Of a DNA stretch of 64,000 nt, positions 1-64,000 are shown piece after piece. The stretch's first letter is position 1; every line of letters begins with the position of its first letter. This DNA is from Candidatus Tagabacteria bacterium. Its GTDB lineage: Bacteria; Patescibacteriota; Minisyncoccia; GCA-002779875. The stretch spans positions 9,857 through 73,856 of the forward strand of contig CAWGAO010000008.1 of NCBI GenBank assembly GCA_963820595.1. The letters are read 5' to 3'. The notes below the pieces were generated by a model, which saw only the letters and a list, made by a program, of their open reading frames with translations, made no database searches and was not told the origin of the DNA. The position numbers were made by a program, and so were the translations under genes.

Positions 1-375
1 GCTCTGGGGAATCGACATCTTAACGGGATGGCTGAAACCCAAACTTAAAGCTAAGGCCGAACCTTCCTTTGTCGCGCGATAGCCGACTCCTTCGATTACA
101 AGGACTTTACTGAATCCTTTAGTAACGCCGTCAATCATATTGCGAACGTGAGAAGCGTAAGTTCCCCATAAAGAAACGGTCTCTTTGGCCCGTCTTATTT
201 TTTTTACCTTGTTTGGTTTCAAACTTATCATATCCGGGTTAACGGAAATGATAATGTCGTCTTTAAAATGCCGACTGGTTTCGCCAAGAGGACCTTTGAC
301 GGTCAATAATCCGTTTTCTATTTTTACGGAAACGCCCTCTGGAATCATGATTGGTTTTTTACCTAAACGCGACAT
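1..375 (-). CDS. rplF: 50S ribosomal protein L6, 3' end cut by window edge
   Basis: rc translation from ATG at 373-375 gives MSRLGKKPIMIPEGVSVKIENGLLTVKGPLGE..., typical L6 N-terminus; position downstream of rpsH. Confidence 0.85.
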   Translation of the reverse strand, partial: MSRLGKKPIMIPEGVSVKIENGLLTVKGPLGETSRHFKDDIIISVNPDMISLKPNKVKKIRRAKETVSLWGTYASHVRNMIDGVTKGFSKVLVIEGVGYRATKEGSALALSLGFSHPVKMSIPQS

Positions 376-573
376 GCCAAAATTATATGAACGTTAGTGA
401 ATAATAATTTTGAGCACCCGCCCAATTTTTTAACAACCCTATCAAACCGAAAAAGTCCAACATTTTGTTCCTATTCATTTTTTTATTTTTCATCATTGTT
501 ATCATAAAAATTTGGGCGGGTAAGGTTTTACAGTCGCGATTTGTCGCTTCGTTCCAAATCGCGAGTAAAGCCC
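376..573 (-). repeat. mosaic intergenic module: conserved leader box ending at rplF ATG, inverted arms (acccgcccaattttt / aaaatttgggcgggt), palindromic unit with GAACGAAGCGA loop next to rpsH stop
   Basis: repeated architecture seen ~20x in window; nested inverted repeats read directly. Confidence 0.7.
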
Positions 574-963
574 TTACCAAATCTTGCACAACACTTCGCC
601 TCCGACTTTTTCTTTAATTGCCTCTTTATTCGTCAAAAGACCTTTCGGCGTCGAAAGAATCGTCATACCGAAACCCTGCCTGATAGGTTTTATTTCTTTT
701 AGCGGCAGATAAACGCGGCACGAAGGTTTTGAAATGCGGGCGATATGGACAATCGCCGCTTTGCCATTTTCATCATAAGACAAAACCAGCTCGATTGTCT
801 TTTTATTCTTTTTTCCCCGCCGATTTATTTCTTTGATGTAATCGGTTCTTAAAAGAACCTTCGCAACCTCCATCTTTAATTTTGAATAAGGAATTACCAC
901 CGCTTCTTTTTTTACGGCTTGGGCATTTCTTATTTTTGTAAACATGTCGGCGATTGGGTCCAT
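574..963 (-). CDS. rpsH: 30S ribosomal protein S8
   Basis: ORF-track protein MDPIADMFTKIRNAQ... is canonical S8. Confidence 0.9.
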   Translation of the reverse strand: MDPIADMFTKIRNAQAVKKEAVVIPYSKLKMEVAKVLLRTDYIKEINRRGKKNKKTIELVLSYDENGKAAIVHIARISKPSCRVYLPLKEIKPIRQGFGMTILSTPKGLLTNKEAIKEKVGGEVLCKIW

Positions 964-1167
964 GCCAAAATTATATGAACGTTAGTGAATAATAATTTCG
1001 AGCACCCGCCCAAATTTTTGAATTTGTCTCTGCCGAATAAAAATATTCTGGTTGCCATTTTTCATATTTCATAAAATGTAAATCTTAAAGATAATTCAAA
1101 AACTTGTGGCGGGTAAGGTTTTACAGTCGCGATTTGTCGCTAACACTCCAAATCGCGGGCCAAGCCA
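964..1167 (-). repeat. mosaic intergenic module (leader box + covarying arms + palindromic unit)
   Basis: near-identical 50-nt leader to 376-427; arms cacccgcccaaattttt / caaaaacttgtggcgggt. Confidence 0.7.
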
Positions 1168-1353
1168 TTACCAGCTTGATTTCTTTACTCCAGGAATCCT
1201 GCCTTCGTTGGCGAATTCCCTGAAACAAATCCGGCACATGTCGAAATCGCGCATATAGCCTCTTTTTCTGCCGCAACGAAAACATCGCCGCACAACGCGG
1301 CTTTTGTATTTAGGCTTCTTTTGACTTCTTGCGATTACCGATGTCTTTGCCAT
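1168..1353 (-). CDS. rpsN: 30S ribosomal protein S14 type Z (zinc-binding, 61 aa)
   Basis: [33 protein letters not shown]...CRICFRE, CxxC..CxxC. Confidence 0.9.
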
Positions 1354-1439
1354 TTTTGTTTACGAGTGCTAGCGAGTAATTACAAAAATGAGCACCCCGC
1401 TCAAATTTTGCCGCGCTAATCACTCATTATTAATAAATA

Positions 1440-1685
1440 AAGATAAATGTTGTTTATCTCTCGCCGCCTGCGCGTCCCGAACCCCGCTACTATAAATCCT
1501 TCGGATTTAAGTACGGGGCGAGTAGCTTTTAACTACTCTTGGGCGACCTGCCCCGTAGGGAACGCGAAGCGTTATCCTTCGGGGAGCGGGCGGCTATTGC
1601 GCTTCCTCGCAAAATTTGTGCGGGGTCGCCATGTTCTAGAATATAACGGATTCCAGTTATTTTTGCAACACTGACTGAATAAAAT
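1440..1685. repeat. GC-rich structured repeat, copy of family containing CTACGGGGCAGGTCGCCC core (other copy 58380-58560)
   Basis: ~200 nt alignable to rc of 58400-58560 with compensatory substitutions in stems. Confidence 0.5.
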
Positions 1686-1693
1686 TTAAAGAG

Positions 1694-1772
1694 CTTGACC
1701 CCGTTAGAGGCAAGACGCCTTTGGCGTCTGCCGCATTTTCAATGCGGGCCTCTAACGGGGTTGACAAATTTT
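1694..1772 (+). mobile_element. MITE-like palindromic element (ccccgttagagg...cctctaacgggg) ending in outward TTGACA
   Basis: terminal inverted repeats; family of >=7 copies in window. Confidence 0.5.
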
Positions 1773-1829
1773 CCAGTTATGATAGCATAAAATCGGCTTG
1801 AAAAATCAAAACAAAAGGAGGCAAAAACA

Positions 1830-2153
1830 ATGAAAAAGATTGGAAAGATTCTGTTGCTAATTGCAATATTAGCAGTTTATTTGAACTTCGGATGGATGAT
1901 GGGCGCATATTACGCCGACCACGGCTTACCTAAAGCCGAGCAAGGAGTAACCACTTTAGGCAAATTTATATGCGGGCCAAATGCCTGGATGTCTAACGAA
2001 AGCGGGTCTCGTCTCTCGTGGTGTGTTATGTCCTCAATCTGCTGGCCCTTTGGGATGGTTATCTGCGGAGTTAGCTGGATTGTTTACGGCATTTATTATC
2101 TCCTCTGGTTCATTTTTGCCGGCGGAATTGTCAAAACCCTCGGCCTCATCTAA
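1830..2153 (+). CDS. small membrane protein (107 aa), antisense orientation inside the ribosomal operon
   Basis: SD aaaaggagg 8 nt upstream of ATG; two to three hydrophobic helices; followed by hairpin terminator. Confidence 0.6.
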   Translation: MKKIGKILLLIAILAVYLNFGWMMGAYYADHGLPKAEQGVTTLGKFICGPNAWMSNESGSRLSWCVMSSICWPFGMVICGVSWIVYGIYYLLWFIFAGGIVKTLGLI

Positions 2154-2182
2154 ATTAAATTTGACCTAAACCTGATTTAGGT

Positions 2183-2217
2183 CATTAAAAGCCTGCGCTC
2201 AAAAAGCCGGGCTTTTT
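2183..2217 (+). terminator. rho-independent terminator (aaaaagccgggcttttttt)
   Basis: GC stem plus T-run directly after ORF 1830-2153. Confidence 0.6.
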
Positions 2218-2220
2218 TTA

Positions 2221-2413
2221 TGATTGATTTTCTTAGCGAGCGAAGCGAGTTTTGAAAATCATCACCCCCTCTTTTACACTCTCACTCTGTTGCTTCTTTT
2301 TACCATAAGAAATTTTTTGCTTCAAACGCCGTTTAAAATATCCTCGTCTTGTCGTTGTTAAAAGAGGGGGTTCTCAAAAAATATAGTCGTCCCTCGACTT
2401 CGCTCGGGACTCC
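2221..2413 (+). repeat. inverted (+ orientation) copy of mosaic module: palindromic unit (GAGCGAAGCGA loop), arms accccctcttttac / gttaaaagagggggt, leader-like GGTTCTCAAAAAATATAGTCG, second palindromic unit abutting rplE stop
   Basis: direct reading; same order of parts as + strand modules at 41971-42171 and 44245-44488. Confidence 0.65.
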
Positions 2414-2953
2414 TTATTTTTTGGAAAATGGAAATCCTAAAAGGCGAAAAAGTTCAAGGGCTTCTTTTTTTGTTTTTGCGCTGGTGACTATCGTCGCCTG
2501 AAAACCAAAAATCATTTTGATTTCTTCTTCTCCTATTTCCGGAAATATCGTGTGTTCCTTGATGCCGATGCTAAAATTCCCCGCCTCGTCAACGGCATCC
2601 GGATTCAATCCCCTGAAGTCGCCGATTCGAGGAATGGCGATGGCAATGAGTCTGTCCAAAAAATCGTACATTCTCTGACCGCGCAAGGTAACCGAGTAGC
2701 CGGCGAGAGCGCCTTGGCGGATTTTGAAAGACGCGATTGATTTTTTGGCCGGCCGTTTTGCCGGTTTCTGCCCGGCAATCAAAGCCAATTGCTTTTCGAT
2801 AACCTCAATCTGCTTTTCGTCTTTAATGGAACCGACGCCCGTATTAACGACGACTTTAACGATTTTGGGAACGGCCATATCGTTTTTATATCCGAATTTT
2901 TCTTTCATCTTCGGAACCGCTATTTTTTTGTATTTTTCCTTAAGCATTTGCAT
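2414..2953 (-). CDS. rplE: 50S ribosomal protein L5
   Basis: protein ...GQKPAKRPAKKSIASFKIRQGALAGYSVTLRGQRMYDFLDRL... canonical L5. Confidence 0.9.
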   Translation of the reverse strand: MQMLKEKYKKIAVPKMKEKFGYKNDMAVPKIVKVVVNTGVGSIKDEKQIEVIEKQLALIAGQKPAKRPAKKSIASFKIRQGALAGYSVTLRGQRMYDFLDRLIAIAIPRIGDFRGLNPDAVDEAGNFSIGIKEHTIFPEIGEEEIKMIFGFQATIVTSAKTKKEALELFRLLGFPFSKK

Positions 2954-3137
2954 AATAGATTTTTTGAATGAGCGAAGTGAATTTTAGAAAATCATCACCC
3001 CGCCCTCTAAGCACAAATAATTCCTTTTAATTTTATTTCTTACATTAAACATCATCTTCGTAATTTCTCCAATTCTTCACGCATAGAGGGCGGGGTTCTC
3101 AAAAAATATATTCACTTCGTTCATTATTTTTTGGAAC
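2954..3137. repeat. bidirectional module: leader-like box facing rplE ATG on - strand and a second leader-like box facing + strand, arms accccgccctctaagcac / gcatagagggcggggt
   Basis: ATTCACT-containing leader on both sides of the arm pair. Confidence 0.6.
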
Positions 3138-3166
3138 TTGACAAATCTTTTTTTAATTGCTATAAT
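3138..3166 (+). promoter_or_regulatory. consensus sigma70-type promoter TTGACA-17-TATAAT
   Basis: exact hexamers with 17-nt spacer, 45 nt upstream of SD-bearing ORF at 3215. Confidence 0.6.
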
Positions 3167-3214
3167 TAAATTAGCTTGAAAATTGAATAACTTTTATCAA
3201 AGGAGGTGGCTTAA

Positions 3215-3460
3215 ATGAAGGTTGTAATTCCAACGGGGGTCATTTTGACTATTATCGGCTTTCTGGCGTTCAGCGGATTGCCGAATATTTGGCAAAAGAT
3301 CGTTATGTGGCTGCTGGTCGCGGGAACTTTGGTTGGCATGGTCATGATGGGCCGGTATTGTTCTATTTTTTGCCGTCGCAATCATTGTTTGGCCGATTAC
3401 GGCTTCTCTGAAGTCCTGCGTTCCCAAGAAATAGTCCTTACGCTTCCTTCAAATATTTGA
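3215..3460 (+). CDS. small membrane protein (81 aa)
   Basis: SD aaaggagg then ATG; hydrophobic helices. Confidence 0.5.
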   Translation: MKVVIPTGVILTIIGFLAFSGLPNIWQKIVMWLLVAGTLVGMVMMGRYCSIFCRRNHCLADYGFSEVLRSQEIVLTLPSNI

Positions 3461-3754
3461 CCCGCACTTTTTGCAAACGCGGGTCTTATTTTTTCCAAGA
3501 ACCTTATAACCGGCCCGTCTCGGTTTGTTGCAGGTCGGACAAATCAACATCACATTCGAAGCCCTTAACGGCATCGGCACCTGGATTACCTGCCCCTTTT
3601 GACCTTGCTTTTTTGAACGGCTGTGCTTTTTCCTTATATTCACTCCCTCAACTACGACAACATCGCCTGTCGGGAAAACTTTAAGAACTTTCCCGGTTTT
3701 TCCACGATCTTTTCCTGAAATTGCCATTACATTATCATTTTTGCGAATTTTCAT
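3449..3754 (-). CDS. rplX: 50S ribosomal protein L24 with C-terminal Cys4 zinc-ribbon-like tail
   Basis: MKIRKNDNVMAISGKDRGKTGKVLKV... KOW motif; tail CPTC...CKKC. Confidence 0.85.
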   Translation of the reverse strand: MKIRKNDNVMAISGKDRGKTGKVLKVFPTGDVVVVEGVNIRKKHSRSKKQGQKGQVIQVPMPLRASNVMLICPTCNKPRRAGYKVLGKNKTRVCKKCGSNI

Positions 3755-3782
3755 AAATTATTAATGGAGAACAGTTCTCCAT

Positions 3783-4154
3783 CTAAACAACCTCCGGCGC
3801 TAAAGAAATAATTTTCGCGTATCCCCGTTCGCGAAGCTCTCTGGGCATGGGCCCAAAAATACGGCCTGCTTTCGGCTCCTGAGTTTTCGCCTCAAGAATT
3901 ATCACGGCATTATCGTCAAAACGCACATACGAACCGTCTTTTCTGCGGTAAGGCTGGCGCTGACGGCAAACTACCGCTCTAAGCACATCTTTTTTCTTCA
4001 CTGCCTTTCTCGGCTCCGCGGATTTCACGGAAACAACCACAATGTCGCCTATGCGGGCATATCGCCTGCGGCTTCCGCCCGGCACTTTAATAACCTGCAC
4101 GAGTTTTGCCCCGCTGTTATCGGCAACACCTACCATTGAACGAGTTTGAATCAT
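3783..4154 (-). CDS. rplN: 50S ribosomal protein L14
   Basis: [24 protein letters not shown]... canonical L14. Confidence 0.9.
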
Positions 4155-4341
4155 GCCAAAATTATATGAACATTAGCGAATAATAATTTTGCGCACCGAG
4201 CACATAATTTATAGCAACCTTTTTATTAAGATGTTCGAAATTTTTACTAAATCTTTTTTTGAAACTTCACTAAATTTTTCATAAAATTATGTGCTCGGTA
4301 AAGGTTTGGCGCCTATATTTTCTCGTCTAAAACTCGAAAAT
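4155..4341 (-). repeat. mosaic intergenic module (leader box ending at rplN ATG; arms accgagcacataatttat / ataaaattatgtgctcggt; hairpin)
   Basis: arm sequence differs from other copies but the two arms still match each other. Confidence 0.65.
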
Positions 4342-4573
4342 CTAGGCCAATCCCTTTACTTCCCAATGCTTGCCTCTCGACCTTGGTTTTGTTTCCTGAA
4401 TTATCACTTTATCGCCGACCTTATACTCGTTTTTCTCATCGTGCGCCTTATAGCGTTTGCTTGCTTTTCATATATTTTCCGTAAAGAGGATGTTTTGTAT
4501 AGCGCTACACCTCAACGACAACCGTTTTTGCCATTTTATCGGAAACAACAACTCCTTTTAATTTCTTTGCCAT
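4342..4573 (-). pseudogene. rpsQ: 30S ribosomal protein S17, reading frame broken by an in-frame TAG and one frameshift (probably sequence error)
   Basis: rc translation MAKKLKGVVVSDKMAKTVVVEV*RYTKHPLYGKY...; after a 1-nt shift ...[32 protein letters not shown]; expected gene-order position between rpmC and rplN. Confidence 0.7.
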
Positions 4574-4673
4574 ATGATTGATTTTCTTAATGAGCGAAGC
4601 GAGTTTTGAAAATCATCACCCCCTTCTTTTCGCGCAAGCGCGCAAAAGGAGGGGGTTAAGAAAAACATAATCG
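4574..4673 (-). repeat. mosaic module, leader variant containing a palindromic unit (rc GAGCGAAGCGA loop) ending at rpsQ ATG
   Basis: arms aaccccctccttttgcgcgc / gcgcgaaaagaagggggtg. Confidence 0.6.
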
Positions 4674-4862
4674 CTATCGCTCTTTGTTTTTCATTAAAGT
4701 TATAATTCTCGCGATATCTTTTTTTATTTCACGGGCGGCTTTCGTATTTTTGATTTTGCCATGCCCCATCTCAAAACGGAATTTTCTCAAAGCCTCACGC
4801 TTGTCTTTTAGAAGAGCAGCAAGCTCAATTTCGGTTTTTTCTCTTAATTCTTTTATTTTCAT
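4674..4862 (-). CDS. rpmC: 50S ribosomal protein L29
   Basis: MKIKELREKTEIELAALLKDKREALRKFRFE... Confidence 0.85.
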   Translation of the reverse strand: MKIKELREKTEIELAALLKDKREALRKFRFEMGHGKIKNTKAAREIKKDIARIITLMKNKER

Positions 4863-5047
4863 GCCATAATTATATGAACGCTAGTGAATAATAATTTTCG
4901 CACCCCGCCTCTAACGCTTGCGCTCTTTTTATTAAATGATTATCTTGATATTTGCTTCATAATTTTTGTTTAAATTCGTGATAGAGGGCGGGTAAAGGTT
5001 TGGCAACAGAATTTTTCGCCTACGGCTCAAAATTCTGTCCAATTCGC
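4863..5047 (-). repeat. mosaic intergenic module (leader box at rpmC ATG; arms caccccgcctctaacgc / gatagagggcgggt; 3' hairpin)
   Basis: direct reading. Confidence 0.65.
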
Positions 5048-5467
5048 TTAATCTCTCGCAATGATTTTTGTTTTAATGGGAAGTTTTGCCGCGGCTTTTC
5101 GAAGGGCTTCGCGAGCTAAATTTTCCGGAATGCCGTCGATTTCAAAAAGCATCCGTCCCGGCTTAACCGGAACGACATAGCCAGCCGGGTCGCCTTTTCC
5201 GCCGCCCATAGTTACTTCCGGCGGCCGCTGGGTAATGGGTTTGTCCGGGAAAATGCGAATCCACATTCTTCCGCTTTTCTGGACGTAGCGAGTCATAACT
5301 TTTCGAACTGCCTCAATTTGCTGGCTGGTAATCCATTTTTCGCCTTCCGACTTAAGCCCGAAAGAGCCAAAAGCAAGAGTGGTCCCCCGGGTTGCCACTG
5401 TCGGCTTTGCGCGATTTGTCCTCCCGCGCTGCCATTTTCTGTATTTTACTTTCTTTGGATACAGCAT
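5048..5467 (-). CDS. rplP: 50S ribosomal protein L16 (start taken at MLYPKKVKYRK)
   Basis: ...KYRKWQRGRTNRAKPTVATRGTTLAFGSFGLK... canonical L16. Confidence 0.85.
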   Translation of the reverse strand: MLYPKKVKYRKWQRGRTNRAKPTVATRGTTLAFGSFGLKSEGEKWITSQQIEAVRKVMTRYVQKSGRMWIRIFPDKPITQRPPEVTMGGGKGDPAGYVVPVKPGRMLFEIDGIPENLAREALRKAAAKLPIKTKIIARD

Positions 5468-5621
5468 AAATACAAACTTTAGATTAGCAAAATAACCCTT
5501 ATCGCGCAAGCCCCATACATTCGTATGCGTTACGAGGTAAGTCCGTGTTTGCTTTTCTCGGATTTTCGTAGTAAAGATAAGAGAGAAAACTTCTTTTAAA
5601 AAACGGACGGAGGATACGTTA

Positions 5622-6176
5622 TTGTCCAGACATTATGAAAATAAAAAAAGACTCCGCCATTCTCGCAACCGCGGGGAAAAATACGATTCTCATCATCCTT
5701 ATCCGAATTCCAGGACGAAAAAAGGAGATTTTGGAAAATTCGAAGAGCTCCTTTGCTCATTAGAACTGAATACCCTGAAGAAAAAACACAGAGCCTGGCA
5801 CCAATTATTTCTCAATTTTTTTCCCGAAGAAGTGATTTTGGCGATAAAAAAAGCTTTCAGGGCGGGGAAAAAGACTCCTCCCGAAATAATCTCTTTTATC
5901 AAGACTACTCTCGGCCACAGCCAAACTCCGATTGAAGCGACCAAGGCGGATCTGGAAGCCTGGTCCAAGATATTCGGCGCTCGCCAAAACCCGGATAAAA
6001 TTAAGAAAATCATTTTTGAAAACTGGACTTATCCCGACGTCAGAACCATTATCACTAACGGCAAAATTACCAGCGTACTGGTCTTTCTCCCTCGCATACC
6101 AAAAGACCTTGAAATCAGCGTCATCGTTTCCAAAAAAAGCGCGCATTTAAAAATCAGCGAAAAAATTAAAACTTGA
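5622..6176 (+). CDS. hypothetical protein (184 aa), TTG start with SD ggacggagg
   Basis: best-supported ORF among overlapping candidates; no recognisable domain. Confidence 0.4.
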   Translation: MSRHYENKKRLRHSRNRGEKYDSHHPYPNSRTKKGDFGKFEELLCSLELNTLKKKHRAWHQLFLNFFPEEVILAIKKAFRAGKKTPPEIISFIKTTLGHSQTPIEATKADLEAWSKIFGARQNPDKIKKIIFENWTYPDVRTIITNGKITSVLVFLPRIPKDLEISVIVSKKSAHLKISEKIKT

Positions 6177-6223
6177 TAAAGTTTTAAAAAAGAGCGGCCA
6201 ACCATTGAGACGCTCTTTTCTAT

Positions 6224-6598
6224 TTATATCTTTTTCTCTTTCTCCCATTTTTTTTCAAGGCGGGCGATTGCCGCTTCGCCGAATCCGAAATGATGGCCGA
6301 TTTCGTGCCAAACCACTCTGCGGACCATCCGCCTCAATTCTTCAATATCGTGAACGCTCTTTTCGATTGTTGTTTTATAAATAGTGATTTTATCGGGCAA
6401 AACCATATAATAATTCACTCCACGCTGTGTTTGAGGAATACCATGGTAAAGCCCGAGAAGATTTCTTCCCGGCGCTTCGCCTTCTTCCAAAACTATCGCC
6501 ACATTTTTCATTTTCTTCCGAATGGATTTCGGCAACGCTTCCACCGCCTCAACAACTAATTTTTCGAATTCGTCTTTATCCATAAAATCAATCGGCAT
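6224..6598 (-). CDS. zincin-like metallopeptidase family protein (HEIGHHFG motif)
   Basis: WHEIGHHFGFGE motif near C-terminus, ~124 aa, resembles the small 'possible zinc metallopeptidase' family. Confidence 0.6.
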   Translation of the reverse strand: MPIDFMDKDEFEKLVVEAVEALPKSIRKKMKNVAIVLEEGEAPGRNLLGLYHGIPQTQRGVNYYMVLPDKITIYKTTIEKSVHDIEELRRMVRRVVWHEIGHHFGFGEAAIARLEKKWEKEKKI

Positions 6599-6646
6599 AA
6601 TTTTATAGAGAAATTATACTAAATAGTTTAGAATATTAACATTGCC

Positions 6647-7820
6647 ATGTTTGGACTTATTCAACAACTTTTTATAAAAATCGTGTCGGCTATAGCGGGT
6701 CTTATTATCGCCGTCGGCATTGTTCAGATGCCGACTTATGTTTCAGAATACAAAACACCTCCCCATAACAATGCACCCGAAAACATAGCAACGCGGGAAA
6801 TTACGCCGACATCGCAAAAAAGCGGAAAATAATAATTTTGTTCTCCCAAACGAAAATATTTCCCGCCGCCTCGACTACATCTTCTGTTCCGAACAAACGC
6901 AAAAGACAACGCCGGCCGCGCCAGCCGCGCCGACTATTTCCCTAACCGAACTGAATAAACAAGCCAGAAAAACCATTGTTAATATTATTTGCACCAATAA
7001 GGCCGGCGGGCCATTTAATCCGATAACGGGAAGCGGAGTTATCATCAGCCCTAAAGGAGTGATTTTGACTAACGCCCACATCGGCCAGTATTTTCTTTTG
7101 GAAAATTCGCCGGAAGCGGGATATCTGGATTGCACCATCCGCAACGGCGACATCGCCCAGCCTGCTTACGACGCCAAACTTATTTACATTCCTTCTGCTT
7201 GGATTGAAGAAAATGCCGCCAACATTATTCAAGAGGAACCGAAAGGAACAGGAAAAAATGATTACGCTTTCCTACTCATCACCAAATCCATTATCGAAGA
7301 AAAAGAGCTCCCTGCCTCGCCGGCAGGCGGGCCGCCGACTTTCGATTTCACCGAACCGAATTTTGATTTCAATGTCCTTCCTTTTAATTTCCAGGTTCTT
7401 TTAGCGAGCTATCCCGCCGGCTTTATCGGCGGCATCGAAATCCAGAAAGATCTCGGCCTTACATCAACTTTCGCGCCCGTAATCGACTTCTACACTTTCG
7501 CGACGACCGGGCCGGCGACTCTTGACCTGTTTTCGCTCGGCGGAAACATCGTCGCCCAAGGCGGCTCATCCGGCGGCGCGGTCGTAGATACGAGAGACGG
7601 AAAACTGCTTGGGATAATAACGACCTCGAGCGATGCGACGACGACCGCCGGCCGCGTTTTAAACGCCATCACCGTGCCCTATATCAGGCATACTTTTGAA
7701 AAATATACGGGAGACAGTCTTTCTTACTTTATAGACGACCCTGAAACATACGATGTTTTGCCTTCCGCCGAATTCAATCGCATCAAACAGCTTTTAATCG
7801 ACCAGTTGAATAAACTTTAG
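6647..7820 (+). CDS. membrane-anchored trypsin-like serine protease, apparent frameshift near 6790-6830
   Basis: N-terminal signal anchor ORF; after a frame change ...GVILTNAHI... and ...GGSSGGAVVD... (GDSGG-like active-site region). Confidence 0.6.
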
Positions 7821-7844
7821 CAATTAGCAATTAATTTTTCGGGA

Positions 7845-8873
7845 ATGAAATCATTGCCCAACCCGTGGCATCTTAAGAAGAGCCCGGATAATTTATTAAA
7901 AGCCAGTTATATCGAATGGAAATATTTCAATTTTTCCGCACCCTCGGTTTCCGGAATTTTCGTTTACGCTATTTTCGACCCACTGAATATTACCAGCATC
8001 GGCGGCGGAAGAATGGTGGCCAGAATTTTCAGGGATAAAAAAATCTTCGGAGGAGCAAAACGCATCTCCATGAAAAAAATATCGGCTTCGGACAGCAGCG
8101 CTGAAATTAAAATGGACGATTTTGGTTCCATTGCCGTAAATAAAAATAATTACGTAATCAAGGGAAAATTAGGCGGCGTTTCTTGGAACTTGAAATATTC
8201 GCCGCTGGCTCAACCGATTCGGGGATTTTCCAACCTCGGCCTTGATTTTTTAAATCTGGAAAAGGCTTCTTGGGAAATAAAAATGCCGAAAGCCAAAGTT
8301 TCCGGTACGGTGAAAATCGGCAAAAAAAGATTTTCCGTGCGCTCTTTCGGATACACCGATGCCAACTGGGGAAATTTTATTCCCATTACCGCCAAATTTA
8401 ACTGGGCTCAATATAATGACGGCAAAATCAGCATTGTGGCGGGTGAAACGGAAAGCATGGAAATTCGCGGAAAGAAAATCGGACGCTGGACGAAAATATA
8501 CGTAACTTTTGGAAGGCAAAAAATAGCATTTTTGGGAAAAAACGTCAGTATAAAACGCGACAAATGGATGACGATTCCCGGCACAAACATGAAAGCGCCG
8601 AGCATTGCGTCAATTCAAGCTGAAAATAAACAATATGCCCTGCGCCTGGAAGCCCGAAGCCTTTTTTCTGACCCCATAAGATTCGAAATGCCTTTTTCTC
8701 TTCCTTTCAGGCCGGTAATTTTGGAACAGCCAGCGATATTTGCCGGCGCGCTATTTAAAAAAAGCGGTAGTTCTTTAAAACCCGTCTGCAAAATTAAAAG
8801 AAAGGGATTTATGGAATGCACGCTTCGCGAGATAGGATTTTCAAAAAAATTAAAAGTGGGAATTTTAGTCTGA
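7845..8873 (+). CDS. hypothetical protein (342 aa)
   Basis: long intact ORF, no motif recognised. Confidence 0.45.
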   Translation: MKSLPNPWHLKKSPDNLLKASYIEWKYFNFSAPSVSGIFVYAIFDPLNITSIGGGRMVARIFRDKKIFGGAKRISMKKISASDSSAEIKMDDFGSIAVNKNNYVIKGKLGGVSWNLKYSPLAQPIRGFSNLGLDFLNLEKASWEIKMPKAKVSGTVKIGKKRFSVRSFGYTDANWGNFIPITAKFNWAQYNDGKISIVAGETESMEIRGKKIGRWTKIYVTFGRQKIAFLGKNVSIKRDKWMTIPGTNMKAPSIASIQAENKQYALRLEARSLFSDPIRFEMPFSLPFRPVILEQPAIFAGALFKKSGSSLKPVCKIKRKGFMECTLREIGFSKKLKVGILV

Positions 8874-8894
8874 ATATCAGGAAAGGACGTACGT

Positions 8895-8960
8895 TTGACT
8901 TTAGCACGCCAAATTGCTAGAAATTAAGGAAGAAAATTCTTTGAAAAAGCCATCTCGAAA
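8895..8960 (+). promoter_or_regulatory. conserved promoter/5'UTR box P2 (TTGACTTTAG..CAAATTGCTAGAAAT..GAGAAAATTCTTTGAAAAAGG)
   Basis: five near-identical copies upstream of unrelated genes (8895, 10909, 12645, 14093, 14925). Confidence 0.55.
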
Positions 8961-8969
8961 GGAGGAAAA

Positions 8970-10396
8970 ATGGAAAAAAGCAGCCGTATCGAATTACCGA
9001 AAGAAAAAATACCCGTAGCTTGGTACAATATCGTTCCGGATCTTCCCGAATCGCTGCCGCCGCCGAGAGACGAGGAAGCATTGGGAAGATTAGTGAAAGC
9101 CCTTGTCGGCGAATGCCTGAAGCAGGAAATGTCGAATGAAAGATGGATAGCCATCCCGCCCGAACTTATTAAGATTTATGCCGAAATCGGAAGGCCCCGT
9201 CCTCTGACTCAGGGCGAGGAATCTCGAAAAACTCCTCGGCCTTAAGGGTATCGAGCTTTATTTCAAGATGGAAGGCGAAAGCCCGACCGGCAGCCATAAA
9301 CTCAACACCGCCGTTGCCCAAGCATACTTCGCTAAAAAAGCCGGCATCAAAAGGCTGACAACGGAAACGGGCGCCGGCCAATGGGGAACGGCGCTTGCCT
9401 GCGGAGCGAAACTGCAAGATTTGGAATCCACGGTCTATTGGGTGAAATGTGTTTACAAATGGAAAAAGGAAAGAAGAAAATTCATAAAATTTTTCGGGGC
9501 GGAAGTTTTCGCTTCACCCAGTCAAAACACGGAGGCAGGCAGAAAATTTCCTAAAGACCATCCCGGCTCTCTTGCCATCGCGATTTCCGAAGGAATCGAA
9601 GACGCCTTAAGCGACCCGGACGCGAAATATTGCCTTGGCTCGGTGCTTAATCACGTCTTGATGCATCAAACAATCATCGGCCTTGAGACAATAGAACAAC
9701 TCTCAATGATAGACAGGTATCCGGCCGATTATATGATCGCCTGCGTCGGCGGAGGAAGCAATTTCGGAGGCTTCTGTCTTCCGACAATCGGCAAGATTCT
9801 GAAAGAAGGGATAAAAACAAAATGCATTGCCGTCCAGAGCGAGAGTTCGCCCAACCTCATAAAAGGCGTTTATAGATACGACAGGGGAGACCACGCCGAG
9901 CTCACGCCGGAATTAATGATGTACACCCTCGGACATCAATGCGAGATGAAGCCGATAAAGGCTGACGGCCTAAGATATCATGCCGCAGCGCCCATAATCA
10001 GCTCTGCTCAGAAAACTCGGATTCATTGAAGCAGTAAGCTACCCTGCCGATGAAATACGAGTTTTTGAAAGGGCAAAAATTTTCATCGAATCCGAAGGGT
10101 TCCCTCTCGGAACGAAAGATTCGAAAAAGAATATCAAAGAAGCTCTTTTGAGGGCGAAAAAATTTCTTAAAGTGGTCACCGGCACAAGCAATATCCAGGA
10201 AATGTTCGCGGTGAGTAAAGATTTTATAGAAAACAAAATCTTTATTCCGGCGCCGGAATCGGCTTACGCTGTCGCCCACGCGATTGATAAAGCGCTCGAA
10301 TGCAAAAAGGAAAAAAAGAAGGCAGTGATAGTCGCCAATATCAGCGGTCATGGCTTTCTTGATATCGAAGCTTACCGGGAAAAATTAAATCTTTAA
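8970..10396 (+). CDS. trpB: TrpB2-type tryptophan synthase beta-like PLP enzyme, >=2 apparent frameshifts
   Basis: pieces: ...IPVAWYNIVPDLPESLPPP...; ...MEGESPTGSHKLNTAVAQAYFAKKAGIKRLTTETGAGQWG...; C-terminal piece ends ...ISGHGFLDIEAYREKLNL. Confidence 0.7.
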
Positions 10397-10397
10397 A

Positions 10398-10435
10398 TTA
10401 AAAGGCGTTTCGCAAGTTGCGAAACGCCTTTTTAT
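10398..10435 (+). terminator. rho-independent terminator (ggcgtttcgcaagttgcgaaacgccttttt)
   Basis: perfect 11-bp stem plus T-run. Confidence 0.7.
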
Positions 10436-10460
10436 TTGATTTGTAACCGCCCTGACGAAC

Positions 10461-10712
10461 TTAATTGTCAAACGGGAATGGCGAGACTGGCGCGCAATGG
10501 AGGTGGCATTCCGGACATGGCATCGTAGCTTGCAACACTCCCTTTCCTTTTGTTCGGTAAGGTAAAAAAACAGTAGTATCTTCATCCAGCGGAATACCCG
10601 CGAATGAAGGCGCATCTCCCTCTTGAAGCCGGAATTCGCAGCCGCACTTTACGCATTTTCCATACCATCCTTCAAATGGCCATTGTTTATAAGTAGCTCC
10701 GTGATACAAAAC
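10461..10712 (-). CDS. small Cys-rich (zinc-ribbon-like) protein, one apparent frameshift near start
   Basis: SD aaggagg + ATG at 10710-10712; CxxC and CPEC motifs. Confidence 0.45.
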   Translation of the reverse strand, partial: VLYHGATYKQWPFEGWYGKCVKCGCEFRLQEGDAPSFAGIPLDEDTTVFLPYRTKGKGVLQATMPCPECHLHCAPVSPFPFDN

Positions 10713-10904
10713 TCTTAGTCATTTTTTCTCCTCCTTTATTTTTAACATCTATTTTTAAACATCAAAAAATCCAAGACAAAAATAGCACATCTCCGCGCTC
10801 TTCGTCAAGTCAACTCGCTCGGGCGACCCGACAGCCTCGCTCGTAAGCACAGCCGGGAAAAATTATTGCCTGCCCTGAGCGCAGTCGAAGTGAAATCATT
10901 TTTA

Positions 10905-10965
10905 TTTGACTTTAGGGCACTAAATTGCTAGGAACTAAAGAGAAGAAATCTTTTCAGCCAAAGGC
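10905..10965 (+). promoter_or_regulatory. P2 conserved promoter/5'UTR box
   Basis: tttgactttagggcactaaattgctaggaactaaagagaagaaatc. Confidence 0.5.
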
Positions 10966-11034
10966 TGATCCGCCGTACTTTGATATTTTAAAAATAATGT
11001 GGCGGAGAAAATTTTAAAGAGGAAAGGAGATTAA

Positions 11035-12218
11035 GATGAGGGAAGTGGTAATAACCGGCGCGGTAAGAACAGCTATCGGTAATTTTCTCGGCGCATTGAG
11101 TTCTTTCAGCGCAACCGAGTTGGGAGGGCTGGTGATAGAAGAGGCGATAAAAAGATCCGGATATCAAAAAAGAGGATGTTGATGAAGTGATTATGGGAAA
11201 CGTCCTTTCAGCCGGACTGGGACAAAATCCGGCTCGCCAAGCGATGATTAAGGCGGGACTTCCAATGTCGGGAGGAGCCCTGACAATAAATAAAGTTTGC
11301 GGCTCCGGCTTGAAAGCTGTTATGCTGGCGGCTCAAGTCATCATGGCAGGAGACGCGGAAGTGATTGTCGCGGGCGGAATGGAAAGCATGAGCCGAACCC
11401 CTTATTATCTGGAAAACGCAAGAACGGGATATCGGCTTGGGAATGGAAAACTAGTGGACGGGATGGTTCATGACGGCCTTTGGGATGTGGTGAACGATTA
11501 TCCTATGGGGTTCACCGCCGAAATACAGTCGAAAAAATTTAACATCAGCCGGGAAGAACAGGACCGATTTGCTTACGAATCAAATCTTCAAGGCGATGAA
11601 GGCCATACGAGAAGGAAAATTCAAGGAAGAAATCCTCCCGCTCTCAATTCCGCGCGGAAAAGGAGAATTGATTTATTTTGAAATCGATGAGGGACCCCGC
11701 GACCCAGACCTCCAAAAGATGGCCAATTAATGTCCGTCTTTAAAGAAGGCGGCGTTGTCACCGCGGCAAACTCCTCTAAAATCAGCGATGGAGCAAGCGC
11801 TCTGGTCGTGATGTCGAAAAAGAAAGCCAAATCTCTGGGGATGAGGCCTATGGCGAAAATCATAGCACAGGCGGCAGCGGGCGTGGAATTGGAAGATGTC
11901 TTGGTCGCTCCGATTCAATCGATTCCGAAAGTTCTCAAAAAGGCGGGGCTATCTATCGAGGAGATCGATCTTTTTGAAATCAACGAGGCTTTTTCCGCGA
12001 CAACTTTGGCCGTCATCAAAACCTTGGGCATTGATAAAAACGGGTGAATATTCATGGCGGCGCCATCGCATCTGGGCCATCCAATCGGCGCCAGCGGCGC
12101 GAGAATTCTGACCACATTGCTTTACGCGATGAAAGATGGCGGAGCGAAAAGAGGAATGGTTTCTCTTTGTTTGGGCGGCGCGGAAGCCGTAAGTTTGATT
12201 GTCGAACAGATACCATAA
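11035..12218 (+). CDS. acetyl-CoA C-acetyltransferase (thiolase), at least 4 apparent single-nt frameshifts
   Basis: [21 protein letters not shown]...; ...[22 protein letters not shown]...; ...NVNGGAIA([13 protein letters not shown])... recovered only after frame changes. Confidence 0.75.
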
Positions 12219-12268
12219 ATAAGCGCCGTAAAAAATAAGAAAATTCTTTAGAAAAAGGGGGTTAAAAT

Positions 12269-12442
12269 ATGGAAGAGCTACGAAATCGTTTCGACGGCAA
12301 ACCTTGGCTTGGTTATGATGAAACAGAAAATCGTCGGTCAGGGGCCACGGTAAGTATTTTAATGTTGTTGCTGGTTTTTGTGGGGTTTGAGTATTTTCTG
12401 TGTGTAATAAATGAATTTCTTAAATTTTGTTTGACGAGATAA
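12269..12442 (+). CDS. small membrane protein (57 aa)
   Basis: SD aaaggggg + ATG; C-terminal hydrophobic helix; followed by terminator. Confidence 0.4.
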   Translation: MEELRNRFDGKPWLGYDETENRRSGATVSILMLLLVFVGFEYFLCVINEFLKFCLTR

Positions 12443-12454
12443 AAACCTTTAAAG

Positions 12455-12482
12455 CCCTTCGGGGCTTTTTGTTTTGGGGAAT
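12455..12482 (+). terminator. terminator aaagcccttcggggcttttt (copy 1 of 3)
   Basis: same stem-loop reused at 13047 and 14590. Confidence 0.65.
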
Positions 12483-12644
12483 TTAATTTGGGCGACTTAG
12501 CGGAAAGAGCTGGAACTCATTATTTCCTTCAATGCCCTCTTAGAACTTGACAAGAACTTTTGGCTTAATATAATTCATTTGAATCACGATAAGAGGCTAT
12601 CCAAAGGGTTTCGTCCCACGGCAATGCCTCTTTTTTTTATCTTG

Positions 12645-12700
12645 ACTCCCGGCTGTCAAATTGCTAGGAATAACTGAGAAATTTCTTTGAAATACGGAGG
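12645..12700 (+). promoter_or_regulatory. P2 conserved promoter/5'UTR box
   Basis: cttgactcccggctgtcaaattgctaggaataactgagaaatttctttgaaatacggagg. Confidence 0.5.
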
Positions 12701-12704
12701 CATC

Positions 12705-13034
12705 GTGAGAGCAAGAAAAACGACAAAGAAAGTTTCAGTCCGTAAGTCAGGAATAGCAGGCAGGGGTGTTTTTGCGGGAGAGGATATTAAAAAGGGAGAA
12801 TTTATTTTCAAAGCAGGTGATAATTTTGATGTTTTCGTTTTTTTAAATCACTCATGCCGTCCCAACGCGGAATTGATAAGGCAGAGCGAAAGCGCGTTAT
12901 GCGACAAACTTTTTGCCCGACGCAATATAAAAGCCAGAAAAGAAATAACTTTTGATTACAGAAAAACGCGGTGGAGTCATTATTATGACGAGATAGAAGA
13001 AAAAAGCGGCTGTTTTTGTGGCAGATGTAAATAA
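12705..13034 (+). CDS. SET-domain protein (putative protein-lysine methyltransferase), GTG start
   Basis: NHSCRPN motif, ITFDY, and C-terminal CFCGRC post-SET-like Cys cluster. Confidence 0.7.
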   Translation: MRARKTTKKVSVRKSGIAGRGVFAGEDIKKGEFIFKAGDNFDVFVFLNHSCRPNAELIRQSESALCDKLFARRNIKARKEITFDYRKTRWSHYYDEIEEKSGCFCGRCK

Positions 13035-13259
13035 AAAACCGTTCAAAAGCCCTTCGGGGCTTTTTGCTTTTGAGAATTTAATTTGGGTCGCATAGTAGAG
13101 GACGTTAGAACTGTAATCCAGCGACAGCAGGGGTATATTTATATCCCAGATTTAAAACCGACAATGATGAAGATATAACCTATCCTACCCCGCTACTAAC
13201 TATTTCAAAAGGACGGGGTTCGTGATTGATTTTTTAATTAAAGGCTCTACACTTTGGAT

Positions 13260-13883
13260 ATGAAAACATACGCCTTCATAGATGCCTCAAATCTTTTTTA
13301 CGGCGGCGAGAAAAGTCTCGGTTGGAAAATAGACTATAAGAAACTTTTGGAATATCTAAAAGAGAAATACAGCGTTAGCCACGCTTTTTATTTTGGTGGC
13401 GTAGAGATACATAATTTTGAATATGATTACCAAAAAAACGATACTGTTCCGCTCAACGAACTTGAAAAACACCTCAAAACTTTGATTAGTAATGAAGGGT
13501 CAAAGTTAAACGAAGCCGAGCTCTTACTTATCGGACGGCATTTACAAAGAGTTCGCTTTTACCAACGCCTCAATAGCTTTGGCTATAAATTATACCTGAA
13601 ACCAGTTAAACTCTATGACCAAGAGGACGGCACGACTAAGAGAAAAGCTAATTGTGATGTCGATATGGCTTTCCACCTTATGAAGGAAAAAGATAACTTT
13701 AATAGTGCTGTCATTTTATCTGGGGACGGAGATTTCTTGCCAGTGTTAAAATATCTCAAAACTAATAGTAAAGATATGATTATATTGGGTAGGAGCGAGA
13801 GGGCAGCTAAAGAAATTAAGCAATTTGCAGGGAGCAATTTCAAAGACTTTCAATATCTTAGAGAACGCCTCAAAATGGCCTAA
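13260..13883 (+). CDS. NYN-domain (LabA-like) protein, probable RNase
   Basis: AFIDASNLFYGG N-terminal motif and ILSGDGDFLPVL motif typical of NYN/LabA. Confidence 0.65.
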   Translation: MKTYAFIDASNLFYGGEKSLGWKIDYKKLLEYLKEKYSVSHAFYFGGVEIHNFEYDYQKNDTVPLNELEKHLKTLISNEGSKLNEAELLLIGRHLQRVRFYQRLNSFGYKLYLKPVKLYDQEDGTTKRKANCDVDMAFHLMKEKDNFNSAVILSGDGDFLPVLKYLKTNSKDMIILGRSERAAKEIKQFAGSNFKDFQYLRERLKMA

Positions 13884-14145
13884 AAAAACGAAAAGCACCC
13901 ATTTAGGATGCTTCTCACGTTTAGTATCTCCACTATAGCAAGCTGGTTTTTATTGTCAATATCCACTTTTACCCTACCCCGCTACTCACTATTTCTTCGG
14001 AGAAAAACGGGGTGGGCTACGGGACGCATTCAGAACCCTGGATTGGATACAGGTTAGGAAAGAGTTGGATGATTTCGCCTTGCATTTTGAACAACAATTT
14101 GCTATAAATAACTGAGAAAATTCCTTGAAAAGGAGGAAAAGATTG

Positions 14146-14562
14146 AAAGGAAAATATTTTTTGCCTTTTCGCATATCTAAAAATGTAAGCGTTGCTTCGG
14201 CTCCTTACCATAAGAAAGCGAGAAATATGAAACATTGCGTAGATTTTTCTATGCCAGAAGGCACATCTATTTTGGCGTCACGCGAAGGAAGGGTTATTCA
14301 TTGTGAAAGCAGATTTAATAAAAGTTATTCTTCTCCAAAGTATGCCGATAGATGCAATCGTATCATAATTGTTCACGCGGATGGCGATGAATCCGTTTAT
14401 GCTCATCTGAAATGTCATTCTTTGAAGGTAAAAATTGGTGAGTTTGTAAAAAAAGGACAGTTGTTGGGTTTGAGCGGACAAACCGGCTATGCGACTTATC
14501 CGCATTTACATTTCGGAGTTTACGATAAGAACGGGAAAAATAGAAAAATTGATTTCAGATAA
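14146..14562 (+). CDS. M23 (LytM-type) peptidase domain protein
   Basis: HADGDESVYAHL and GQTGYATYPHLHFGVY motifs. Confidence 0.65.
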   Translation, partial: KGKYFLPFRISKNVSVASAPYHKKARNMKHCVDFSMPEGTSILASREGRVIHCESRFNKSYSSPKYADRCNRIIIVHADGDESVYAHLKCHSLKVKIGEFVKKGQLLGLSGQTGYATYPHLHFGVYDKNGKNRKIDFR

Positions 14563-14603
14563 AATATAAAATTACGAGAGCCCTTCGGGGCTTTTTTGTT
14601 TTT

Positions 14604-14792
14604 GAGAATTTAGCCAGCCCCGCACAACAGTTTGCGGGATTTTTCACAGCAAGCCGCTTCGCGGGAAAGGGATGCGGCTATTCGCCGCCCGCGGCTTGCG
14701 AAACTTTTTATATTTTTCGTGTAATGTAATTTTTCAAAAAGAATGCACGGCAAACTGTATGCGGGGCACTCAATTTTGTAAACAGAAAATCG
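14604..14792. repeat. GC-rich palindrome-rich insertion splitting the duplicated boundary sequence
   Basis: gcaagccgc...gcggcttgc and ccccgcacaac...gcggggcac inverted repeats; flanks are continuous with copy at 13066-13110. Confidence 0.45.
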
Positions 14793-14976
14793 CATTCCGA
14801 AGAACGCTATTTTTTGAGCAAAATTGGTGGGTCGCATAGTAGAGGACGTTAGAACTGTAATCCAGAATCAAAATGAGTATGTTTATATACCGGATTTAAT
14901 TCCGCAATTGACAGCAACTCTTTAAGATGCTACGAATTTCTTTGGAAATAAATTCCTTGAAAAGGAGAAAAAAATA

Positions 14977-15291
14977 ATGGTAAAGAATAAAGCATCTATG
15001 ATTGTAAAGGCTCTTGGCCCAAAGGATTTGGAAAGTCTACTGATCGCGGAAAAGAAGAAAGCAAAGCGGGAAATTATAAAAATGAAAATTAACTCTCACT
15101 TTGTTGGGGACGACATTCACCCCGGTTATAATCATTATGCCGTAATAGACCCCCATGAAATTATCACGAAGGAAATTAACGAAAGCGATCTAAGGTCTAT
15201 CGTCCGAGCATACAAAAAAGCCGGCTGGAAAAGAGTTGAAGTTGAGCGTTTAGCATTAGGGAATATGGTTAGATTCACCTTTATACCCTAG
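14977..15291 (+). CDS. hypothetical protein (104 aa)
   Basis: SD aaaaggag + ATG; preceded by P2-like box. Confidence 0.45.
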   Translation: MVKNKASMIVKALGPKDLESLLIAEKKKAKREIIKMKINSHFVGDDIHPGYNHYAVIDPHEIITKEINESDLRSIVRAYKKAGWKRVEVERLALGNMVRFTFIP

Positions 15292-15402
15292 AAGATTTTG
15301 CAGTTCGCAATGGCTTAAGCGTAAATCCTTATAAAATAAAAATTATAACAAAAAGCCGCCTGGTTTTCCCGAGCGGTTTTTTTATTTTTCCAAAATCGCT
15401 TG

Positions 15403-15477
15403 GGTGCTCGATCGGACTTGAACCGACAACCACCAGGTCCACAACCTGGAGCTCTAACCAATTGAGCTACGAGCACC
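15403..15477 (-). tRNA. tRNA-His (GTG) with extra 5' G(-1)
   Basis: rc gives G-GTGCTCGTAGCTCAATTGGTTAGAGCTCCAGGTTGTGGACCTGG...GGTTCAAGTCCGATCGAGCAC; anticodon loop TTGTGGA. Confidence 0.85.
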
Positions 15478-15533
15478 ATAAAAACGGCTGCTTCAAAGCT
15501 TTCAAAATCCAACAGCTGTAAAATATTTACTTA

Positions 15534-15779
15534 TTAAGCTTTATAGACAACCGCACCTTCTTTTGTCGGCTGGGATATTTTTATCGCAATCTCGTCTCCC
15601 TTCTTTGCTTTCTCGATATTCTCGTGTTCTACTTGCATGGATTTCACTTCTTCCTCAAATTCCTCGTCGCCTCTTTTTATCTTGATAGTGTCGCCGACGC
15701 TGACTTTATCCGTAAGCTTAACCACTGCCACGCCGATTTTGTCGTAATAATGCGTTACTTTCCCGATTTCTTTTTCCAT
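15534..15779 (-). CDS. small beta-barrel-like protein (81 aa), hypothetical
   Basis: intact ORF with acidic C-terminal half; weak resemblance to EF-Tu domain-2-like small proteins. Confidence 0.4.
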   Translation of the reverse strand: MEKEIGKVTHYYDKIGVAVVKLTDKVSVGDTIKIKRGDEEFEEEVKSMQVEHENIEKAKKGDEIAIKISQPTKEGAVVYKA

Positions 15780-15872
15780 ATAATATATTTGAATTAAATC
15801 GTTATTTACGACCTAGCCTGCCCTGACTGCCGTCAGGCAGGCGGCAGGCAAACCATCCAAATTATAGCAAAA

Positions 15873-15912
15873 AAAATAAAACTGCGCCAGACCTTGGCTG
15901 GCGCAGTTTTTT
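15873..15912. terminator. bidirectional terminator aaaactgcgccagaccttggctggcgcagtttttt
   Basis: 9-bp GC-rich stem flanked by A-run and T-run. Confidence 0.7.
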
Positions 15913-15933
15913 AAAATTAAAATGGAGATTTGT

Positions 15934-16500
15934 TTATTTATTAAGGTACATTAAATTCTCCAGATCTTCATTCCGCATAATCAAATTATGGTCCAAGCGG
16001 AATTTCGATTCTATCCCCTTCGCTTCACGTTCCCAGGGACAATTCCAGAATGGAAACGGTTTAGTTAAACAATTGCAGTCGTCAAAAATGGAAGGTTTAT
16101 AGAAATACTGGAAATAATGCACCAGTTCGTGCACAATCGTCTCCTCCAAAATTTCTCCTTCCGCAATATTTATCTCATCTCTTACGCTTACATAAACCGT
16201 ATTTTTATAAAACCAGTAAAAACCGTCTAAGACGAGTCTCGTTTCTTTACCATCTTTTTTTATGGTCGGGGCAAATTTTTCCCCCTCCTTCTTCTCATAC
16301 AAAAACCGGACCTTTTCTTCCAGTAATATTTCTAATGCCGGCTGCGGGTTTTTGGAATCAATTTCAATGCCCATTGCCGCGGCGGTCCATTTGAATAAAT
16401 ACTGAAAATCATATTTTAATTTTTGCTCTTCGGCATATGCCGATGAAACTGCAAAAGATAAAAACAGGACGACAGAAATAATCCATATCTTTTTTCCCAT
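15934..16500 (-). CDS. secreted HExxH metalloprotease-like protein (188 aa)
   Basis: N-terminal signal peptide; HELVHYF motif. Confidence 0.55.
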   Translation of the reverse strand: MGKKIWIISVVLFLSFAVSSAYAEEQKLKYDFQYLFKWTAAAMGIEIDSKNPQPALEILLEEKVRFLYEKKEGEKFAPTIKKDGKETRLVLDGFYWFYKNTVYVSVRDEINIAEGEILEETIVHELVHYFQYFYKPSIFDDCNCLTKPFPFWNCPWEREAKGIESKFRLDHNLIMRNEDLENLMYLNK

Positions 16501-16654
16501 CTCTTTTCCCTCCTCCTTTTGTTTTTTTTATTTTGATTTCAAAGTTTTTTCCATTATAACATAGTGAAATAATTTGTCAATTTTATAGATGGATGCTTGC
16601 TGTTAAAATTACCCAAGAGCCCTTTGAAATCCAAATATACGGGAGGCAGGAAAA

Positions 16655-17368
16655 GTGAAGCACAGACTGGTAATTTTTGGATTTATTATTTTTGTTTTTT
16701 CGATGATGGCTTTCGACACATGGATGTTTAGTTTAGCCTTCGGAGCGGAAAGACCGGCCGATAAAACAATTATTCTCAATTTTGACGATGGGCCGAAGCC
16801 AGCTGTTATAAAAAAACTTCTGCCAATCTTAGAAACATATAACGTCAAAGTTTCTTTCTTTGTTGAAGGTGCTATCGCGGCAGCAAATAAAGAACTCATT
16901 AAAGAGATGCACGGCAAAGGCCATGCAATCGAAAACCACAGTTGGGGACACGAAAAATTCAAAAAATTTTTCCGCGAAAAAGGCGCGGAAGCCGTAAAAT
17001 CCAACTTGAATAAAACAAGCGAGGCAATTTTTCAGGCTACCGGCGAATATCCAAAATATTTCCGGCCGCCTTATTGGCAAATAGACGAAGAGATTGAACA
17101 AATCGTAAAATCTCTAGGTTATAAGATTATGAAAATGGACAATCCCGACATCAATACTTTGGATTACGAAGATGCCGATAAACATCGCTCGCCCGAAGTT
17201 CTTATTGAAAGAGTGAAAAAAATTATCGCCGACCGCGAACGCCAAGGAAAATTTAATCACGTTTTAGTATTCCATGAATTAATGATAACGACCGAGGCCC
17301 TAAAAACCCTCATTCCCTATTTTCAAAACCAAGGCTATAAATTCGTGCGCCTTGATGAAAAATATTGA
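16655..17368 (+). CDS. polysaccharide deacetylase (NodB-homology) family protein
   Basis: FDDGP and HSWGH motifs; N-terminal membrane anchor. Confidence 0.75.
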   Translation: MKHRLVIFGFIIFVFSMMAFDTWMFSLAFGAERPADKTIILNFDDGPKPAVIKKLLPILETYNVKVSFFVEGAIAAANKELIKEMHGKGHAIENHSWGHEKFKKFFREKGAEAVKSNLNKTSEAIFQATGEYPKYFRPPYWQIDEEIEQIVKSLGYKIMKMDNPDINTLDYEDADKHRSPEVLIERVKKIIADRERQGKFNHVLVFHELMITTEALKTLIPYFQNQGYKFVRLDEKY

Positions 17369-17399
17369 TAAAAACCGGCGGTAAAATATCGTCGGCTTT

Positions 17400-17640
17400 T
17401 CTTTTTCTAAAAATCAAGGAGCGTAAGCGACTATGATTTTTGAGAACCCCGCCTTAATTTTACCGTCCACATGTAATCTAAGTTCAGAGAATTAAAAAGT
17501 TTTATTTGCTTGTTGCGAGGCGCGGACGGCGAATAGCCGCACCCCTGCCTGCCGGCAGGCAGGCCTTTTGCGCGAAGCGCCGAGCCGATACATTGGATTG
17601 TAAAATTAAGGCGGGGGTGGATTTACAAAAATTTTTTCGC
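17400..17640 (+). repeat. mosaic module copy (palindromic unit with GAGCGTAAGCGA loop; arms ccccgccttaatttta / taaaattaaggcgggggtg)
   Basis: direct reading; not next to a translation gene. Confidence 0.55.
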
Positions 17641-17731
17641 GTGCTATTCTTTGGCCAGAAAAATTAAGCTGTTTGATCTTTGTAAAGCATAAAAACCTCA
17701 AAATAAAATATCAAGATTGGAGGGATTTAAG

Positions 17732-18877
17732 ATGGATTTTGAATTAAATGAAGAACAAAAACTGATCCAAAACAGCGTCAGAGATTTTGTAAAAAAGGAA
17801 ATCGCGCCCATTGCGGACGAAATCGACAAGAAAGACGAATTTCCGAGCGAAATAGTGCAAAAGATGGCTGGCCTGGGAATACTAAGTATCCCTTTACCGG
17901 AAGAATTTGGCGGAATGGGCGGCGACATCTTAAGTTATGTTTTAGCCCTCGAAGAAATATCTAAAGTTTCTGTGGCGGTAGCAATTACCGTTGCCGTCCA
18001 CACATCTCTTGTTTCCGCTCCGATTAACGAATTCGGAAACCGGAACCAAAAAGAAAAATATCTTGTGCCGCTGGCAAAAGGCGAAAAATTGGGGGCGTTT
18101 CTGCCTGACAGAACCTAATGTCGGCTCTGACGTCGGCTCCATAGAAACAACCGCCGAATTCAAAAAGACATGACCATTACCTCTTGAACGGAACAAAGAT
18201 TTTCATAACAAACGGCGGAGTGGCCGAAACTTATCTTGTTTTTGCCGCAACCGACAACCAGGAAAAAAAGCCGAAAAGATTGAGCGCCTTCATTATCGAA
18301 AAAGGGATGCCGGGGTTTTCTTTCGGCACCCGATACGAAAAAATGGGTTGGCGAGGCTCTGAAACCCGCGAGCTTATTTTTGAAGACGTGAAAATTCCTC
18401 TTGAGAATTTGTTGGGCCAGCGAGGCGACGGATTTCTCGAGGCGATGAAAATTTTGGACGGCGGGAGAATCAGCGTCGCGGCATTATCTCTCGGTTTGGC
18501 CGGCGGAGCCTTGGAAGCCGCCTTAAAATACGCAAAAACACGGCGGCAATTTGGGAAAACTCTTGCCGAATTTCAGGCAGTCCAAATTTTGCTTGCCGAT
18601 ACGGCGACGGAGATAGAAGCTGCCAGATATTTAATCTGGAAAGCTATTCAGCTTAAAGAAAAAAACAAACCGTATCGTAAAGAAGCGGCGATGGCAAAAC
18701 TTTTCAGCTCGGAAATGGCCGTAAGAACAGTTTCAAAAGCTCTCCAAATCCACGGAGGCTCCGGATACATGAAGGATTCTCCGGTGGAACGATTCTACGG
18801 GATGCTAAGGTGCTGGAAATTGGTGAAGGCACTTCGGAAATCCTTCGGTTGCTAATTGCCAGTGAATTAAGAAATTG
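17732..18877 (+). CDS. acyl-CoA dehydrogenase, 3 apparent single-nt frameshifts
   Basis: ...GAF/CLTEPNVGSDVGS... and ...ERFY/RDAKVLEIGEGTSEILRLLIASELRN recovered by frame changes; one clearly a TTT/TT homopolymer. Confidence 0.75.
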
Positions 18878-18889
18878 AGAAAAAAGTAA

Positions 18890-18990
18890 TCAGAAGCCGG
18901 TGGATCCCGTTAGAAGTCCGCATTAAATATGCGGCAGATATTGAAAACATCTTACTTCTAACGGGATGGACATCACCGGCTTTTTTGTTT
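18890..18990 (+). mobile_element. MITE-like hairpin element (cccgttagaagt...acttctaacggg) with outer stem and T-run
   Basis: same terminal repeats as family at 30554, 30731, 38491. Confidence 0.5.
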
Positions 18991-19075
18991 GCAATAATTT
19001 TTAAGAATGACTCGCTTTTTATATTTTTCTATAATGAAAGAGAAGGAAAAAGTTCTTTAAAAAAGGGAGAAACAA

Positions 19076-20242
19076 TGAACAATTCGGATATGGAAAGAAT
19101 GCAAGAAAAATTTTATCTTTATTTGCGTATCTTTATTTGCGTATTTAATTTTTTGTTTTGGGGTTTCATTTTCTGGTTTTCTGGAGATTGGCCTCACCGT
19201 TTCCAAAACCAAAATCCGATTGCCGTTGCACATGCCGAAGAAATGCAGGCGCTTTACGCTAGCCCGCAAAAGGAAATCCAGCCAAAGCCCGCGCCGGATG
19301 AAATCCGGGCGATTTATCTGGGCAGCGATAATATTTTCAACGAAAAGAAAATCGCGGCGCTTGAAAAAATCCTGGAAACTACGAATGCAAACGGCATTGT
19401 CGTAGATTTCAAAGACAGCAACTCGCCTTCACAGGAATACATGTCAAACCTGGTAAAACGCTTCAAAAAGCACAATACCTACACAATCGCGCGCATAGTC
19501 GCCTTTCAAGATTCTTCTTTCGCGAGAAAACATCCGGAAGTCGCGATTAAAACTTCTTCCGGCGAATTTTGGTGGAGCGGCAGAAAAGCATGGAAAAGGT
19601 ATTGGCTCGACCCTGCTTCTGAATCTGGCACAAGACTATAACATTGAAGTTGCAAAACGGGCGATTGACGCCGGCTTTGATGAAATCCAATTTGACTACA
19701 TCAGATTCCCGACCGACGGCCCGAAAGATATCCGTTATCCCGTCTTTGACTCAAAAAGAATGAATAAGGAATCTGTTATAGAATAATTTTTCCGAAAAAA
19801 TAAAAAAAGAATTGAAAGCTTATTCGCCGAATATTTTAATCGGGATAGATCTTTTCGGAGAAGTTTTCATTTACGGAAAAGAATCGGGCATTGGCCAAAA
19901 CCTTAAAAAGTTTGGCGGAAAATTTCGACGTTTTATGTAATATGTCGTATCCCACGCACCACCAGTGCGGCGAATTCGAACGTTCAAGACCCATCTACCG
20001 ATCCGTATAAAGTCTATTATGCAACTCTCAAGAATGGATTAAATTTTTTGGAAGGCAAAAAAGTCATTATCCGGCCGTGGATTCAGGATTTTACTCTGCA
20101 TAGCATCTATGATTGCGGTCCAACCGTTTATTACGGGCCACGCAAAGTGCGAGCCCAAATCCAAGCCGGCCGCGACCTCGGCATAAACGGCTTTATGCTC
20201 TGGAATGCTGGCAGTAATTTCACAATCGGAGTTTTAAAATAA
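19076..20242 (+). CDS. membrane-anchored putative glycoside-hydrolase-like TIM-barrel protein (DUF4015-like), >=4 apparent frameshifts
   Basis: motifs FWWSGRKAWKRYWLDP, EIQFDYIRFP, INGFMLWNAGSNF spread over three frames. Confidence 0.55.
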
Positions 20243-20302
20243 ATCTCGGTATATCGGTATAATCAAAATTTAAAATGCCCAACAGAAATCTGTCAGGCAT
20301 TT

Positions 20303-20944
20303 TTATTTTTTCCTTTCCTTAAGCCATCTCAATGCGAGATTGCGCAAGTATTTTAAATTTTCTTTTCTGAAAAAATTATTCAAGGCAATGTTTATTCTTT
20401 CAGTTGACTCGAATAATTTTCTCGCTTTTATGCGGTTAATCAATTCTTTCGGCTCTATATCAATATTAATGATATCCGCACCGGCTACAATAATATCTGG
20501 TATTCTCTCCGAAACCAGAATTCCCAAATTCTGCTCAACTTCCATGGCAAGCGATTCAAGATGCTGGATATTGAGCGTTGCATTTACATCAATGCCCGCT
20601 TTCAATAACTCCATTACATCCTGATACCGTTTTACGTTTTTGCTATCCGAAGTATTGGTATGGGCGATTTCATCAATAAGCGCTATCGCGGGCCGGCGTT
20701 TTATTATCGCTTCAACGTCGGTTTTCTGCAGTGTTATCCCCCGGTATTGTATTTGCTTGCGCGGAATTTCTTCAATGCCTTTCGCTTTTTCAACTGTCTC
20801 ATGCCAGTGCGGCTCAATATATCCGATTACGACATCAATTCCTTTACTTATTAATTCATGCGCTTCGGTCAGCATCCCGTATGTTTTACCGACGCCAACC
20901 GCGTAGCCGAAATAAATTTTCAACCTTCCTTCATTCATTATCAA
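20303..20944 (-). CDS. KdpD N-terminal sensor-like / Usp-like nucleotide-binding domain protein
   Basis: YFGYAVGVGKTYGML P-loop-like start typical of KdpD N-domain. Confidence 0.55.
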   Translation of the reverse strand: MIMNEGRLKIYFGYAVGVGKTYGMLTEAHELISKGIDVVIGYIEPHWHETVEKAKGIEEIPRKQIQYRGITLQKTDVEAIIKRRPAIALIDEIAHTNTSDSKNVKRYQDVMELLKAGIDVNATLNIQHLESLAMEVEQNLGILVSERIPDIIVAGADIINIDIEPKELINRIKARKLFESTERINIALNNFFRKENLKYLRNLALRWLKERKK

Positions 20945-21022
20945 TTCCTTTCTTTTATCTGTTGATTTTAGAAATAAAAAGGCCCGCCGTTTCGCGAGCC
21001 CTTTTCGGTCCCTGATTATGCA

Positions 21023-21631
21023 TTATGCAAACAGGGTTTTGATCTTTGTGAAAATACTGACGTTGTTCTTTGCCGCTTCGGTTTCAAGCTCGAGGTTGGT
21101 GATTTGAAGCTTAAGATCAGCGATGTCTTCCTTATGCTTGGCCTCGGCCGCGGCAACCTTCTTATTCATCTCTTTGTTCGCCTTTGCAATCAGATTTTCG
21201 CCCCACTCTCTGATATCATCGGCTTTAAATGCGGCACCATCACAGACCTTATCGATCTTCTTTTCGAGGGCTGCGACCTTTTTCTCCCGTACATCTTCGA
21301 TCTTGTCCACTTTCTTCAAAACCACCCTTCCTATTGCCTCGATGGTGGTTTTGGCGGCGGTTTTAAGGGTGCTGATCAAGCTTGCGGTTTCCGTCTCGGC
21401 CTCTTTGAGTCCGTCATTGGCAGTCTTGAGACCTTCCTGCATCTCGGCTACCGATGTCTCGAGTTCAGCAATTTTCAACTCGGCTTCAGCCACAACCGTA
21501 ACCGGAAGACCTAAAGCTTCCACGAATGCCGCACCGGTTTTGGCGCCATCGGGAGTAATGTCGGGCTTTTTACCTACGACAACTAATGCTTGCACCAACC
21601 CAAACTTCTTCTTGCTTCCGAAAATTCCCAT
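21023..21631 (-). CDS. coiled-coil protein (202 aa), hypothetical
   Basis: heptad-rich Ala/Lys/Glu sequence; SD aaggagg; consensus promoter upstream. Confidence 0.5.
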   Translation of the reverse strand: MGIFGSKKKFGLVQALVVVGKKPDITPDGAKTGAAFVEALGLPVTVVAEAELKIAELETSVAEMQEGLKTANDGLKEAETETASLISTLKTAAKTTIEAIGRVVLKKVDKIEDVREKKVAALEKKIDKVCDGAAFKADDIREWGENLIAKANKEMNKKVAAAEAKHKEDIADLKLQITNLELETEAAKNNVSIFTKIKTLFA

Positions 21632-21744
21632 TTTGATACCTCCTTATGCGTTTTTGAGCCGTTTTTAGCTCATTTTTTCGCCGAATTTATTGAGATTTCC
21701 GGCGATTTTCGAGATTTTCAGCGAACTATACGGTCAACTGAAAT

Positions 21745-21771
21745 TTCACTCTCAATTATATCGGAAATAAT
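21745..21771 (-). promoter_or_regulatory. consensus promoter TTGACA-16-TATAAT for gene 21023-21631
   Basis: rc ctaTTGACAgatttattatttccgaTATAATtgag. Confidence 0.55.
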
Positions 21772-21778
21772 AAATCTG

Positions 21779-22045
21779 TCAATAGAAGTCGGCTTTGGCT
21801 TTAATAGACACCATATTAACGGTAGCCACCTCACTTCCTTTATCCAAGGATGTGCAAAATTTACAATTTAACGCAACCCGTCCTCCTCTAAAATTCATAG
21901 GAACTTTAATCGGAGAAATATTCATCCTCTTGCACTTACAGCAATAAAAACGCACGCTTATCTCTTTTTCCCAATATATCTTTGCGCCAAGATTAAAATA
22001 TTTTTTAATCTTTTTTATAAAAGCAGATGGGAAATTGTAAAACAT
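21779..22045 (-). CDS. small zinc-ribbon protein (88 aa)
   Basis: CCKCKR ... CKFC motifs. Confidence 0.4.
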   Translation of the reverse strand: MFYNFPSAFIKKIKKYFNLGAKIYWEKEISVRFYCCKCKRMNISPIKVPMNFRGGRVALNCKFCTSLDKGSEVATVNMVSIKAKADFY

Positions 22046-22159
22046 TGGTTCCCCCTTTATGGATTTTTCTTAATTCAATGTACAAAAATTATTAACCATA
22101 TTCATTAGCAAACTCTGGAAATTTTGTCAAATATATGCTAAATTTTAAAATGTGCCCCT

Positions 22160-22285
22160 GTAGTCCCGATAATTCTAAATTTGAATTATCGAGGATCCTC
22201 GATTTTCTAGCGAAAATCGGGATGAAATGGACCCCGAAGTATAAACCTTCGGTTTAACTACGGGGCAGGTATCACTTAAAAATAA
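22160..22285 (+). ncRNA. structured leader upstream of tRNA-Arg (three-way stem arrangement, shares aactacggggcaggt with repeat family at 1440/58380)
   Basis: outer stem cccctgtagt/actacgggg enclosing two hairpins; preceded by TTGTCA-16-TAAAAT. Confidence 0.35.
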
Positions 22286-22286
22286 T

Positions 22287-22360
22287 GCGCCCTTAGCTCA
22301 ATGGATAGAGTACTGGTCTTCGGAACTGGTGATAGGGGTTCGAATCCGTCTAGGGGCGCA
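22287..22360 (+). tRNA. tRNA-Arg (TCG), T-arm irregular
   Basis: acceptor gcgccct/ggggcgc, D-arm, anticodon loop CTTCGGA, GGTTCGAATCC box; T-stem does not pair cleanly. Confidence 0.6.
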
Positions 22361-22386
22361 TGAAAGAAGAATTATCAAAATAAATT

Positions 22387-23903
22387 ATGAATTACAAAAT
22401 CCCAGAAGAAATTGACCGTAAAAAAGAGATTTCGAAGGAAATTTGAACCTTTGAAAGTGCCGAAAGATTCGGCTACGACGCCTACTTGTTGGCGGCTGCG
22501 TAAGAGATATCTTACGTGGAACCGTTTATGGTGAGCATGTCGAACCGAAAGACTGGGACATCACGACAAACGCCAAACCCGAAGAAATCCAAAAAATTTT
22601 TCCCGAAAATTTTTACGAAAACAATTTCGGCACCGTCGCCGTAGTGACGAAATCCGAAAACCCTGCCATTAAAACCATCGAAATCACTCCTTACCGCAAA
22701 GAAGCAAAATATTCCGACAAACGGCATCCGGACACGATTACTTGGGCGAAAACATTGAAAGAAGATTTGACACGCCGCGATTTCACCGATAAACGCGCTG
22801 GCCCTTCGAAAACGCTCAGGGCAAGCACATGAAATTGTGGACTTATTTGACGGCCAAAAAGATTTAAAAGAAAAAATTATCCGGGCGGTCGGGAATCCCG
22901 AAGAAAGATTTAACGAAGACGCCTTAAGAATAATGAGGGCCGTCCGTTTCAGCGCGGAACTTGATTTCGATATCGAGAAAAAAACCGAAGAAGCGATTGA
23001 AAAAGAAAAAGGGCTGCTTGGAAATGATTTCAAAAGAACGAATCCGCGACGAACTGGTAAAAATGCTGATGTCGGAACATCCGGACAAAGGATTTGAAAA
23101 AATGCGCGAAACAGGACATTTTGCGCTATGTCTTGCCCGAACTCGAAGAAGGATACGGCGTTGGCCAAAACAAACACCATATTTACACCGTCTGGGAGCA
23201 CAATATCCGAGCCTTGATGCACGCCGTAGATAAAAAATGGCCGCTTGAAATTCGACTGGCAAGTTTGTTGCACGACATCGGCAAACCGCGAACAAAAGAC
23301 GGCGAAGGGCCGGATTCCACTTTTTACGGACATGAAATTGTCAGCGCGAAAATGGCCGCCAAAATTTTAGCGCGCCTGAAATTTCCGAATAAATTAAGCG
23401 AAAAAGTTCTGAAACTCGTCCGCTGGCATTTGTTTTTTTCGGACGTTGAAAAAATCACGCTTTCGGCGGTACGAAGAATCATCAGAAACGTCGGGCCGGA
23501 AAATATCTGGGATTTGATGAAAATCCGCTTTACCGACAGAGTCGGAATGGGCAGGCCGAAAGAAGAACCTTTCCGCCTGCGAAAATACGAAGCAATGGTT
23601 GAACAAGCTCTTCGCGATCCGACTTCCGTATCAATGCTCAAAATAAACGGAAACGAAATTATGGAAATCGCCGGCATCGAGCCCGGCCCGAAAGTCGGCT
23701 ATATTCTGCACGCGCTTTTGGAAGAGGTATTGGACGACCCTTCGCTTAACACGAAAGAGTGGCTCGGCAACGAAGTGAAAAGATTAATCGATTTGCCCGA
23801 AGCCGAATTGGAAAAATTGGGCAAGGCCGGAAAAGAAAAAAAGGAGGAAATTGAAGAAAAAGAAATTGAAAAAATCAAAGAAAAGTATAGAGTGAATAAA
23901 TAA
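22387..23903 (+). CDS. cca: CCA-adding enzyme / tRNA nucleotidyltransferase with HD domain, >=5 apparent frameshifts
   Basis: [21 protein letters not shown]..., [18 protein letters not shown] (HD) found across different frames. Confidence 0.7.
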
Positions 23904-24044
23904 AAGAACGCGGGCTGGAGTCCCGACGCGCTTCGCGGTCGGGGTCCCGACTGAAACGTCGGGATATGATGGCATCCCCGAAGGAGTCGCCTTCGGCGAC
24001 CCTACGGGGAAAATCGGGACACGCCACGCCCGCCCACCTTTTAT

Positions 24045-24118
24045 CGGGGAATAGTATATCGGTAGTACGCACGCTTCGGGTGCGTGAAGGCCGGGTTCGA
24101 TTCCCGGTTCCCCGACCA
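24045..24118 (+). tRNA. tRNA-Pro (CGG) with encoded CCA
   Basis: CGGGGAA acceptor, anticodon loop TTCGGGT, GGTTCGATTCC, 3' TTCCCCG-A-CCA. Confidence 0.8.
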
Positions 24119-24148
24119 TAAGAGACATATCAAGATAGACTAAGATGT

Positions 24149-24925
24149 ATGACAATAGAAAAACTCTTCAAAAATAATGAAAATATCGTTCAGATAAAAA
24201 AAGAGGTGAAAAGACATCTCAAATTAATACCCAGATTGGATGAAAAAAGAATAGCAATACGCCGATTTATTACAGAAGGAACAAAACTTACTAAAAATCA
24301 TTGCGATGCGATAGTTTGTCCTCTGTATTCGGGATTGATTCCCGCCGCCTTGTTTCGCGAATTATATTCCAAAAAGAACCATAGGAAACTGCCAATTTTT
24401 ACTTTTCTTGTGCCAAGAGAGCATTGCGCCAGAGAAAAACAAAAATACGAAGTAGTATTTAATAAATATGGCGAAAAAATTATTGACGTTATACAAAAAG
24501 ATTTTGTTTTATTCTTAAATAAGCACAATTTAGGCAAAGATAGTAAAATCTTGTTTATCGATGCAAATATAGCCAAAGGATTTACCTTGGCATATTTTTT
24601 AAAAACCGCTAAAAAAATCGGGCTAAAAAACAAGAATATTATTATAGTAATTACTGACACGAGGGCTGAGAAAAAGGAACTTAAAATTTTATCAAAAAAA
24701 TTTTTAAAAGGAGGAAAGTTTATCTTTTTTAGCCAGAAGAACGAAATAACTAATAAAGTATTTGATAATGTTCTTTCGCCAACCTGCAATATCAGATACG
24801 TTTGCAAGAAATTCAAAAATGGTAAAGTTGTTTTATCCGGAGGAAAGCTCACTTATTATCCGTATTATCTTGCATTGGCCTTATTTAAAGAAGAATATAA
24901 AAATTATGGAAATCACTTCAAATAA
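24149..24925 (+). CDS. AT-rich hypothetical protein, possible degenerate phosphoribosyltransferase-like fold
   Basis: ILFIDANIAKGFT resembles PRTase motif; composition differs from neighbours; directly 3' of tRNA-Pro. Confidence 0.35.
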   Translation: MTIEKLFKNNENIVQIKKEVKRHLKLIPRLDEKRIAIRRFITEGTKLTKNHCDAIVCPLYSGLIPAALFRELYSKKNHRKLPIFTFLVPREHCAREKQKYEVVFNKYGEKIIDVIQKDFVLFLNKHNLGKDSKILFIDANIAKGFTLAYFLKTAKKIGLKNKNIIIVITDTRAEKKELKILSKKFLKGGKFIFFSQKNEITNKVFDNVLSPTCNIRYVCKKFKNGKVVLSGGKLTYYPYYLALALFKEEYKNYGNHFK

Positions 24926-25018
24926 TATAGCCGACTAAATAATTTTCGTTGTTATGGAAAAGAATAAATAATGCAAATAAAATAAAATCACTTGAGAATC
25001 TCGGTAAGATGATTGAAA

Positions 25019-25560
25019 ACTATGATGCTGAAACGTGGAAGCACTCCGAAAGAGTCGCGGAACTGACGGAACAATTTGCCCGATTCATAGGGGAATCCGA
25101 TAATCAAACGATTGAGAAACTCAAAACCGGCGCTTTATTGCACGACATAGGAAAAATAAAAATCCCCTCGGCAATAATCAATAAACCCGGAGCTCTCGGT
25201 AAGGAAGAGTATGAATTAGTTAAAGAGCATCCGAAACTTGGTTTAGAAATGCTAAATTCCGCAAATATCGAGCAAAGCGAAAAAAACCCCGGCGCAATCG
25301 CAGAAATAATTTATTCCCATCATGAAAAATGGGACGGCAGCGGTTATCCGGACGGCTTACAAGGAGAAAAAATACCTTTATCCGCTCGTATTTTCAGTAT
25401 TTTAGATATCTGGGATGCGATAACAAACGACCGTCCTTATCGAAAATCGTTATCGCCCAAAGAAGCGGTAAAAGAAATTCAATCTCTTGAAAGAACCAAT
25501 CTGGACCCGCAGTTAGTCCGTAAATTTATTTCTTTTATAGAAGAAAGAGTCATCGTCTAA
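25019..25560 (+). CDS. HD-GYP / HD-domain phosphohydrolase
   Basis: LHDIGKIKIP, HHEKWDGSGYP, DIWDAITNDRPYR motifs. Confidence 0.75.
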
Positions 25561-25701
25561 AACTGAATCGGCCAACTGATTTTAGTTGCCCTGATTTCGT
25601 TCGTGGCAGTTTCCTGGCAAGAGTGGCAGAAAATTCTGATGTTCCGAAAAACAAAGTTGGCGTATAATTAAAAAGATAATAAATAACAGGGGTAAAAATT
25701 T

Positions 25702-26890
25702 ATGCAAATCGCAAAACGAATCAATTCATTGGGAACGGAACAGGCTTTTCATGTTTTGGCGCGGGCAAAAGAAATGGAAAGGAAAGGAATCGATATGATT
25801 CACATGGAAATCGGCGACACAGATTTTGACACGCCGAAAATTATAAAAAATGCCTGCTATAAGGCCCTTGATGAAAATAAAACCCATTATCTCCCATCGC
25901 AAGGACTTTTGGAATTACGGCAGGAAATCGCGAAATATATTTCAAAAACGCGGAAAATTCCGGTTGCGCCGGAAGAAGTGGTAGTGACGCCCGGCGGTAA
26001 GCCGATTATTTTTTATACTATTTTGGCGACAGTTAATCCCGGCGACGAAGTTATCGTTCCCAATCCCGGATTTCCGACTTATGAATCGGTTGTGAATTTT
26101 ATCGGCGCGAAAGCCGTTCCCTTGCCGATACTCGCGGAAAACGATTTCCAAGTCGATTTGAAACAACTCGCCAAACTCATTACCAAAAAAACAAAACTGA
26201 TTATCGTTAATTCCCCTCATAATCCGACCGGAGGAATTTTGACTCATCAAAATCTGGCCGGCATCGCGAAACTCGCAAAAAAACACAATCTTTGGGTGCT
26301 TTCCGACGAAGTTTACGACCGAATTAATTTTCGAAAGGAAAATTTGAAAGCATTGCGTCTTTGCCGGGAATGAAAAAACGAACGATTATTCTCAACGCTT
26401 TCACTAAAACTTATTCAATGAGCGGCTGGCGCTTGGGATACGGCGTAATGCCGGCAAGAACTGGCGAAAGTAATCGCCAACTTAATCAACAATTCCATTT
26501 CCTGCACGACGAATTTTATCCAATGGGCCGGAATTGCCGGCTTAGCTGCGCCGGAAAGCACAATCGCAAAAATGCGCAAAGAACTGAAAAAACGGCGCGA
26601 CTTGCTGGCTAAAAGAAATGAATGAAATTGCCCGGCGTAAAATGCCACGTGCCGAAAGGAACGATTTATCTTTTCCCCGATATCCGCGGAACCGGAAAAA
26701 CCAGCCGAGAAATTTTCGATATTCTTTTCAACAAAGCTCATATCGCCGCTTTGTCGGGCGCGGCTTTCGGAAAATACGGAGAAGGATTTTTGCGGTTGTC
26801 ATTCGGCAGTCTGCCAGTTCCAAAAATCAAAGAAGCAATCCAGCGGATGAAAAAAGTCTGGCCCCTACTCGCTAAAGTTTCGCAGAGCCG
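25702..26890 (+). CDS. class I/II aminotransferase, 2-3 apparent frameshifts
   Basis: NSPHNPTGG, FTKTYSMSGWRLGY, GFLRLSF motifs across frames. Confidence 0.7.
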
Positions 26891-26895
26891 AAAAT

Positions 26896-27581
26896 CTATG
26901 GCAAAGAAAAATAGTTTTAAAAAAAGGATTCTTGTCAGCATCACGGGTAAAACAGACCGCGAGTGGCAGAATAAAATGAAAGAAATAAATCGGCTCAAAA
27001 TCCCGCGAGTGGCTTTATTTTTGGAGTTCTTCAATAGAACGCAAAAAAAGAAAATATATCGAGCGCTTTTAAGGTCACAAATCAAAGAAATCCCCTTAGT
27101 ACACGTCAGAAACGACATGACCCGCGACGAGTTCGCTTTCCTGATAAAAAATTTTGGCACCCGCTATTTTACTATTCACGAAGACGGTTTCAAGTATCTC
27201 GGCAAATGGCAAGGTTTCCATAAAAAACTGTTTCTGGAAATGAATTATGACGGCCACATCGCCGGAAACGTCAAAGTCAAAAAGATAGGCGGGTTTTGCA
27301 TAGACTTATCCCATTTTAAAGCCGCGGAAGAAAGGTGGAAAAAAGACTTTCAATACATCCTACGGAGAAATAAAATTCATAAATACTTCGGCTGCAATCA
27401 CTTAAACGGATTTTCATATAAGACAAACAGTGATTTGCACACGGTGAAAAGCTCAAAGGATTTTGATTATTTAAAAACCTTACCTAAGTTTCTTTTCGGA
27501 AAGGTTATCGCCTTGGAAGTTTTCAACGGCATTACCGACCAGTTGAAATTCAAAAAGTATCTGGAGAAATTCCTAAAATAA
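26896..27581 (+). CDS. unknown ~228-aa domain, in frame with aminotransferase 3' end (possible fusion or missed stop)
   Basis: ATG GCA AAG AAA at 26896 continues same frame with no stop. Confidence 0.35.
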
Positions 27582-27589
27582 AAAAGCCG

Positions 27590-27790
27590 CAGTATTATGG
27601 CTTCTACCATGGTTTAACCATAATCCCTGCGGCAGCCCTCCCTTTTCCTTTATCGGGGCCGGCCATTCCCCTTACGGTAAGCCTCCGGACCTTTTGGTCA
27701 GGATACTCGATTTTGCAACTACCTTTGGTAGGCAGAATCGGTACAGAAATGGAGGCAAATTCATCTTAACAAAATTGATTTTCTTGTCAA
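27590..27790. other. structured non-coding region between convergent genes (nested stems gcctcc...ggaggc, ccgcag...ctgcgg)
   Basis: no ORF; several stable hairpins; no match to RNase P, SRP or tmRNA motifs that I can recognise. Confidence 0.3.
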
Positions 27791-27793
27791 GCC

Positions 27794-29093
27794 TCAAAAT
27801 TTTCCGGCACAAGGGCCGTCAAAGTATAATTTTGCGCCGAAATATTTTTGCGCGACTCGCCTTATCGCCTCTCGGGAAATTTTACTGATATATTCCCTGT
27901 AATTTCGCGGGTCAAAAATGTTTTTTCTGAAATAAGCGTCAGAAAGATATTTGGCTCGTGTTCCCAATTTTTCCAGATTATCGTCTTCTCTGGAAAGAAA
28001 GAGATTTTTCGCCCGTAAAAATTCCCGCTTACTTACTAAATTGGTTTTTAAATCTTCCAGTTCTTCCAGATATGGCATTTTTGCCTCTTTGAATCGGCGG
28101 GGATCAAAACCTCCCACCGTGATATAAAAAACGCCAATACCGCCATAATCGTCATAAATGCTTTCCAATTCATCGTATCCGATTCCCTTTCCTCTTCGCA
28201 GTGCTTTAGGAAGCCGAGATGACATTCCTCCGGAAAGAATTGATTCAAGAAGAAAAAATTTAAAAGAATCGGGATGGCTAAAACCAGGAACTCTATATCC
28301 CAAGGCCATATAAGCCAGTTTCAAACCCTTTCTTTTTTTAGGCGGGGGTTCTCGGCGTCTGTTCCTCAGATCAATTTTATATTCCGGTGCCTCAAAAGTT
28401 TGTCGCTTCAATCTGCCAAAAGTTTTATCGATCGTTTTTAAAACTCCTCTCCTCGTCAAATTTTCCGCAGACAAAAATGGTCATATTTTCCGGCACATAA
28501 AATTTCTTTTTAAAAGCAATTATTTCCTCTTTGGTAATACGCTTTACCGATTTAGGAGTGCCGAGAATCGGTTTTTCCGCACAAGTTTTTCTTAAAAGAA
28601 CAGGGATAAAAAGATGTTCAAGATAATGTTCTTTCGGCGAATCAATCGATTTTTTAATTCGGTAAGAATTTCCTCGACGCTCCCGCTCAATTTCTTCTTC
28701 TTTATATTCAAAATTCTGATTGTTTCGTAGACATATCCTGATGTTTTTGGAAAGATAGCGGGGATATCCTTGGATGTAAAAAATAGTGGAATCAAAATCA
28801 GTGCCGGCGCTTATCTGGGCTCCGCCGTCTTCCACATCTTCAGTAATCTCATCGGCAGCTACGGAAACGGGATTCGAATGGATATTCGAAGTGACTGATT
28901 CCTGTTCATAAAATGACTTATTCCGCTCATTTCTTCCGTTTCGTCCCTGACGCCGAACACCGACTCCGACCAAAAAAATCAACTTTCTTGTATTCCGGCA
29001 ATTCTTCCAAAAAAACAGTAAGACCATTGAGAAGAAGAATTTTTTTGATTCCGCTGATATGGTCTTTCTCGAGAAATCCGACGCGAGGCATTT
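27794..29093 (-). CDS. M16-family (pitrilysin-like) zinc peptidase, 1-2 apparent frameshifts
   Basis: HYLEHLFI (HxxEH inverted zincin motif); SD ggagg + ATG at 29093. Confidence 0.65.
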
Positions 29094-29135
29094 TTTCACC
29101 TCCTTCCGCTAATTTTTATATTTCAAAAAACTTAT

Positions 29136-30500
29136 CTACTGGATAGTATAAAAACAAAAATCCCGTCCCGCAATTTGACGGGACGGGATTAATTCTGTTT
29201 GATTTTTAAAAATTTTACGGCCAAAGGCCTCTTGCTGAGCGGCTTCGGCTACCCGACCAACGCCCAAAAGATAAGCCGCCAAACGGGTAGTGATTTTCTT
29301 CCCATTTTTTTCGTAGATATCAACCACGCTCTTAAAAGCCTTATCCATGATTTTTTTCAACTTTTCGTTGACATCCGCTTCTTCCCAATAAAGTTCCTGG
29401 ATATTCTGGACCCATTCAAAATAAGAAACCGTCACTCCGCCGGCATTTGCCAGAATATCGGGGATAACAAAGATTCCTTTTTGATGCAAAATATCATCCG
29501 CCTCAAGCGTTGTCGGCCCATTTGCGCCTTCCGCAATAATCTTTGCCTTGATTTGCGGCGCATTATCGGCAGTAATGGCGTTTTCCAAAGCGCAAGGTGC
29601 GAGAATGTCGCAAGGCAAAAGCAATAAATCATCGTTTGAAATCTGGAAAGATCCTACAGTTAGAATTGACATAATTTACAACTGAACCATTCGCTTTTTT
29701 GACCTTTAAAACTTCATCTACATTAAGACCAGCGGGATTACAAATCCCACCCCCAGCTGTCGGAAACAGCGATAATTTTCACTCCTTCATTTTGAAGCAG
29801 TTTTGCCGTCCAATAGCCGACATTGCCGAATCCCTGAACCACTGCTGTTGCGGTTTTCGGATCAATTCCCAGATAATTCATCGCCTGCAAAGCGGTATAC
29901 ATACAGCCGCGGCCGGTTGCCGCTTCTCTTCCGAGAGAACCGCCATCACGCTAAAGGTTTGCCGGTTACCACTCCCGGACAAGGATGGCCGAGCAAGCAT
30001 GGAGTAAGTATCCATAATCTCCGCCATTCTTTTAGCATTTGTTCCTACATCAGGAGCGGGAATATCTTTATCCGGGCCAATGATGTGAGATATGGCGTAA
30101 GTGTATCTTCGTGTTAAATTCCGCAATTCGTCTTCTGACATTTCTTTCGGATTGCAGATAATTCCTCCCTTGGCTCCGCCAAAAGGAACATTCACAACTG
30201 CGCATTTCCAAGTCATCCACATTGCCAATGCCTTAACTTCATCCAAATTAACATCCGGATGATAACGTATGCCTCCTTTAGCCGGTCCCCGCGCAAAACT
30301 GTGCTGTACGCGATAGCCCGTAAAAACTTTAACATGGCCATCATCCATTTTCATAGGAAGAGGAACTTCAAAAATGTTAGCGGGCCCCCGGATAGAAAAT
30401 CTGGTTTCTTCATCTAACTTCAAAAAATCTGCTGCTCGGTCGAATTGCTCTAATGCTGTTAGATAAGGATTCTGTTTATTGTGTTTGTTTTTCCTGGCAT
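29136..30500 (-). CDS. gdhA: glutamate dehydrogenase, 2-3 apparent frameshifts
   Basis: [15 protein letters not shown] and C-terminal GDH blocks found on three frames. Confidence 0.75.
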
Positions 30501-30553
30501 ATCTTTCTACCTCCTTGTAGAATTAGTGCTTAGCATCTCCGGCAAGCCCCGTT

Positions 30554-30657
30554 AGAAGTTCAACTATAGCTTGAGATTAAGCATCCTCCGAAAGCGAATC
30601 CGCCTAATGGCTCTATCTCTAACTAAAATATAATTTATTGAAAACCTCTAACGGGGC
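30554..30657 (+). mobile_element. MITE-like palindromic element, tandem copy 1
   Basis: ccccgttagaag...cttctaacgggg termini; internal aagcgaatccgcctaatggc. Confidence 0.55.
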
Positions 30658-30730
30658 AAGCGCAATTATTTATCATTATTTTGTAAAAGATTTAATCCAA
30701 CCATATTCTAGAACCTGCTTTTTTAATGTC

Positions 30731-30852
30731 AACCCCGTTAGAAGTTCAGCTATGGTCTGGAGTTAAGCAACCTCCTAAAGCGAATCCGCCTAACGGCTTT
30801 GTTTTTAAATAAAATATGGGTTAGATGAAAACTTCTAACGGGGTCAACCCCC
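30731..30852 (+). mobile_element. MITE-like palindromic element, tandem copy 2 (~90% identical to copy 1)
   Basis: same termini and internal block. Confidence 0.55.
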
Positions 30853-30863
30853 TGTCCGCTGTT

Positions 30864-33394
30864 TTATAGCCCCTGTAAATCCTGGCTGGTAAACTCGATT
30901 TTTGAGCCCCGATCGACCTTGCCCGCGATTATCCACTCTGCTATTTTTTTCTCGACTCGGTCGGTAATGGCGCGTTGCATCGGCCGCGCTCCGAAAACCG
31001 GGTCATATCCGATTTCGGCAACCTTATCAAGAAGAACATCGTTAATAACTAAATCAATTTCTTTTTGCGCAAGTAGGCGTTTTCTCAATTTTTCAAGCAT
31101 TAATTTCGCGATTGTTTTTAAATTCTCTCGGCTCAAATGGCGGAAAATGATAATCGCGTCAAAACGGTTTAAAAGCTCCGCCTTGAAAGTGCCCGCTTTT
31201 TGAATCGAATCGATTACCGCTTCTTTCAAGGCGGACGGGTCAACTCCCTTTTTTCCCATTTCCCAAATCAGCTGCGACGCTGCGTTCGAAGTCGCAATGA
31301 TGATGTTGTTGCGCGTAAAAACTTTTTTACCGAAAGCATCGGTGAAAAATCCCTCATCAAGAATCTGTAAAAACAAATCCATTACCTTCGGGTGGCATTT
31401 TTCAAATTCATCCAAAAGCAGAAGCCCGTACGGCCGCTCGCGCAATTTTGAAGCCAAGAGCCCCGGTTCGTTTTTTTCAAACGAGCCGATCAAGCGCTCA
31501 AGGCCGTTTTCATTCTGATACTCGCTCATGTCAAACCGAAGCATTGCTTCTTCGTTTCCGAAATATATCTCCGCCAGAGCTTTGGCGGTTTCGGTTTTTC
31601 CGACGCCGGTGGGACCAAGAAAAAGAAACGAACCAAGGGGCTTTTTTGTTTCCTGCAATCCCGTTCTCACTCTCCGCACCGCCGCGCTGATTGCCGAAAT
31701 CGCTTCTTCCTGGTCAACGACCCGCTGATGAAGAATTTCTTCCAAATGCAGTAATTTTTCTTTTTCTTCCGGCAGCAACGCCCCGAGCGGCATTTTTGTT
31801 TTCAGGCTGACCAGCGCCGAAATGTCATCCGGAGTAATAATCGCCCTGCCCTGGCCGGAAACTTGGGCGCTCACGGTTTCCAAAATATCAATAGCCCGCT
31901 CCGGCAGGCGCCTTCGGTCAAATAAGTAGTGGATGCATTCGCGATTTCACGGATAGTCTGAAACAGAAATATAACGCCTCTCGTTCCTTCGAGCTCCAAT
32001 GAAACGTCTTCGAGGATTTCGAAAAGTTCTTTGCTGTCGGGTTCTTCGACTCTGACGATTTCGAAATACTGCATCAAGGAACTGTCCGATTCCAGATACC
32101 GCTTGAATCCGCCGGAATCGGAAATGGCGATAACCTGCAAATAATTGCTGGCGAGGTAAGGCGAAACTACTTGAGTTAAAGAAACTCCGAGCGCTTCAGC
32201 CGATTTCAAAAACTCCGCGAAATTATCAATAACCAAAATAATGTTGCCGGCGCGAACGGCGTCATTAAAAAGACGGATGATAAGATTTTCCAAGTCGCCC
32301 TTGGTTTTGGCGGAAGCGACGAGCGCGCCGGCATCGAGCTCGAGCAAACGCTTGAATTCCAGTTCCGGCCTTATCCTTCCGCGTTTAATCATTTCGCCGA
32401 AACCGGCCACGACGGTCCGCTTCCCTACGCCCGGCTCGCCGACAATCAAAACATTTGCTTGAGCGGTACGGGATAAAATCGCCTCAATCGCCTCAATCTG
32501 TTTCTGGTGGCCCGTAAAATGCAAAGCCTTATGTTCGACGGAAAAATCGGCCCCTTGGGAAAAAGGCGTCGCGTAACGGTCTAAAAGATAAGTGGCGGCA
32601 TTCGCCCAATCTTTGGCAATGCCCTGGATTCGAGCAAGATTTTCTTCCAGCCACCAATGCGACACTTTTTCTTTTTTTTGAGAAAGCTCGCTTGCCCATT
32701 CAAGGACGCCGCCGATATCCTCTTTTTTAATCTTCATTTCAAAAAAGAATTGGAAAAGATTCTCATCTTTTTCCAATATCGCCATAATCACGTCGCTTGC
32801 GCCCACTTCCTGTTTATTTTTTGACCGCGCTTCTTTTAAAATATCTTCGAAAAGCGGCAGCGGGCTTTCTTTTATCGCCTCGTCGGAAAAATTCTTATTG
32901 AGAGTGTCGAGAAAATCTTTGGCGTCAAGACCGAGATGCAGAAAAGAAAATTTTCCGATTTCGGTTTCGGTAAAAGTCTTGAGAATGTTCGGCCCGGAAA
33001 TAAATTTGCGGCGATAAACGGTTTTAGAAATAAGGGAGGCGGCTTCAAAATCCAAATAGTCGGCGATGTTTTGCGATTCCTTAGGAACGAATTCGAGATT
33101 GGATTTCGAACGATAAAAACTCTCAAGCGAAAAAATAACCAGCCTGAAGGCGAGAATCAGGAAAACAAAATCAGTAATCTTTTTCTGAAGCACCAAATTG
33201 TCTATGCCCTTTATCAAACCGGGTTTCAGCACGGAAAGCGCGGCGATGGCGAGAATGGATAATACGATAAGTATGTCAAAAAATTTCGCGAGTCCGCGGC
33301 GAATTTTTTTCGGGAACGCGTTATCAAGCCAAAGCACGGAAGCGAATCTGCTTTTCTTTAAATCGAAATTAAATTGTCCGGCATCATTCAACAT
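30864..33394 (-). CDS. Clp/Hsp100-family double AAA+ ATPase with N-terminal transmembrane segment, one apparent frameshift near 31875
   Basis: two Walker A sites (GEPGVGKRT, GPTGVGKTE); N-terminal 100 aa contain two hydrophobic helices. Confidence 0.65.
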
Positions 33395-33395
33395 G

Positions 33396-33752
33396 TTAGA
33401 AAAATATCATTACTCCTCTTGAAAAACACAAAATAATTAGAAAAGGCCAACCGAGCCAAAGAATAAGCATGAGAATTCCGACGATAACGACAAACAACTC
33501 GGCCAGAAGCCCGATAAAAATAGTAAAGATGCGGATGACAAAACCGATAAGCCGCATCATTACATTGATGAGAAAAGTTTCGAAATATCGCGCCGGGTCG
33601 AATCCGCGGCCGTAATATTCCCGTATCCTCCGCCACGGCTGGATAAGTGTGCGCAAAAGCAGGCCGAGCGAAAAAAACTGGCTCACGAACCAAAGAAAAT
33701 TTTTCCAAATAATAAGACCCCTCCTTGAGAGCTCGCGAGTAATGCCAGGCAA
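33396..33752 (-). CDS. small polytopic membrane protein, stop 1 nt before Clp ATPase ATG
   Basis: three hydrophobic helices; translationally coupled arrangement. Confidence 0.5.
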   Translation of the reverse strand: MPGITRELSRRGLIIWKNFLWFVSQFFSLGLLLRTLIQPWRRIREYYGRGFDPARYFETFLINVMMRLIGFVIRIFTIFIGLLAELFVVIVGILMLILWLGWPFLIILCFSRGVMIFF

Positions 33753-33865
33753 AATAATTTTTTACGAAAACTAACGCGCCCATGAGTGTATTTTACCGTG
33801 AAGCGTCGAAAATAACAAAAAATCGACTTTCATTAACACTCGTTCCTTTATTTTTGACAAAAAGG

Positions 33866-33898
33866 AAAGCCCCGCCTAACAAAGGCGGGGCTTTGTTC
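33866..33898. terminator. bidirectional terminator aaagccccgcctaacaaaggcggggcttt
   Basis: 9-bp GC stem with flanking A/T runs. Confidence 0.65.
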
Positions 33899-34157
33899 AG
33901 AAAGCCGACAACGGGCACTCATGCAAAATCTTGCAGGGCTGGACAGGTCACTCGGGCCTCTGCCGCGGGCGCAGGCGCGAGATCTTCCTCTATCGCCAGA
34001 TAACAAAGATTGTTGAGTGGACAGCGCATCTTCCGCTCGCTCTCTGAATCTTTAAAAACCTTATAACGAGCTATTCTAATTTTTAATGGTATCCGGTAAA
34101 AATAGTTTGTCAAATTCCATTATAATTTCCCTTTTTGAAAATACGGCGGCAATTTTT

Positions 34158-34553
34158 TTAAAAGATTCTCTTAAAAATAGACGGCTTAGTCTTGGCGGCT
34201 ATTTGCCCTTCAATTTCTTTATTTGTTTTATCTATCAGCGCTTTAATTCTCTCCGCTTCCTGCTCCACGATTTCGCCGTCATATTCCCCGCTATGAGCGG
34301 TGACTCCGGCGTAAGTCGGCTTTTTCTGGTCCAAATGTAAATTTACGAACAGCGTGTCGCCCTCTTTGTGCGCGTAAACGTGAAATTTCGGATACTGATC
34401 CGCGCCGCAGCCGCCGGCTAAAAGCGTCTTCGCCCGTGTTGGATTTTTTCTCTCAAAACCGTAACCGGCTCTCCTCATCAAAAACAAAGCGGTTTCCTTT
34501 ACGTTTTGAAAAATTAATTTCATCTTATTTAAATGATATCTCAAAAAAGACAA
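34158..34553 (-). CDS. hypothetical protein (131 aa)
   Basis: last gene of three-gene - strand cluster. Confidence 0.4.
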   Translation of the reverse strand: MSFLRYHLNKMKLIFQNVKETALFLMRRAGYGFERKNPTRAKTLLAGGCGADQYPKFHVYAHKEGDTLFVNLHLDQKKPTYAGVTAHSGEYDGEIVEQEAERIKALIDKTNKEIEGQIAAKTKPSIFKRIF

Positions 34554-34599
34554 AAATAAAATCGGCCTAGCAAGCGGCCGATTCTTTTCCCTTACAAAT

Positions 34600-35133
34600 T
34601 TAACTTACCGTCCCTATCAGCGCTACCTGGCAAACGATTTTTCGAGGCGGCCATTCCAGCTTTAAGCCGGCATTTTCACACGTCTGGGTCACATTCACTC
34701 CCATCGCTTCCGGATTAAAAATAACCGAATCCCCGAAATCGCCGACGAAGAGCTCCCCGAAAATAAATTTTTTGATTTCGCTCTTCAGGTGGTTCTGCCA
34801 ATGGCGCGAATTTCTTAAAGCCCTGTCCGTCCAATCCAAATGCTGCTTCTTTTTCAAATTAAGATATTCCTTAAAATCGAAAATAACTGCCGCGACATAA
34901 ACTTTCTCGCCGAAAAGATCAAGAAAAAAATCGGCTTGTGGCGGACAATCAATTTTCTTTCCGTATTTTGGACATCCGTTAGAGTGATTAAAATACGGAT
35001 GAAGACAAAGTCTTTGAATCGCCGGATCGCAAATAACATTAGTCGGACCCAAGATAATTTTTTTACGATGAATCAGGCTTATCGGATTCTCTTTCATTCT
35101 CGCCACCCTGCCTTTATTTATTTTATTTATCAA
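34600..35133 (-). CDS. Cys-rich hypothetical protein (177 aa)
   Basis: CLHPYFNHSNGCPKYGKKIDCPP cluster; overlaps upstream gene by 11 nt. Confidence 0.4.
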   Translation of the reverse strand: MINKINKGRVARMKENPISLIHRKKIILGPTNVICDPAIQRLCLHPYFNHSNGCPKYGKKIDCPPQADFFLDLFGEKVYVAAVIFDFKEYLNLKKKQHLDWTDRALRNSRHWQNHLKSEIKKFIFGELFVGDFGDSVIFNPEAMGVNVTQTCENAGLKLEWPPRKIVCQVALIGTVS

Positions 35134-35800
35134 GATACATTAAACCTGCCAAATTTCTAACATAAAATCCTACGCTTTGCAATAGAAAAATTTGAATTTT
35201 CTGAGTACTGGGATAATCGGCTTCAGATATTACTAAATCATCTGAACCTTTTTGAACTTCTGCGGCCTGCGATATTAAACTGTGAAGCTGTTCGGCATCA
35301 GCAGAAATTAAGGGAATAGAAATATCGGGACGATATGTTGTATTTGTCCTGCCTCTTCCGCTTGAAGAAATAACTAATTGTCCGGGAGATGAAGTAAATC
35401 CCTGTAAAATCTCGAGCTCAAAAACCCTTAAAAGCGGCCCGCGCCGAGTAGCAATGTTTTGCATTATTTTGAAATCAACGGTTTTTGTCGAAGGAAAAAT
35501 TACGCCGGATGTGACAGAAATCTTGTCGGGATTTACTACAAATGAATACATTTTGTAATACAAAACGTTATACAACGTCATGAGGCAAAAAAGAGCAAAA
35601 GGAATACCGAATACAATAAGCGGGCCCATTGAACCCGTATTAACAGTAGTAGGATTACCGTTAACCGTCACATTCATTATTCCTTTCCCCGCAATAAAAT
35701 TAAGCACAATTGCGATAATTATTATAAAAATAAGAGTTCCTACTAGCCGATACCAAATTACTTTTTGAGATAATCTTGTCGAAATTCCAAATTGAATCAT
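35123..35800 (-). CDS. membrane protein with bacterial PH-like domain (YdbS/YdbT-like)
   Basis: two N-terminal TM helices then soluble domain. Confidence 0.45.
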   Translation of the reverse strand: MIQFGISTRLSQKVIWYRLVGTLIFIIIIAIVLNFIAGKGIMNVTVNGNPTTVNTGSMGPLIVFGIPFALFCLMTLYNVLYYKMYSFVVNPDKISVTSGVIFPSTKTVDFKIMQNIATRRGPLLRVFELEILQGFTSSPGQLVISSSGRGRTNTTYRPDISIPLISADAEQLHSLISQAAEVQKGSDDLVISEADYPSTQKIQIFLLQSVGFYVRNLAGLMYLDK

Positions 35801-35942
35801 AGTATTAATTTGAAAATTATTAAAAATTGCAACCTTACTTATAGCTTAACCCCCTCTGATGCCTTTTACAACATTGATTGCGATAAGACAAAATTGCGGA
35901 TTTAAATCCGCAATTTTGTCTGAAATTTCAAAAAAGTTTAAG

Positions 35943-36016
35943 CTGGTCGGGCTGCTGGGAGTCGAACCCAGTCTACATCCACCCCATGGACGCGTACTGC
36001 CGTCATACTCCAGCCC
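35943..36016 (-). tRNA. tRNA-Pro (GGG)
   Basis: rc CGGGCTGGAGTATGACGGCAGTACGCGTCCATGGGGTGGATG...GGTTCGACTCCCAGCAGCCCGACCA; anticodon loop ATGGGGT. Confidence 0.8.
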
Positions 36017-36036
36017 GTGGAAAATAGCCTCAAAGA

Positions 36037-36234
36037 TTAAATTTTCGCGGTAAGATGTTTTCCCTTTTTTAGACAAGAGGTGCAGATTTTGATTCGTTTT
36101 CCACTGGGCAAGCGCGCCCATTGGAGATTGGGATATTTCCTTTTCGTTTTTGTGGGATTGTATTTGCCGCGCAAGAGGTTTCTTTTCCCTCCCATCCGGC
36201 TGCCTTTTTTGCAGATAGGACAAAATTTTGCCAT
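36037..36234 (-). CDS. rpmB: 50S ribosomal protein L28
   Basis: MAKFCPICKKGSRMGGKRN...YPNLQ... L28 family pattern with Zn-binding Cys. Confidence 0.7.
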   Translation of the reverse strand: MAKFCPICKKGSRMGGKRNLLRGKYNPTKTKRKYPNLQWARLPSGKRIKICTSCLKKGKHLTAKI

Positions 36235-36280
36235 ATTGGTATACTATATATATTAACGCTCTTTCGCGCAAGAGATTTTT

Positions 36281-36895
36281 ATGGAAGTAATCTTTGCAAT
36301 CGCAATTTTAATACTGTCGGTAATGCTCCATGAGATTTCTCACGGTTACATGGCTTACGCTTTAGGAGACCCGACTGCCAAATACGCCGGCCGCCTGACC
36401 TTAAATCCCTTAAAACATCTCGACCCTTTGGGTTCGATTATTCTTCCTCTTCTTACCTACCTTACCGGCGGATTCATCATCGGCTGGGCAAAACCCGTAC
36501 CTTTCAATCCTTACAATCTTAGAAATCAAAAATGGGGTCTGGCCCTTGTCGGCATTGCCGGACCCGCGGCAAATTTCTTACTGGTTGCGGTTTTCGCCAT
36601 AATCTTTCACGCGAGCTATTATTTTGCTTTCCTGCCCGCATCATTTTCCCAGCTCACCGCCCTTATCATTCTCATAAATCTGACACTGGGAGTATTTAAT
36701 TTGATACCGATACCGCCTCTCGACGGCTCAAGATTGCTCTTCTCCCTGCTGCCTTATCGCTGGCAAAGGATTCAGTTTATTCTGGAACGATACGCTTTCA
36801 TTTTTATTCTGATTTTCGTTTTCTTTATCTGGCAGCTTCTTTTCTTGCCAATCGTTTCTATTTTGTTTAAGTTGATTACGGGACTCGGATTTTAA
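36281..36895 (+). CDS. site-2 protease (M50) family membrane metalloprotease
   Basis: HEISHG motif in first TM region; multi-pass hydrophobic. Confidence 0.7.
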   Translation: MEVIFAIAILILSVMLHEISHGYMAYALGDPTAKYAGRLTLNPLKHLDPLGSIILPLLTYLTGGFIIGWAKPVPFNPYNLRNQKWGLALVGIAGPAANFLLVAVFAIIFHASYYFAFLPASFSQLTALIILINLTLGVFNLIPIPPLDGSRLLFSLLPYRWQRIQFILERYAFIFILIFVFFIWQLLFLPIVSILFKLITGLGF

Positions 36896-36968
36896 TTATT
36901 TTAATCTGGTCCGAAAATTCAGCTCTTTGAAATTAAACCGTTCTGAACAACAGAAGGAGGATTAAATA

Positions 36969-38481
36969 GTGGAAGAAAGATTTGACGTAATAATTGTCGG
37001 TTCCGGCCCGGCCGGAATGTCGGCGGCGCTTGAAATCATAAAAATGAAACCAACCGCGAAAATCGCGATTTTCGAACAAGGAAAAATCCGCCTTACTTCC
37101 GACAGGGGAAAACCGAAATATTCCACCCGCGGGTGGGGCGGCGCCGGCACTTTTTCCGACGGAAAATTAAATCTCACTTGGGAATCCGGCGGTCAATTGA
37201 TTGACGTCATTTCCGAAGAAAAATTCGAAGAATTGATGCATGATGTTGACGAACAATACTTGAAATTCGGCGGAGACCAGGGGACGTTAAAAATTCCCGA
37301 CGAAAAAATGGCCAAAGCCCTGAAAATTGAAGCTCTGTCCGCCGGTTTCAAAGATTTCATTTATTTTCCCACGCGGCACTGGGGAACCGACTCCGCCTAT
37401 TTCATTGTCGAAAAAATCCGGCAATATCTTGTTTCATGGACGTTGAAATATATCTCGAAACGGAAATTATCAACATCCAGAAAATCCGACGTTAGAGTTT
37501 TTGCTGACTTCTTCGAAAAACGGGTATTTAAAAGCGGTATCGCCATTATGGCCGTCGGCAGAGGCGGAAACGAACAAACAAGCGACATAGCCAAAAATTT
37601 CGGCCTGAAAATTACAGATAACGGCGTTGATATCGGCGTAAGATTGGAAACTCTGGCCGAGACGCTTGAAAAATTTACCGACGTGGTGCAGTCGCCGAAA
37701 CTCGTCTATAACTCAAAACGAAACGGCAAAGAAGTGAGAACGTTTTGCGTCTGTCCGCGCGGCTTTGTGCGGCTGGAAGCTTAGCTAGGAGTCTTGACGG
37801 TAAACGGCGAAAGTTATTCGGAAATGTCGGGCATCAAATCGAAAAACACAAACTTCGCGATTCTGGTGCACGAAAAGTTCGACAAAACTTTTCACGACCC
37901 TATCGGGTACGGCAACAAAATCGCCAGCTTAGCCAATCATCTGGGAAAAACCGTCATTGTCCAAACCTGGAGCGATTTTCTGAAAGGCCGCCGCTCCACG
38001 CCCAAACGCATCAAAGAAGGCGGAGTTGTCCCGACTTTGAAAAAAGCAACGCCGGGCAGTATCGGCTCAGTCGTGCCTTACGATTTTATGGTCGCGAATC
38101 GAAGAATTCATCGTAGAACCGTTAAGAAAAGTCGCTCGGCGATAAACCCGGATACAATCCTCGATCTACGGCGGCGAAGTCGTACCAAACAATGTAATGT
38201 GCGGCATTATGAAAAAATTAAAGCTTCTGGGAGAAATGACTCCTATGAATCCCGACAATGTTCTGCTTTTGGGTCCGGAAGTAAAGCAATACGCGGAAAG
38301 GCCGGAATTGGACAAAAACTGCCAAAATAAAATTAAAAACCTTTATATGGTCGGCGACGGAAGCGGATGGACCCGGGGAATTATGCAGGCATCAATGATG
38401 GGCATCATCAGCGCCCGCCACATCTTTTCGAAAGGGAACATTGTAAAAATCAACGGCGTCAGTCCGCAAATGAGGACTTGA
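36969..38481 (+). CDS. FAD-dependent oxidoreductase-like protein (COG2509-type), 2 apparent frameshifts
   Basis: VIIVGSGPAGMSAA Rossmann start; C-terminal GDGSGWTRGIMQA; GTG start. Confidence 0.6.
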
Positions 38482-38490
38482 CGCTTTTTT

Positions 38491-38618
38491 TGTTTACCCC
38501 GTTAGAAGTTTTTAACAAAACACATTTTAAGAAAAACTAAAGCCGTTAGGCGAATTCGTTCCCTTAAAAGGTCATATTATTTAAAGCCCTACTTGAACTT
38601 CTAACGGGGTATGTGCTA
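38491..38618 (-). mobile_element. MITE-like palindromic element, inverted orientation
   Basis: cccgttagaag...cttctaacgggg with rc of internal conserved block. Confidence 0.55.
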
Positions 38619-38660
38619 TCTTCTTTAAAGAAGATTCTTTGAAATAAAAAGGAGAAAAGA

Positions 38661-39398
38661 ATGAGCGAAGGAAAAAAACGTCTTGATGAATCTTTATCAA
38701 GGTCTTCTTTGGTTAAAAGCGAAACAGGTATGTCAGAAGTGGACATTGATTTATCGGCAATATCGATTTCTTCAAGTGGCAATATCCAGCCAGCGCCAGA
38801 AAAACAACAAGAAGAAATAAAAGCAGAAAAAGAAAAAACCGAAGAAAAAATTGATGATAATATCTTTCTTAACGAATGGGCGGAAAAAATATGCCAAACA
38901 ATGGATAAAACCTGGAAAGGGCTTACTAAGTTGCATTCTTTCTGCGCGGAAGAAGAAAAAAAATTCCTGGAAGAAATGGACGGAAAGCAATTCGGCAAAT
39001 TTATAACCACTTTCAAGCCGGAAAAAGGTTCTTTCATATACCTCAAAGTAGGAGATTGCGAAATAGGACCGCATTATTCTCCAAGCTTCATTTACAAAGA
39101 AAAAATCAAAAGTTTCCTGGAACGCCAGGAAAACTCCTTGGAAATTATCCAAGAAATAATAATGCGATTAGCCACCATTCCCATCTTCGCCCGGATGATT
39201 CGCGGGAGAATCCTTTATCCAGAAATCGGGGAAATGGAAAAGAAAATCGCGGATTTGGAAGAAAAAGTGAAGGACAAAAACGAAAAACTGCGCATGTCTC
39301 TGGATATGTGGAACTGTCTGTCTAATGAAATAAATTCTTCTCTTACCAGAGCAAACTCTCTTTTTTACGCCCTGCTCGATGAATCGAAAAAAGAATAA
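38661..39398 (+). CDS. coiled-coil hypothetical protein (245 aa), paralog of N-terminal half of next gene
   Basis: shares RGRILYPEIGEMEKKIADLEEKVKDKNEKL block with 39612 gene (RRDILYPEVAEEVAEMKKENNFL...). Confidence 0.55.
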   Translation: MSEGKKRLDESLSRSSLVKSETGMSEVDIDLSAISISSSGNIQPAPEKQQEEIKAEKEKTEEKIDDNIFLNEWAEKICQTMDKTWKGLTKLHSFCAEEEKKFLEEMDGKQFGKFITTFKPEKGSFIYLKVGDCEIGPHYSPSFIYKEKIKSFLERQENSLEIIQEIIMRLATIPIFARMIRGRILYPEIGEMEKKIADLEEKVKDKNEKLRMSLDMWNCLSNEINSSLTRANSLFYALLDESKKE

Positions 39399-39611
39399 AA
39401 TTAACGGCGCGTGCCCTGTTTATTTGCCTCGTATGGCCCCACTCCGCCGTGACGGAACAAGGCGAAACGGACCGGTAAACAGGCTTGACGCCGTTTTTGT
39501 TTGTGCTATAAATGGGAGCGGCGGGAGGTCTTTGACAACCCGACTACCAAAACCGGTTTCTTGGACGAGTCAGCCCAGGGCTGATTAGCCGCAAGGAAAA
39601 GGAGGAGAAAG

Positions 39612-40847
39612 ATGGAAGAGAAAGAAAAGGCATTGGAGTTGGCTATCATTGCACAGGTTATTAAACTTGGCGGTTCTTTGCCGATGGAAGCATGGATTGC
39701 CGCAATTTTGGCAAAAACAGCCGCAACAGAGAAATCGCTAAACGAATTAGCACATTTTGACTCCAAAATTGAAAAAACAGAATTTAGACGTCTGGTCGAC
39801 AATCTTCGCTTTTGTGATTCTGACGTAGGATGTGTTTTCGTTTCTTGCATTCATTATGGAGACGACAGCGTAACTGTTAACCTACGATTAGGAAATCCAG
39901 GCTCATCATTTTATCTATTAGGAGAATCCTGTTTAAAAAAGTTTCTTCTTGGCTTACTCGGTTTTGGATGGGAAGAAATCGCCCGTAAAATCTGGGAGCA
40001 ATTAGAAAAAGCTTTGCCAATAGTTTCCAAAATCCGCCGGGATATTTTATATCCCGAAGTCGCGGAGGAAGTTGCGGAGATGAAAAAGGAAAATAATTTT
40101 CTCAAATCTCAACTCGCGGAAAAAGAAAAAGAATTGGGATTCATGACGGAAAATCGCGACGGCGCCAACGCTAATTATAATTCTGTCTATAGCAGACTCC
40201 GAGAAGCCGAATCTCAACTCGCGGAAATACATGATGCTCTTGAATTATGTGTCAATGTCGAGAAAAATAAAGATGATTTCAGGCGATATTTTCCCTCAAA
40301 AAACCCTGAAAATTCCGATTCTGACGCGGAAAAACTCTGGAATATTTTTGTAGGAAAATGTGAAATCAAGATTCAGATCGCGGAAAAAGAAAAAGAAATC
40401 GGGGAATTAAAAAAAGACTGGGAAAGAAAACTTGTTCAATGGAGAGGAAAATTAGATTCTATTTGTTCCCAGCTTATCAATACAAAATCAATCTTCAAAA
40501 GCAAAAGAATCGCCGATATTCGAAACCAAACTATGAAATTAGATTGGGAAGTATGGGAAGCATATTGTACTATCTCTTCAAATCCACTTCCCCCACCAAT
40601 AAATCTATTCAGAATCCAACCTCCGGAACCTTGGCCTAGATTGCAAGAATGCGACACATGTAACGGTACCCGCGAAATTCCCTGTCCTGCATGCGGCGAT
40701 TTAAGCGAAGAGCAAAGAGCAATGGGAGTAGGAGAGTCATGCGCATGCTGTAAGGGAAAAAGGGAAATCAAATGTCCTGATTGTGATCCGTTGACCAAAA
40801 AACCGAAAGAACCGGAAATAATCGAACTAACGTCAAGAAAAAGATAA
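39612..40847 (+). CDS. coiled-coil protein with C-terminal DnaJ-type CxxCxGxG zinc-finger repeats (411 aa)
   Basis: CDTCNGTREIPCPACGD and CACCKGKREIKCPDCDP. Confidence 0.6.
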   Translation: MEEKEKALELAIIAQVIKLGGSLPMEAWIAAILAKTAATEKSLNELAHFDSKIEKTEFRRLVDNLRFCDSDVGCVFVSCIHYGDDSVTVNLRLGNPGSSFYLLGESCLKKFLLGLLGFGWEEIARKIWEQLEKALPIVSKIRRDILYPEVAEEVAEMKKENNFLKSQLAEKEKELGFMTENRDGANANYNSVYSRLREAESQLAEIHDALELCVNVEKNKDDFRRYFPSKNPENSDSDAEKLWNIFVGKCEIKIQIAEKEKEIGELKKDWERKLVQWRGKLDSICSQLINTKSIFKSKRIADIRNQTMKLDWEVWEAYCTISSNPLPPPINLFRIQPPEPWPRLQECDTCNGTREIPCPACGDLSEEQRAMGVGESCACCKGKREIKCPDCDPLTKKPKEPEIIELTSRKR

Positions 40848-40855
40848 ACTGAGTT

Positions 40856-40884
40856 ATTTTAAAGCCCCGCAACGCGGGGCTTTT
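40856..40884 (+). terminator. terminator aaagccccgcaacgcggggctttt
   Basis: stem plus T-run after 40847. Confidence 0.7.
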
Positions 40885-40994
40885 CTCGTGTTGACAATAA
40901 AAGATTTATTTTTTAGTATAAACTTAACACTTGTGAAAATTTAATATGAGAGTTGCTGGTTTTTTTATTGCCAAAATATACTTACCAAATAATT

Positions 40995-41408
40995 ATGCCC
41001 ACGATTCACCAGTTAATTAAAAAAGGACGGAAAAAAATATCGAAAAAGTCAAAAGCGGTGGTTCTCCAGCGCGGTTTTAACGTCATCAAAAACCGGCCGG
41101 TTTTTTATCCTTCGCCTTTTAAACGCGGCGTCTGTATTAAAGTGACGACTATGACCCCAAAAAAGCCGAACTCTGCCATTCGCAAAGTGGCGAGGGTCAG
41201 ACTCACGAATGGAATGGAAGTTACCGCCTACATTCCGGGCATCGGCCATAATTTGCAGGAACACGCGGTTGTTCTTCTGCGAGGCGGCCGCGTCAAGGAT
41301 TTGCCGGGAATTCAATACCACATTGTCCGAGGAATTCTTGATGCCGCAGGAGTAGAAGGACGAAAAAAACAGCGTTCGGCATACGGAACTAAGAAACCGA
41401 AAAAATAA
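40995..41408 (+). CDS. rpsL: 30S ribosomal protein S12 (with ~13-aa insertion relative to E. coli)
   Basis: [14 protein letters not shown]...KRGVC...[23 protein letters not shown]. Confidence 0.9.
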
Positions 41409-41502
41409 TGAATTCGCCCGCGATTTTGAGCGAAGCGAAGAATCGCGGTTACAAAATGCGAAAACATTAAATTATTAGTCGTTTAACTCCTTAATTTTTG
41501 GC
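41409..41502 (+). repeat. minimal module: palindromic unit (GAGCGAAGCGA loop) + AT-rich leader ending at rpsG ATG, without arm pair
   Basis: cccgcgattttgagcgaagcgaagaatcgcgg ... taactccttaatttttggcATG. Confidence 0.6.
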
Positions 41503-41970
41503 ATGAGAAGAAAAATCAGAGTAAAATACAAATTAAATCCAGACCCGCTTTACGACTCGAAAAAAATCGAGAAATTTACCAATTACCTGATGTGGAAAGG
41601 AGAAAAATCCGTTGCTCGTGAAATCGTCTATCAAACTTTTGAAGAAATAAAAAAGAAAATAAAAGCAGATCCGATTGCGATTTTCGAAAAAGCGATTGAA
41701 AATGTTTCACCTATGATTGCAGTGCGCTCCCGAAGAGTCGGAGGCGCCACCTATCAGGTTCCTAGAGAAATTCCTCCTGAAAAACGCATAGGCTTCGCAA
41801 TGCGCTGGATAATTCTGGCGGCGCGGTCAAAAAAAGGCAAAAATATGTCCTATCGGCTTTCGGAAGAACTTATTGCGGCTTCTAAAAACGAAGGAGCAGC
41901 CGTTAAAAAAAGAGAAGATACTCATAAAATGGCCGAGGCTAATCGCGCTTTCGCTCATTTTGCTTGGTAA
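41503..41970 (+). CDS. rpsG: 30S ribosomal protein S7
   Basis: canonical S7. Confidence 0.9.
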   Translation: MRRKIRVKYKLNPDPLYDSKKIEKFTNYLMWKGEKSVAREIVYQTFEEIKKKIKADPIAIFEKAIENVSPMIAVRSRRVGGATYQVPREIPPEKRIGFAMRWIILAARSKKGKNMSYRLSEELIAASKNEGAAVKKREDTHKMAEANRAFAHFAW

Positions 41971-42171
41971 TGACTTTGCTCGCTATTTGGAGCGTTAGCG
42001 ACAAATTGCGGCCGCAAAACATTACCCGCCTAAGTTTTTGCGAAATAATTAAAATATGAAAAATCTAAAAAAGAAAAATTTTCAAAAATTTAATTCGTCT
42101 TTGGAGTATACCCGCAAAAATTTGGGCGGGTGTTCAAAAATTATAGTCATTAACATTCCTTAATTTTTAGC
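41971..42171 (+). repeat. mosaic module (palindromic unit, arms cgcctaagtttttgcg / cgcaaaaatttgggcg, leader GGTGTTCAAAAATTATAGTCATTAACATTCCTTAATTTTTAGC-ATG)
   Basis: direct reading. Confidence 0.65.
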
Positions 42172-44244
42172 ATGGCACGCGAATACCCTATAGAAAAAAC
42201 AAGGGATATAGGCATTATTGCCCATATTGATGCCGGTAAAACTACTGTTTCCGAGCGGGTGCTTTTTTATACCGGCGTTTCTTATAAAATCGGCGAAGTG
42301 CACGAAGGAGCGGCGATAATGGATTGGATGGAACAAGAACGGGAAAGAGGCATTACTATTACGGCCGCCGCCACGACCTGTTTCTGGCTAAATCACCGCA
42401 TCAATATTATCGACACGCCCGGCCATATCGACTTCACGGTCGAGGTACAGCGCTCATTGCGCGTCTTAGACGGCGGAGTCGTGGTCTTTGACGGCGTGGC
42501 CGGCGTTGAACCCCAATCCGAAACCGTCTGGCGACAGGCGGATAAATACAAAGTCCCGCGCATTTGCTTCGTCAATAAAATGGACCGGATGGGCGCCAGT
42601 TTTGAAAAAAGTTTTAATTCCATTCTCGAACGGCTTACTCCAAACGCCGTTGCATTAAATATTCCCATCGGCGCTGAATCGGAATTTGAAGGCGTTATCG
42701 ATCTTTATAAGATGAAAGCAATTTATTTCGAAGACGAACACGGAGAAAAAATAGTGGAAAAAGAAATACCGGAAAAATTAAAAGCGGACGCGGAAAAATG
42801 GCGCAAGCTGATGATCGAAAAAATCGCCGAGACCGACGACCATCTTCTTGAACAATATTTGAATAATCAGGAGCCGCCGGTTGAAGAATTAAAAAAAGCG
42901 TTAAGAAAAGCTTGCCTCGAATATGCTCTTGTTCCTGTTTATTGCGGTTCGGCTTTGAAAAACAAAGGCGTACAACCCATGCTCGACGGCGTTGTTGATT
43001 ATCTTCCGAGCCCGGTTGACCTGCCAGCCGTCAAAGGCATCGAACCTAATTCACACAAAGAAACCACTCGCGAAGCAAAAGATGACTCTCCTTTTACCGC
43101 TCTTGCTTTCAAACTTCAAACCGACCTTTACGTTGGGCAACTCACCTATTTTAGAGTCTATTCCGGCAATCTTGACGCGGGTTCCTATGTGTACAATGCC
43201 ACTACCGACACGAAAGAAAGAATCGGGCGAATCCTGCGGATGCACGCCAACCACCGCGAAGAAGTAAAAGAAGTCTTTGCCGGCGACATCGCCGCGACCG
43301 TAGGCCTTAAAAACACCCACACCGGCGACACGCTCTGCGATCCGGACCATCCGATAGTTTTGGAAAAAATCGAATTTCCGGAACCCGTCGTTTCTCTCCG
43401 CATCGAACCGAAAACAAAAGCCGATCAGGAAAAAATGGGTCTGGCTTTAAAGCGCCTTTCCGACGAGGACCCGACCTTCAGGATTAAATCTGATCCTGAA
43501 ACTATGGAAACCATTATCTCGGGCATGGGAGAACTTCATCTGGAAATCATCGTCGATAGAATGAAAAGAGAATTTAAAGTGGACGCAGGCGTCGGAAAAC
43601 CCCAAGTTGCCTACAAAGAAACCATAACCGCCGAAGGCGAGGCCGAAGGAAAATATATCCGCCAATCGGGTGGAAGAGGCCAATATGGTCACGTCCGCAT
43701 CAAGACAGAACCTCTTGAAAGAGGCAAAGGTTTTGAATTTATCAATTCCATAAGAGGAGGCATCATCCCCCAGGAATTTATTCCGGCCGTCGAGAAAGGA
43801 GTGAAAGAAGCGTTGGACCGCGGAGTCGTGGCGGGTTTCCCGATAGTGGACCTTTCGATCGAACTTTATGACGGCTCCTATCACGAAGTCGACTCTTCGG
43901 AAATGGCTTTCAAGATCGCCGGCTCCATGGCTTTGCAGGAAGGCGTCAGGCGCTCCAAACCGATTCTGCTCGAACCGATTATGAAAGTGGAAGTCGTTAC
44001 CCCGGAAAAGTTTTTAGGAGACGTTGTCGGAGATTTGAACTCGAAACGCGGCCACATCTTGAACATGACCGACAGGTTCAACCTTAAAGTCATCGACGCG
44101 AAAGTGCCACTTTCGGAAATGTTCGGCTACGTCACTTCTTTGCGCTCAATGACGGAAGGCCGGGCCACTTATACCATGGAATTCGACCGCTACGAGCGGG
44201 TTCCGGAAAATATCGCCCAATTAATTAAAGAAGGGAAAAAATAA
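42172..44244 (+). CDS. fusA: elongation factor G (690 aa, intact)
   Basis: [17 protein letters not shown], full-length domains. Confidence 0.95.
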
Positions 44245-44488
44245 TGGCTTGGCCCGCGATTTGGAGTGAAGCGACAAATTGCGGTTGCCAAATATTACCC
44301 CGCCCTTTTGGGCGCGAGATGTTATAATAAAACTATGGATATATTAAGTTTAAAAATTATAAAACGGCAATGCGCTTTAGTTATAACGGGATGCGCCTAT
44401 TCGGCGCCCGCGCATTGCGGAATTGAGTATGGCGCCAAAAGGGCGGGGTGCTCAAAAATTATAGTCGCTTAACTCCTTAATTTTTGGC
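44245..44488 (+). repeat. mosaic module (palindromic unit GGAGTGAAGCGA loop; arms ccccgcccttttgggcg / cgccaaaagggcgggg; leader ending at ATG 44489)
   Basis: direct reading. Confidence 0.65.
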
Positions 44489-44587
44489 ATGTCTGACGAC
44501 CAAGAACAAAAAGAAAAACTTTTCTCCGAAGAGGCCTTAGAAGACGATTTGGAAATCGAAGCAGATGTAGAAAGTTTGCCACTTTAA
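44489..44587 (+). CDS. small acidic peptide (32 aa) with its own module leader
   Basis: MSDDQEQKEKLFSEEALEDDLEIEADVESLPL; leader identical in type to rpsG/fusA leaders. Confidence 0.3.
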   Translation: MSDDQEQKEKLFSEEALEDDLEIEADVESLPL

Positions 44588-44954
44588 TTTGACAGGAATT
44601 ATCTTTTATGATAAGCTCTTACCAGAAAAATAAGGGCTTTTTTATCGCCCAAAATCTTTGAAAAAGGAGGAAAGAAATGAAAAGGATATTGGCTATAATT
44701 AAGGTTCTTGACTGTCTGTGCTATTTTAATCTGGTTTTTATTGCTTGGACGCCATATTGGGACATCTTATTTGGGAGGGCCAAAAGATGACTTTCTATAC
44801 CGACAGAGCATAGAATTATTCTACATTTATGGGATTCCCTTTTTCTCTAGTGTTCTGGTTTATTCTTTTCCGCACTGGGAAAAATGTTGAAAAGGAGAAA
44901 ATAGTGTTAGCGATAAGCGGCCTCGCGGGTCGCTGAAATCGCCAAAAATGAGGC

Positions 44955-45010
44955 AGACCGTTCGACAAGCTCACGGCAAGTCGAAAAACGGTCTGCCTTT
45001 TTATTTTTAT
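44955..45010 (+). terminator. strong terminator ggcagaccgtt...aacggtctgcc + T-run
   Basis: 11-bp stem. Confidence 0.7.
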
Positions 45011-45193
45011 TGTTTATTTACGTCACCGCAAAACGTAAAAAAACGATTTTTGGAATTAAGGCAGGTGTGGAAAATCTCTCATTATAAGGGACTTGACGAC
45101 TTAGACTGTCTTCTATAAGATAAGACTATTGCGTGTTTTTCGCGCTTTTTAATTAAAAGGTTTAATAAATAATAGTTTAAATTCAATAAAAAT

Positions 45194-46388
45194 ATGGCAG
45201 AAAAATTTGAAAGGACAAAGCCGCACGTAAACGTCGGCACAATCGGCCACGTTGACCACGGCAAAACCACTTTGACCGCCGCTCTTTTGCACGTGCTTAA
45301 TTTGGCGGGCAATAAAGTTAAAATGGAAGGCGTCAATGACATCGACAACGCGCCCGAAGAAAGACAGCGCGGCATTACCATTGCCCTTCACCACTCGGAA
45401 TACGAAACTCCGAAAAGGCACTATGCCCACATCGACGCTCCGGGCCACGCAGACTACATCAAAAACATGATTACCGGAGCCGCTCAAATGGACGGCGCTA
45501 TTCTGGTCGTTTCCGCTGCCGACGGCGCAATGCCCCAGACCCGAGAACACATTCTTTTGGCCCACCAGGTCGGCGTTCCGGCAATCATTGTTTTCCTGAA
45601 TAAAGTCGACACGGTTGACGACAAAGAATTGGTTGATTTAGTTGAAGCGGAAATCCGCGAGTTGCTTACAAAATACCAATATCCCGGAGACAAAACTCCT
45701 ATTATTCGCGGTTCGGCTTTAAAGGCGCTTGAGGCAAAATCAGTCGATGACGAATGGGCAAAACCAATCTTGGAACTTGCCAAACAACTTGGACGAATAC
45801 ATTCCTGAACCGGTGCGTGAAATCGATAAACCGTTTTTAATGCCCATTGAAGATATTTTCTCAATCGAAGGTCGCGGAACGGTTGTTACGGGCCGCATTG
45901 AACGAGGCAAAATAAAACTTAGCGATGAAGTTGAAGTAGTCGGCTTACGCCCCACTCAAAAAACAGTAGTTACCGGAATTGAAATGTTCAATAAATCCCT
46001 GGATGAAGGATTGGCGGGCGATAACGCCGGGATATTACTTCGAAGTCTCAAAAAAGAAGACGTGGAACGCGGCCAAGTTTTGGCCAAACCAGGCTCCATT
46101 ACTCCACATACCGAATTTCAAGCCGAAATTTATATCTTGACCAAAGAAGAAGGCGGCCGCCACACGCCGTTTTTTGCGGGCTATAAACCGCAATTTTATC
46201 TTCGCACAACCGACGTGACCGGAGCCGTTACCCTTCCGGAAGGCACTGAAATGGTTATTCCGGGCGACACGATTTCATTAAAAGTAGAACTTTTGGCGCC
46301 CGTTGCTCTGGAAGAGAAACAGCGATTCGCGATTCGCGAAGGAGGAAAGACCGTCGGCGCAGGAGCCATAACAAAAATCATAAAATAA
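45194..46388 (+). CDS. tuf: elongation factor Tu, one apparent single-nt insertion near 45785
   Basis: [13 protein letters not shown]...; after -1 shift [34 protein letters not shown]...; cttggacg vs expected cttgacg. Confidence 0.9.
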
Positions 46389-46440
46389 GCAGAACTTGAT
46401 TAAATGTGCAATATGCGTAACCTGAAATCATAAAAGGACA

Positions 46441-46516
46441 TTGACCCCGTTAGAGATAGAGTTTTTTAGAAACTCGACGGATATCTTCGGATATCCTATC
46501 TCTAACGGGGTTGAAA
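46441..46516 (+). mobile_element. MITE-like palindromic element ending in TTGAAA, forming promoter for rpsJ
   Basis: gaccccgttagagatagag...ctctatctctaacggggTTGAAA-16-TAAAAT-6-ATG. Confidence 0.5.
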
Positions 46517-46544
46517 TAAAACATTGAAAATCTAAAATATTAAA

Positions 46545-47093
46545 ATGGTAACCGCCAAAAAAACTGCACCTGCCCGTCTCCGCTCCTCCTCTGCTAAACC
46601 TGCCCGTCCGGCAGGCGGGGCTACGGCGGACAAGAAAAGCTACGACGGACAAGAAAAAAAGAAAACGGCGCATTCGAGCGCGCCAACGGCCAAGCCCGTG
46701 AAAAAAATCGCTAGACCCGCGGCAACAAAACTCGTTTCCGAAAAACCAATTTTTATCCCTAAACCGGGAAAGAGCGAAGTCGAGGAAAAACCGAAACTTC
46801 GCATTCGAGTGCGGGCTTACGACCACAAAATCTTAGACATCAGTATCAAGCAGATTGTGGACACGGTATTGCGCAACGGAGCGGAAATAACCGGTCCGAT
46901 TCCCTTGCCGACAGAGATACGTAAATACACGGTAAACCGATCCAGCTTTGTTCATAAAAACGCCAGGGAGCAGTTTGAAATGCGGATCCATAAGAGACTT
47001 ATAGATATCCTTAATCCCGGCCCAAAAATTATCGATGCGCTGACAAATCTGAATTTGCCCGCCGGCGTCGACATAGAAGTTAAGATGAGTTAA
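46545..47093 (+). CDS. rpsJ: 30S ribosomal protein S10 with ~83-aa Ala/Pro/Lys-rich N-terminal extension
   Basis: ...[15 protein letters not shown]... S10 core at C-terminal 100 aa. Confidence 0.85.
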
Positions 47094-47156
47094 TCAAAAC
47101 TATAAAGGGCGAAGATAAAATCGGGGCAACCCGATTTTATCATATGAAAAGCGATT

Positions 47157-47768
47157 ATGAAAAAGTTTTTACTAGCCGTTAAAAAAGAAATGAGCCAGAT
47201 ATTTGACGAAAAGGGAAATGTCATTCCCGTGACTTTAGTCGTGGCGAAGGCACTGGCCGTGACCGGAATCAAAACCAAAGAGAAAGACGGCTATCAGGCA
47301 ATACAGTTTGGATTCGGCAACCGCAAAATTAAAAATATCAAAAAGCCCCAGAAAAAATTAGGCGCGTTCTTAAAATTAAAAGAACTGCGCGTTCCTTCAG
47401 AGGAAAACATTTCCTTGAATATAGGCGATAAACTCGATGTTTCGTTATTTGGCGAAGGAGATAAAGTGGAAGTCAGCGGAATCACAAAAGCCAAAGGCTT
47501 TCAAGGCGTCGTGAAACGACACGGCTTCCACGGAGGTCCGCGCACTCACGGCCAAAAGCATTCCGAAAGGGAGCCCGGTTCAATCGGCGCAACCGCGCCC
47601 CAGCGCGTTTTGAAAGGGACGAGAATGGCCGGAAGAATGGGCGGCAAAAGAATAACTGTCAAAAATTTGGAAATTATAAAAGTCGACAAAGATAAAAACG
47701 AACTTTGGATTTCCGGCGCAGTGCCGGGAAGGCGAGGAACGCTGCTAGAAATCAGCAATGGAGCTTAA
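47157..47768 (+). CDS. rplC: 50S ribosomal protein L3
   Basis: ...MSQIFDEKGNVIPVTLV... and ...GKRITVKNLEIIKVD... Confidence 0.9.
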   Translation: MKKFLLAVKKEMSQIFDEKGNVIPVTLVVAKALAVTGIKTKEKDGYQAIQFGFGNRKIKNIKKPQKKLGAFLKLKELRVPSEENISLNIGDKLDVSLFGEGDKVEVSGITKAKGFQGVVKRHGFHGGPRTHGQKHSEREPGSIGATAPQRVLKGTRMAGRMGGKRITVKNLEIIKVDKDKNELWISGAVPGRRGTLLEISNGA

Positions 47769-48411
47769 AGTTTACAATCAAGAAGGAAAAGAAACGGGAA
47801 AAATAAAATTGCCCGAAAAGATTTTCGGTTTGCCCTGGAATCCTGATTTGGTACACCAAGTGATGCTGGCAATGCAGGCAAATAAAAGAAAAGTTACGGC
47901 TCACGCGAAAACAAGAGCCGAAGTCAGAGGCGGCGGTAAAAAACCGTGGCGACAGAAAGGCACGGGCAGAGCCAGACACGGCTCCATCCGCTCCCCTCTC
48001 TGGCGCGGAGGCGGCGTCACTTTCGGTCCTTCGACAGAAAGAGTCTACGCCCAAAAAATAAATAAAAAGATGAAAAGAAAGGCGATTTTGACGGCCCTTT
48101 CGCAAAAAGCCCGCGACGGTGAGCTGCTTATACTGGACGATTTGAAAATGGCATCCCCTAAAACCAAAGAGGCCGCCGGAATTTTAAAAAATCTTGGCGG
48201 AATAAAAGGATTTGAAAAAATGGCGGGAAAGAAAAAAAATTCCTTATTTTTATTGCCGGGAAAAAACGAAGGATTGGCGCGTAGCTTCCGCAATTTACCA
48301 AACGCAAATACTGCTTTAGCCCGCAATTTAAATCTTTTGGATATTCTTAATTATAAATACCTTATTTTTCCCAAAGAATTACTTAAAAATTCAGAAAGTA
48401 TATGGCGTTAA
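47758..48411 (+). CDS. rplD: 50S ribosomal protein L4
   Basis: ...GGGKKPWRQKGTGRARHGSIRSPLWRGGG... Confidence 0.9.
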   Translation: MELKVYNQEGKETGKIKLPEKIFGLPWNPDLVHQVMLAMQANKRKVTAHAKTRAEVRGGGKKPWRQKGTGRARHGSIRSPLWRGGGVTFGPSTERVYAQKINKKMKRKAILTALSQKARDGELLILDDLKMASPKTKEAAGILKNLGGIKGFEKMAGKKKNSLFLLPGKNEGLARSFRNLPNANTALARNLNLLDILNYKYLIFPKELLKNSESIWR

Positions 48412-48821
48412 ACATTTTCAAAAATAAAAAGGGCAAAGAAAAATCAGAAACGAAGAAAACAACCAGAAAACAAGTCGAGCCGAAAACGGTTGAAGTTGAA
48501 AAAAAACCAAAGAAAGAAGAACCAAGGATAAAAACAAAACAATCGACTTTGGCAGCGCAATTTTTATTGCAGCCCCATATCACCGAGCAATCCACTGATC
48601 TGGCCAAAAAAAATGTCTATACTTTCAAAGTCAACCCTTCAGCCAATAAAGTCATAATCAAAAAAGCGATTAAAGAAATGTACGGATTCGAGCCGATTAA
48701 AATCCGTGTAATAAATACCCATTCCAAGAAACGCTCCGTTCGGGGAAAAATCGGCACAAAGTCCGGATTTAAGAAAGCTCTTGTTTATTTGAAAGAAGGC
48801 GATAAAATCGAATTTATTTAA
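48402..48821 (+). CDS. rplW: 50S ribosomal protein L23 with ~50-aa Lys-rich N-terminal extension
   Basis: C-terminal 90 aa match L23 (...YTFKVNPSANKVIIKKAIKEMYGFEPIKIRV...). Confidence 0.85.
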   Translation: MALNIFKNKKGKEKSETKKTTRKQVEPKTVEVEKKPKKEEPRIKTKQSTLAAQFLLQPHITEQSTDLAKKNVYTFKVNPSANKVIIKKAIKEMYGFEPIKIRVINTHSKKRSVRGKIGTKSGFKKALVYLKEGDKIEFI

Positions 48822-48823
48822 AT

Positions 48824-49669
48824 ATGAAGTTAAGATCTTACCGACCTACAACTCCATCGCGAAGACAAATGACCGGATTAGTATATCGCGGAGTTTTAAC
48901 GTCTAAAAGACCGGAAAAAAAATTAACCAAGGGCTTTAAACGGGCAAAAGGAAGAAACGTGTTCGGCCGAATCACGACAAGACACAAAGGAGGAGGCGCA
49001 AAACGACTTTTCCGAGTCATAGATTTCCGCTATGATAAACACGACATTCCTGCAACGGTAAAAAGCATGGAATACGACCCGAATCGCTCCGGATTCATCG
49101 CTTTGGTCGCTTATGCCGACGGAGAAAAACGCTATATCCTCGCTCCGGCAGAAGTTAAAACAGGAGATAAAATAATCACCTCCCGAAATGCGGAGTTAAA
49201 GCCCGGAAATCGGCTCCCTTTAGGAAAAATTCCGGTCGGCACACAAGTTTTTAATATCGAATTAAAGCCCGGAGCCGGCGCAGTTTTGTGCCGTTCGGCG
49301 GGCAATTACGCTGAAATTCTGGCGCACGAAACAGGATTTGCCCATTTGAAATTGCCTTCAACCGAAGTGCGCAAAGTTCCTGACCAGGCGTGGGCCAGTA
49401 TCGGCAGAGTTTCAAAGGAAGAACACGGTCTCGTAGTTTTCGGTAAAGCGGGACGTTCGCGGCACAAAGGCATTAGGCCAACCGTGCGAGGCTCGGCAAT
49501 GAACCCGGTTGACCATCCTTACGGCGGCGGCGAAGGAAGAATGGGTCGCGGAACACGCCGGCCAAAAACCGCATGGGGAAAAATCACCGGAGGCACCAAA
49601 ACCCGCAAACGAAAAAAATATTCAAATATTTTCATTATCAGCCGCCGAAAAAAGAAAGTGAGAAAATAA
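48824..49669 (+). CDS. rplB: 50S ribosomal protein L2
   Basis: ...GRNVFGRITTRHKGGGAKR... HKGIRPTVRGSAMNPVDHPYGGGEG. Confidence 0.95.
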   Translation: MKLRSYRPTTPSRRQMTGLVYRGVLTSKRPEKKLTKGFKRAKGRNVFGRITTRHKGGGAKRLFRVIDFRYDKHDIPATVKSMEYDPNRSGFIALVAYADGEKRYILAPAEVKTGDKIITSRNAELKPGNRLPLGKIPVGTQVFNIELKPGAGAVLCRSAGNYAEILAHETGFAHLKLPSTEVRKVPDQAWASIGRVSKEEHGLVVFGKAGRSRHKGIRPTVRGSAMNPVDHPYGGGEGRMGRGTRRPKTAWGKITGGTKTRKRKKYSNIFIISRRKKKVRK

Positions 49670-49865
49670 AGGAATTTGCACGCGATTTTAAGCATCAGCG
49701 AAAAATCGCGCTTGCAAAACCTTTATCCCGCCCTCTATGCATAAATTTAAAGAAAAAATATGAAGCAAAACATCAAACCAGTAATTACAAAAGAAAAGAG
49801 CGCGAACCGCTTAGAGGGCGGGGTGCTCAAATTTAATTATTCACTAACGTTCATATAAATTTGGC
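49670..49865 (+). repeat. mosaic module (palindromic unit AAGCATCAGCGA loop; arms cgccctctatgc / gcttagagggcgg; leader box ...ATTCACTAACGTTCATATAAATTTGGC-ATG)
   Basis: direct reading. Confidence 0.65.
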
Positions 49866-50199
49866 ATGTCGCGCTCACTTAAAAAAGGGCCGTACGTAGA
49901 CCCATCAATATTGGAAAAAATCAGCCGCAGTAAACCGAATCGATGCCGGCGTTATTAAAACATGGGCGCGCAACAGCCAGATTTCTCCGGAAATGATTGG
50001 CTATACTTTCGGCGTTCACAACGGAAAAGATTTTATCGAGGCAAGAATCACCGAAGAAATGGTCGGCCACCGCCTCGGAGAATTCAGCCCCACCCGCAAA
50101 TTCATCACTCACGGAGGAAAAATGCAGCGCGAGTTAGAAGCAAAAAAGAAAGCCGCTGAAATTGCCTCAGCCCAACAGGCGAAAGTTAATGAAAAATAA
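49866..50199 (+). CDS. rpsS: 30S ribosomal protein S19, apparent +1 frameshift near 49938-49958
   Basis: [25 protein letters not shown] then stop; next frame ...[27 protein letters not shown]...[11 protein letters not shown]. Confidence 0.85.
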
Positions 50200-50378
50200 G
50201 GAGCGACAGCGACTCTATTTTTCTTAACCCCGCCCTCTAGGCACAAAAAATTGAAAAAAATATGAAAAAAATGCACAATACGAAAATTAATATCGAAGAG
50301 AATTGCTCGCGCTTAGAGGGCGGGGTTCTCATAATTTCAGTTAAATTTTATTCATTTCATTCTAAAATTTAAGAAATT
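50200..50378 (+). repeat. mosaic module (palindromic unit GAGCGACAGCGA loop; arms ccgccctctaggcac / gcgcttagagggcgggg; leader variant)
   Basis: direct reading. Confidence 0.6.
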
Positions 50379-50777
50379 ATGGAAATAAAAGCCAAATTAG
50401 GATACTTGCGTATTTCGCCCCGAAAAGTTCGGCTGGTTGCGAACTTGGTAAAAGGCTTGCCGGCAGAAACTGCCGTCAAGCAATTAACTTTCACCCGCAA
50501 ACGAGCGGCGCTGCCCCTTGCTAAGCTCTTAAAATCCGCTATCAGCAATGCTAAAAATAATTTGCAGCTTGACCCCCAGAATCTTTACGTGAAAGAATTT
50601 AAGATAGACGAAGGACCGGTGTTCAAGCGCTATATGCCGAGAGCCCGCGGAAGAGCAACTATTATAAGAAAAAGAAGGTCTCACGTTTCCCTCGTTTTAG
50701 GAGAAATAAAAGCTAAAGCCAAAAGTCAAAAAGCAAAAGGCAAAATTATAAGTAAAAAGTCAAAAGTATCTAAATAA
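50379..50777 (+). CDS. rplV: 50S ribosomal protein L22 with Lys-rich C-terminal tail
   Basis: MEIKAKLGYLRISPRKVRLVANLVKG... Confidence 0.9.
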   Translation: MEIKAKLGYLRISPRKVRLVANLVKGLPAETAVKQLTFTRKRAALPLAKLLKSAISNAKNNLQLDPQNLYVKEFKIDEGPVFKRYMPRARGRATIIRKRRSHVSLVLGEIKAKAKSQKAKGKIISKKSKVSK

Positions 50778-50791
50778 ATTTTAATTTTATT

Positions 50792-51475
50792 ATGAGCCAC
50801 TCCGTTCATCCTTATTCGTTTCGCTTAGGACTTCTTCGCGACTGGAAATCACGCTGGTTTAATTTGAAAAAATATTCCCAATTTTTAAAAAGCGACATCC
50901 TTACATTTGAATGGCTGGAGAAAAAATTGCGCGGGATGTACGTTGAAGATGTCAATATAGAGCGTACGCCCGGAGTTCTTCACTTTATCATCAAAACTTC
51001 ACGGCCCGGCCTGATAATCGGCCGCCGGGGAGAAGGAGCAGAAAAACTGAAAAAGGATATCCGCCAATTTCTCGCGCGGAAAAAACTTGAAATTCCTCCG
51101 GAACTTAAACTAACCATTGAAGAAGTGCGCTCGCCCGAAAGCCATGCCAAGATAGTATCCCAAATGGTCGCCGAAAGTCTTGAAAAACGCTTTCCTTTCA
51201 GACGAGTGATGAAACAAACAATCGAAAAAGTAATGGCTAATAAAGACGTAAAAGGAATAAAAGTCGCCCTATCGGGAAGATTGGGAGGATCGGAAATGTC
51301 CAGACGCGAATGGCTCAAAGCCGGACGAATCCCTCTTCAAACTCTTCGCGCCGATATAGAATTTGCCCGAGAAAGAGCCCATCTGCCCTATGGAGACATC
51401 GGAATAAAAATCTGGATTTACAGGGGGGAAATATTTACCGACAAAAAACCTGCTTCAAGTGTTTCTCAAAAATAA
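50792..51475 (+). CDS. rpsC: 30S ribosomal protein S3
   Basis: KH-domain region and ...GIKVALSGRLGGSEMSRREW... Confidence 0.9.
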   Translation: MSHSVHPYSFRLGLLRDWKSRWFNLKKYSQFLKSDILTFEWLEKKLRGMYVEDVNIERTPGVLHFIIKTSRPGLIIGRRGEGAEKLKKDIRQFLARKKLEIPPELKLTIEEVRSPESHAKIVSQMVAESLEKRFPFRRVMKQTIEKVMANKDVKGIKVALSGRLGGSEMSRREWLKAGRIPLQTLRADIEFARERAHLPYGDIGIKIWIYRGEIFTDKKPASSVSQK

Positions 51476-51526
51476 TCAAAATCCCCGCTGGTCAAAGCGG
51501 GGTTCTTTGATAAAATTAAAATTGCA

Positions 51527-52213
51527 ATGAATAAAAATCAATCTTATCAAAATTTTATCCAGCTATCACCATCTGCACTCTCTCTTTATATGGAATGTCC
51601 GAAATGCTTTTGGCTTCAAAAAATAAACGGAATCCACAGACCGAAGCAAATTTTTGCGATTCAAAACAACTTCGACAGGATTTTAAAAATCTATTTCGAC
51701 AATTTTCGCGAAGGAGACAACCTGCCGCCGGAACTAATTGGCAAAGTCGAAGGCAAACTTTTCGCCGATAAAGAGTTGCTTGAAAAATGGAGGAACGCCC
51801 TAAAGCCAACTCTCAAATACCGCCATCCCGATTATCCCGATTTCGGTCTGGCGGGAGGGCTGGACGACTGTTTGTTCGACGGAAAATATTACATTCCCAT
51901 TGATTTTAAAACCACGGGCAGTTCGAGTTTCGAGGAAAATTCCGAAAAATATTACCAGCATCAACTCGACATCTATAATTTCCTTTTAGAAGAAAACGGC
52001 TACAAAACAAGGGGTATCGCTTACCTCGTTTATTATAAACCCGAAGAAGTTGTCGGCGAAGGCACGATAAAATTCCAGATTGTCGTTAAAAAAATGGAAA
52101 CCGACCATAAGCGCGCTCTCCGGCTATTCGAAGATGCTATTGAACTGCTCCAGGGACCTATGCCCAAAAGCCATTCCGAATGCGAGTATTGCGCTGGGCG
52201 AACGACTTCATAG
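51527..52213 (+). CDS. PD-(D/E)XK nuclease superfamily protein, Cas4/RecB-like with N-terminal Cys and C-terminal CxxC
   Basis: YMECPKCFW N-terminal Cys, IPIDFKT D-x-K block, C-terminal CEYC. Confidence 0.55.
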   Translation: MNKNQSYQNFIQLSPSALSLYMECPKCFWLQKINGIHRPKQIFAIQNNFDRILKIYFDNFREGDNLPPELIGKVEGKLFADKELLEKWRNALKPTLKYRHPDYPDFGLAGGLDDCLFDGKYYIPIDFKTTGSSSFEENSEKYYQHQLDIYNFLLEENGYKTRGIAYLVYYKPEEVVGEGTIKFQIVVKKMETDHKRALRLFEDAIELLQGPMPKSHSECEYCAGRTTS

Positions 52214-52314
52214 ATTAGAATAATTTAGTCCTGAGTTTTATTGAAGGGCAAACGATTTTATCGATTAAAAGAATAAAAAATCAAAAGCGCCCAGAAGGGC
52301 GCTCGTTGCTATTT

Positions 52315-53064
52315 TTATTCAATCATTTTAAAAGGTACTGATTTGATTATCGATATTTTAAGATAATATTTCCTATCTTCGACATTTAAAAGATAGTCAA
52401 TATCGGCCTCACTAATAATCTCATAAATGTTTTCTATGGGTATGGGAGGCGGCGGCAGATTGGAAATGCGGCGCATCAGACGGAAAAGAAAGCGGTCCTT
52501 AAAATTTTTCAGGCATTTTTCCATATTATCCAGCGTCCGTTCGCATAAGTCGCGGCTTCCTTCATCAATCAAAACGGTCGGATCATAAATCCAGAGATTC
52601 CCGCCGGGTTTTAATACTCGAAGCCATTCTCGGATTGCCGCCGCGGGATTTTTAAGAGAATGAAGTACGCCTGAACTGATTACAAAATCACATTCACCGT
52701 CACAGAAATCCAAATGGCTCGCATCGCATTTCATAAAGAAAATATGCGGACAACCTTGCCTGAATTTTTCCTCATCCGCGAATTTCAGCAGTTTCTCGCA
52801 CAAATCAACGCCAACAAGGGTTAAATCTGGCCTTAGTTTGGCTATTTCGAAAAGCATAAAACCAGGTCCGGTTCCGATGTCCAGAAGATTCTTGACATTA
52901 CTCCGCGCATTGATTTCCTCAACGATTTCCCTTGCGACTGCCGAATAAAATAAGGTTTTTGTATTTCTGGCAAGATTTTCATACATTGAAGCAGCAAAAT
53001 CGGGAATTTTTTCCGGCCAGAATTTTTTAATTATCTTGGCACAGATCTTTTTATAAATGCCCAT
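52315..53064 (-). CDS. class I SAM-dependent methyltransferase
   Basis: LLDIGTGPG motif I, VGVDL motif II. Confidence 0.7.
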   Translation of the reverse strand: MGIYKKICAKIIKKFWPEKIPDFAASMYENLARNTKTLFYSAVAREIVEEINARSNVKNLLDIGTGPGFMLFEIAKLRPDLTLVGVDLCEKLLKFADEEKFRQGCPHIFFMKCDASHLDFCDGECDFVISSGVLHSLKNPAAAIREWLRVLKPGGNLWIYDPTVLIDEGSRDLCERTLDNMEKCLKNFKDRFLFRLMRRISNLPPPPIPIENIYEIISEADIDYLLNVEDRKYYLKISIIKSVPFKMIE

Positions 53065-53086
53065 TTTTCTCCCTTATCATCGAAAA

Positions 53087-53353
53087 TCAATATTCAATAG
53101 CCTGGAGCAAAGAAAAAACTTTGCGATAATTCTTATCTTTCGCTTCTTGGGTTAATTTGACTATCTTTTGACGAATTTTTTCCTTTTTGGAATCAATCCC
53201 GACATACCGCTGTGCCTCCTCGGCAGAACCGATAAAATCATGTTCGGATTCAAATTCTATTCTTTCACCCTCAAATTCTAATTCGGCAAGTTTTTTCTTT
53301 AATTTCCACGCTTGTTCTATCATATTCTCTTCGGTTAATTCCTTTTTAGCCAT
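53087..53353 (-). CDS. hypothetical protein (88 aa)
   Basis: SD aaaggagg + ATG; charged helical. Confidence 0.4.
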   Translation of the reverse strand: MAKKELTEENMIEQAWKLKKKLAELEFEGERIEFESEHDFIGSAEEAQRYVGIDSKKEKIRQKIVKLTQEAKDKNYRKVFSLLQAIEY

Positions 53354-53459
53354 TTTTCCAACCTCCTTTTTTAAAACAACTTTTCAAATCAAGCATACTA
53401 CAATACATAGAATTGTAAAGAAGCCATTGGTTTTTCTTTCAAAAAAATATAAAATAAAC

Positions 53460-53759
53460 TTAGAAAAATAAGAAGCCTAAGCGACTATATTTTTCTAACC
53501 CCCTCTTTTACACACAGCTTTTTAGTTAAAGTTTAATAATTTATTTGATATAATAAAAAAGTGGTTTGTTTTCCGAAATTAAATTTAGTGTTAAAAGAGG
53601 GGGTGCTCAAAATTACCGCGCCCGACTTCGCCTCGACGTTTCAAGTTAAAAAATAAAATGAATATGAAAAGACAATATACAAATAAAATTGAAATTATTA
53701 TCAAGGCGTCGAAGTCGAGGCGGGCGGGTTATTCACTAACATTCATATAATTTTGGCGG
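53460..53759 (+). repeat. mosaic module with a second perfect ~20-bp-stem hairpin element nested inside the leader box
   Basis: leader interrupted between AAAATTA and TTATTCACT by ccgcgcccgacttcgcctcgacg...cgtcgaagtcgaggcgggcgg. Confidence 0.6.
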
Positions 53760-54815
53760 ATGCTAATCATCGAAAAACAAAAACTGAATGACTGGGTAAA
53801 AGAGCTGGCAAGAACTATGCCGGTTTTCGCGCCTGTGCGCAGACCTGCCCGCAATGCTACGCATAGCGTTGCAGGCAGAAATCAGCAGGGTGCGATTGAA
53901 TCGGTTTTTGAAAAATTTAAGCCTAGCACAGAAATAGACTTCGAATATCTGCCCACTCTTCGTTCGGTAAAAGAATTTTTCTATCCGGCAGAAGAGGAAA
54001 TTTTTGTTTTCGATAAAAAAAGAAATAAAATCTCAACCCCGCAAAAAGCAAAACCCTTTGTCATATTCGGCCTGAATTTGCGCGACCTCGAGGCAATTAC
54101 CCAACTCGATGAGATAATGTTAAAACCAAACCAGGACTTTTTTTATTTTCAAAAAAGAAACTCCGCAGTAATAATCGGGATATCAAACGAGCCCGTTAAA
54201 ATTCCTCCCGGAGGAGATTTGATTTTGGAAAAAATAAACGAAGAACAATACGAGATTATTCCCTTAACCGAAAAAGGAAGATTGCTTGCGAAAAATAAAT
54301 TCTTTAAAGAAAAATCTGGGATATTGACAAGTGGTGGCGTCAAATCACCGGACCAAAACATAATGCCGAAGCTAAAACAACTTTTATACGACCCTGAACT
54401 CATCGCCGACGCGGTGGCCTGGTCCTGGAAAAACGACCTTCCGGTTTGGGACGAATTGGCGAAACTTTGTCTCGGCTGCGGAATCTGTACCTATGTCTGC
54501 CCTATCTGCTATTGTTTTTATATCGAGGATGGAACAAATCTCGACGGAAAAACGTGCAATCGCTGCCGGAAATGGGACGCCTGCACGCTCCCTCGTTTTG
54601 CGCAAGTCACCGGCGGATTTAATTTTCATAAAACAATCAGAGAAAGATACTACAATTGGTATTATCATAAATTTGTCAGGGCCTACAAAGAATACGGCAA
54701 ATCCCAATGCGTTGCCTGCGGTCGCTGTCAAAAATACTGCCCGGCAAGGATAGATATCGAAAAATATCTAATAAGAATAGTTGATGATTATAAGAAAACT
54801 ATGGGTTTACATTAG
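53760..54815 (+). CDS. hydB: [NiFe]-hydrogenase group 3 beta subunit-like 4Fe-4S protein
   Basis: CLGCGICTYVCPICYC and CVACGRCQKYCP ferredoxin motifs; size ~351 aa. Confidence 0.6.
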   Translation: MLIIEKQKLNDWVKELARTMPVFAPVRRPARNATHSVAGRNQQGAIESVFEKFKPSTEIDFEYLPTLRSVKEFFYPAEEEIFVFDKKRNKISTPQKAKPFVIFGLNLRDLEAITQLDEIMLKPNQDFFYFQKRNSAVIIGISNEPVKIPPGGDLILEKINEEQYEIIPLTEKGRLLAKNKFFKEKSGILTSGGVKSPDQNIMPKLKQLLYDPELIADAVAWSWKNDLPVWDELAKLCLGCGICTYVCPICYCFYIEDGTNLDGKTCNRCRKWDACTLPRFAQVTGGFNFHKTIRERYYNWYYHKFVRAYKEYGKSQCVACGRCQKYCPARIDIEKYLIRIVDDYKKTMGLH

Positions 54816-55068
54816 GAAAACGATTTTTGTAGTCGTGCCTTTATTTTTAAATACGCTAATGACTCCCACAGCCAACCCAATACTACAAAAATCGTTTTCC
54901 TGACAACTAAATAAAAATATATGCAAAATTCTTTTTGAAAACATTGCGGAAAACCTTTGAAAATTAAGGAGCCGAGTAGAAAAATCCAACTGTTTGACGA
55001 GCGAAGCGAGAAGTTTTGGATTTTTCGTAAACGAGGCGACATAATTTTCAAGGTCTGGAGCATAGAGT

Positions 55069-55926
55069 TTGAAAAATAAATTTTGCACAAATGATAATAT
55101 GGAAAACATCTACTTACCCGAAAAAGTTAAAATCATAAAAATCGAAACGCTTTCACCGGACGTAAAACTTTTTCGCCTGAAAAAAATAAAAGGAAAATTT
55201 TCTAAAAACGAGGATGGACTAATATTTAACCCCGGCCAGTTCGTGCTCGCGGGTATCTGGGGTTACGGCGAAGCGCCATTCGGTCTGGCTTCTTCCCCAT
55301 CCAAAAACTCTTACGTTGAAATAATAGTGAGAAACACAGGTGGAATAGTAACAAACGAACTCCATAGTCTTAAAGAAGGAGAGGAAATGACATTGCGCGG
55401 GCCTTACGGCAACGGCTTCCCCCTTGAATTTTTTAAAGACAAAGATTTGGTGCTGGTCACCGGCGGGTGCGGCATTCCACCCATAGCCAGCCTCATCGAA
55501 TATATTTTGAAACGCAGAAAAAAATTTGGCCGGGTTTATCTTATCTACGGAGCAAAAACGCCCCAAGATCTCCTTCTTAAAGACCGGCTGGCGGTTTGGT
55601 CAAATCAGATAAAAGTAATTCTCACTATCGATAAACCCGCGCCAGATTGGACGGGTCGGGTGGGCTTTGTCTCTGACTTCGTCAAAGAAATAGAAATTGA
55701 TGCTCAAAACGCCGCGGCTGCCATGTGCGGTCCCGGTCCGATGATGAACGCTCTTGAAAAACTTTTTAGACCGCTGGGTATTTCCGACCGCAGAATTTTC
55801 GCGAATACCGAGAGAAGAATGCAGTGCGGAATCGGCAAATGCCAGCACTGCACTACCGGCGATAAATACACCTGTCTCGACGGCCCGGTTTTCTATTTTG
55901 ACCAAATAGATAAAAACTGGGATTAA
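55069..55926 (+). CDS. hydG: hydrogenase gamma subunit-like FAD/NAD-binding oxidoreductase with C-terminal 2Fe-2S cysteines
   Basis: ferredoxin-reductase-like fold blocks; CGIGKCQHC...C. Confidence 0.6.
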   Translation: MKNKFCTNDNMENIYLPEKVKIIKIETLSPDVKLFRLKKIKGKFSKNEDGLIFNPGQFVLAGIWGYGEAPFGLASSPSKNSYVEIIVRNTGGIVTNELHSLKEGEEMTLRGPYGNGFPLEFFKDKDLVLVTGGCGIPPIASLIEYILKRRKKFGRVYLIYGAKTPQDLLLKDRLAVWSNQIKVILTIDKPAPDWTGRVGFVSDFVKEIEIDAQNAAAAMCGPGPMMNALEKLFRPLGISDRRIFANTERRMQCGIGKCQHCTTGDKYTCLDGPVFYFDQIDKNWD

Positions 55927-56046
55927 TCTTCTTCAAATTCCGCGTTTTTTAGCCGTTTTTAAGCGGCTTTTTATGCTATTGACAAATTTTGTAATTTTGC
56001 TATACTTTAGGTAGACTTGAAAATCGAAAAGAAGGAGGAAAAACAA

Positions 56047-56436
56047 ATGAAAAAAGGAAAGATTATCGGTATCGTGATTGGCGCATTGGTGGTTTTTGGT
56101 ATCATTATGCTTTGTGTCGAGAGTGGGAAGTGGACTGAATTTGAAAACGCGTTCGGATTTTCCCCGTCAGGGACCGATTATGGCTTCTGGGCCGGCGATC
56201 CTGACCCAAGATTAAAGAATCACGAACAAGATTTAATTTGGAAGGAATGGGAGAAAAAGTACGCGGACATCGAAAAGCTCTACAATGGAACAAAAGAAAT
56301 GGAAGGGTCAAATTACGCTTCCTATAGAACAGCATTTCAACTCTCTCTTGAAGTTTTTAAGAATGAAGTGAATCTGGCTCATCATTTTGGTTATTGGATC
56401 GTCCCCGACGATCCAAAGGAATTTTTAAAAAACTGA
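56047..56436 (+). CDS. signal-anchored small protein (130 aa)
   Basis: terminator then TTGACA-16-TATACT, SD aaggagg, ATG. Confidence 0.5.
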   Translation: MKKGKIIGIVIGALVVFGIIMLCVESGKWTEFENAFGFSPSGTDYGFWAGDPDPRLKNHEQDLIWKEWEKKYADIEKLYNGTKEMEGSNYASYRTAFQLSLEVFKNEVNLAHHFGYWIVPDDPKEFLKN

Positions 56437-56507
56437 CCTCCTGAACCTTAAAAGCCCGCGGCGAGCGAAAAAGATCTTGCCCTGGGCTTTTTGTTTTTGA
56501 TCTACGT

Positions 56508-57083
56508 TCAGCTGATAAGGTTTGTGATAATATCAATCATGGCTTCTTTTTCTTTAGGATTACTTATTGCTATAAGTAATACGAGTGCCACCAAGGCGTT
56601 CTCGCTGATTTTCATTTCCCCGTCTGCACTGCGGGAATAATTGTTTCGGTCCAAAAAATAAACGAACAGAAAAGCGGCAATGCGCTTGTTGCCGTCCACA
56701 AAAGGATGGTCTTTGACGGCGAAATACAAAAGATGAGCAGCTTTTTCTTCCAGACTCGCGTAAAGTTGTTTGCCGGAGTATGTCTGATAAAGCCCCCTGA
56801 TGATTCCTTCGAATTTTCCCGTATATTCCTGGCCGAATAAACTTCCCGCTCTTTTATCTTTTTTATCCGCCAATCTCTTTTTCAGTTCTTTTACTATTTG
56901 CCGGCAATCTTCTGTTTTTAAAACAAATTTTGCTTCTCCTTTAGCCTGCCGCCGCAGATTTCCGTCGTCGTATTGTTTTAAAATGGACAACGCCTTCTTA
57001 TATGAAGACAGTAAATCCGATATTTCCCGCGACTGACTTTTGGGAATTTTATGCCTGTTTTTTTCTTTTTTTATTTTTGCCAT
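56508..57083 (-). CDS. Fic/Doc family protein (Doc-type motif HPFVDGNKR)
   Basis: HPFVDGNKRIAAF; no adjacent Phd-like antitoxin ORF. Confidence 0.65.
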   Translation of the reverse strand: MAKIKKEKNRHKIPKSQSREISDLLSSYKKALSILKQYDDGNLRRQAKGEAKFVLKTEDCRQIVKELKKRLADKKDKRAGSLFGQEYTGKFEGIIRGLYQTYSGKQLYASLEEKAAHLLYFAVKDHPFVDGNKRIAAFLFVYFLDRNNYSRSADGEMKISENALVALVLLIAISNPKEKEAMIDIITNLIS

Positions 57084-57301
57084 AATTTTTAAAAATTTTA
57101 GAACGGAGTGAATAAAATTTTTGTAAAATTATGAGCACCCCGCACTAATTTTGCTGTATTATTCTTATAAAAATTTTATTTCTTACAAGCTCGATATTAC
57201 TCTCGCAGTTCGCGCGCCGCGAATAGCGGCATCCCTTATTGGGCGAAGCGGACTGCCATTTTTATACCCCGCAAAATTTAGTGCTGGGGTCGCCATAATT
57301 T
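57084..57301 (-). repeat. mosaic module supplying leader box to the Fic/Doc gene (arms ccccgcactaattttgc / gcaaaatttagtgctgggg)
   Basis: rc GGGGTGCTCATAATTTTACAAAAATTTTATTCACTCCGTTCTAAAATTTTTAAAAATT-ATG. Confidence 0.55.
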
Positions 57302-57700
57302 TTATTCCGTAGTTTTTCCGTCAAATTCGTCTGTTTTGTCCGCCATCGCCGCCTCTTTGGTCTGATGAATCACGCCGTCTCTGTGCTCCGGAGGAGAATA
57401 AACCGTGTAGAGCTTCATATAATCGCTGTCGGAAACGTTCACGATGTTGTGCTTTGTACCGGCAGGCACGACAACCGCAAAGCCGTCTTCTATGTCGTGA
57501 CTGACACCGTCTAAAATCGCTTTTCCCTTGCCTTTTTCAATTCTTAAAAACTGGTCGAGAGTATGCACCTCCTCCCCAATTTCTTCCTTGGGTTTTAAGC
57601 TCATCGCCACCAACTGGCTGTTTTTTGCGGTATAAAGCACTTTTCTGAAATTCTCGTTTCCTATTGCCTCTTTTTCAATATTTATAACATATCCTTTCAT
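57302..57700 (-). CDS. cupin-domain protein
   Basis: two-His cupin motif region G(X)5HxH-like, 132 aa. Confidence 0.5.
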   Translation of the reverse strand: MKGYVINIEKEAIGNENFRKVLYTAKNSQLVAMSLKPKEEIGEEVHTLDQFLRIEKGKGKAILDGVSHDIEDGFAVVVPAGTKHNIVNVSDSDYMKLYTVYSPPEHRDGVIHQTKEAAMADKTDEFDGKTTE

Positions 57701-57733
57701 AAATAAAATTTTACTTTAATTGATAATAAATAA

Positions 57734-58339
57734 CTATTCTTTGGCCGCAGCCTGAAAATCGAATCTTTCCAGAACCAACGGCCAGTTAATCGCTTTGAAA
57801 AATGTTTCTATGTAATCTGCCCGCTTTAAGCCGTAGTCGGGCATAAAGGCATGTTCAAAAACGTCCATCACCAAGAGCGTAGCGCAACCGGCAAGATGAC
57901 CGACATCATGTTCGTTGACCCAGACGTTAAAAAGGCGCTCCGTAACCGTATCCATATACAGCACAACCCAACCGATACCGCGCATCGAACCGACGGCCTT
58001 AAAATCTTTCTCCCAATTTTCATAGCTTCCAAAACTCGCCGCCAAGGCCTTGAAAAAATCAGAATCCATATCAAGCTTTGTTCCTCCTTTTTCCAAATTG
58101 TCGAAATAAAGTTCGTGAAGCCGCATGCCGTTGAATTCCCAGCCGAACCTGCGCTTTATTTCGTTGTACTCCGGCGTACCCGCCTTGCCGTCTTTGGTCA
58201 TCGCGGCCAAAGCATCGGCCAACTTGTTCGTATTCGCAACATATCCCTGATAAAGAGTGAAATGGTTTTTAAGCAGGTTGTCGCTTAATCCCGCCGTGCC
58301 AAACAATTGCTCAAAATTTTTCGCTTCGTATGGTTTCAT
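57734..58339 (-). CDS. sodA: Fe/Mn superoxide dismutase
   Basis: C-terminal DVFEHAF and WVVL blocks, 201 aa. Confidence 0.8.
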   Translation of the reverse strand: MKPYEAKNFEQLFGTAGLSDNLLKNHFTLYQGYVANTNKLADALAAMTKDGKAGTPEYNEIKRRFGWEFNGMRLHELYFDNLEKGGTKLDMDSDFFKALAASFGSYENWEKDFKAVGSMRGIGWVVLYMDTVTERLFNVWVNEHDVGHLAGCATLLVMDVFEHAFMPDYGLKRADYIETFFKAINWPLVLERFDFQAAAKE

Positions 58340-58379
58340 ATAAAATAATTTTACTATTTTTAGTGAAAAAGATAAACCA

Positions 58380-58645
58380 CCCCGGCACCAATTTTGCGTG
58401 ATATTTCACGGCGAAGCGCTCCCCGAAGTATCCGCCTCCGGCGGAACTACGGGGCAGGTCGCCCTAACTCTAGTGGCTACTTGCCCCGCATAATCGCGTA
58501 GCGATTTGTGCGGGGTTCGCCGCACGCGCTTCGCAAAAATTGTTCTTATTTCCCGCCTATAAAGCGCCTAGCAACAAAAAAGTGGCAAAATTGATGCGGG
58601 GTGCCCAAAAATTATAGTCGTTTCACTCCTTAATTTTTGGCAAAT
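58380..58645 (+). repeat. degenerate module (no ATG at leader end) whose spacer carries copy B of the GC-rich structured repeat
   Basis: arms accccggcaccaattttgcg / gcaaaattgatgcggggtg; leader ends ggcaaata instead of ggcatg. Confidence 0.55.
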
Positions 58646-58687
58646 AAAAACCCGCCAATACGTTTCCATATGACGGGGTATAATTTT

Positions 58688-58984
58688 CTACATTGTTCTT
58701 ACGGTTGCGCCCTTGAAAGGCCAGCCGACAAAGACATAAATTTTTACTTCTTTGCCAAGACTATTAGTGGCAAATGCGGTAAATCGTGCCGCATCGCTTT
58801 GATCGCCACCCCTGCAGCCCATCGCGAATATAGCCTTATCAACGATTCTGATATTGCTATATCCCTGCGTTTCCAAGGCCCTGATTGCGGAACTTTCACT
58901 GACGCAACCTCCGCGGAAAGAAAGCGCCACAACTAACAAAAGACAGATGAGATAAATAACGATTTTGATTTCACTATCCTCCAT
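58688..58984 (-). CDS. small signal-anchored (lipoprotein-like) protein
   Basis: SD aaaaggagg + ATG; hydrophobic N-terminus followed by Cys. Confidence 0.45.
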   Translation of the reverse strand: MEDSEIKIVIYLICLLLVVALSFRGGCVSESSAIRALETQGYSNIRIVDKAIFAMGCRGGDQSDAARFTAFATNSLGKEVKIYVFVGWPFKGATVRTM

Positions 58985-59026
58985 TGATTTCACCTCCTTT
59001 TCAAGGATTTTTTGATTTCAACGACT

Positions 59027-59188
59027 ACTGTCTCTTCCTTAATAATTTCGAGATAATGTCAATGACATGCAAAGCCAAACCCATAAGAGCGAGCGAGAAA
59101 AAAATCGCTGCCAATAATGCACATACGCTCCTAGTCGCTAAAAAGATGAAGAAACAACCTAATACCATAAAAATTAACACCGTTTTTC
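59027..59188 (-). CDS. small two-helix membrane protein (53 aa)
   Basis: SD aaaggagg + ATG; not in ORF track (below 60 aa). Confidence 0.35.
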
Positions 59189-59298
59189 CATAACTCATTT
59201 CGTCCTTCCTCCTTTTTTGTCAAAAATCAATTTCGATAGAAAGATAGCATTTCCACAAAATTTGTCAAGGTGATGGGTAATGGTTTAAAATAAAGGTA

Positions 59299-60073
59299 AT
59301 GACAGACAAAATTAGACCTAAAATCGCGATATACGATTTCACCGACTGCGAAGGGTGTGAGGTTGAAATTATCTCTCTACGCGAAAAATTGCTTACCTTA
59401 GAAGACCGCGTCGACATCGTCGACTGGCGCCTTGGACAAGAAAGGAAAGAGACAAGGGCCCGTTTTTGGCCAGCATTATTGAGGGCACGCCGATCACGCC
59501 TGATGAAATCGAAACGCTTAAATATCTGCGCGAACAATTCCACTTATCTTATCTCGCTCGGCGCCTGCGCCTCGCTCGCCGGCATCCCGGGAATCGTCCT
59601 GAAGGAAGAACGGGAAAAGTATTACAAACAAATCTACGGGCCGAGATTATAAACCCGTAGGAATTGACTCCGTTCCGCTTCATTTCTATCAAAAAATAGA
59701 TTTTTTCATCCACGGCTGTCCTGTAAATCCCAATGAAGTCGTAAGAATCATTGAAGAACTCCTAGCCGGCAAAAAACCGAGTTATCAGCGCTATTCGGTT
59801 TGCTTTGAGTGTAAACAAGCCGGCAACCCTTGCCGTCTGGTTTTTGGAAAACCTTGCCTCGGCCCCATCGGCCAGGGAGGCTGCAACGCCATTTGCGTTT
59901 CAGGCGGCTCCCCCTGCTATGCCTGTTTCGGTCCGAGAGAAGACGCAAACATCCCCGCCCTTATTACTATTCTCAAAAACCTGACCACTAAAGAAGAAAT
60001 TGAGCGTTACTTCACGATGTTTTACAAACACATGCCGGAATGGCAGGAAAAAGTTAAGAAATTACTGGAATAA
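59299..60073 (+). CDS. hydD: [NiFe]-hydrogenase small (delta) subunit, 2 apparent frameshifts
   Basis: KIAIYDFTDCEGCEVEII; later frames give ...FFIHGCPV... and ...CLGPIGQGGCNAICVSGGSPCYACFGP... Confidence 0.65.
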
Positions 60074-60211
60074 CGCGACGATTATTGTTTTTGAGCGGGT
60101 TTGGAGGCCGAGCGGGCACGGTTCCGCCTTTGGCGGAGAGCGAGGGCGACATCCCCTAGCCCGCCACGCTGGGGCGGGCGAGGAAAGCGAAAAAACAGAT
60201 AATCGGCGAGT

Positions 60212-61483
60212 GTGAGAATGAATTTCAAAAATAAAAAAATAACTCTAATAGGGCTCGGTAATTACAAAGACGGCAGCGGGGTTTCTGCCGCTTTATTTTT
60301 TGCGAAAAATGGTGCAAAACTAACCATCACCGACCTGAAAACAAAAAAAGAGCTCTCGTCTCAGTTGAAACGGTTCAAGAAATTTCACAATATAAAATAC
60401 ATCCTCGGAAAGCACAGAGCGCAAGATTTCCAAAACGCCGACTATATTTTTAAAAACCCAGGCATCCCGAAAGATTCTCCATATCTCCAAATTGCCCGGA
60501 AAAATAAAATCCCGATTATCAACGACTGGTCAATATTTTTTATGGAACGACTGATAAATCTGGTAATCGGCATAACAGGCACAAAAGGAAAAAGCACGAC
60601 CGCCGGTTTGATTTATCAAATTCTTAAAGCGGCGAAAAAAGACGCGGTTCTTTGCGGCAACATCGGCCAATCGCCTCTTGCACTCCTCAATAAAATTAAA
60701 AAAGATACGATTATTGTCGCTGAATTATCCAGTTGGTTGCTTCAGGATTTCAAGCAAAGCCCTAAAATCGCCGTTATCACGAATTTGATGCCCGAACATC
60801 TGGATAAATATAAAAACGTAAAAGAATATTACAAGGACAAGGAAAACATTTTTAAATTCCAAAAGTCGGGGGATTACCTGATTTTGAATAAAAACGACAA
60901 AAATTTGAGAAAATTGGCGAAAAGGACAAAATCGCGCGTCATTTGGTACGACGGCAACCCTAAAAATGCGGCTGCCAGCGTAGCAAAAATTTTAGAAATT
61001 CCAAAAAAATTCATTGATAAAACATTGAAAAAATTTAAGGGGCTTCCGGCTCGGTTGGAATTAATCGCTCAAAAAAACGGTATCAAATATTACAACGACA
61101 CTACCGCGACAATGCCCGACGCCACGGTTTACGCATTGCATTCTTTAAAAAATTATAAAAAGAAAATAATCCTGATCGCTGGTGGCGTTGATAAAAAACT
61201 GAATTATAAAAATTTGACAAAAGAAATCTCTAAATTAGCAAAAGCCCTTATTTTATTCAAAGGTTCTGCTTCAGAGAAAATTTTAAAAGGATTGAAAATT
61301 GTAAATTGCAAATTGAAAATTGAGAAAAATGTTTCCTCGATGAAAGAAGCGGTTAAATTAGCTTCAAAGCTTGCTTCGAAAAATGATATTATTCTCCTCT
61401 CCCCTGCCGCCGCCAGCTTCAATCTTTTCAAAAACGAATTTGACCGCGGCGACCAATTTGTAAACGAAGCGAAAAAACTATAA
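60212..61483 (+). CDS. murD: Mur ligase family protein (MurD-like)
   Basis: GITGTKGKSTT P-loop; 423 aa. Confidence 0.65.
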   Translation: MRMNFKNKKITLIGLGNYKDGSGVSAALFFAKNGAKLTITDLKTKKELSSQLKRFKKFHNIKYILGKHRAQDFQNADYIFKNPGIPKDSPYLQIARKNKIPIINDWSIFFMERLINLVIGITGTKGKSTTAGLIYQILKAAKKDAVLCGNIGQSPLALLNKIKKDTIIVAELSSWLLQDFKQSPKIAVITNLMPEHLDKYKNVKEYYKDKENIFKFQKSGDYLILNKNDKNLRKLAKRTKSRVIWYDGNPKNAAASVAKILEIPKKFIDKTLKKFKGLPARLELIAQKNGIKYYNDTTATMPDATVYALHSLKNYKKKIILIAGGVDKKLNYKNLTKEISKLAKALILFKGSASEKILKGLKIVNCKLKIEKNVSSMKEAVKLASKLASKNDIILLSPAAASFNLFKNEFDRGDQFVNEAKKL

Positions 61484-61557
61484 AAATAAAAAGGCTTGGG
61501 GTTACCAAGCCATAATATTTAATCTGCTATTTTTTTTTTAAAAAAACCTTACGGTTA

Positions 61558-61821
61558 TTATCTGGTCAAGATTATGTACAAATCTCTATCTTTTGAAAAG
61601 ATTGAAAATATGTCAGGAAATCGCTTTTTCTTAAAAGACACTTCCCAGTCTTGTTTTTCGTAATCCATCTTAATTTCTCCCATTGCTCCTTCGGAAAAAT
61701 TAGATGTACTGCCCAGAAAAACCTTTATTGTTGACCCGCCATGGCTTATAAGCTCTTCGTCGATTTTCTTCTCCATTTTCTCAACGAAAAGCTGCCTGGC
61801 TCTTGAAGAATCAATCGCCAT
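61558..61821 (-). CDS. hypothetical protein (87 aa)
   Basis: SD aaaaggagg; terminator downstream. Confidence 0.4.
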   Translation of the reverse strand: MAIDSSRARQLFVEKMEKKIDEELISHGGSTIKVFLGSTSNFSEGAMGEIKMDYEKQDWEVSFKKKRFPDIFSIFSKDRDLYIILTR

Positions 61822-61906
61822 TTCTATTGCCTCCTTTTGTTTTTTTTAACTCCAAGACAATCCTTAGCAAATTGCACAAACCCTGTCAAGCAGGTAAAAT
61901 ATAACT

Positions 61907-63127
61907 ATGATTTCCAAAGAATTCATTGCGAAAATTGAAGGGCATGGCAGTATTCATGTCGATTGGGATAAAAATGAGGCGAAATTGAAAATTCTTGAAG
62001 GAGAACGGCTTTTTGAAGGAATACTTGAAGGAAGAACCGCCGAAGAGGCTCACTGGATAACGCCGAGAATTTGCGGAGTTTGCCCCATCGCCCACAATCT
62101 CGCGTCCGTTTTTGCCTGCGAAAATGCGCTCGGAATAACGCCGAACGAGACAACGCTCCTTTTGCGAAAACTTATGCTGGCCGGACAAATGATTCAGAGC
62201 CATTTCCTGCATCTGTTTTTTTTAGCCCTGCCAGATTACATCGGCATCGACCGCGGCACGGAATTAAACAAAAAAAATCCCAAAGCCTTCCAAATGGCCT
62301 TGGACCTCAAAGAAGTTTCCGACGAAATTGCCCAAACTGTCGCCGGAAGGAATGTTCACCCGACAACCACGACTGTCGGCGGGTTTCACAAATTACCCAC
62401 AAAAGAATCGCTCGAAAACTTACTGGAATTACTTAAAAAAACGCGGAAGGCCGCCGAAAACACGGTGAAACTTTTTGAAAAATTAGAATATCCACAATTA
62501 AAAGTGGATTTGGAACTAGTTAGCCAAAACGGAAACAAAATCGTTTCGAATAAAAACGACGAATCTTTAATTAAAGATTATAAAAAAGATATCGAAGAAG
62601 AAGTAAAAGATTATTCAACCGCAAAATTCGGCCGCTACAAAACACGGGAAATAATGGTCGGCGCCCTGGCTCGAATAAATAATTTTGACACGGGAAAAAA
62701 ATCCGGTCTCGATTACCAAAATCCGTTTCACAATAATCTTGCTCAAGCTATTGAAATTCTCCTGTACCATAACCAAGCCGAGGATTTAATCAACCAGCTG
62801 TTATCAAGCGGAATGGATGACAAAATCGGCGTGAAACCCTTCGACTCCGCTCAGGGCAAGCCGGAAGGAATTCAGGCGCCACTTGTCGGCATCGGCGCAG
62901 TTGAAGCCCCAAGAGGCGGGCTTTATCATGAATTCCATTTCAACGAAAAAGGAATCATTGCTTACGCGAACATCATTACTCCGACCGTCCAAAATCTGAC
63001 ATCCATTGAAAAAAGCGCCAACGCGCTTCTCGAACAACACAAAAACCAGCCGCTTGAAGAAAAAAAGCGCCTTCTGGAAATGCTTGTTCGGGCCTATGAC
63101 CCCTGCATCACCTGCGCCGTGCATTGA
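61907..63127 (+). CDS. hydA: [NiFe]-hydrogenase large (alpha) subunit
   Basis: N-terminal RICGVCPIAH and C-terminal DPCITCAVH Ni-binding motifs. Confidence 0.8.
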   Translation: MISKEFIAKIEGHGSIHVDWDKNEAKLKILEGERLFEGILEGRTAEEAHWITPRICGVCPIAHNLASVFACENALGITPNETTLLLRKLMLAGQMIQSHFLHLFFLALPDYIGIDRGTELNKKNPKAFQMALDLKEVSDEIAQTVAGRNVHPTTTTVGGFHKLPTKESLENLLELLKKTRKAAENTVKLFEKLEYPQLKVDLELVSQNGNKIVSNKNDESLIKDYKKDIEEEVKDYSTAKFGRYKTREIMVGALARINNFDTGKKSGLDYQNPFHNNLAQAIEILLYHNQAEDLINQLLSSGMDDKIGVKPFDSAQGKPEGIQAPLVGIGAVEAPRGGLYHEFHFNEKGIIAYANIITPTVQNLTSIEKSANALLEQHKNQPLEEKKRLLEMLVRAYDPCITCAVH

Positions 63128-63134
63128 TTCCGCT

Positions 63135-63200
63135 AAGAGGCCCGCATTAGAAATGCGGCAGGCATCAAAGACGCCTTTCCTCTAAACGGAATTGACATAA
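63135..63200 (+). mobile_element. MITE-like element variant (cgctaagagg...cctctaaacgg) ending in TTGACA-16-TATACT
   Basis: alignable to rc of 1694-1772 copy. Confidence 0.45.
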
Positions 63201-63470
63201 TTTTTAAATTTGCTATACTATCGTTATCCTAGAAATAGGATTATTTTATGGAACGAAAATTCAAAAACCTTAATTGCCGCTTGATGACCCACGATAAATG
63301 GGCTTCTTTCGGTTATATTACTGCCGAAAATACTTTAGCCGAAACGGTTTTTGAATTTTTTGATATTTAATTTTTATTTTTAAACGAAATTCAGCAACCG
63401 CCTCGGCTAAATAGCCAAGGCGGTTTTGCAATTACGCAAACCGAAGTTCTTTAACAAAAGGAGGCTTATA

Positions 63471-64000
63471 TGGAAAAAGAAAGAATAGTGTTTTTGTGGG
63501 GCATTTACGGCAAAGTAATCCTGCGGCCACCAGACAAAGAAACGGATTTGGAGAAATTTCTGGTCTGGATTAATAATCAGGAAGTCATCCAATTTATGTC
63601 GCCTTTTCTTCCTATCAATCGCTTGCAAGAAGAAAAATGGTTCGCAAAAGAAAGTGAAAACGACATAGTGTTGGCCATCGAAACAAAAGACGGATTGCTT
63701 ATCGGAAATATCGGATTGTACAGAATTGATTATCGCAACGGCACAGCACATCTGGGTATTATGATCGGCGATAAAAATTACTGGAAACAGGGATTTGGCT
63801 ACGATGCGGAAATGACATTGTTAGAATACACCTTTCACACCCTAAATCTCAGAAAAATAATCCATTGTGCTTTTCTGGATAACAGAGGAAGCGTAAATTT
63901 GGCAAAAAAATGCGGTGGGATTAAAGAAGGAATTATGAGAAAACACATTTTCAGCAACAATAAATATCACGATATGGTTATGCTCGCCATCTTTAAAAAA
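63471..64000 (+). CDS. GNAT-family N-acetyltransferase (RimJ/RimL-like), 3' end beyond window
   Basis: SD aaaggagg + ATG; GNIGL...YWKQGFG acetyl-CoA-binding pattern. Confidence 0.65.

Follow-up and report, generated by a model that had tools for sequence, protein, structure and literature searches.

What separates the ribosomal-protein genes between rplP and rplF in this Candidatus Tagabacteria genome, and what might the separating DNA do? In the window, i.e., the whole stretch of 64,000 nucleotides (nt) analysed here, the genes follow the canonical order rplP-rpmC-rpsQ-rplN-rplX-rplE-rpsN-rpsH-rplF on the minus strand, with successive stop-to-start gaps of 185, 101, 187, 28, 495, 1060, 204, and 198 nt. 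As the original prediction held, seven of the eight gaps (101-1060 nt) are occupied by repeat copies, and only rplN-rplX is short. The matching junctions in six relatives (L5 80-84% identical) mostly measure -5 to 13 nt, and the same junctions are mostly compact in 80 more distant Patescibacteria, so the long punctuation of this otherwise compact operon is real and unusual.

One cassette consists of three abutting hairpins, SL1, SL2, and SL3, filling the gap between the upstream stop codon and the downstream start codon (Table 1), and the expected common layout, stop/SL1/SL2/SL3/ATG, was recovered by RNAfold at every long junction. SL1 is three-tiered, and the upstream stop codon often provides its first bases (the first three in 14 of 28 cases); in one case, the stop is TGA and has TCA opposite it on the partner strand, and the inner stem is replaced wholesale with the outer tiers kept. 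SL2 is a CCCCGCC/GGCGGGG clamp with a variable interior, the tip of which ranges from 1-3 nt to an AT-rich insert of ~85-95 nt; the arms of long forms pair as near-perfect duplexes of ~20 bp, and those of minimal forms over only 7 bp. SL3, corresponding to what had been described as a 45-nt box, has an AT-rich stem, which GCTC...GGC closes, and ends at the downstream ATG or has the ATG within it. The linkers between adjoining hairpins are 0-1 nt, and about one unpaired base would be left between stop and start once the hairpins are folded. While this layout recurs, the idea of one shared module was too simple: there are at least two module types, A and B, and the module before rpsN is a variant. 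Moreover, the box is itself a hairpin, and the palindromic unit following the stop codon in type B is the box unit inverted (opposite-strand matches at 3088, 2363, and 4661).

Table 1 Repeat cassettes and neighbouring features in the window.
Feature	Position	Strand	Parts and remarks
J1, rpsH to rplF, type A	376-576	-	SL1 521-576, starts with TAA, the rpsH stop; SL2 417-520, 90-nt AT-rich interior with mini-ORF; SL3 376-416, abuts rplF ATG at 373-375; covariance-model score 71.8 bits
J2, rpsN to rpsH, type A	964-1170	-	SL1 1114-1170; SL2 1005-1113; SL3 964-1004; abuts rpsH ATG
Variant before rpsN	1349-1668	-	SL2 1395-1625; SL3 1349-1394; covariance-model score 27.2 bits
Opposite-strand cassette, rplE-rpsN gap	1698-2215	+	hairpin 1698-1761; promoter TTGACA-16-TAGCAT; AAGGAGG; 107-aa membrane-like ORF 1830-2153
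J3b, after rplE, type B	2220-2416	-	inverted unit 2371-2416, contains rplE stop, model match 2363-2425 on + strand; SL2 2265-2370; SL3 2220-2264
J4, before rplE, type B	2954-3135	-	inverted unit 3096-3135; SL2 2998-3095; SL3 2954-2997; rplE ATG 4 nt after SL3
Second opposite-strand cassette, rest of 495-nt gap before rplE	3138-3460	+	promoter; Shine-Dalgarno sequence; 81-aa ORF
rplN to rplX	3755-3782	-	sole conventional junction, 28 nt; small local hairpin inside
J6, rpsQ to rplN, type A	4155-4358	-	SL1 4299-4358, rpsQ frame extends 14 nt into it before TAG stop; SL2 4196-4298, arms diverged yet still complementary; SL3 4155-4195
J7, rpmC to rpsQ, short type B	4574-4676	-	degenerate inverted unit 4656-4676; SL2 4619-4655; SL3 4574-4618, abuts rpsQ ATG
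J8, rplP to rpmC, type A	4863-5050	-	SL1 4993-5050, rplP stop included; SL2 4903-4992; SL3 4863-4902
rpsL to rpsG	41409-41502	+	same repeat family, without SL2
rpsG to fusA	41971-42171	+	same repeat family
After fusA	44245-44488	+	same repeat family; then 32-codon acidic ORF
rplB to rpsS	49670-49865	+	same repeat family, type A
rpsS to rplV	50200-50383	+	type B; rplV ATG inside SL3 3' strand
Before 4Fe-4S hydrogenase-type subunit gene	53464-53759	+	second palindrome nested in SL3 5' strand
Before Fic-family gene	57079-57145	-	ATG inside SL3 3' strand
Orphan repeat unit	58594		no ATG

The module copies align on computation, as anticipated. The 36-nt box recurs in four copies at <=2 mismatches (0 expected), the GAGCGAAGCGA unit in two, with a more divergent third at 2951-3007, and a covariance model of the box yields 20 matches in the window at E<=1. 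Near-identical units lie at 12 start codons in the 64 kb, together with six inverted units, and the start codon is abutted or contained by all 12 sense units of the window and by all four extra model matches in metagenome loci. Base pairs in SL2 comprise 417 Watson-Crick, 7 G-U, and 4 A-C pairs, and those in SL3 382, 1, and 1, respectively. The structure is conserved: pairing holds in 95.4% of SL3 cells, and its covariation score of 0.317, compared with 0.087 in shuffles, is reached by 0 of 500 shuffles. Nested palindromes are present in both SL2 and SL3.

The two largest gaps also house independent gene cassettes on the opposite strand (1761-2153 and 3138-3460), both of which bring a promoter, a Shine-Dalgarno sequence, and an open reading frame (ORF) of their own. 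The cassette in the rplE-rpsN gap is outside the repeat family; its 107-aa ORF has no Pfam match and is followed by a possible stem-loop and T-run, read by eye and not listed by the terminator scan. Next to it, the SL3 of J3b is an orphan, followed by no ATG and only by the end of the inserted cassette. The variant before rpsN keeps a promoter, TTGCAA-17-TATATT-7 at 1626-1668 (1668-1640 in the promoter scan), and then a relic ATGGCGA, and the same promoter with ATGGCG occurs in five relatives. Its SL2 carries a nested GC-rich structured insert, and the working rpsN start, ATGGCAA, lies inside the 3' strand of SL3. The 7-nt ATGGCRA repeat at rpsN is the only case resembling a target-site duplication.

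The window also has copies outside the spc cluster: five junctions of the rpsL-fusA and rplB-rplV clusters carry one, as do the sites ahead of the hydrogenase and Fic genes. Searching related genomes for the box, as had been suggested, gave 44 further copies in a metagenome scan, immediately in front of the ATG of a wide range of housekeeping genes, on 44 contigs from independent projects. The host is a candidate-phyla (Parcubacteria) genome, and the carriers otherwise include related groundwater bacteria. Specificity for translation-apparatus operons does not hold, as the unit also precedes genes for PilT/PilB, NusA, SSB, FtsE/X, SecE, UvrA, TIM, HypC, a Fic protein, and a hydrogenase subunit. 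Only two real model matches were found in 81 kb of the six close relatives and five in 853 kb of the 80 more distant loci; presence and absence vary among close relatives, and both orientations occur. The loop sequence tracks the genome, not the junction, the S8 module having TTCACTAACGTTCA here and ATTCGCTTCGCTCAT in L083, L088, and L100, and copies are more alike within one genome than across genomes at the same junction. In addition, a long module of ~200 nt is shared before PilT, S8, and TIM genes in L087, L088, and L126. The family spreads or homogenises within genomes and takes nested insertions in its hairpin tips. It has no Rfam family match, and we found no published description of it.

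Scans of the modules gave no consistent promoter or terminator signal, and the sites found barely exceed shuffled background. In three loci (L134, L091, and L124), a promoter-like site is found upstream of the unit, as is an Rfam L10 leader in L117 and the retained promoter before rpsN in the window; the unit is therefore most likely co-transcribed, probably as a leader or intercistronic spacer. No Shine-Dalgarno sequence precedes the ATG downstream of the cassettes, nor is there one at any of 10 module-free translation genes, while other genes carry AAGGAGG. Leaderless-type promoter spacing is seen for rpsN (TATATT-7-ATG in five relatives) and rpsJ (TAAAAT-6-ATG). In 18 of 22 long forms, a mini-ORF begins within the tip of SL2 and ends 7-11 nt short of the real ATG, compared with 6.15 expected from shuffles, although common descent of the copies means that the shuffle P overstates their independence.

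Genome-wise likeness, variable presence, both orientations, nested insertions, and near-pure Watson-Crick stems therefore point to behaviour like that of REP/BIME elements or MITEs. The reading we favour, tentatively and as something short of probable, is that the cassettes are lineage-specific mosaic palindromic repeats of this kind, the survivors being those that fold clear of translationally coupled junctions. The cassettes would be co-transcribed with the operon, which would remain a single transcription unit. Since the ribosomal-protein cistrons of this lineage lack Shine-Dalgarno sequences and normally lie -5 to 13 nt apart, coupling by termination and reinitiation may be suggested, and operon-first genes appear leaderless. 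Persisting insertions would then be those folding fully out of the way, so that stop and start codons stay physically close. In long forms, the mini-ORF could relay ribosomes through SL3, yet such a relay cannot be general because minimal forms have no mini-ORF. Several observations sit uneasily with the favoured reading. No transposase or recombinase partner was found by Pfam on 10 window ORFs or by approximate IS200/RAYT queries against 1.25 Mb, and the copies show no general target-site duplication. Initiation should be hindered, not left unaffected, by a hairpin that ends at -1 or encloses the ATG, and a passive selection filter would not obviously predict stop/start framing as near-exact as that seen in >40 copies.

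Such framing would suit a dedicated, selected translational device, in which the stop at the SL1 base hands ribosomes to the ATG at the SL3 base (shunt or 70S re-initiation), or in which the cassette is an initiation region independent of Shine-Dalgarno sequences, like the E. coli rpsA leader. The stop and start at the two ends of three hairpins with linkers of zero or one base, the compensated TGA/TCA change, the missing Shine-Dalgarno sequence, the end of the mini-ORF shortly before the ATG, and the presence of the unit at operon-start genes and after the L10 leader all agree with this proposal. Still, close relatives express the same genes with no cassette, inverted units and ATG-less orphans exist, and concerted evolution with nested insertions looks selfish, not functional, making such a device rather unlikely. 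A similarly doubtful proposal is RNA punctuation, in line with the heavy RNA processing raised in the original prediction, where the SL2 duplex of a single transcript would be cut, e.g., by RNase III, and SL1 and SL3 would shield the upstream 3' end and the downstream 5' end, giving stable mono- or oligocistronic, possibly leaderless-like mRNAs. The long SL2 duplexes and the positions of SL1 and SL3 at the gene ends fit, as do the promoter spacings that suggest leaderless starts in the clade, and RNase III is known to cleave the Correia elements of Neisseria. However, the minimal SL2 lacks the length that RNase III needs, several copies hold the ATG inside the SL3 stem and would lose it to a cut at the stem base, and the stems are not enriched in G-U pairs, as selection at the RNA level would be expected to give.

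The per-gene transcription units of the original prediction, with each box driving a leaderless transcript of the next gene, are very unlikely. Type A boxes do carry TATAAT 6 nt before the ATG, and leaderless architecture is plausible in the clade, yet TATAAT is missing from type B, type C, and L083-type boxes, a usable -35 element is lacking, and both the scans and the position of the unit downstream of real promoters and the L10 leader speak against it. It is extremely unlikely that the palindromes are integron-like or other recombinase sites bounding each gene. An imperfect palindrome does follow each gene, and SL1, in which the basal tiers are conserved, some bases bulge out, and the tip varies, recalls attC; however, the genes are core ribosomal ones in canonical order, no RYYYAAC/GTTRRRY core sites were seen by eye, and no integrase appeared among the 10 window ORFs searched with Pfam. 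An assembly artefact or chimera is scarcely credible. Many window genes are frameshifted (rpsQ, rpsS, tuf, and several metabolic genes), and repeats of 200 nt can cause contigs to be joined wrongly (the module and S8 are common to L088 and L083, which differ upstream), but the genes keep their canonical order over all eight junctions, and the cassette recurs in the 44 contigs from independent projects and, in L083, at the orthologous junction between rpsN and rpsH.

Among known systems, REP/BIME/REPIN elements of Enterobacteria and Pseudomonas resemble the cassettes as short palindromic units in either orientation, mosaic with other motifs, co-transcribed at extragenic and intra-operon sites with a genome-specific consensus, and forming inverted doublets that flank a spacer, as in type B. 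In contrast, the cassettes have no GTAG-type conserved head and no RAYT was found; they are framed exactly by stop and next start codon, not merely downstream of genes, and have three ordered hairpins with defined roles, plus a mini-ORF in long forms. Correia elements (Neisseria MITEs) and BOX/RUP (Streptococcus pneumoniae) are likewise modular or inverted-repeat elements of ~100-200 bp, gene-adjoining, co-transcribed, with long hairpins and presence/absence polymorphism between strains, and BOX is also modular (A-B-C). Yet there is no sequence relationship, the cassettes lack a TA duplication, and those elements, to our knowledge, neither lie at a fixed distance from start codons nor occur inside ribosomal-protein operons. 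Integron attC sites share the imperfect palindrome after each gene, with conserved base, bulges, variable tip, and a stop codon often inside, but here neither core-site sequences nor an integrase were seen, and the genes are core genes in conserved order. The E. coli rpsA initiation region is highly structured, with three successive hairpins leading straight up to a translation gene's start codon and no Shine-Dalgarno sequence, as here, but it is single-copy and regulatory, not a dispersed repeat, and has AU-rich single-stranded linkers instead of 0-1 nt. Hairpin invasions of organelles include sponge mitochondrial RHEs, fungal double-hairpin elements, and GC clusters. According to one report, the intergenic spacers of a compact organelle genome are filled by selfish repeats that form hairpins (PMC2800124). 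The filling of spacers in an otherwise very compact genome is the shared trait, but the organelles belong to another domain of life, and stop/start framing is not known from them.

The family is thus best read as having colonised housekeeping genes, at their stop-to-start junctions and in their 5' leaders, within a Parcubacteria clade that resembles Tagabacteria. While the near-exact framing may mean a dedicated cassette function, the cassettes would, in the favoured reading, be tolerated passengers, possibly also stabilising mRNA segments.

The genes rplP, rpmC, rpsQ, rplN, rplX, rplE, rpsN, rpsH and the start of rplF occupy the minus strand in the first 5.5 kb of the window, with stop-to-start distances, in that order, of 185, 101, 187, 28, 495, 1060, 204 and 198 nt. 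The repeats that the original prediction had noticed at these junctions proved real on computation: a 36-nt box occurs in four copies with at most two mismatches (none expected), the GAGCGAAGCGA unit in two copies with at most two mismatches and in a more divergent third, and repeat finding retrieved arm pairs at each junction. The modular order was likewise the same at every long junction when folded with RNAfold in gene sense, consisting of the stop codon, a hairpin SL1 (stem CGCGATTT, with a loop resembling GAGCGAAGCGA), a long hairpin SL2 clamped by GC pairs (CCCGCCC...GGGCGGG) and AT-rich inside, a single T, a hairpin SL3 (GCTCAAAATTAT...ATAATTTTGGC) and the ATG. The proposed 45-nt box before the ATG thus exists as a conserved piece, but it is actually SL3 plus the 3' arm of SL2. 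No Shine-Dalgarno sequence was found at the module-preceded starts of the long junctions in the window.

Modules of two types were distinguished. In type B, the element following the stop codon is the SL3 unit inverted, and an SL3 covariance model matches the opposite strand there, so that each of these modules is an inverted doublet enclosing a spacer. The two largest gaps owe their size to unrelated opposite-strand cassettes that are also located there. Three small membrane-like ORFs without any Pfam match were observed inside ribosomal-gene junctions; a strong promoter and AAGGAGG of its own accompany each, and two are antisense to the operon. In relatives, too, insertions concentrate in the rplE-rpsN gap, e.g., two opposite-strand genes in the relative L134.

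Positions of modules, inserts and other features in the window (strand in brackets where given)
Feature	Position	Remarks
Type A modules	376-576; 964-1170; 4155-4358; 4863-5050	
Type B modules	2220-2416; 2954-3135; 4574-4676	
SL3 model matches, opposite strand	3088-3135; 2363-2425; 4661-4691	
Opposite-strand insert	1761-2153	TTGACA-16-TAGCAT, AAGGAGG, 107-aa ORF
Opposite-strand insert	3138-3460	TTGACA-17-TATAAT, AAGGAGG, 81-aa ORF
Small membrane-like ORFs	1830-2153 (+); 3215-3460 (+); about 44590-44890 (+)	
Acidic ORF after fusA	44489-44587 (+)	32 codons, MSDDQEQKEKLFSEEALEDDLEIEADVESLPL
Second palindrome family	1698-1761; 46443-46510; 30547-30631; 30733-30817	ACCCCGTTAGAG...CTCTAACGGGGT
GC-rich structured repeats	1440-1625 (-); 58400-58540 (+); 17500-17600; 14640-14700	CCCCGAAG...CTACGGGGCAGGTCGCCC..., ...GGCGAATAGCC...
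GC-rich structured repeats before tRNA genes	22232-22270; 23976-24014	just upstream of tRNA-Arg, tRNA-Pro
Promoter-like repeat, ~49 nt	8894-8942; 10905-10953; 12641-12689; 14079-14127	TTGACT-N17-TAGAAA/TAGGAA; TATAAA in last copy
Disrupted rpsQ	4355-4573	in-frame TAG about 4506-4508; 4-nt AAGC tandem duplication about 4457-4466
Disrupted rpsS	about 49940	1-nt insertion
Disrupted tuf	about 45790	1-nt insertion
Further broken-gene regions	11187-12238; 17717-18855; 25702-27581; 29136-30423	

SL1 is built in tiers, with an outer stem of TAAAGG/CCTTTA or TAATG/CATTA, a middle stem of TTTGC/GCAAA or TTGGC/GCCAA with a 2-nt bulge, and an inner stem and loop that are swapped wholesale between copies. 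Of 28 intercistronic copies, 14 begin SL1 with the three bases of the upstream stop codon, which in the remaining ones is found from 9 nt before to 22 nt after the SL1 start; in the contig L131, a TGA stop pairs with TCA on the partner strand of SL1. There is no linker between SL1 and SL2, a single T connects SL2 with SL3, and in most copies 0 nt separate SL3 from the ATG, which lies inside the 3' strand of SL3 in rpsN, rplV, the Fic gene and L131 and 2-4 nt downstream in two copies. The interior of SL2 falls into size classes of 1-3, about 21-26 and 76-96 nt, with a few longer.

The cassette is a conserved structured nucleic-acid element, as the SL3 pairs are kept by compensatory changes: 95.4% of cells pair, five pairs show double changes, and the covariation score of 0.317, compared with 0.087 in shuffles, was reached in 0 of 500 shuffles and was lower in slid controls. 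The SL1 tiers covary as well, e.g., TTTGC/GCAAA with TTGGC/GCCAA and AAGG/CCTT with AATG/CATT. The fixed stems contain 417 Watson-Crick, 7 G-U and 4 A-C pairs in SL2 and 382, 1 and 1 in SL3, without the G-U excess expected for an RNA-selected helix, and minimum free energy folds, with G-U and A-C counts of 148 and 16 on the sense strand versus 143 and 16 on the antisense strand, were uninformative on strand asymmetry. Since G-U is as rare as A-C in the fixed stems, the counts there do not separate pairing at the RNA level from pairing at the DNA level. Kissing between the SL1 and SL3 loops was considered, as the loops are complementary, but the same unit in opposite orientations is a simpler explanation, and the loop differences are mostly transitions, including C-A mismatches. 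A boxA/NusB-like reading of TGCTC was rejected because A replaces the U-tract.

The family extends well beyond the spc cluster. In the window, the cassette is also found at the rpsL/rpsG, rpsG/fusA, fusA/next ORF, rplB/rpsS and rpsS/rplV junctions and before a 4Fe-4S hydrogenase-type gene and the Fic gene. The SL3 model gave 20 matches in the 64 kb, comprising 12 sense units, all of which abut or contain a start codon, six inverted left arms of type B modules, an orphan at 58594 and a marginal match at 33818 (E = 0.66) that is probably due to chance. The box after fusA is followed by an acidic ORF and not by tuf, which starts ~600 nt further on with its own promoter. Scanning metagenomes with the pattern GGCGGG(N)TGCTCAAA-N24-34-TTTGGCATG matched 46 contigs, 44 of which show the hairpin together with an ORF that begins at the ATG; four additional model matches that were unselected for ATG each abut or contain a start codon. 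The genes starting at these copies include those for ribosomal proteins S7, S8, S10, S12, S13, S19, L6, L10, L11 and L36, as well as PilT/PilB, NusA, SSB, FtsE, FtsX, SecE, HypC, TrmD, Def, UvrA, TIM, YebC, ScpB and RodA. Folding of the 260 nt upstream recovered the order SL1, SL2, SL3 nearly everywhere, and a scan of viral contigs for the box returned 0 matches. Groundwater samples of the Hainich and Rifle type contain contigs with these cassettes.

Long forms of the cassette carry a mini-ORF, found in 18 of 22 non-redundant copies, which opens at an ATG in the SL2 tip, runs for 20-80 codons through the SL2 3' arm and stops in SL3, in most cases 10-14 nt ahead of the main ATG. With the interior shuffled by dinucleotides, 6.15 such frames are expected, and 18 was reached in 0 of 200,000 simulations, a P value that is optimistic because the copies share descent. 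Even copies with unrelated interiors keep a frame open, and so do copies with either type of arm (...WAGAQ... or ...EGGVLK...). Between homologous pairs there are substitutions but no indels, and pN/pS was 0.3 to 1, in samples that are too small for a dN/dS analysis. Mini-ORFs are also present in distant type B copies and absent from minimal forms. The 68-aa frame across the rpsH-rplF module, used as a protein query, matched only itself, hence the mini-ORFs are not annotated elsewhere; they are missed by small-ORF callers.

Ribosomal protein L5 of the window is ~80% identical to Candidatus Tagabacteria and only 52-62% identical to GTDB representatives. In six closer relatives (L081, L082, L083, L132, L133, L134), most spc junctions measure -5 to 13 nt, and the SL3 model found only two real copies in their 81 kb, namely a full module at the orthologous rpsN-rpsH junction of L083, where rpsH-rplF measures 7 nt, and a copy within the rplP 5' leader of L134. 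The spc junctions of 80 more distant patescibacterial loci are mostly compact except for the variable rplE-rpsN gap, and 853 kb of these loci gave five model matches, all type B-like and at least three at the S3-L16 junction (L009, L043, L015). The repeat family is thus old and widespread, but sporadic, and the colonisation of the window genome is unusually heavy. At the rpmC-rpsQ junction, where the window has a type B module, two close relatives (L083, 5322-5462; L132, 2324-2464) carry a different palindromic module, GCCCAGTAATACA...TATTATTGGGC, with a AAATTTCGAAT...ATTCGAAATT hairpin; the same junctions seem to be used by several unrelated hairpin families. The contigs L088 and L083 have an identical long module and S8 gene in common but differ in their upstream genes; either a genuine rearrangement took place at the repeat, or the repeat gave rise to a chimeric join of the metagenome.

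Other repeats were observed in the window. In a second palindrome family, a TTGACA or TTGAAA -35 box directly follows the copies at 1698-1761 and 46443-46510, and the family looks like a portable hairpin-plus-promoter module. GC-rich structured repeats occur nested in SL2 tips as well as upstream of tRNA genes; they recur in L090, L092, L119 and L134 and have no Rfam match at gathering score. A promoter-like repeat precedes four successive genes. In addition, many genes appear broken, essential ones included, with thiolase, acyl-CoA dehydrogenase, aminotransferase and glutamate dehydrogenase each split into 2-3 ORFs; the cause is either an error in sequencing or assembly, or decay of the genome that went along with the repeat expansion.

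The behaviour of the cassette resembles that of known repeats. Copies in one genome share their loop sequences, which are different in other genomes even at the same junction; the same ~200-nt long form precedes unrelated genes in three contigs (L087, L088, L126), and the tips of SL2 and SL3 hold further, nested palindromes. Together with stems made up almost entirely of Watson-Crick pairs, these are properties of REP/BIME/REPIN or MITE families. As in REP/RAYT systems, there are many extragenic copies of a short imperfect palindrome, often as inverted doublets; however, the GTAG-like 5' head is missing, the conserved SL3/SL1 ends being GGCGGGGTGCTC and TTTGGC. No RAYT was found in stop-to-stop segments of the window and comparison loci (1.25 Mb, including 64 kb of this genome) using IS608 TnpA and E. 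coli RAYT queries, the single weak match being in the unrelated L072. Terminal inverted repeats around an AT-rich core in type B modules (e.g., 2954-3135) and in long SL2 inserts (CCCGCCCAAATTTTTGCG...CGCAAAAATTTGGGCGGG) are MITE-like, yet the copies lack a fixed-length target-site duplication: no general rule emerged at the ends of full modules or of SL2+SL3, the unit directly before the rplP ATG in L134 has no evident flanking repeat, and other copies end at the stop codon and ATG without one. The frequent left-end TAATG was also considered as a duplication and is better explained by stem covariation with CATTA. The sole clear insertion scar, and sole duplication, is at rpsN. Five relatives (L081, L082, L083, L132, L133) have TTGCAA-17-TATATT-7-ATGGCG there, with leaderless spacing, and the window retains this promoter and ATGGCGA at 1626-1668 (-), followed by a ~280-nt SL2+SL3 unit and the working ATGGCAA. 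Pfam identified no transposase in ten window ORFs and no integrase among the ORFs scanned, and integron-like sites are unlikely, as the RYYYAAC...GTTRRRY core sites of attC are missing from the SL1 ends (TAAAGG...CCTTTA, read by eye). Rfam at gathering score yielded only tRNAs in the whole window, and in a scan of 300-5600 at E<=5 the only matches were to miRNA, snoRNA and small-RNA models, at chance level and well under gathering score. Interspersed mosaic palindromes are a known kind of element; a literature search found no description of such elements in Patescibacteria, and the exact stop-to-start framing, the start-codon adjacency without Shine-Dalgarno, the mini-ORF and the colonised ribosomal-protein operon appear to be new.

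Regarding expression, the original prediction that each gene might form its own transcription unit is unlikely. Promoter counts in the two gene clusters barely exceeded the shuffled background (19 versus 9.9±3.9 and 21 versus 14.3±4.0), and terminators in the second region numbered 21 versus 19.1±5.1, but the scans found no consistently placed sites within modules, and the strong promoter matches in 1-6000 belong to the inserted opposite-strand cassettes. Furthermore, the unit lies downstream of promoter-like sites at the window rpsN and in L134, L091 and L124, and the rplJ ATG of L117 is preceded by a complete module that itself comes after an L10 leader matched by Rfam (46 bits against a gathering score of 44), from which it follows that the cassettes are most likely transcribed as spacers or leaders. 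Shine-Dalgarno sequences were found in 0 of 10 module-less translation genes, while AAGGAGG precedes about half of the other genes examined; the native junctions of relatives are very short and likewise lack it, and the window rpsJ promoter at 46511-46547 (+), TTGAAA-16-TAAAAT-6-ATG, has leaderless spacing. Termination-reinitiation and leaderless initiation are established mechanisms, and, judging from spacing, reinitiation coupling within operons and leaderless first genes would fit. Between rpsC (end 50792-51475) and rplP (start 5467), the S10 cluster is separated from the spc cluster, the two lying ~45 kb apart on opposite strands. Relatives (L081, L083, L133, L134) also have a cluster beginning at rplP after unrelated genes, which in L133 include a Zincin_1 gene like that of the window; the clade therefore inherited this split, and it is not a misassembly. 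That the cassettes themselves are an assembly artefact is unlikely.

Our leading reading, held tentatively and at slightly less than even chances, is that of a spreading palindromic repeat family whose surviving copies fold fully into hairpins between stop and start. A folded cassette would keep the two codons about as close as a native 0-13-nt junction, and long forms may contribute a relay mini-ORF. RNase-mediated punctuation, with SL1 and SL3 protecting transcript ends, seems improbable, and we would give a similarly low chance to a positively selected device for coupling or Shine-Dalgarno-independent initiation. More speculatively, and on balance doubtfully, the cassette might be a mobile, self-contained stop-to-start adaptor, i.e., a folded intercistronic RNA that hands ribosomes from the stop to the next start independently of Shine-Dalgarno sequences, via shunting or 70S re-initiation and helped by the relay mini-ORF in long forms; as a portable element, it could also serve as a general leader of this kind for housekeeping genes in this patescibacterial clade.

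Few gene arrays are as compact and conserved as ribosomal-protein operons, whose stoichiometric expression is believed to rely on close translational coupling. In the present case, repeats of a 100-200-nt family occupy seven of the eight junctions of such an operon and precede dozens of other essential genes, always with stop and start codons as their frame, and they probably break or mis-join metagenome assemblies of the clade. If merely tolerated, the cassettes show how far a streamlined genome of the ~1-Mb class can be invaded and provide a structural rule for harmless insertion. If functional, they would represent a portable Shine-Dalgarno-independent initiation or coupling device without precedent in bacteria, which could find use as a genetic part.

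Follow-up and report, generated by a model that had tools for sequence, protein, structure and literature searches.

The conserved box that abuts many start codons in the 64,000-nt stretch of DNA analysed here (the window) probably represents the terminal hairpin of a small, selfish element of DNA rather than a promoter. The element would have inserted between numerous essential genes of its host, an uncultured CPR bacterium of ultra-small size. Short relay frames, which it also seems to contain, could sustain translation of the gene downstream. Our best inference, to which we assign a probability of about 55%, is that the box is hairpin B, the right arm of a mobile element, and that translation crosses it by termination-reinitiation coupling.

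The original prediction of a repeated ~45-nt box that ends at the start codon was borne out. Type 1, GGGCGGG(G)TGCTCAAAATTATTATTCACTAACGTTCATATAATTTTGGC, abuts on the sense strand the ATG of rplF, rpsH, rplN, rpmC, rpsS, and a hydB-like gene, and type 2 precedes rpsG, fusA, and an acidic ORF (Table 1). A covariance model built from the boxes detects ~20 box arms in the 64-kb window, with scores of E = 5e-16 to 2e-5 for the window copies. The 12-mer GGGTGCTCAAAA, allowing up to two mismatches, is seen 17 times against 7.4 expected, a count reached in 0 of 100 shuffles. Further variants are located upstream of rpsQ, rplE, rpsN, rplV, and a Fic gene, and type-2 arms are also found, in reversed orientation, at gene 3' ends. 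In all 24 metagenome loci, which were retrieved by a pattern lacking the ATG, an ATG follows 1–4 nt past the box; the genes behind these boxes include dnaK, groEL, rpsH, rpsS, rpsL, rpmJ, rpsU, nusG, rpoB, ftsX, pilT, scpB, and others. Type-1 arms face the start codon in 30 of 30 cases when both strands are searched.

The ATGs are true starts, as seen from the N-termini MSRLGKKPI (L6), MDPIADMF (S8), and MIQTRSMVG (L14), and no GGAGG precedes them, consistent with the predicted lack of a Shine-Dalgarno (SD) sequence at box-preceded genes. GGAGG sites are present at other genes (e.g. 3215, 1830, 44678, and 53353(-)), and several initiation modes coexist in the genome, as had been proposed. The motif CUCCUUA of type 2, which had been likened to the 16S rRNA 3' tail, is simply the reverse complement of UAAGGAG, and the type-2 arm family displays UAAGGAG when placed at a gene 3' end.

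The earlier description overlooked that the box is an inverted repeat, and also the right arm of a larger composite. Its "TATAAT" forms the 3' side of a hairpin of 11 bp, the last pair of which sits at position -1. Across 24 copies, 96.6% of the stem cells are paired and five pairs show double changes; across 36 copies, 96.9% are paired and compensatory changes occur at 10 of the 11 pairs. Slid alignments reach at most 51% pairing, and 0 of 500 shuffles match the observed values. The closing pair at -1 is G:C, A:U (L081), or U:A (L102/L103). At rplF, the stem is GC(U)CAAAAUUAU / AUAAUUUUGGC, and the G-rich repeat arm GGGCGGG precedes it. TATAAT is switched to TATAAA in 9 of 23 distinct type-1 copies (~40%), eight of which carry the complementary change in the 5' arm. 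Wobbles in the stem are symmetric (5 G·U vs 5 A·C) and the sense and antisense folding energies are similar; thus, the stem is not assignable to RNA over DNA, and its identification as RNA from an asymmetry in wobbles or energy was dropped, as the asymmetry is absent.

The box makes up only the right arm of a composite of 100–300 nt, at least 15 of which are present in the 64 kb. The composite runs from the stop codon through hairpin A, GC-rich inverted repeats flanking a variable loop, and hairpin B to the ATG. More precisely, the stop lies in the base of hairpin A and is followed by the linker AAACCUUUA, a C-rich arm, the loop, a G-rich arm, one U, hairpin B, 0–4 nt, and the AUG. Every intergenic element folds into three helices, and the central stems vary in sequence yet keep pairing. 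The elements are small, multicopy, and free of a transposase, and they contain inverted repeats, as do miniature inverted-repeat elements (MITEs). They are best explained, with somewhat better than even odds, as a quasi-palindromic family that fills the whole stop-to-start gap in operons of some Parcubacteria (CPR/Patescibacteria). The first loop of the hydB-like composite (~53526-53556) contains a sigma-70-like promoter, TTAAAG-N17-TATAAT with TG.

Table 1. Boxes, hairpin variants, and composite elements in the window
Feature	Position	Strand	Details
Type-1 box (hairpin B), rplF	376-427	-	ends 1 nt before ATG 375..373; 83.5 bits, E=5e-16
Type-1 box, rpsH	964-1015	-	
Type-1 box, rplN	4155-4206	-	
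Type-1 box, rpmC	4863-4913	-	
Type-1 box, rpsS	49813-49865	+	
Type-1 box, hydB-like gene	53760	+	nested insertion splits box; GG-ATG comes next
Type-2 box, rpsG	41452-41502		
Type-2 box, fusA	42120-42171		
Type-2 box, acidic ORF	44438-44488		
Hairpin B variant, rpsN	1354..1405	-	ATG within stem (CAUUUUUGU/ACAAAAAUG); 24 bits
Hairpin B variant, Fic/DOC gene	57084..57148	-	ATG within stem
Solitary type-2 arm	58591..58644	+	3' side of minus-strand gene 58688-58993; no ATG next
Composite rpsH/rplF	376..573	-	hairpin A ~525-570, C-rich arm ~507-521, variable loop, G-rich arm ~422-436, hairpin B
Relay ORF, rplF composite	383..505	-	40 aa (MITMMKNKKMNRNKMLDFFGLIGLLKNWAGAQNYYSLTFI); begins in loop, ends at TAA within "TATAAT", 7 nt before ATG
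Composite rpsN/rpsH	964..1167	-	hairpin B 964-1015; relay ORF 33 aa (1072..971), stop 7 nt before ATG; left end TAATG
Composite past rplE stop	2205..2413	-	left arm is the long type-2 arm reversed, right arm is type 3; no gene next
Composite upstream of rplE	2954..3140	-	type-3 hairpin to ATG; internal 23-aa ORF 3055..2984
Composite rpsQ/rplN	4155..4339	-	hairpin B 4155-4206; central stem divergent (CCGAGCACAUAAUUU/AAAUUAUGUGCUCGG), still pairing; no long relay ORF
Compact composite rpmC/rpsQ	4574..4673	-	type-3 hairpin up to rpsQ ATG 4573..4571
Composite rplP/rpmC	4863..5047	-	hairpin B 4863-4913; relay ORF broken (MKQISR*)
Composite, 3' end of gene 16655-17368	17403..17620	+	type-2 arm in stop-codon orientation; 17-bp central stem; no gene start next
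Compact composite rpsL/rpsG	41409..41502	+	hairpin A fused to type-2 hairpin B; 20-aa ORF 41408-41470 from TAATG
Composite rpsG/fusA	41971..42171	+	two relay ORFs cover all: 41970-42059 (TAATG start) and 42056-42163 (ATGA overlap; stop 8 nt before fusA ATG)
Composite fusA/acidic ORF	44245..44488	+	18-bp central stem; relay ORF 44244-44327 (TAATG); ORF 44335-44472 stops 16 nt before ATG
Composite rplB/rpsS	49670..49865	+	hairpin B with TATAAA; relay ORF 32 aa (49760-49858), stop 7 nt before ATG
Composite rpsS/rplV	50200..50378	+	hairpin B variant with ATG in stem; relay ORF 36 aa (50262-50372), stop 6 nt before ATG
Composite, hydB-like gene	53458..53759	+	nested palindromic insertion ~53616-53727 splits type-1 hairpin B; relay ORF 30 aa (53658-53750), stop 9 nt before ATG

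Several known RNA features were considered and rejected. Rfam contains no match to box or composite: with Rfam 15, only three tRNA matches in the window reach the gathering score, and nothing credible appears at E<=5 over positions 1-5200. An intrinsic terminator is at odds with the missing U-run after the GC hairpin, canonical U-run terminators being present in these genomes. A tRNA-like RNase Z substrate would call for the T-loop consensus (A58), from which TTCAC/GTTCA in the loop departs, and ARAGORN finds none there. Neither rrn boxA (TGCTCTTTAACAA) nor CIRCE, both compared by consensus sequence only, agrees with the gene set (r-proteins, chaperones, pili, ftsX), and TGCTC alone is shared with the box. 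Loop pairing with the 16S rRNA 5' domain (GAUGAACGCUAGCGG), suggested by eye, was dropped: this region is buried in the ribosome, hairpin A loops have the motif in the other sense, and the window contains no 16S gene.

Relatives whose S8 is 74–84% identical have 0–6 nt or other sequence at the junctions that are filled in the window. The L001 and L123 junctions compared measure 0–6 nt, except for rpsH-rplF of L001 (32 nt). Empty sites read TAA-tcc-ATG at rpsH/rplF (L123), TAA-aat-ATG and TAA-aaattt-ATG at rpsN/rpsH (L001 and L122, respectively), TAG-aaaatt-ATG at rplP/rpmC (L123), and TAA-tt-ATG at fusA/acidic ORF (L001); rpsQ and rplN of L123 overlap as ATGA. In L122 the rpsN-rpsH gap consists of these 6 nt, whereas rpsH-rplF contains an 81-nt insertion of another kind. 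A covariance-model search of 1.35 Mb around S8 from 80 species representatives revealed no convincing copy. Comparison of filled with empty sites (L001, L122, L123) revealed no target-site duplication; the few intergenic nucleotides of the empty site are replaced. Only in L087 does (T)ATG flank a GIY-YIG cassette on both sides. Presence or absence among relatives, together with copy number, suggests that the element is mobile, and the window itself contains neither a transposase nor a nuclease gene. A phage origin was rejected, the type-1 and type-2 patterns being missing from 2.9 million viral contigs.

Full-length copies, with a gene for a ~83-aa GIY-YIG nuclease in the loop, are found in other Parcubacteria. 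Seven such loci, fetched via five related GIY-YIG proteins and comprising six distinct insertion sites and four distinct versions of hairpin B, share with L081 the order stop, hairpin A, left repeat, GIY-YIG ORF, right repeat, hairpin B, ATG. The loop ORF matches Pfam PF01541 (GIY-YIG, E=2e-15), and the proteins (82–86 aa) consist of the catalytic domain only. The cassettes lie between co-oriented genes (pheS/pheT, dnaB/recR, rpmF/nusB, and T4SS genes) and also before rpoB; at grpE, the cassette is present in L087 and absent in L094. At least 15 window copies are without the nuclease gene, and tblastn detected no GIY-YIG remnants in the window loops. We favor, by a little over even chances, the explanation that the window copies are miniature derivatives without the nuclease ORF that multiplied in ribosomal-protein, EF-G, and hydrogenase operons. 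More tentatively, the whole may represent an operon-safe mobile element of an undescribed kind: a minimal GIY-YIG cassette with inverted repeats and two terminal hairpins that inserts precisely between stop and start codons, perhaps by use or duplication of the ATG, and supplies a relay of its own, with miniatures in ribosomal-protein, chaperone, and replication operons of several Parcubacteria lineages.

The relay frames are sense-strand ORFs that traverse the right repeat and hairpin B and end, 5–9 nt short of the host ATG, in the TAA contained in "TATAAT". An ATG-initiated ORF of at least 25 aa whose end lies at most 10 nt upstream of the host ATG is present in 9 of 15 large-loop composites, as compared to 0.97 by loop shuffles (P≈3e-8); several loops are homologous, so some of these successes are not independent. 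On the sense strand the longest ORF has a mean length of 33 aa, as opposed to 12 aa on the antisense strand (Wilcoxon p=8.5e-4). A relay ORF that overlaps the nuclease stop ends 5–11 nt before the host ATG in five of the seven GIY-YIG loci, four of them with a distinct hairpin B. An upstream stop within ~10 nt of the SD-less start, or overlapping it, is seen in these nine composites and five GIY-YIG loci and in L097 and L088, with TAATG or ATGA overlaps.

Homologous copies retain this property despite indels. L082 carries a composite homologous to the rpsG/fusA copy as a single 65-aa ORF; the L082 and fusA copies differ by frame-shifting indels, yet both ORFs end 7–8 nt before the ATG. The homologue of the rplF relay ORF in L099 has an in-frame 3-nt indel and 2, 6, and 9 differences at codon positions 1, 2, and 3, too few for significance. 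In many compact copies no stop lies close to the start, and an ATG relay ORF is missing although an essential gene follows in L084, L089, L090, L093, L094, L096, and L098 and at rplN, rpmC, and rpsN of the window, showing that the relay is not obligatory. Generic AU-rich initiation may be enough, since the SD-less r-protein genes read in L001 and L123 are expressed without the element. Frameshifts that the assembly carries in tuf, rpsS, and rpsQ weaken any single ORF call.

In the mechanism that we propose, the element would be co-transcribed with the operon and one or two short relay ORFs would be translated; their starts would often overlap the stop in front (TAATG or ATGA) or be provided by an AUGAAA within the A-rich loop. 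Relay-ORF ribosomes would pass through the right repeat and hairpin B, melting both, and terminate 5–9 nt upstream of the host AUG at a UAA, in type 1 the one contained in "UAUAAU". The ribosome would then re-initiate on the host gene without a Shine-Dalgarno sequence. Relay and re-initiation would thereby leave translational coupling in essential operons unbroken by the insertion. The hairpins and repeats may also serve the element's own spread, possibly as nuclease substrates.

A purely selfish DNA element, whose hairpins and repeats have no role beyond its spread and are recognized, as DNA hairpins or cruciforms, by the nuclease or a host enzyme, is a serious if clearly less probable alternative. 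Abutment to the ATG would then follow from the near-absence of intergenic space, or the ATG would be part of the target or end; downstream genes would use an ordinary SD-independent, AU-rich route, and the small ORFs would be remnants or merely prevent polarity. The equivalence of both strands in wobbles and energy is compatible with this model, as are type-2 arms in either orientation, nested insertions, the TATG on both sides of the L087 cassette, the compact copies without a relay ORF, and the genes read in L001 and L123, which are SD-less without the element. L113, moreover, ends in GGCATG with no gene starting there. Against the model stand the uniform orientation of type-1 arms toward start codons, the excess of sense ORFs ending 5–9 nt before the ATG over shuffles and the antisense strand, and the persistence of relay ORFs through frame-changing indels.

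It is unlikely that the composite is an mRNA processing or stability module, cut in the central stem by an RNase III-like activity or at the 3' base of hairpin B, so that the upstream mRNA would be protected at its 3' end by hairpin A and the downstream mRNA would retain hairpin B or a 5'-terminal AUG. Central stems of 12–20 bp between two flanking hairpins, the tandem G·A pairs and GNRA-like loops that hairpin A shows in the sense orientation, and stem closure exactly at -1 would suit such a module, and this lineage appears able to translate 5'-terminal AUGs. RNase III cuts Correia and ERIC modulates RNase E decay, according to a 2024 review (PMC10969869). However, the GC hairpin of compact copies, at 6–8 bp and with a short loop, falls below the length needed by RNase III, the linker between stem and ATG ranges from 0 to 4 nt, and stem stability shows no strand asymmetry. 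The sense-strand ORFs ending before the ATG would be left without a reason.

The original prediction interpreted the box as a leaderless promoter. In this reading TATAAT would be the -10 element, RNA polymerase would initiate at the A of the ATG or up to 3 nt away, and each box-preceded gene would receive a leaderless mRNA of its own. The predicted geometry, TATAAT-N6-ATG, holds in the four copies at rplF, rpsH, rplN, and rpmC but not at rpsS (TATAAA) or hydB (N8), and the hexamer lies 6 or 8–9 nt from the ATG in 24 of 24 metagenome copies, the usual start-site range. MITEs such as Correia may bear promoters, as noted in the same review (PMC10969869). The TAAAAT-N6-ATG reported before rpsJ (46533) and hydA (61895) is present, with a -35 of TTGAAA at 16 nt and TTGCAC at 17 nt, respectively; the leaderless-type promoters in the window (rpsJ, hydA, and 33783(-)) have TTGnnn at 16–17 nt. 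Judged from their sequences, rpsJ and hydA have genuine leaderless-type promoters, each with a -35, and such promoters are evidently used in the lineage (also at rpsN and rplE in relatives). The box, in contrast, has AAATTA, AATTAT, or AAAATT 16–18 nt upstream and thus no -35, as the prediction had itself stated. It also lacks an extended -10 (TG), and a promoter scan lists no promoter at the boxes.

Variation among boxes likewise argues against a promoter. The TATAAA copies lose the critical -7 T, with compensation in the 5' arm in all but one. Types 2 and 3 have no -10 at the box position, and GIY-YIG-linked variants have a -10-like hexamer at N4 (L105, L109) or none (L116). Through a point change, the start codon of L093 has come to lie within the 3' arm, a shift that would not be tolerated in a -10 box. 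In L092 and L098, the box-preceded gene is the first after a terminator, and candidate -10 hexamers (found by eye, with a poor -35) lie upstream of the box, which, if they are used, would be in the 5' UTR. Nor does a missing SD imply a leaderless mRNA, since rpsL of the window has an SD-less leader of ~65 nt and the r-protein genes read in L001 and L123 are SD-less without a box. Thus, TATAAT being an arm of a covarying hairpin, we regard a leaderless promoter at the box as very improbable.

The nearest known systems each share part of this picture. REP/REPIN elements reportedly go together with a RAYT transposase (Nunvar 2010; Bertels & Rainey 2011). Like them, the elements in the window are built of palindromic units arranged as inverted doublets around a spacer; many intergenic copies without an ORF, a small nuclease-type gene bounded by the same inverted units, and the absence of a target-site duplication are further parallels. 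The flanked gene, however, encodes a ~83-aa GIY-YIG protein (PF01541) instead of a Y1 HUH transposase (RAYT), the arms are longer (45–65 nt) and heterogeneous, and copies sit between stop and start codons inside operons and contain putatively translatable relay ORFs. Bacterial MITEs (Correia, ERIC, BOX, Rickettsia RPE, Chunjie) are similarly small, AT-rich palindromic repeats, and they are co-transcribed with their neighbors, as the element would be; some supply promoters or RNase sites, in-frame translation is known for RPEs, and Chunjie sits in an operon without disturbing it (PMC10969869). Unlike MITEs, the element has no detected terminal direct repeats, its ends are flush with stop and start codons, and its full-length partner encodes a GIY-YIG nuclease domain and not a known IS transposase.

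Free-standing GIY-YIG homing endonuclease genes such as the T4 seg genes also lie between conserved co-oriented host genes and are present or absent among relatives, and RNA hairpins and translational coupling with neighbors are known for them (PMC2988022). The CPR protein differs in being a catalytic domain without a DNA-binding domain, and its cassette in having 24-bp inverted repeats, outer hairpins, and ORF-less miniatures at many sites in one genome. GIY-YIG insertion sequences in CPR rRNA genes come from the same phylum, are neither group I nor group II introns, and occupy scattered sites in a manner that is not obviously homing (PMC11270868). Those insertions sit within rRNA genes.

A synthetic leader, the "bicistronic design", has reportedly been built (Mutalik 2013), to which the relay frames, if real, would be a natural counterpart. 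Termination-reinitiation coupling, the subject of a review (PMC12548453), offers a similar arrangement, with a short upstream ORF that ends a few nt from an SD-less start, TAATG/ATGA overlaps, and leader translation that would melt structure at the start. In contrast to both, the putative leader ORF is borne by a repeated insertion and has no internal SD. Leaderless-mRNA promoters, such as those of mycobacteria (PMC4633059, PMC3898074), resemble the box in the -10-like hexamer 6–8 nt before the ATG and the lack of an SD; they differ in that the box has no -35 or extended -10, its -7 T is not conserved, its hexamer is a strand of a covarying stem, and sister variants lack the hexamer.

CPR genomes are famous for extreme streamlining. 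If our reading is true, a selfish element is tolerated in the most constrained CPR operons through translational transparency, and the abundant ~83-aa CPR GIY-YIG proteins, now annotated as "excinuclease ABC subunit C", gain a first biological context. Coupling-preserving relay ORFs would then add to the roles given for MITEs in the consulted section of the 2024 review (PMC10969869), where neither relay ORFs nor translational coupling figure. In practice, the elements could wrongly pass for promoters or regulatory RNAs, and gene callers mis-start the genes that adjoin them. The database copy of the window S8 begins six codons late.

Reading both strands (minus 1-7300; plus 40900-50900 and 53050-53850) recovered all the genes originally listed for the two main types of box, the ~45-nt repeat ahead of start codons. 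The type 1 box, GGGCGGG(G)TGCTCAAAATTATTATTCACTAACGTTCATATAATTTTGGC, ends one base ahead of the ATG of rplF, rpsH, rplN, rpmC and rpsS, and 3 nt before that of a Fer4_22 (HydB-like) gene; type 2 boxes stand before fusA, rpsG and an acidic ORF of 32 aa. With a covariance model of the box, the listed copies score E = 5e-16 to 2e-5 and ~20 arms are found across the window. The N-termini of box-preceded genes are canonical, so their ATGs are the true starts. As predicted, these genes lack an upstream GGAGG, which several other genes in the window possess. Gene callers apparently misplace starts beside SD-less box-preceded genes; the database copy of S8 (P0121) begins 6 codons late, at MFTKIRNA. 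The ORF immediately following fusA is very acidic, matches no Pfam family and is also kept by the relative from Tagabacteria (…EEDLEIEADVESLPL / …GEDLEIEADVENLPL).

The box is a hairpin. Inverted repeats (CAAAATTAT…ATAATTTTG in type 1, CAAAAATTA…TAATTTTTG in type 2) lie within it. A 24-copy alignment of the 11-bp stem, GC(U)CAAAAUUAU/AUAAUUUUGGC, has 96.6% of its cells paired and five pairs changed on both sides. Among 36 copies from more lineages, aligned by a model whose fitting is biased toward the stem, 96.9% of cells are paired and 10 of the 11 pairs show both-side changes; slid registers reach at most 51%, and none of 500 shuffles matched the observed values. The closing pair, whose 3' base is gene position -1, is mostly G:C, with A:U in L081 and U:A in L102/L103 (all three compared loci). 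In the rpsN, rplV and Fic variants the ATG itself lies within the stem. Mismatches are symmetrical (five G·U, five A·C) and folding energies are alike on the sense and antisense strands, so these features do not discriminate between RNA and DNA as the selected structure. In another compared locus, L093, one A→G change (TATAAATTTGGC to TATGAATTTGGC) creates an ATG within the 3' arm, where the yqeY-like downstream gene now starts; the element's end has been co-opted as coding sequence.

The original prediction took the box for a leaderless promoter with TATAAT as its -10 element. No copy, however, has a -35 or an extended -10. The T at -7 is lost in ~40% of type 1 copies (9/23), with a pairing-restoring change in eight of the nine, and this switch from TATAAT to TATAAA is the most frequent covariation of the stem. 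Sister variants lack a -10 or carry it at N4, and the L093 start codon sits inside the 3' arm. The TAAAAT-N6-ATG geometry noted at rpsJ and hydA is present, recurs at a third site, and is accompanied each time by TTGnnn 16-17 nt upstream; these three genes are predicted to be leaderless. Complete promoters of the same design precede rpsN and rplE in relatives (L001, L083, L122), 7-8 nt before the ATG. Thus, leaderless expression in this organism, as originally suspected, is plausible, though through ordinary promoters rather than the box. At two compared loci (L092, L098) a terminator is followed by a box-preceded gene, with candidate -10 hexamers (identified by eye, with poor -35s) located before both the GC hairpin and the box; transcription from these, if it occurs, would place the box in a 5' UTR.

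Each intergenic block of 100-250 nt folds into three helices, a composite in which the box is hairpin B. Hairpin A includes the upstream stop codon in its base (UAAAGG…CCUUUA) and is topped by a tandem-G·A, GNRA-like motif, GAGCGAAGCGA and covarying relatives. The central stem, CCCGCCCUCUA…UAGAGGGCGGG, has other sequences elsewhere with pairing kept, and its loop, variable and A-rich, measures 60-135 nt; in the compact form seen at many metagenome loci the stem is just a GC hairpin of 6-8 bp with 3-4 nt in the loop. Type-2-family arms also occur in opposite orientation at gene 3' ends, reading GAAAAAUAAGGAG…, which accounts for the CUCCUUA previously noted in type 2. One type 1 box is in two parts, with a palindromic insertion nested between them.

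Comparison with relatives identifies the blocks as insertions. S8 places the window in Parcubacteria (CPR/Patescibacteria); the closest match among species representatives is L001, a 'Candidatus Tagabacteria' MAG (74% identity), and S8 of two other relatives, L122 and L123, is 80-84% identical. In all three the same junctions are mostly near-empty: rpsN TAA-aat-ATG rpsH, rpsH TAA-tcc-ATG rplF, rplP TAG-aaaatt-ATG rpmC, rpmC TAA-c-ATG rpsQ and fusA TAA-tt-ATG acidic ORF, with rpsQ and rplN overlapping (ATGA). The exceptions are 32 nt at rpsH-rplF in L001 and different insertions at rpsH-rplF in L122 (81 nt) and rpsN-rpsH in L123 (133 nt). The window's blocks were therefore inserted into an ancestrally tight operon. 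The L123/L122 insertions are hairpins of unrelated appearance (e.g. GTTCTAATTG…CAATTAGAAC AAGCGAAGCGA). In this clade, palindromic insertions between cistrons seem to be commonplace. Junctions read in L001 and L123 are SD-less as well, so it is the lineage, rather than the box, that is characterised by the missing SD. Across 1.35 Mb around S8 from 80 species representatives, the box model found no convincing copy.

A metagenome scan with the 3' half of type 1, ATG left out, retrieved 24 loci (17 distinct) from many samples; the pattern includes the loop, whose conservation among these copies is thus partly ascertainment. Orientation toward a start codon is strict: in all 24, an ATG follows the box by 1-4 nt, with linkers C, CAT, CAC, CAGC, T or AAT. 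These starts belong to dnaK (twice), groEL, rpsH (twice), rpsS, rpsL, rpmJ, rpsU, yqeY, nusG, rpoB, ftsX, pilT, scpB and two genes for membrane proteins. Two of the loci include S8, which by eye matches that of the window at roughly 75% and 50% identity, so a near-identical box is common to distinct lineages. No copy turned up in the viral contigs searched.

The composite is linked to a nuclease gene. Before rpoB in L081 (also L085, L086, L091), the central-stem loop carries an ORF of 96 aa that encodes a GIY-YIG domain (PF01541, E = 2e-15), whose family of 256 members falls mostly in CPR lineages where the source names the organism (Giovannoni-, Wolfe-, Portnoy-, Colwell- and Liptonbacteria). 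Five related GIY-YIG proteins led to seven loci at six distinct insertion sites, including pheS/pheT, dnaB/recR, rpmF/nusB, pilC and type IV secretion genes. In all seven the host genes are co-oriented and the order of parts between them is the same: stop, hairpin A, AAAGCCTTTA, left repeat (CCCCGTTAGATGAAAATTATGCA), GIY-YIG, right repeat (TGCATAATTTTCTATCTAACGGGG), T, hairpin B (GCTCAATT…AATTGGC), ATG. The window has no GIY-YIG gene; its ORF-less copies have in common with these loci the junction CGGGGTGCTC and the outer repeat bases. A GIY-YIG cassette with other repeats occupies the grpE start in L087, with (T)ATG on either side and the nuclease ORF reading from the left ATG, and is absent in L094; the L113 element ends in GGCATG, yet no real gene begins there. 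Both are hints that the ATG is part of the element or its target. No target duplication is visible at the window's sites. Separate palindromes, CCCCGTTAGAG…CTCTAACGGGG, have arms resembling inverted repeats around GIY-YIG genes of other Parcubacteria (CCCCGTTAGAT…ATCTAACGGGG) and are probably a second ORF-less derivative family.

Sense-strand loops carry short relay ORFs, which start ATG(A/G)A…, cross the G-rich arm and hairpin B, and stop at the TAA within TATAAT (type 1) or CCTTAAT (type 2). They comprise 40 aa at rplF, 33 at rpsH and 32 at rpsS (each 7 nt from the host ATG), 36 at rplV (6 nt), 35 at fusA (8 nt) and 30 at hydB (9 nt); L082, L088, L097, L099 and L101 behave alike. ORFs of at least 25 aa ending at most 10 nt before the ATG occur in 9 of 15 large-loop composites versus 0.97 expected from loop dinucleotide shuffles (Poisson-binomial P≈3e-8, the true significance being lower as some loops are homologous). 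The longest ATG-ORF averages 33 aa in sense and 12 aa in antisense (13 composites, p=8.5e-4). Relays can form chains: rpsG TAATG leads into a 29-aa ORF, an ATGA overlap, a 35-aa ORF and TAA-N8-ATG of fusA. The homologous composite of L082 has a single 65-aa ORF from TAATG to 7 nt before pilT, and in L097 a 30-aa ORF spans a compact composite from an ATGA overlap with trmD. The relay is retained through indels, in-frame (3 nt) between L099 and rplF and frame-shifting between L082 and fusA. In GIY-YIG copies an ORF, M(M/I)(H/Y)NFLSNGVLN…, begins ~10 nt ahead of the nuclease stop in a different frame and ends 5-11 nt before the host ATG at 5/7 loci, across four hairpin B sequences. Many compact copies and those at rplN, rpmC and rpsN have no ATG relay ORF. 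Relay peptides are not conserved between loop families; translation and stop position seem to be what is retained. Single ORF calls are fragile, as tuf and rpsS each need a frameshift and rpsQ contains a TAG in frame (VEV*RY) as well as a frameshift, interruptions of essential genes that are most likely assembly error rather than biology.

The element lacks U-run terminators, though these genomes have canonical ones, and so would be co-transcribed with its neighbours. The relay ORF(s) would then be read by ribosomes that have just completed the upstream gene or that load within the A-rich loop, and these would melt the right repeat and hairpin B on their way. Termination 5-9 nt ahead of the host AUG would be followed by re-initiation at this start, which has no SD. 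We infer classical termination-reinitiation coupling, which would be functionally like the synthetic bicistronic-design leader. The element probably uses its hairpins and repeats for propagation too. It recalls REPIN/RAYT and MITE systems in its palindromic doublets, ORF-less copies and flanked nuclease gene, but lacks the target-site duplication and transposase that define MITEs and the HUH RAYT that defines REPINs. Free-standing GIY-YIG homing-endonuclease cassettes are likewise intergenic between conserved genes and coupled to neighbours (PMC2988022); Seg-type nucleases have a DNA-binding domain, whereas the element's nuclease has none. GIY-YIG ORFs reported in non-intron insertions of CPR rRNA genes (PMC11270868) may be related. 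The MITE functions listed in a section of a 2024 review are promoters, IHF sites, RNase sites, gene disruption and sRNAs, with no translational relay among them (PMC10969869). Our literature searches of a limited library found no description of these intercistronic elements; an earlier one may exist.

Coordinates of features in the window and in compared loci
Feature	Position	Strand	Detail
Type 1 box, rplF	376-427	-	ATG 375..373
S8	574-963	-	
Fer4_22 gene	53760		
Acidic ORF	44489-44587	+	L001 counterpart 9073-9171
Sigma-70-like promoter, rpsJ	46513-46547	+	TTGAAA, N16-17, TAAAAT, ends 6 nt before ATG
Sigma-70-like promoter, hydA-like	61873-61909	+	TTGCAC, N16-17, TAAAAT, ends 6 nt before ATG
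Sigma-70-like promoter, third site (33783)	33824-33781	-	TTGTTA, N16-17, TAAAAT, ends 6 nt before ATG
tuf	45194-46388	+	
rpsS	49866-50199	+	
rpsQ	4573-4340	-	
Palindrome CCCCGTTAGAG…CTCTAACGGGG	1700-1770	-	
Palindrome, same family	30547-30631		
Palindrome, same family	30733-30817		
Palindrome, same family	46445-46510		
Hydrophobic ORF	3215-3460	+	81 aa
Hydrophobic ORF	1830-2153	+	107 aa
TTGACA-N17-TATAAT promoter	3138-3166		
Repeat CCCCGAAG…CUACGGGGCAGGUCGCC	1480-1660	-	
Repeat, same family	22232-22270		
Repeat, same family	23976-24014		
Repeat, same family	58421-58459		
L093 hairpin	699-753	-	
L122 insertion	628-708		
L123 insertion	4776-4908		

Two small hydrophobic ORFs without a Pfam match lie antisense within the ribosomal-protein cluster; both have a strong GGAGG, and one has a perfect promoter. 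A separate repeat family, CCCCGAAG…CUACGGGGCAGGUCGCC, has no Rfam match and belongs to a GC-rich block spanning about 180 nt; tRNA-Arg and tRNA-Pro each have a copy of the repeat just upstream.

Follow-up and report, generated by a model that had tools for sequence, protein, structure and literature searches.

The inverted repeat at 998-1120, in the spacer between the genes for ribosomal proteins S14 and S8, is one copy of the central hairpin of a module of three hairpins that recurs in the chromosomes of CPR bacteria (Patescibacteria). The safest statement that can be made about this module is that it constitutes a new repeat family, specific to the CPR and built from three hairpins. Beyond this, we judge it probable, although far from certain, that the module is an interspersed intergenic palindromic repeat of CPR chromosomes, a cousin of the REP/BIME, BOX, ERIC and Correia elements, which is co-transcribed as a set of RNA hairpins lying flush with one another. 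An earlier note on this DNA had observed that arm pairs differ between copies while each left arm matches its own right arm, and had taken the arms for selected hairpins, foldback elements or products of hairpin-primed copying. The observation is real and partly confirmed, and the interpretation is partly supported. The arms differ between copies and yet match within a copy because the copies fall into sequence subfamilies and because pairing has been maintained by compensatory change.

Anatomy of the module and its copies in the window

The window, by which we mean the whole stretch of 64,000 nucleotides that was analysed, is bacterial chromosome, as seen from its EF-G, MurD and NiFe hydrogenase genes and four tRNAs, and the proteins nearest to its S8 are labelled Parcubacteria by their sources. 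The repeat lies between rpsN (S14, 1168-1353, minus strand) and rpsH (S8, 574-963, minus strand), both recognised by translation, and its arms are given on the strand opposite to these genes. These two genes are part of a minus-strand ribosomal-protein operon with the order L16-L29-S17-L14-L24-L5-S14-S8-L6. The left arm of the repeat is GAGCACCCGCCCAAATTTTTGAATT (1000-1024) and the right arm is AATTCAAAAACTTGTGGCGGGT (1093-1114), with three mismatched positions between them. The right arm is followed by AAGG, and the complement of GAGC is absent on that side. In the direction of the mRNA, this copy (e2) consists of the following parts:

1128-1157, minus strand: hairpin P0, CGCGATTTG-GAGTGTTAGCGA-CAAATCGCG, after the S14 stop codon (1168-1170)
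1004-1114, minus strand: hairpin P1, ACCCGCCACAAGTTTTTGAATT ... AATTCAAAAATTTGGGCGGGT in mRNA sense, between rpsN and rpsH, with an ortholog in contig L240
1000-1003, minus strand: one-sided tetranucleotide GCTC (GAGC on the plus strand), between P1 and P2
961-999, minus strand: hairpin P2, AAATTATTA..TATAATTTT, then GGC and the ATG of rpsH

As DNA, 998-1120 forms a single predicted hairpin (z -4.1), and as sense RNA the whole S14-S8 spacer forms three predicted hairpins with a free energy of -62 kcal/mol (z -5.5), a value matched by none of 200 shuffled sequences. The antisense RNA of this module is predicted to be less stable (-55 kcal/mol). In comparison with the ortholog in L240, the 3' arm of P1 and the GCTC are identical, the interior of P1 is not alignable, and P0 shows a compensatory change from CGCG/CGCG to CACG/CGTG. 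The 5' arm of e2 carries three changes relative to L240 next to its unchanged 3' arm, so e2 is either a slightly decayed copy or one that carries sequencing errors.

P1 is the centre of the module P0-P1-GCTC-P2, which extends from just past one stop codon to the GGC-ATG of the next gene. In mRNA sense the order is stop codon, 1-2 nt, P0, UUU, P1, GCUC, P2 and GGC-AUG, so that linkers of 1-2, 3, 4 and 3 nt separate hairpins that are predicted to stand flush. The hairpin of P1 is imperfect and AT-rich inside, and it is closed by ACCCCGCCC/GGGCGGGGT (in RNA, ACCCCGCCC/GGGCGGGGU) and a further 4-8 pairs that are specific to a subfamily. The base of P0 reads GGcUUKGY/RCMAAaCC and contains an invariant C.A mismatch, and its inner stem is variable. 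In P2, the first 8 nt past GCUC pair with the 8 nt directly before GGC, by several pair types, and where a module of the window is directly followed by a start codon, 3-7 nt separate that codon from the end of P2. The most conserved parts are the foot of each of the three helices and the linkers, and the distal parts vary. The module contains no conserved internal loops of the type seen in ligand-binding RNAs, and P1 contains no conserved promoter. Three defining features were missing from the earlier note: GCTC on one side only, a further hairpin on each flank, and a constant placement and direction with respect to stop and start codons.

Several details of the first description change with this anatomy. 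GAGC/GCTC had been counted in a core shared by both arms, but GCUC stands on the 3' side of P1 only, and the other arm is preceded by ..AAACCTTT. The tetranucleotide itself varies, with GTTC, TCTC, GATG and GCGC all being found. The optional C of the core may in part reflect homopolymer errors, since several genes in the window are split by frameshifts. All seven of the variable arm segments given as examples were located in the window; however, these segments are not specific to single copies, as had been thought, but to subfamilies common to several loci and genomes, namely TCTAWGC (the commonest), AAATTTTTG, TTTCTA, ATACTTT, CATTT, CACTTTTT and others. Nor does the spacer vary freely from 60 nt to about 1 kb, as the total length of P1 has a sharp peak at 104-106 nt (among the matches listed) and longer copies carry nested inserts. 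The arms at 57126 and 58585, once read as a pair around a spacer of about 1 kb with an ORF, belong to two separate modules (e12 and e13) with cupin and superoxide dismutase genes between them.

At least 16 modules are present in the 64 kb, all of them intergenic. In addition to e2, the following were located:

373-565, minus strand: module e1 between rpsH and rplF (P0 534-565, P1 416-521, GCTC 412-415, P2 to ATG 373-411)
1390-1626, minus strand: P1 of e3, upstream of rpsN, with a nested GC-rich insert
2997-3100, plus strand: P1 of e4, in the divergent spacer between rplE and the ORF at 3215-3460, with a P2-type hairpin on both sides
4152-4354, minus strand: module upstream of rplN (L14), with a different P1 core, ACCGAGCACATAATTT.., at 4195-4299 (P0 4303-4354, P2 to ATG 4152-4190); the same core type occurs in L192
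4571-4656, minus strand: module with a short P1 variant, ACCCCCTCCTTTTGCGCGC / GCGCGAAAAGAAGGGGGT (4618-4656), then GATG, P2 and the ATG of rpsQ (S17)
4898-4993, minus strand: P1 of e5, between rplP (L16) and rpmC (L29)
17442-17620, minus strand: P1 of e6, with a nested insert; the sole copy in the window oriented against both neighbouring genes
41409-41505, plus strand: P1-less module in the rpsL-rpsG (S12-S7) spacer, with P0 and P2 and without P1 or GCTC (..GCGAAAACATT|AAATTATTAGTCG..)
42024-42135, plus strand: P1 of e7, between rpsG and fusA (EF-G)
44297-44453, plus strand: P1 of e8, downstream of fusA, with a nested insert
49678-49868, plus strand: module e9, from the ORF at 48824-49669 to rpsS (S19) (P0 49678-49721, P1 and GCTC 49725-49828, P2 to ATG 49829-49868)
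50227-50330, plus strand: P1 of e10, upstream of rplV (L22)
53497-53608, plus strand: P1 of e11, with the core variant ACCCCCTC and a palindrome nested in P2
57133-57290, minus strand: P1 of e12, with a nested insert, upstream of a Fic-domain gene
58379-58606, plus strand: P1 of e13, with a nested insert, in a divergent spacer; its 3' arm was the one formerly mispaired with e12

The ORF upstream of e9 is presumably rplB (L2), given its position in the operon, and the rpsS call downstream of it is based on the N-terminal sequence and on a match to a Pfam-confirmed S19. Two alternative P1 cores recur at more than one locus: ACCGAGCACAUAAU is found upstream of rplN and in L192, and ACCCCCUC upstream of rpsQ and in e11. 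A second class of flanks, GAGUCCCGC-GUAG-CGGGAC-GAAA / GCUC-ACUUCGUUCGC-AUG, places P1 just 11 nt from the start codon. In divergent spacers, such as that of e4, an inverted P2 takes the place of P0 and serves the other gene; the best sigma-70-like promoter for the plus-strand neighbour of e4 is located downstream of this copy.

Pairing within copies and the strand that folds

Each arm matches its own partner better than the arms of other copies. In the 13 window elements compared, the best partner was the own arm in 10, the mean alignment score was 6.9 for own arms and -0.8 for others, and none of 5000 re-pairings reached the observed mean (p<1/5000), which places the complementarity above that of the re-paired controls. 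The same was found for 107 distinct copies among the metagenome matches listed, in which the 14 nt beside the 9-nt core formed 8.5 Watson-Crick pairs with the own arm and 6.47 when re-paired (z 11.6). Ungapped, anchored comparisons were used, as a gapped alignment of whole arms failed to separate own from foreign (0.70 and 0.69) and was uninformative because AT-rich sequence aligns to anything.

The pairing also persists through sequence change. In P1, the variable positions 1-4 were paired in 97-107 of the 107 copies (among the matches listed), by 3-4 pair types at each position. In P0, 15 of 20 pairs still pair through changes on both sides, and the closing stem of P2 covaries (z 12.7). In the TCTAWGC subfamily, the fifth position has A on one arm and T on the other, which leaves T.T in 40 of 78 copies and A.A in 22, the two states being reverse complements of each other. 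We claim no selection for this mismatch, since 4 of the 16 copies that depart from it are Watson-Crick, about as many as the 1 in 3 or so that neutral single changes would be expected to give.

These patterns bear on the copying mechanism that the earlier note had offered, in which fold-back or hairpin-primed synthesis makes each arm pair de novo from local sequence. Such copying would account for the match between the arms of one copy. However, the variable segments were not seen to be copied from adjacent unique sequence but are common to subfamilies at unrelated loci and in different genomes, the length of P1 is tightly constrained, and the arms are imperfect. In the main subfamily the same mismatch recurs in 62 of 78 copies, and fresh synthesis would leave no recurrent T.T or A.A. 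We therefore consider copying of this kind extremely improbable. The other half of that proposal stands, in that the arms are not the decaying ends of one classical transposon and the pairing itself has been kept.

The data disagree on which strand folds. In the sense strand of P1, G.U (194) is no more frequent than A.C (216). P0 and P2 are predicted to be on average 1-2 kcal/mol more stable as antisense (25 of 31 and 54 of 70 cases, respectively), and this advantage comes largely from P0, whose invariant C.A corresponds to G.U in the antisense strand. At the variable pairs of P0, the sense strand has more G.U (6) than C.A (1).

The slight antisense stability of P0 and P2 would be expected if the modules were genes for antisense small RNAs, with TATAAT-N5-GAGC opposite the genes serving as promoter and start and with the ends of the transcript pairing. 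Several copies in the window do read ..gacTATAATttttGAGCACCCC.. on the antisense strand. Nevertheless, TATAAT there is the 5' half of an AT-rich P2 stem, and in other lineages it is replaced by AATTTTGT, GGTTTTAC, AATGTTGT and others that covary with their partner; no terminator follows, and the position of the module tracks the start codons of the sense genes. This makes antisense RNA genes a very unlikely explanation.

Two further signals were considered and rejected. The 3' half of P2 could be taken for a -10 box of a leaderless mRNA; TATAAT-N6-ATG fits the window but not other lineages (..AAAATTGGCATG), where the stem covaries. An intrinsic terminator has a GC-rich hairpin directly before a run of U, and P1 is not of this form, being followed by GCUC and then AAUUUU. 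A terminator scan flagged only a mini hairpin of 4-7 pairs, GGGC-GGGGT-GCTC, and not P1, and the modules lie inside operons.

Gene context, distribution and mobility

Metagenome contigs were scanned with the two-arm pattern ACCCCGCCC-N70-100-GGGCGGGGTGCTC, which gave at least 124 matches in at least 120 stretches, mostly from groundwater and sediment; a handful of these are chance matches in high-GC DNA. A 16-nt single-arm pattern run against genome contigs gave mostly chance matches in high-GC genomes, and the real ones among the matches listed are L033, L042, L078, L086, L089 and L100. The same module architecture was found in contigs labelled Saccharibacteria (L033, L086, L089), Doudnabacteria (L100) and Patescibacteria (L078), and conservation of the core and the tetranucleotide, as well as of the helix bases of P0 and P2, extends over Saccharibacteria, Doudnabacteria and Parcubacteria-type contigs. 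A search of 2.9 million viral contigs gave no match to the module.

The modules are oriented with the genes around them. Orientation was counted in 79 copies with 400 nt of flank (among the matches listed). A same-strand gene of at least 80 aa starts within 140 nt downstream of 55 of these (11 in the mirror orientation), and a gene ends within 140 nt upstream of 62 (mirror, 7); 46 copies have both. Most copies lie between co-directional genes of an operon and would therefore be transcribed within the mRNA. For 78 downstream proteins among the matches listed, the assignments include S18 (eight times), L11 (five), L6 and S3 (three each), and S11, S19, L13, S4 and L25 (two each), as well as RecA, ProRS and FtsX. 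EF-G, NusA, SSB, EF-P, RpoA and SecY were also found downstream, some of them read by eye from N-terminal sequences. When single cases read by eye are included, ribosomal proteins make up about half of the downstream genes. This enrichment could reflect tolerance of insertions, or DNA that is often single-stranded, rather than function. Modules also precede genes for Fic, GalU, NYN and membrane proteins.

An arrangement of this kind might be expected of a regulon-wide cis-element, in which a conserved CPR protein or the ribosome would bind the junction GGcUU/AAaCC-UUU-ACCCCGCCC/GGGCGGGGU-GCUC-...GGC-AUG and co-ordinate the expression of genes for ribosomal proteins and for other functions related to growth, leaving the distal parts of the hairpins free to vary. 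The concentration of conservation at helix bases and linkers, its persistence across deep CPR lineages, the fixed distance to the AUG and the share of ribosomal-protein genes downstream are all consistent with this. However, the modules before Fic, GalU, NYN and membrane-protein genes fit it poorly, no candidate factor has emerged, the module has none of the internal loops of a ligand-binding element, and relatives dispense with the module at orthologous junctions. We consider it rather unlikely that the module is a regulon-wide element in this sense.

The orthologous junctions come from two relatives, L239 and L240, which were reached through homologues of S8 that are 78-80% identical to that of the window. 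Where the window has modules, the junctions in these relatives are 3-30 nt long. The S8-L6 junction, which holds e1 in the window, measures 3 nt in L239 and 7 nt in L240, and the L16-L29 junction, which holds e5, measures 6 and 29 nt, respectively. L240 retains the S14-S8 module, and L239 has a module upstream of L16. As relatives lack a module at the same junctions, the module is locally dispensable.

The P1-less module at 41409-41505 is an empty or precisely deleted site. When compared with the filled e7, it differs by exactly P1 and the tetranucleotide, and no bases are duplicated. It is the one empty P0-P2 site in the window, and none was found in 0.73 Mb of metagenome loci. P1 sequences that are 98% identical occur at unrelated loci with clearly diverged flanks, and nested insertions are present inside both P1 and P2. 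The interiors of P1 occur in either orientation relative to the fixed flanks, and the side on which GCTC stands is unchanged. For example, inverting one of the two raises the identity between the P1 of L188 and that of L205 from 73% to 98%. Inverted pairs account for 29 of 195 pairs of similar P1 (among the matches listed), with the L148 group against the L160 group as a further case, and they are found at unrelated loci (before HPF, SSB, S5 and other genes). Whenever the flanks of two copies are homologous on both sides, their P1 orientation is the same. Taken together, this pattern of gain, loss, exchange and flipping shows mobility or recombination at the DNA level.

An alternative is that the module is a purely selfish non-autonomous element, similar to a MITE or a REPIN. 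An HUH/Y1 transposase acting in trans (RAYT or IS200/IS605-type), or another enzyme, would recognise the hairpin of P1 with its tetranucleotide and insert it without duplication at ..CCTTT, and the association with genes would be that of the insertions that survived. The presence or absence of modules at orthologous junctions, the exact difference at the P1-less site, the near-identical P1 at unrelated loci, the nested insertions and the lack of a G.U strand bias in P1 all agree with this, as does the one-sided tetranucleotide at the foot of a GC-rich hairpin, which is also seen in REP (GTAG). It is less easily reconciled with the strong orientation bias toward genes, with ends that are flush with stop and start codons, with the compensatory evolution in P0 and P2, or with the conservation of core, tetranucleotide and P0/P2 bases across CPR lineages, which would be unusual for a selfish repeat. 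Insertion of one strand cannot explain how P1 inverts while the GCTC side stays fixed, the metagenome loci contained no empty P0-P2 sites, and a Pfam scan of 20 window ORFs revealed no transposase. An HUH/Y1 enzyme is an attractive analogy in view of the one-sided tetranucleotide and the lack of duplication, although none was seen among those ORFs. We regard a purely selfish element as a possibility to be taken seriously, but not as the probable one.

The flipping of P1 also raises the question of an inverton, in which recombination at the arms would turn the AT-rich interior round and so switch the downstream gene on or off. The same interior does occur both ways between identical inverted repeats of 13-17 bp, although only at different loci, and copies with homologous flanks share one orientation. 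An interior of about 80 bp is very short for recombinase-mediated inversion. The targets would be essential genes internal to operons, there is no conserved promoter inside P1 to be turned, and no invertase gene was found among the window ORFs scanned. We give this explanation very little credence.

Relation to known repeats and possible roles

No Rfam family matches the modules, either at the gathering score or at E values up to 1. A literature search, which included the core sequence itself, found no description of the module, a result that does not disprove the existence of one. In its behaviour the module resembles REP/BIME, BOX, ERIC and Correia elements, but it belongs to none of these families.

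REP/BIME/REPIN elements of proteobacteria are similarly GC-rich, imperfect, extragenic and multicopy palindromes, often within operons. They also have a conserved one-sided tetranucleotide at the foot of the hairpin and form mosaics with other motifs, and their paired inverted units give a hairpin of about 100 nt. In REP, however, GTAG stands 5' of the palindrome, whereas in the module GCTC stands 3' of the hairpin (GAGC 5' on the other strand). The CPR unit has on either side another conserved hairpin, which adjoins a stop or a start codon, is strongly oriented with the downstream gene, and is conserved across class-level lineages, in contrast to REP, which is conserved within one species group. 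A RAYT gene is typical of REPIN-RAYT systems; none was found among the 20 window ORFs scanned with Pfam, and the ORFs between the far arms of e12 and e13 encode a cupin and a superoxide dismutase. BOX of Streptococcus pneumoniae is likewise an intergenic repeat of three parts, with related, inverted outer modules, a variable middle and predicted stem-loops in the transcript. The CPR module differs in that its middle part forms a long hairpin of its own, with a GC clamp that is conserved, and in that the module is tied to start codons and translation genes. We know of no sequence relationship between the two, which were compared by description only.

Correia elements (CREE/NEMIS, Neisseria) and ERIC (enterobacteria) are also intergenic palindromic repeats that are present or absent between strains. 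They are 100-150 bp long and co-transcribed with their neighbours, and their hairpins are substrates of RNase III and alter mRNA stability. In Correia elements the terminal repeats are 26 bp long, an IHF site and a TA duplication are present, and insertion takes place in either orientation; the CPR module showed no such features. Integron attC sites resemble the module in that structure is more conserved than sequence, the two halves of one site match, and mismatched bases are conserved. The attC cores are RYYYAAC/GTTRRRY, as opposed to ACCCCGCCC/GGGCGGGGT in the module. Further, attC sites accompany mobile promoterless cassettes handled by intI and attI, whereas the modules punctuate genes in canonical order (L16-L29-S17-L14-L24-L5-S14-S8-L6 and S12-S7-EF-G), and no integrase or attI was seen. 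The module shares terminal inverted repeats with MITEs, for which a target-site duplication would be expected; its flanks are instead conserved hairpins with no duplication. An unsystematic look through the window and the loci examined revealed no full-length insertion sequence with the same ends. Invertons, lastly, show both orientations at one locus and come with an invertase, and in the CPR module both orientations were seen only between different loci, with no invertase among the window ORFs scanned.

Within the reading that we prefer, an intergenic palindromic repeat carried in mRNA, a co-transcribed structure that acts in processing, stability or translational coupling is favoured, because the predicted hairpins are flush, the codons are kept close together and P1 offers a long double-stranded stem. 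With all three hairpins folded, the stop and start codons would lie about 11 unpaired nucleotides apart despite an insert of about 200-250 nt. The stem of P1 may serve as a site of processing or of stabilisation, with RNase III as the obvious candidate nuclease, and P0 and P2 could cap the upstream and the downstream cistron, respectively. A role of this type for P1 would be independent of its orientation, which would match the flips observed. Several observations count against the RNA reading, namely the lack of a G.U excess in P1, the slightly greater predicted antisense stability of P0 and P2, the junctions at which relatives do without a module, the reversed orientation of e6, and the place of e4 ahead of the promoter of its neighbour. 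P1 may have spread and flipped by recombination between arms or between copies, or through an enzyme specific for hairpins.

CPR bacteria make up a large share of bacterial diversity and have tiny genomes, and their control of gene expression is, to our knowledge, almost unexplored. In such streamlined genomes, many gene junctions in the most conserved operons carry a repeat of about 200-250 nt that points towards start codons. A bolder and less probable proposal, which we advance tentatively, is that the module is a CPR-wide RNA punctuation, in which a conserved factor (a nuclease, an RNA-binding protein or the ribosome) acts at the invariant junction to process polycistronic mRNA and to couple or tune the translation of ribosomal-protein and other growth genes. 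If this were true, the module would be a regulon-scale cis-element for the translation apparatus, without a described bacterial counterpart, that tolerates cassette-like exchange and flipping of P1. The module may be an unusually successful ancient selfish element, or it may be an unnoticed layer of mRNA processing and translation control. In both cases it provides a ready marker for CPR contigs, calls for caution in gene calling and in screens for RNA motifs, and offers a testable object in the cultivable Saccharibacteria.

Orientation and possible alternative folding of the modules

The modules, intergenic units of three hairpins (P0, the central P1 and, after GCTC, P2) leading into the GGC-ATG of the next gene, include a single copy in the window, e6 (17442-17620), that points against both neighbouring genes, and the P2 of this copy has no start codon after it. 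At the 3' end of P1, an alternative mini hairpin, GGGC-GGGGT-GCTC followed by AATTTT, is predicted, and it could compete with P1 closing. The terminator scan flagged it at three window positions:

997-1014, minus strand, mini hairpin
1389-1403, minus strand, mini hairpin
410-425, minus strand, mini hairpin

Small ORFs and interrupted essential genes

Directly 3' of the module downstream of fusA lies a 32-codon ORF (window 44488-44586, plus strand), which starts in the usual P2-GGC-ATG context and encodes a very acidic peptide, MSDDQEQKEKLFSEEALEDDLEIEADVESLPL. Small ORFs were also seen on the opposite strand within the ribosomal-protein operon, and their sequences are hydrophobic and resemble membrane proteins:

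1830-2153, plus strand, hydrophobic ORF between L5 and S14
3215-3460, plus strand, hydrophobic ORF between L24 and L5

The first of these had no match in Pfam, and the second has a putative promoter, a perfect TTGACA-17-TGnTATAAT sequence at 3138-3166. A relative reached through its S8 homologue (contig L239) likewise carries a pair of genes on the opposite strand in the L5-S14 interval, at 3417-4509.

Three essential genes in the window are interrupted:

4357-4573, rpsQ (S17), reading frame broken by an in-frame TAG and a frameshift
45194-46388, tuf (EF-Tu), split into two ORFs
30864-33394, clpB (ClpB), split into two ORFs

These interruptions reflect either indel errors in the assembly or genes that are pseudogenes or recoded. 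If assembly errors are the cause, they would also explain the CCC/CCCC differences among the repeat cores.

Inserts within the modules

Several P1 hairpins carry a GC-rich structured insert of 60-190 nt nested at the apex (window copies e3, about 1440-1610; e6; e8; e12; and e13, 58398-58583). The inserts share the motif GSGCCGAATAGGCKC-AYCCC, contain CCCCG..CGGGG hairpins and matched no Rfam family; the same type occurs in a Saccharibacteria contig (L033, 1960-2050). Another hairpin motif, ACCCCGCTACTNACTATTTC....CGGGG, is repeated in the window:

1481-1530, copy within e3
13187-13235, copy outside e3
13976-14030, copy outside e3

P2 can also be interrupted, as in e11, where it holds a nested palindrome, CCGCGCCCGACTTCGCCTCGACG...CGTCGAAGTCGAGGCGGGCGGG (window 53616-53735), and an insert of the same type is present in the P2 of locus L132 from outside the window. 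A separate repeat of about 150 nt, CCGCCCATATCCCGAATGAAATGAGGTTAAGGGGCGCGATCCCGCACTTCC...GCGGAAGTTGCGGGA, was found between P0 and P1 or within P2 in the Patescibacteria contigs L148, L157, L160 (about 9790-9940), L201 and L213. Its insertion into module spacers indicates that these spacers are mosaics of several structured repeats.
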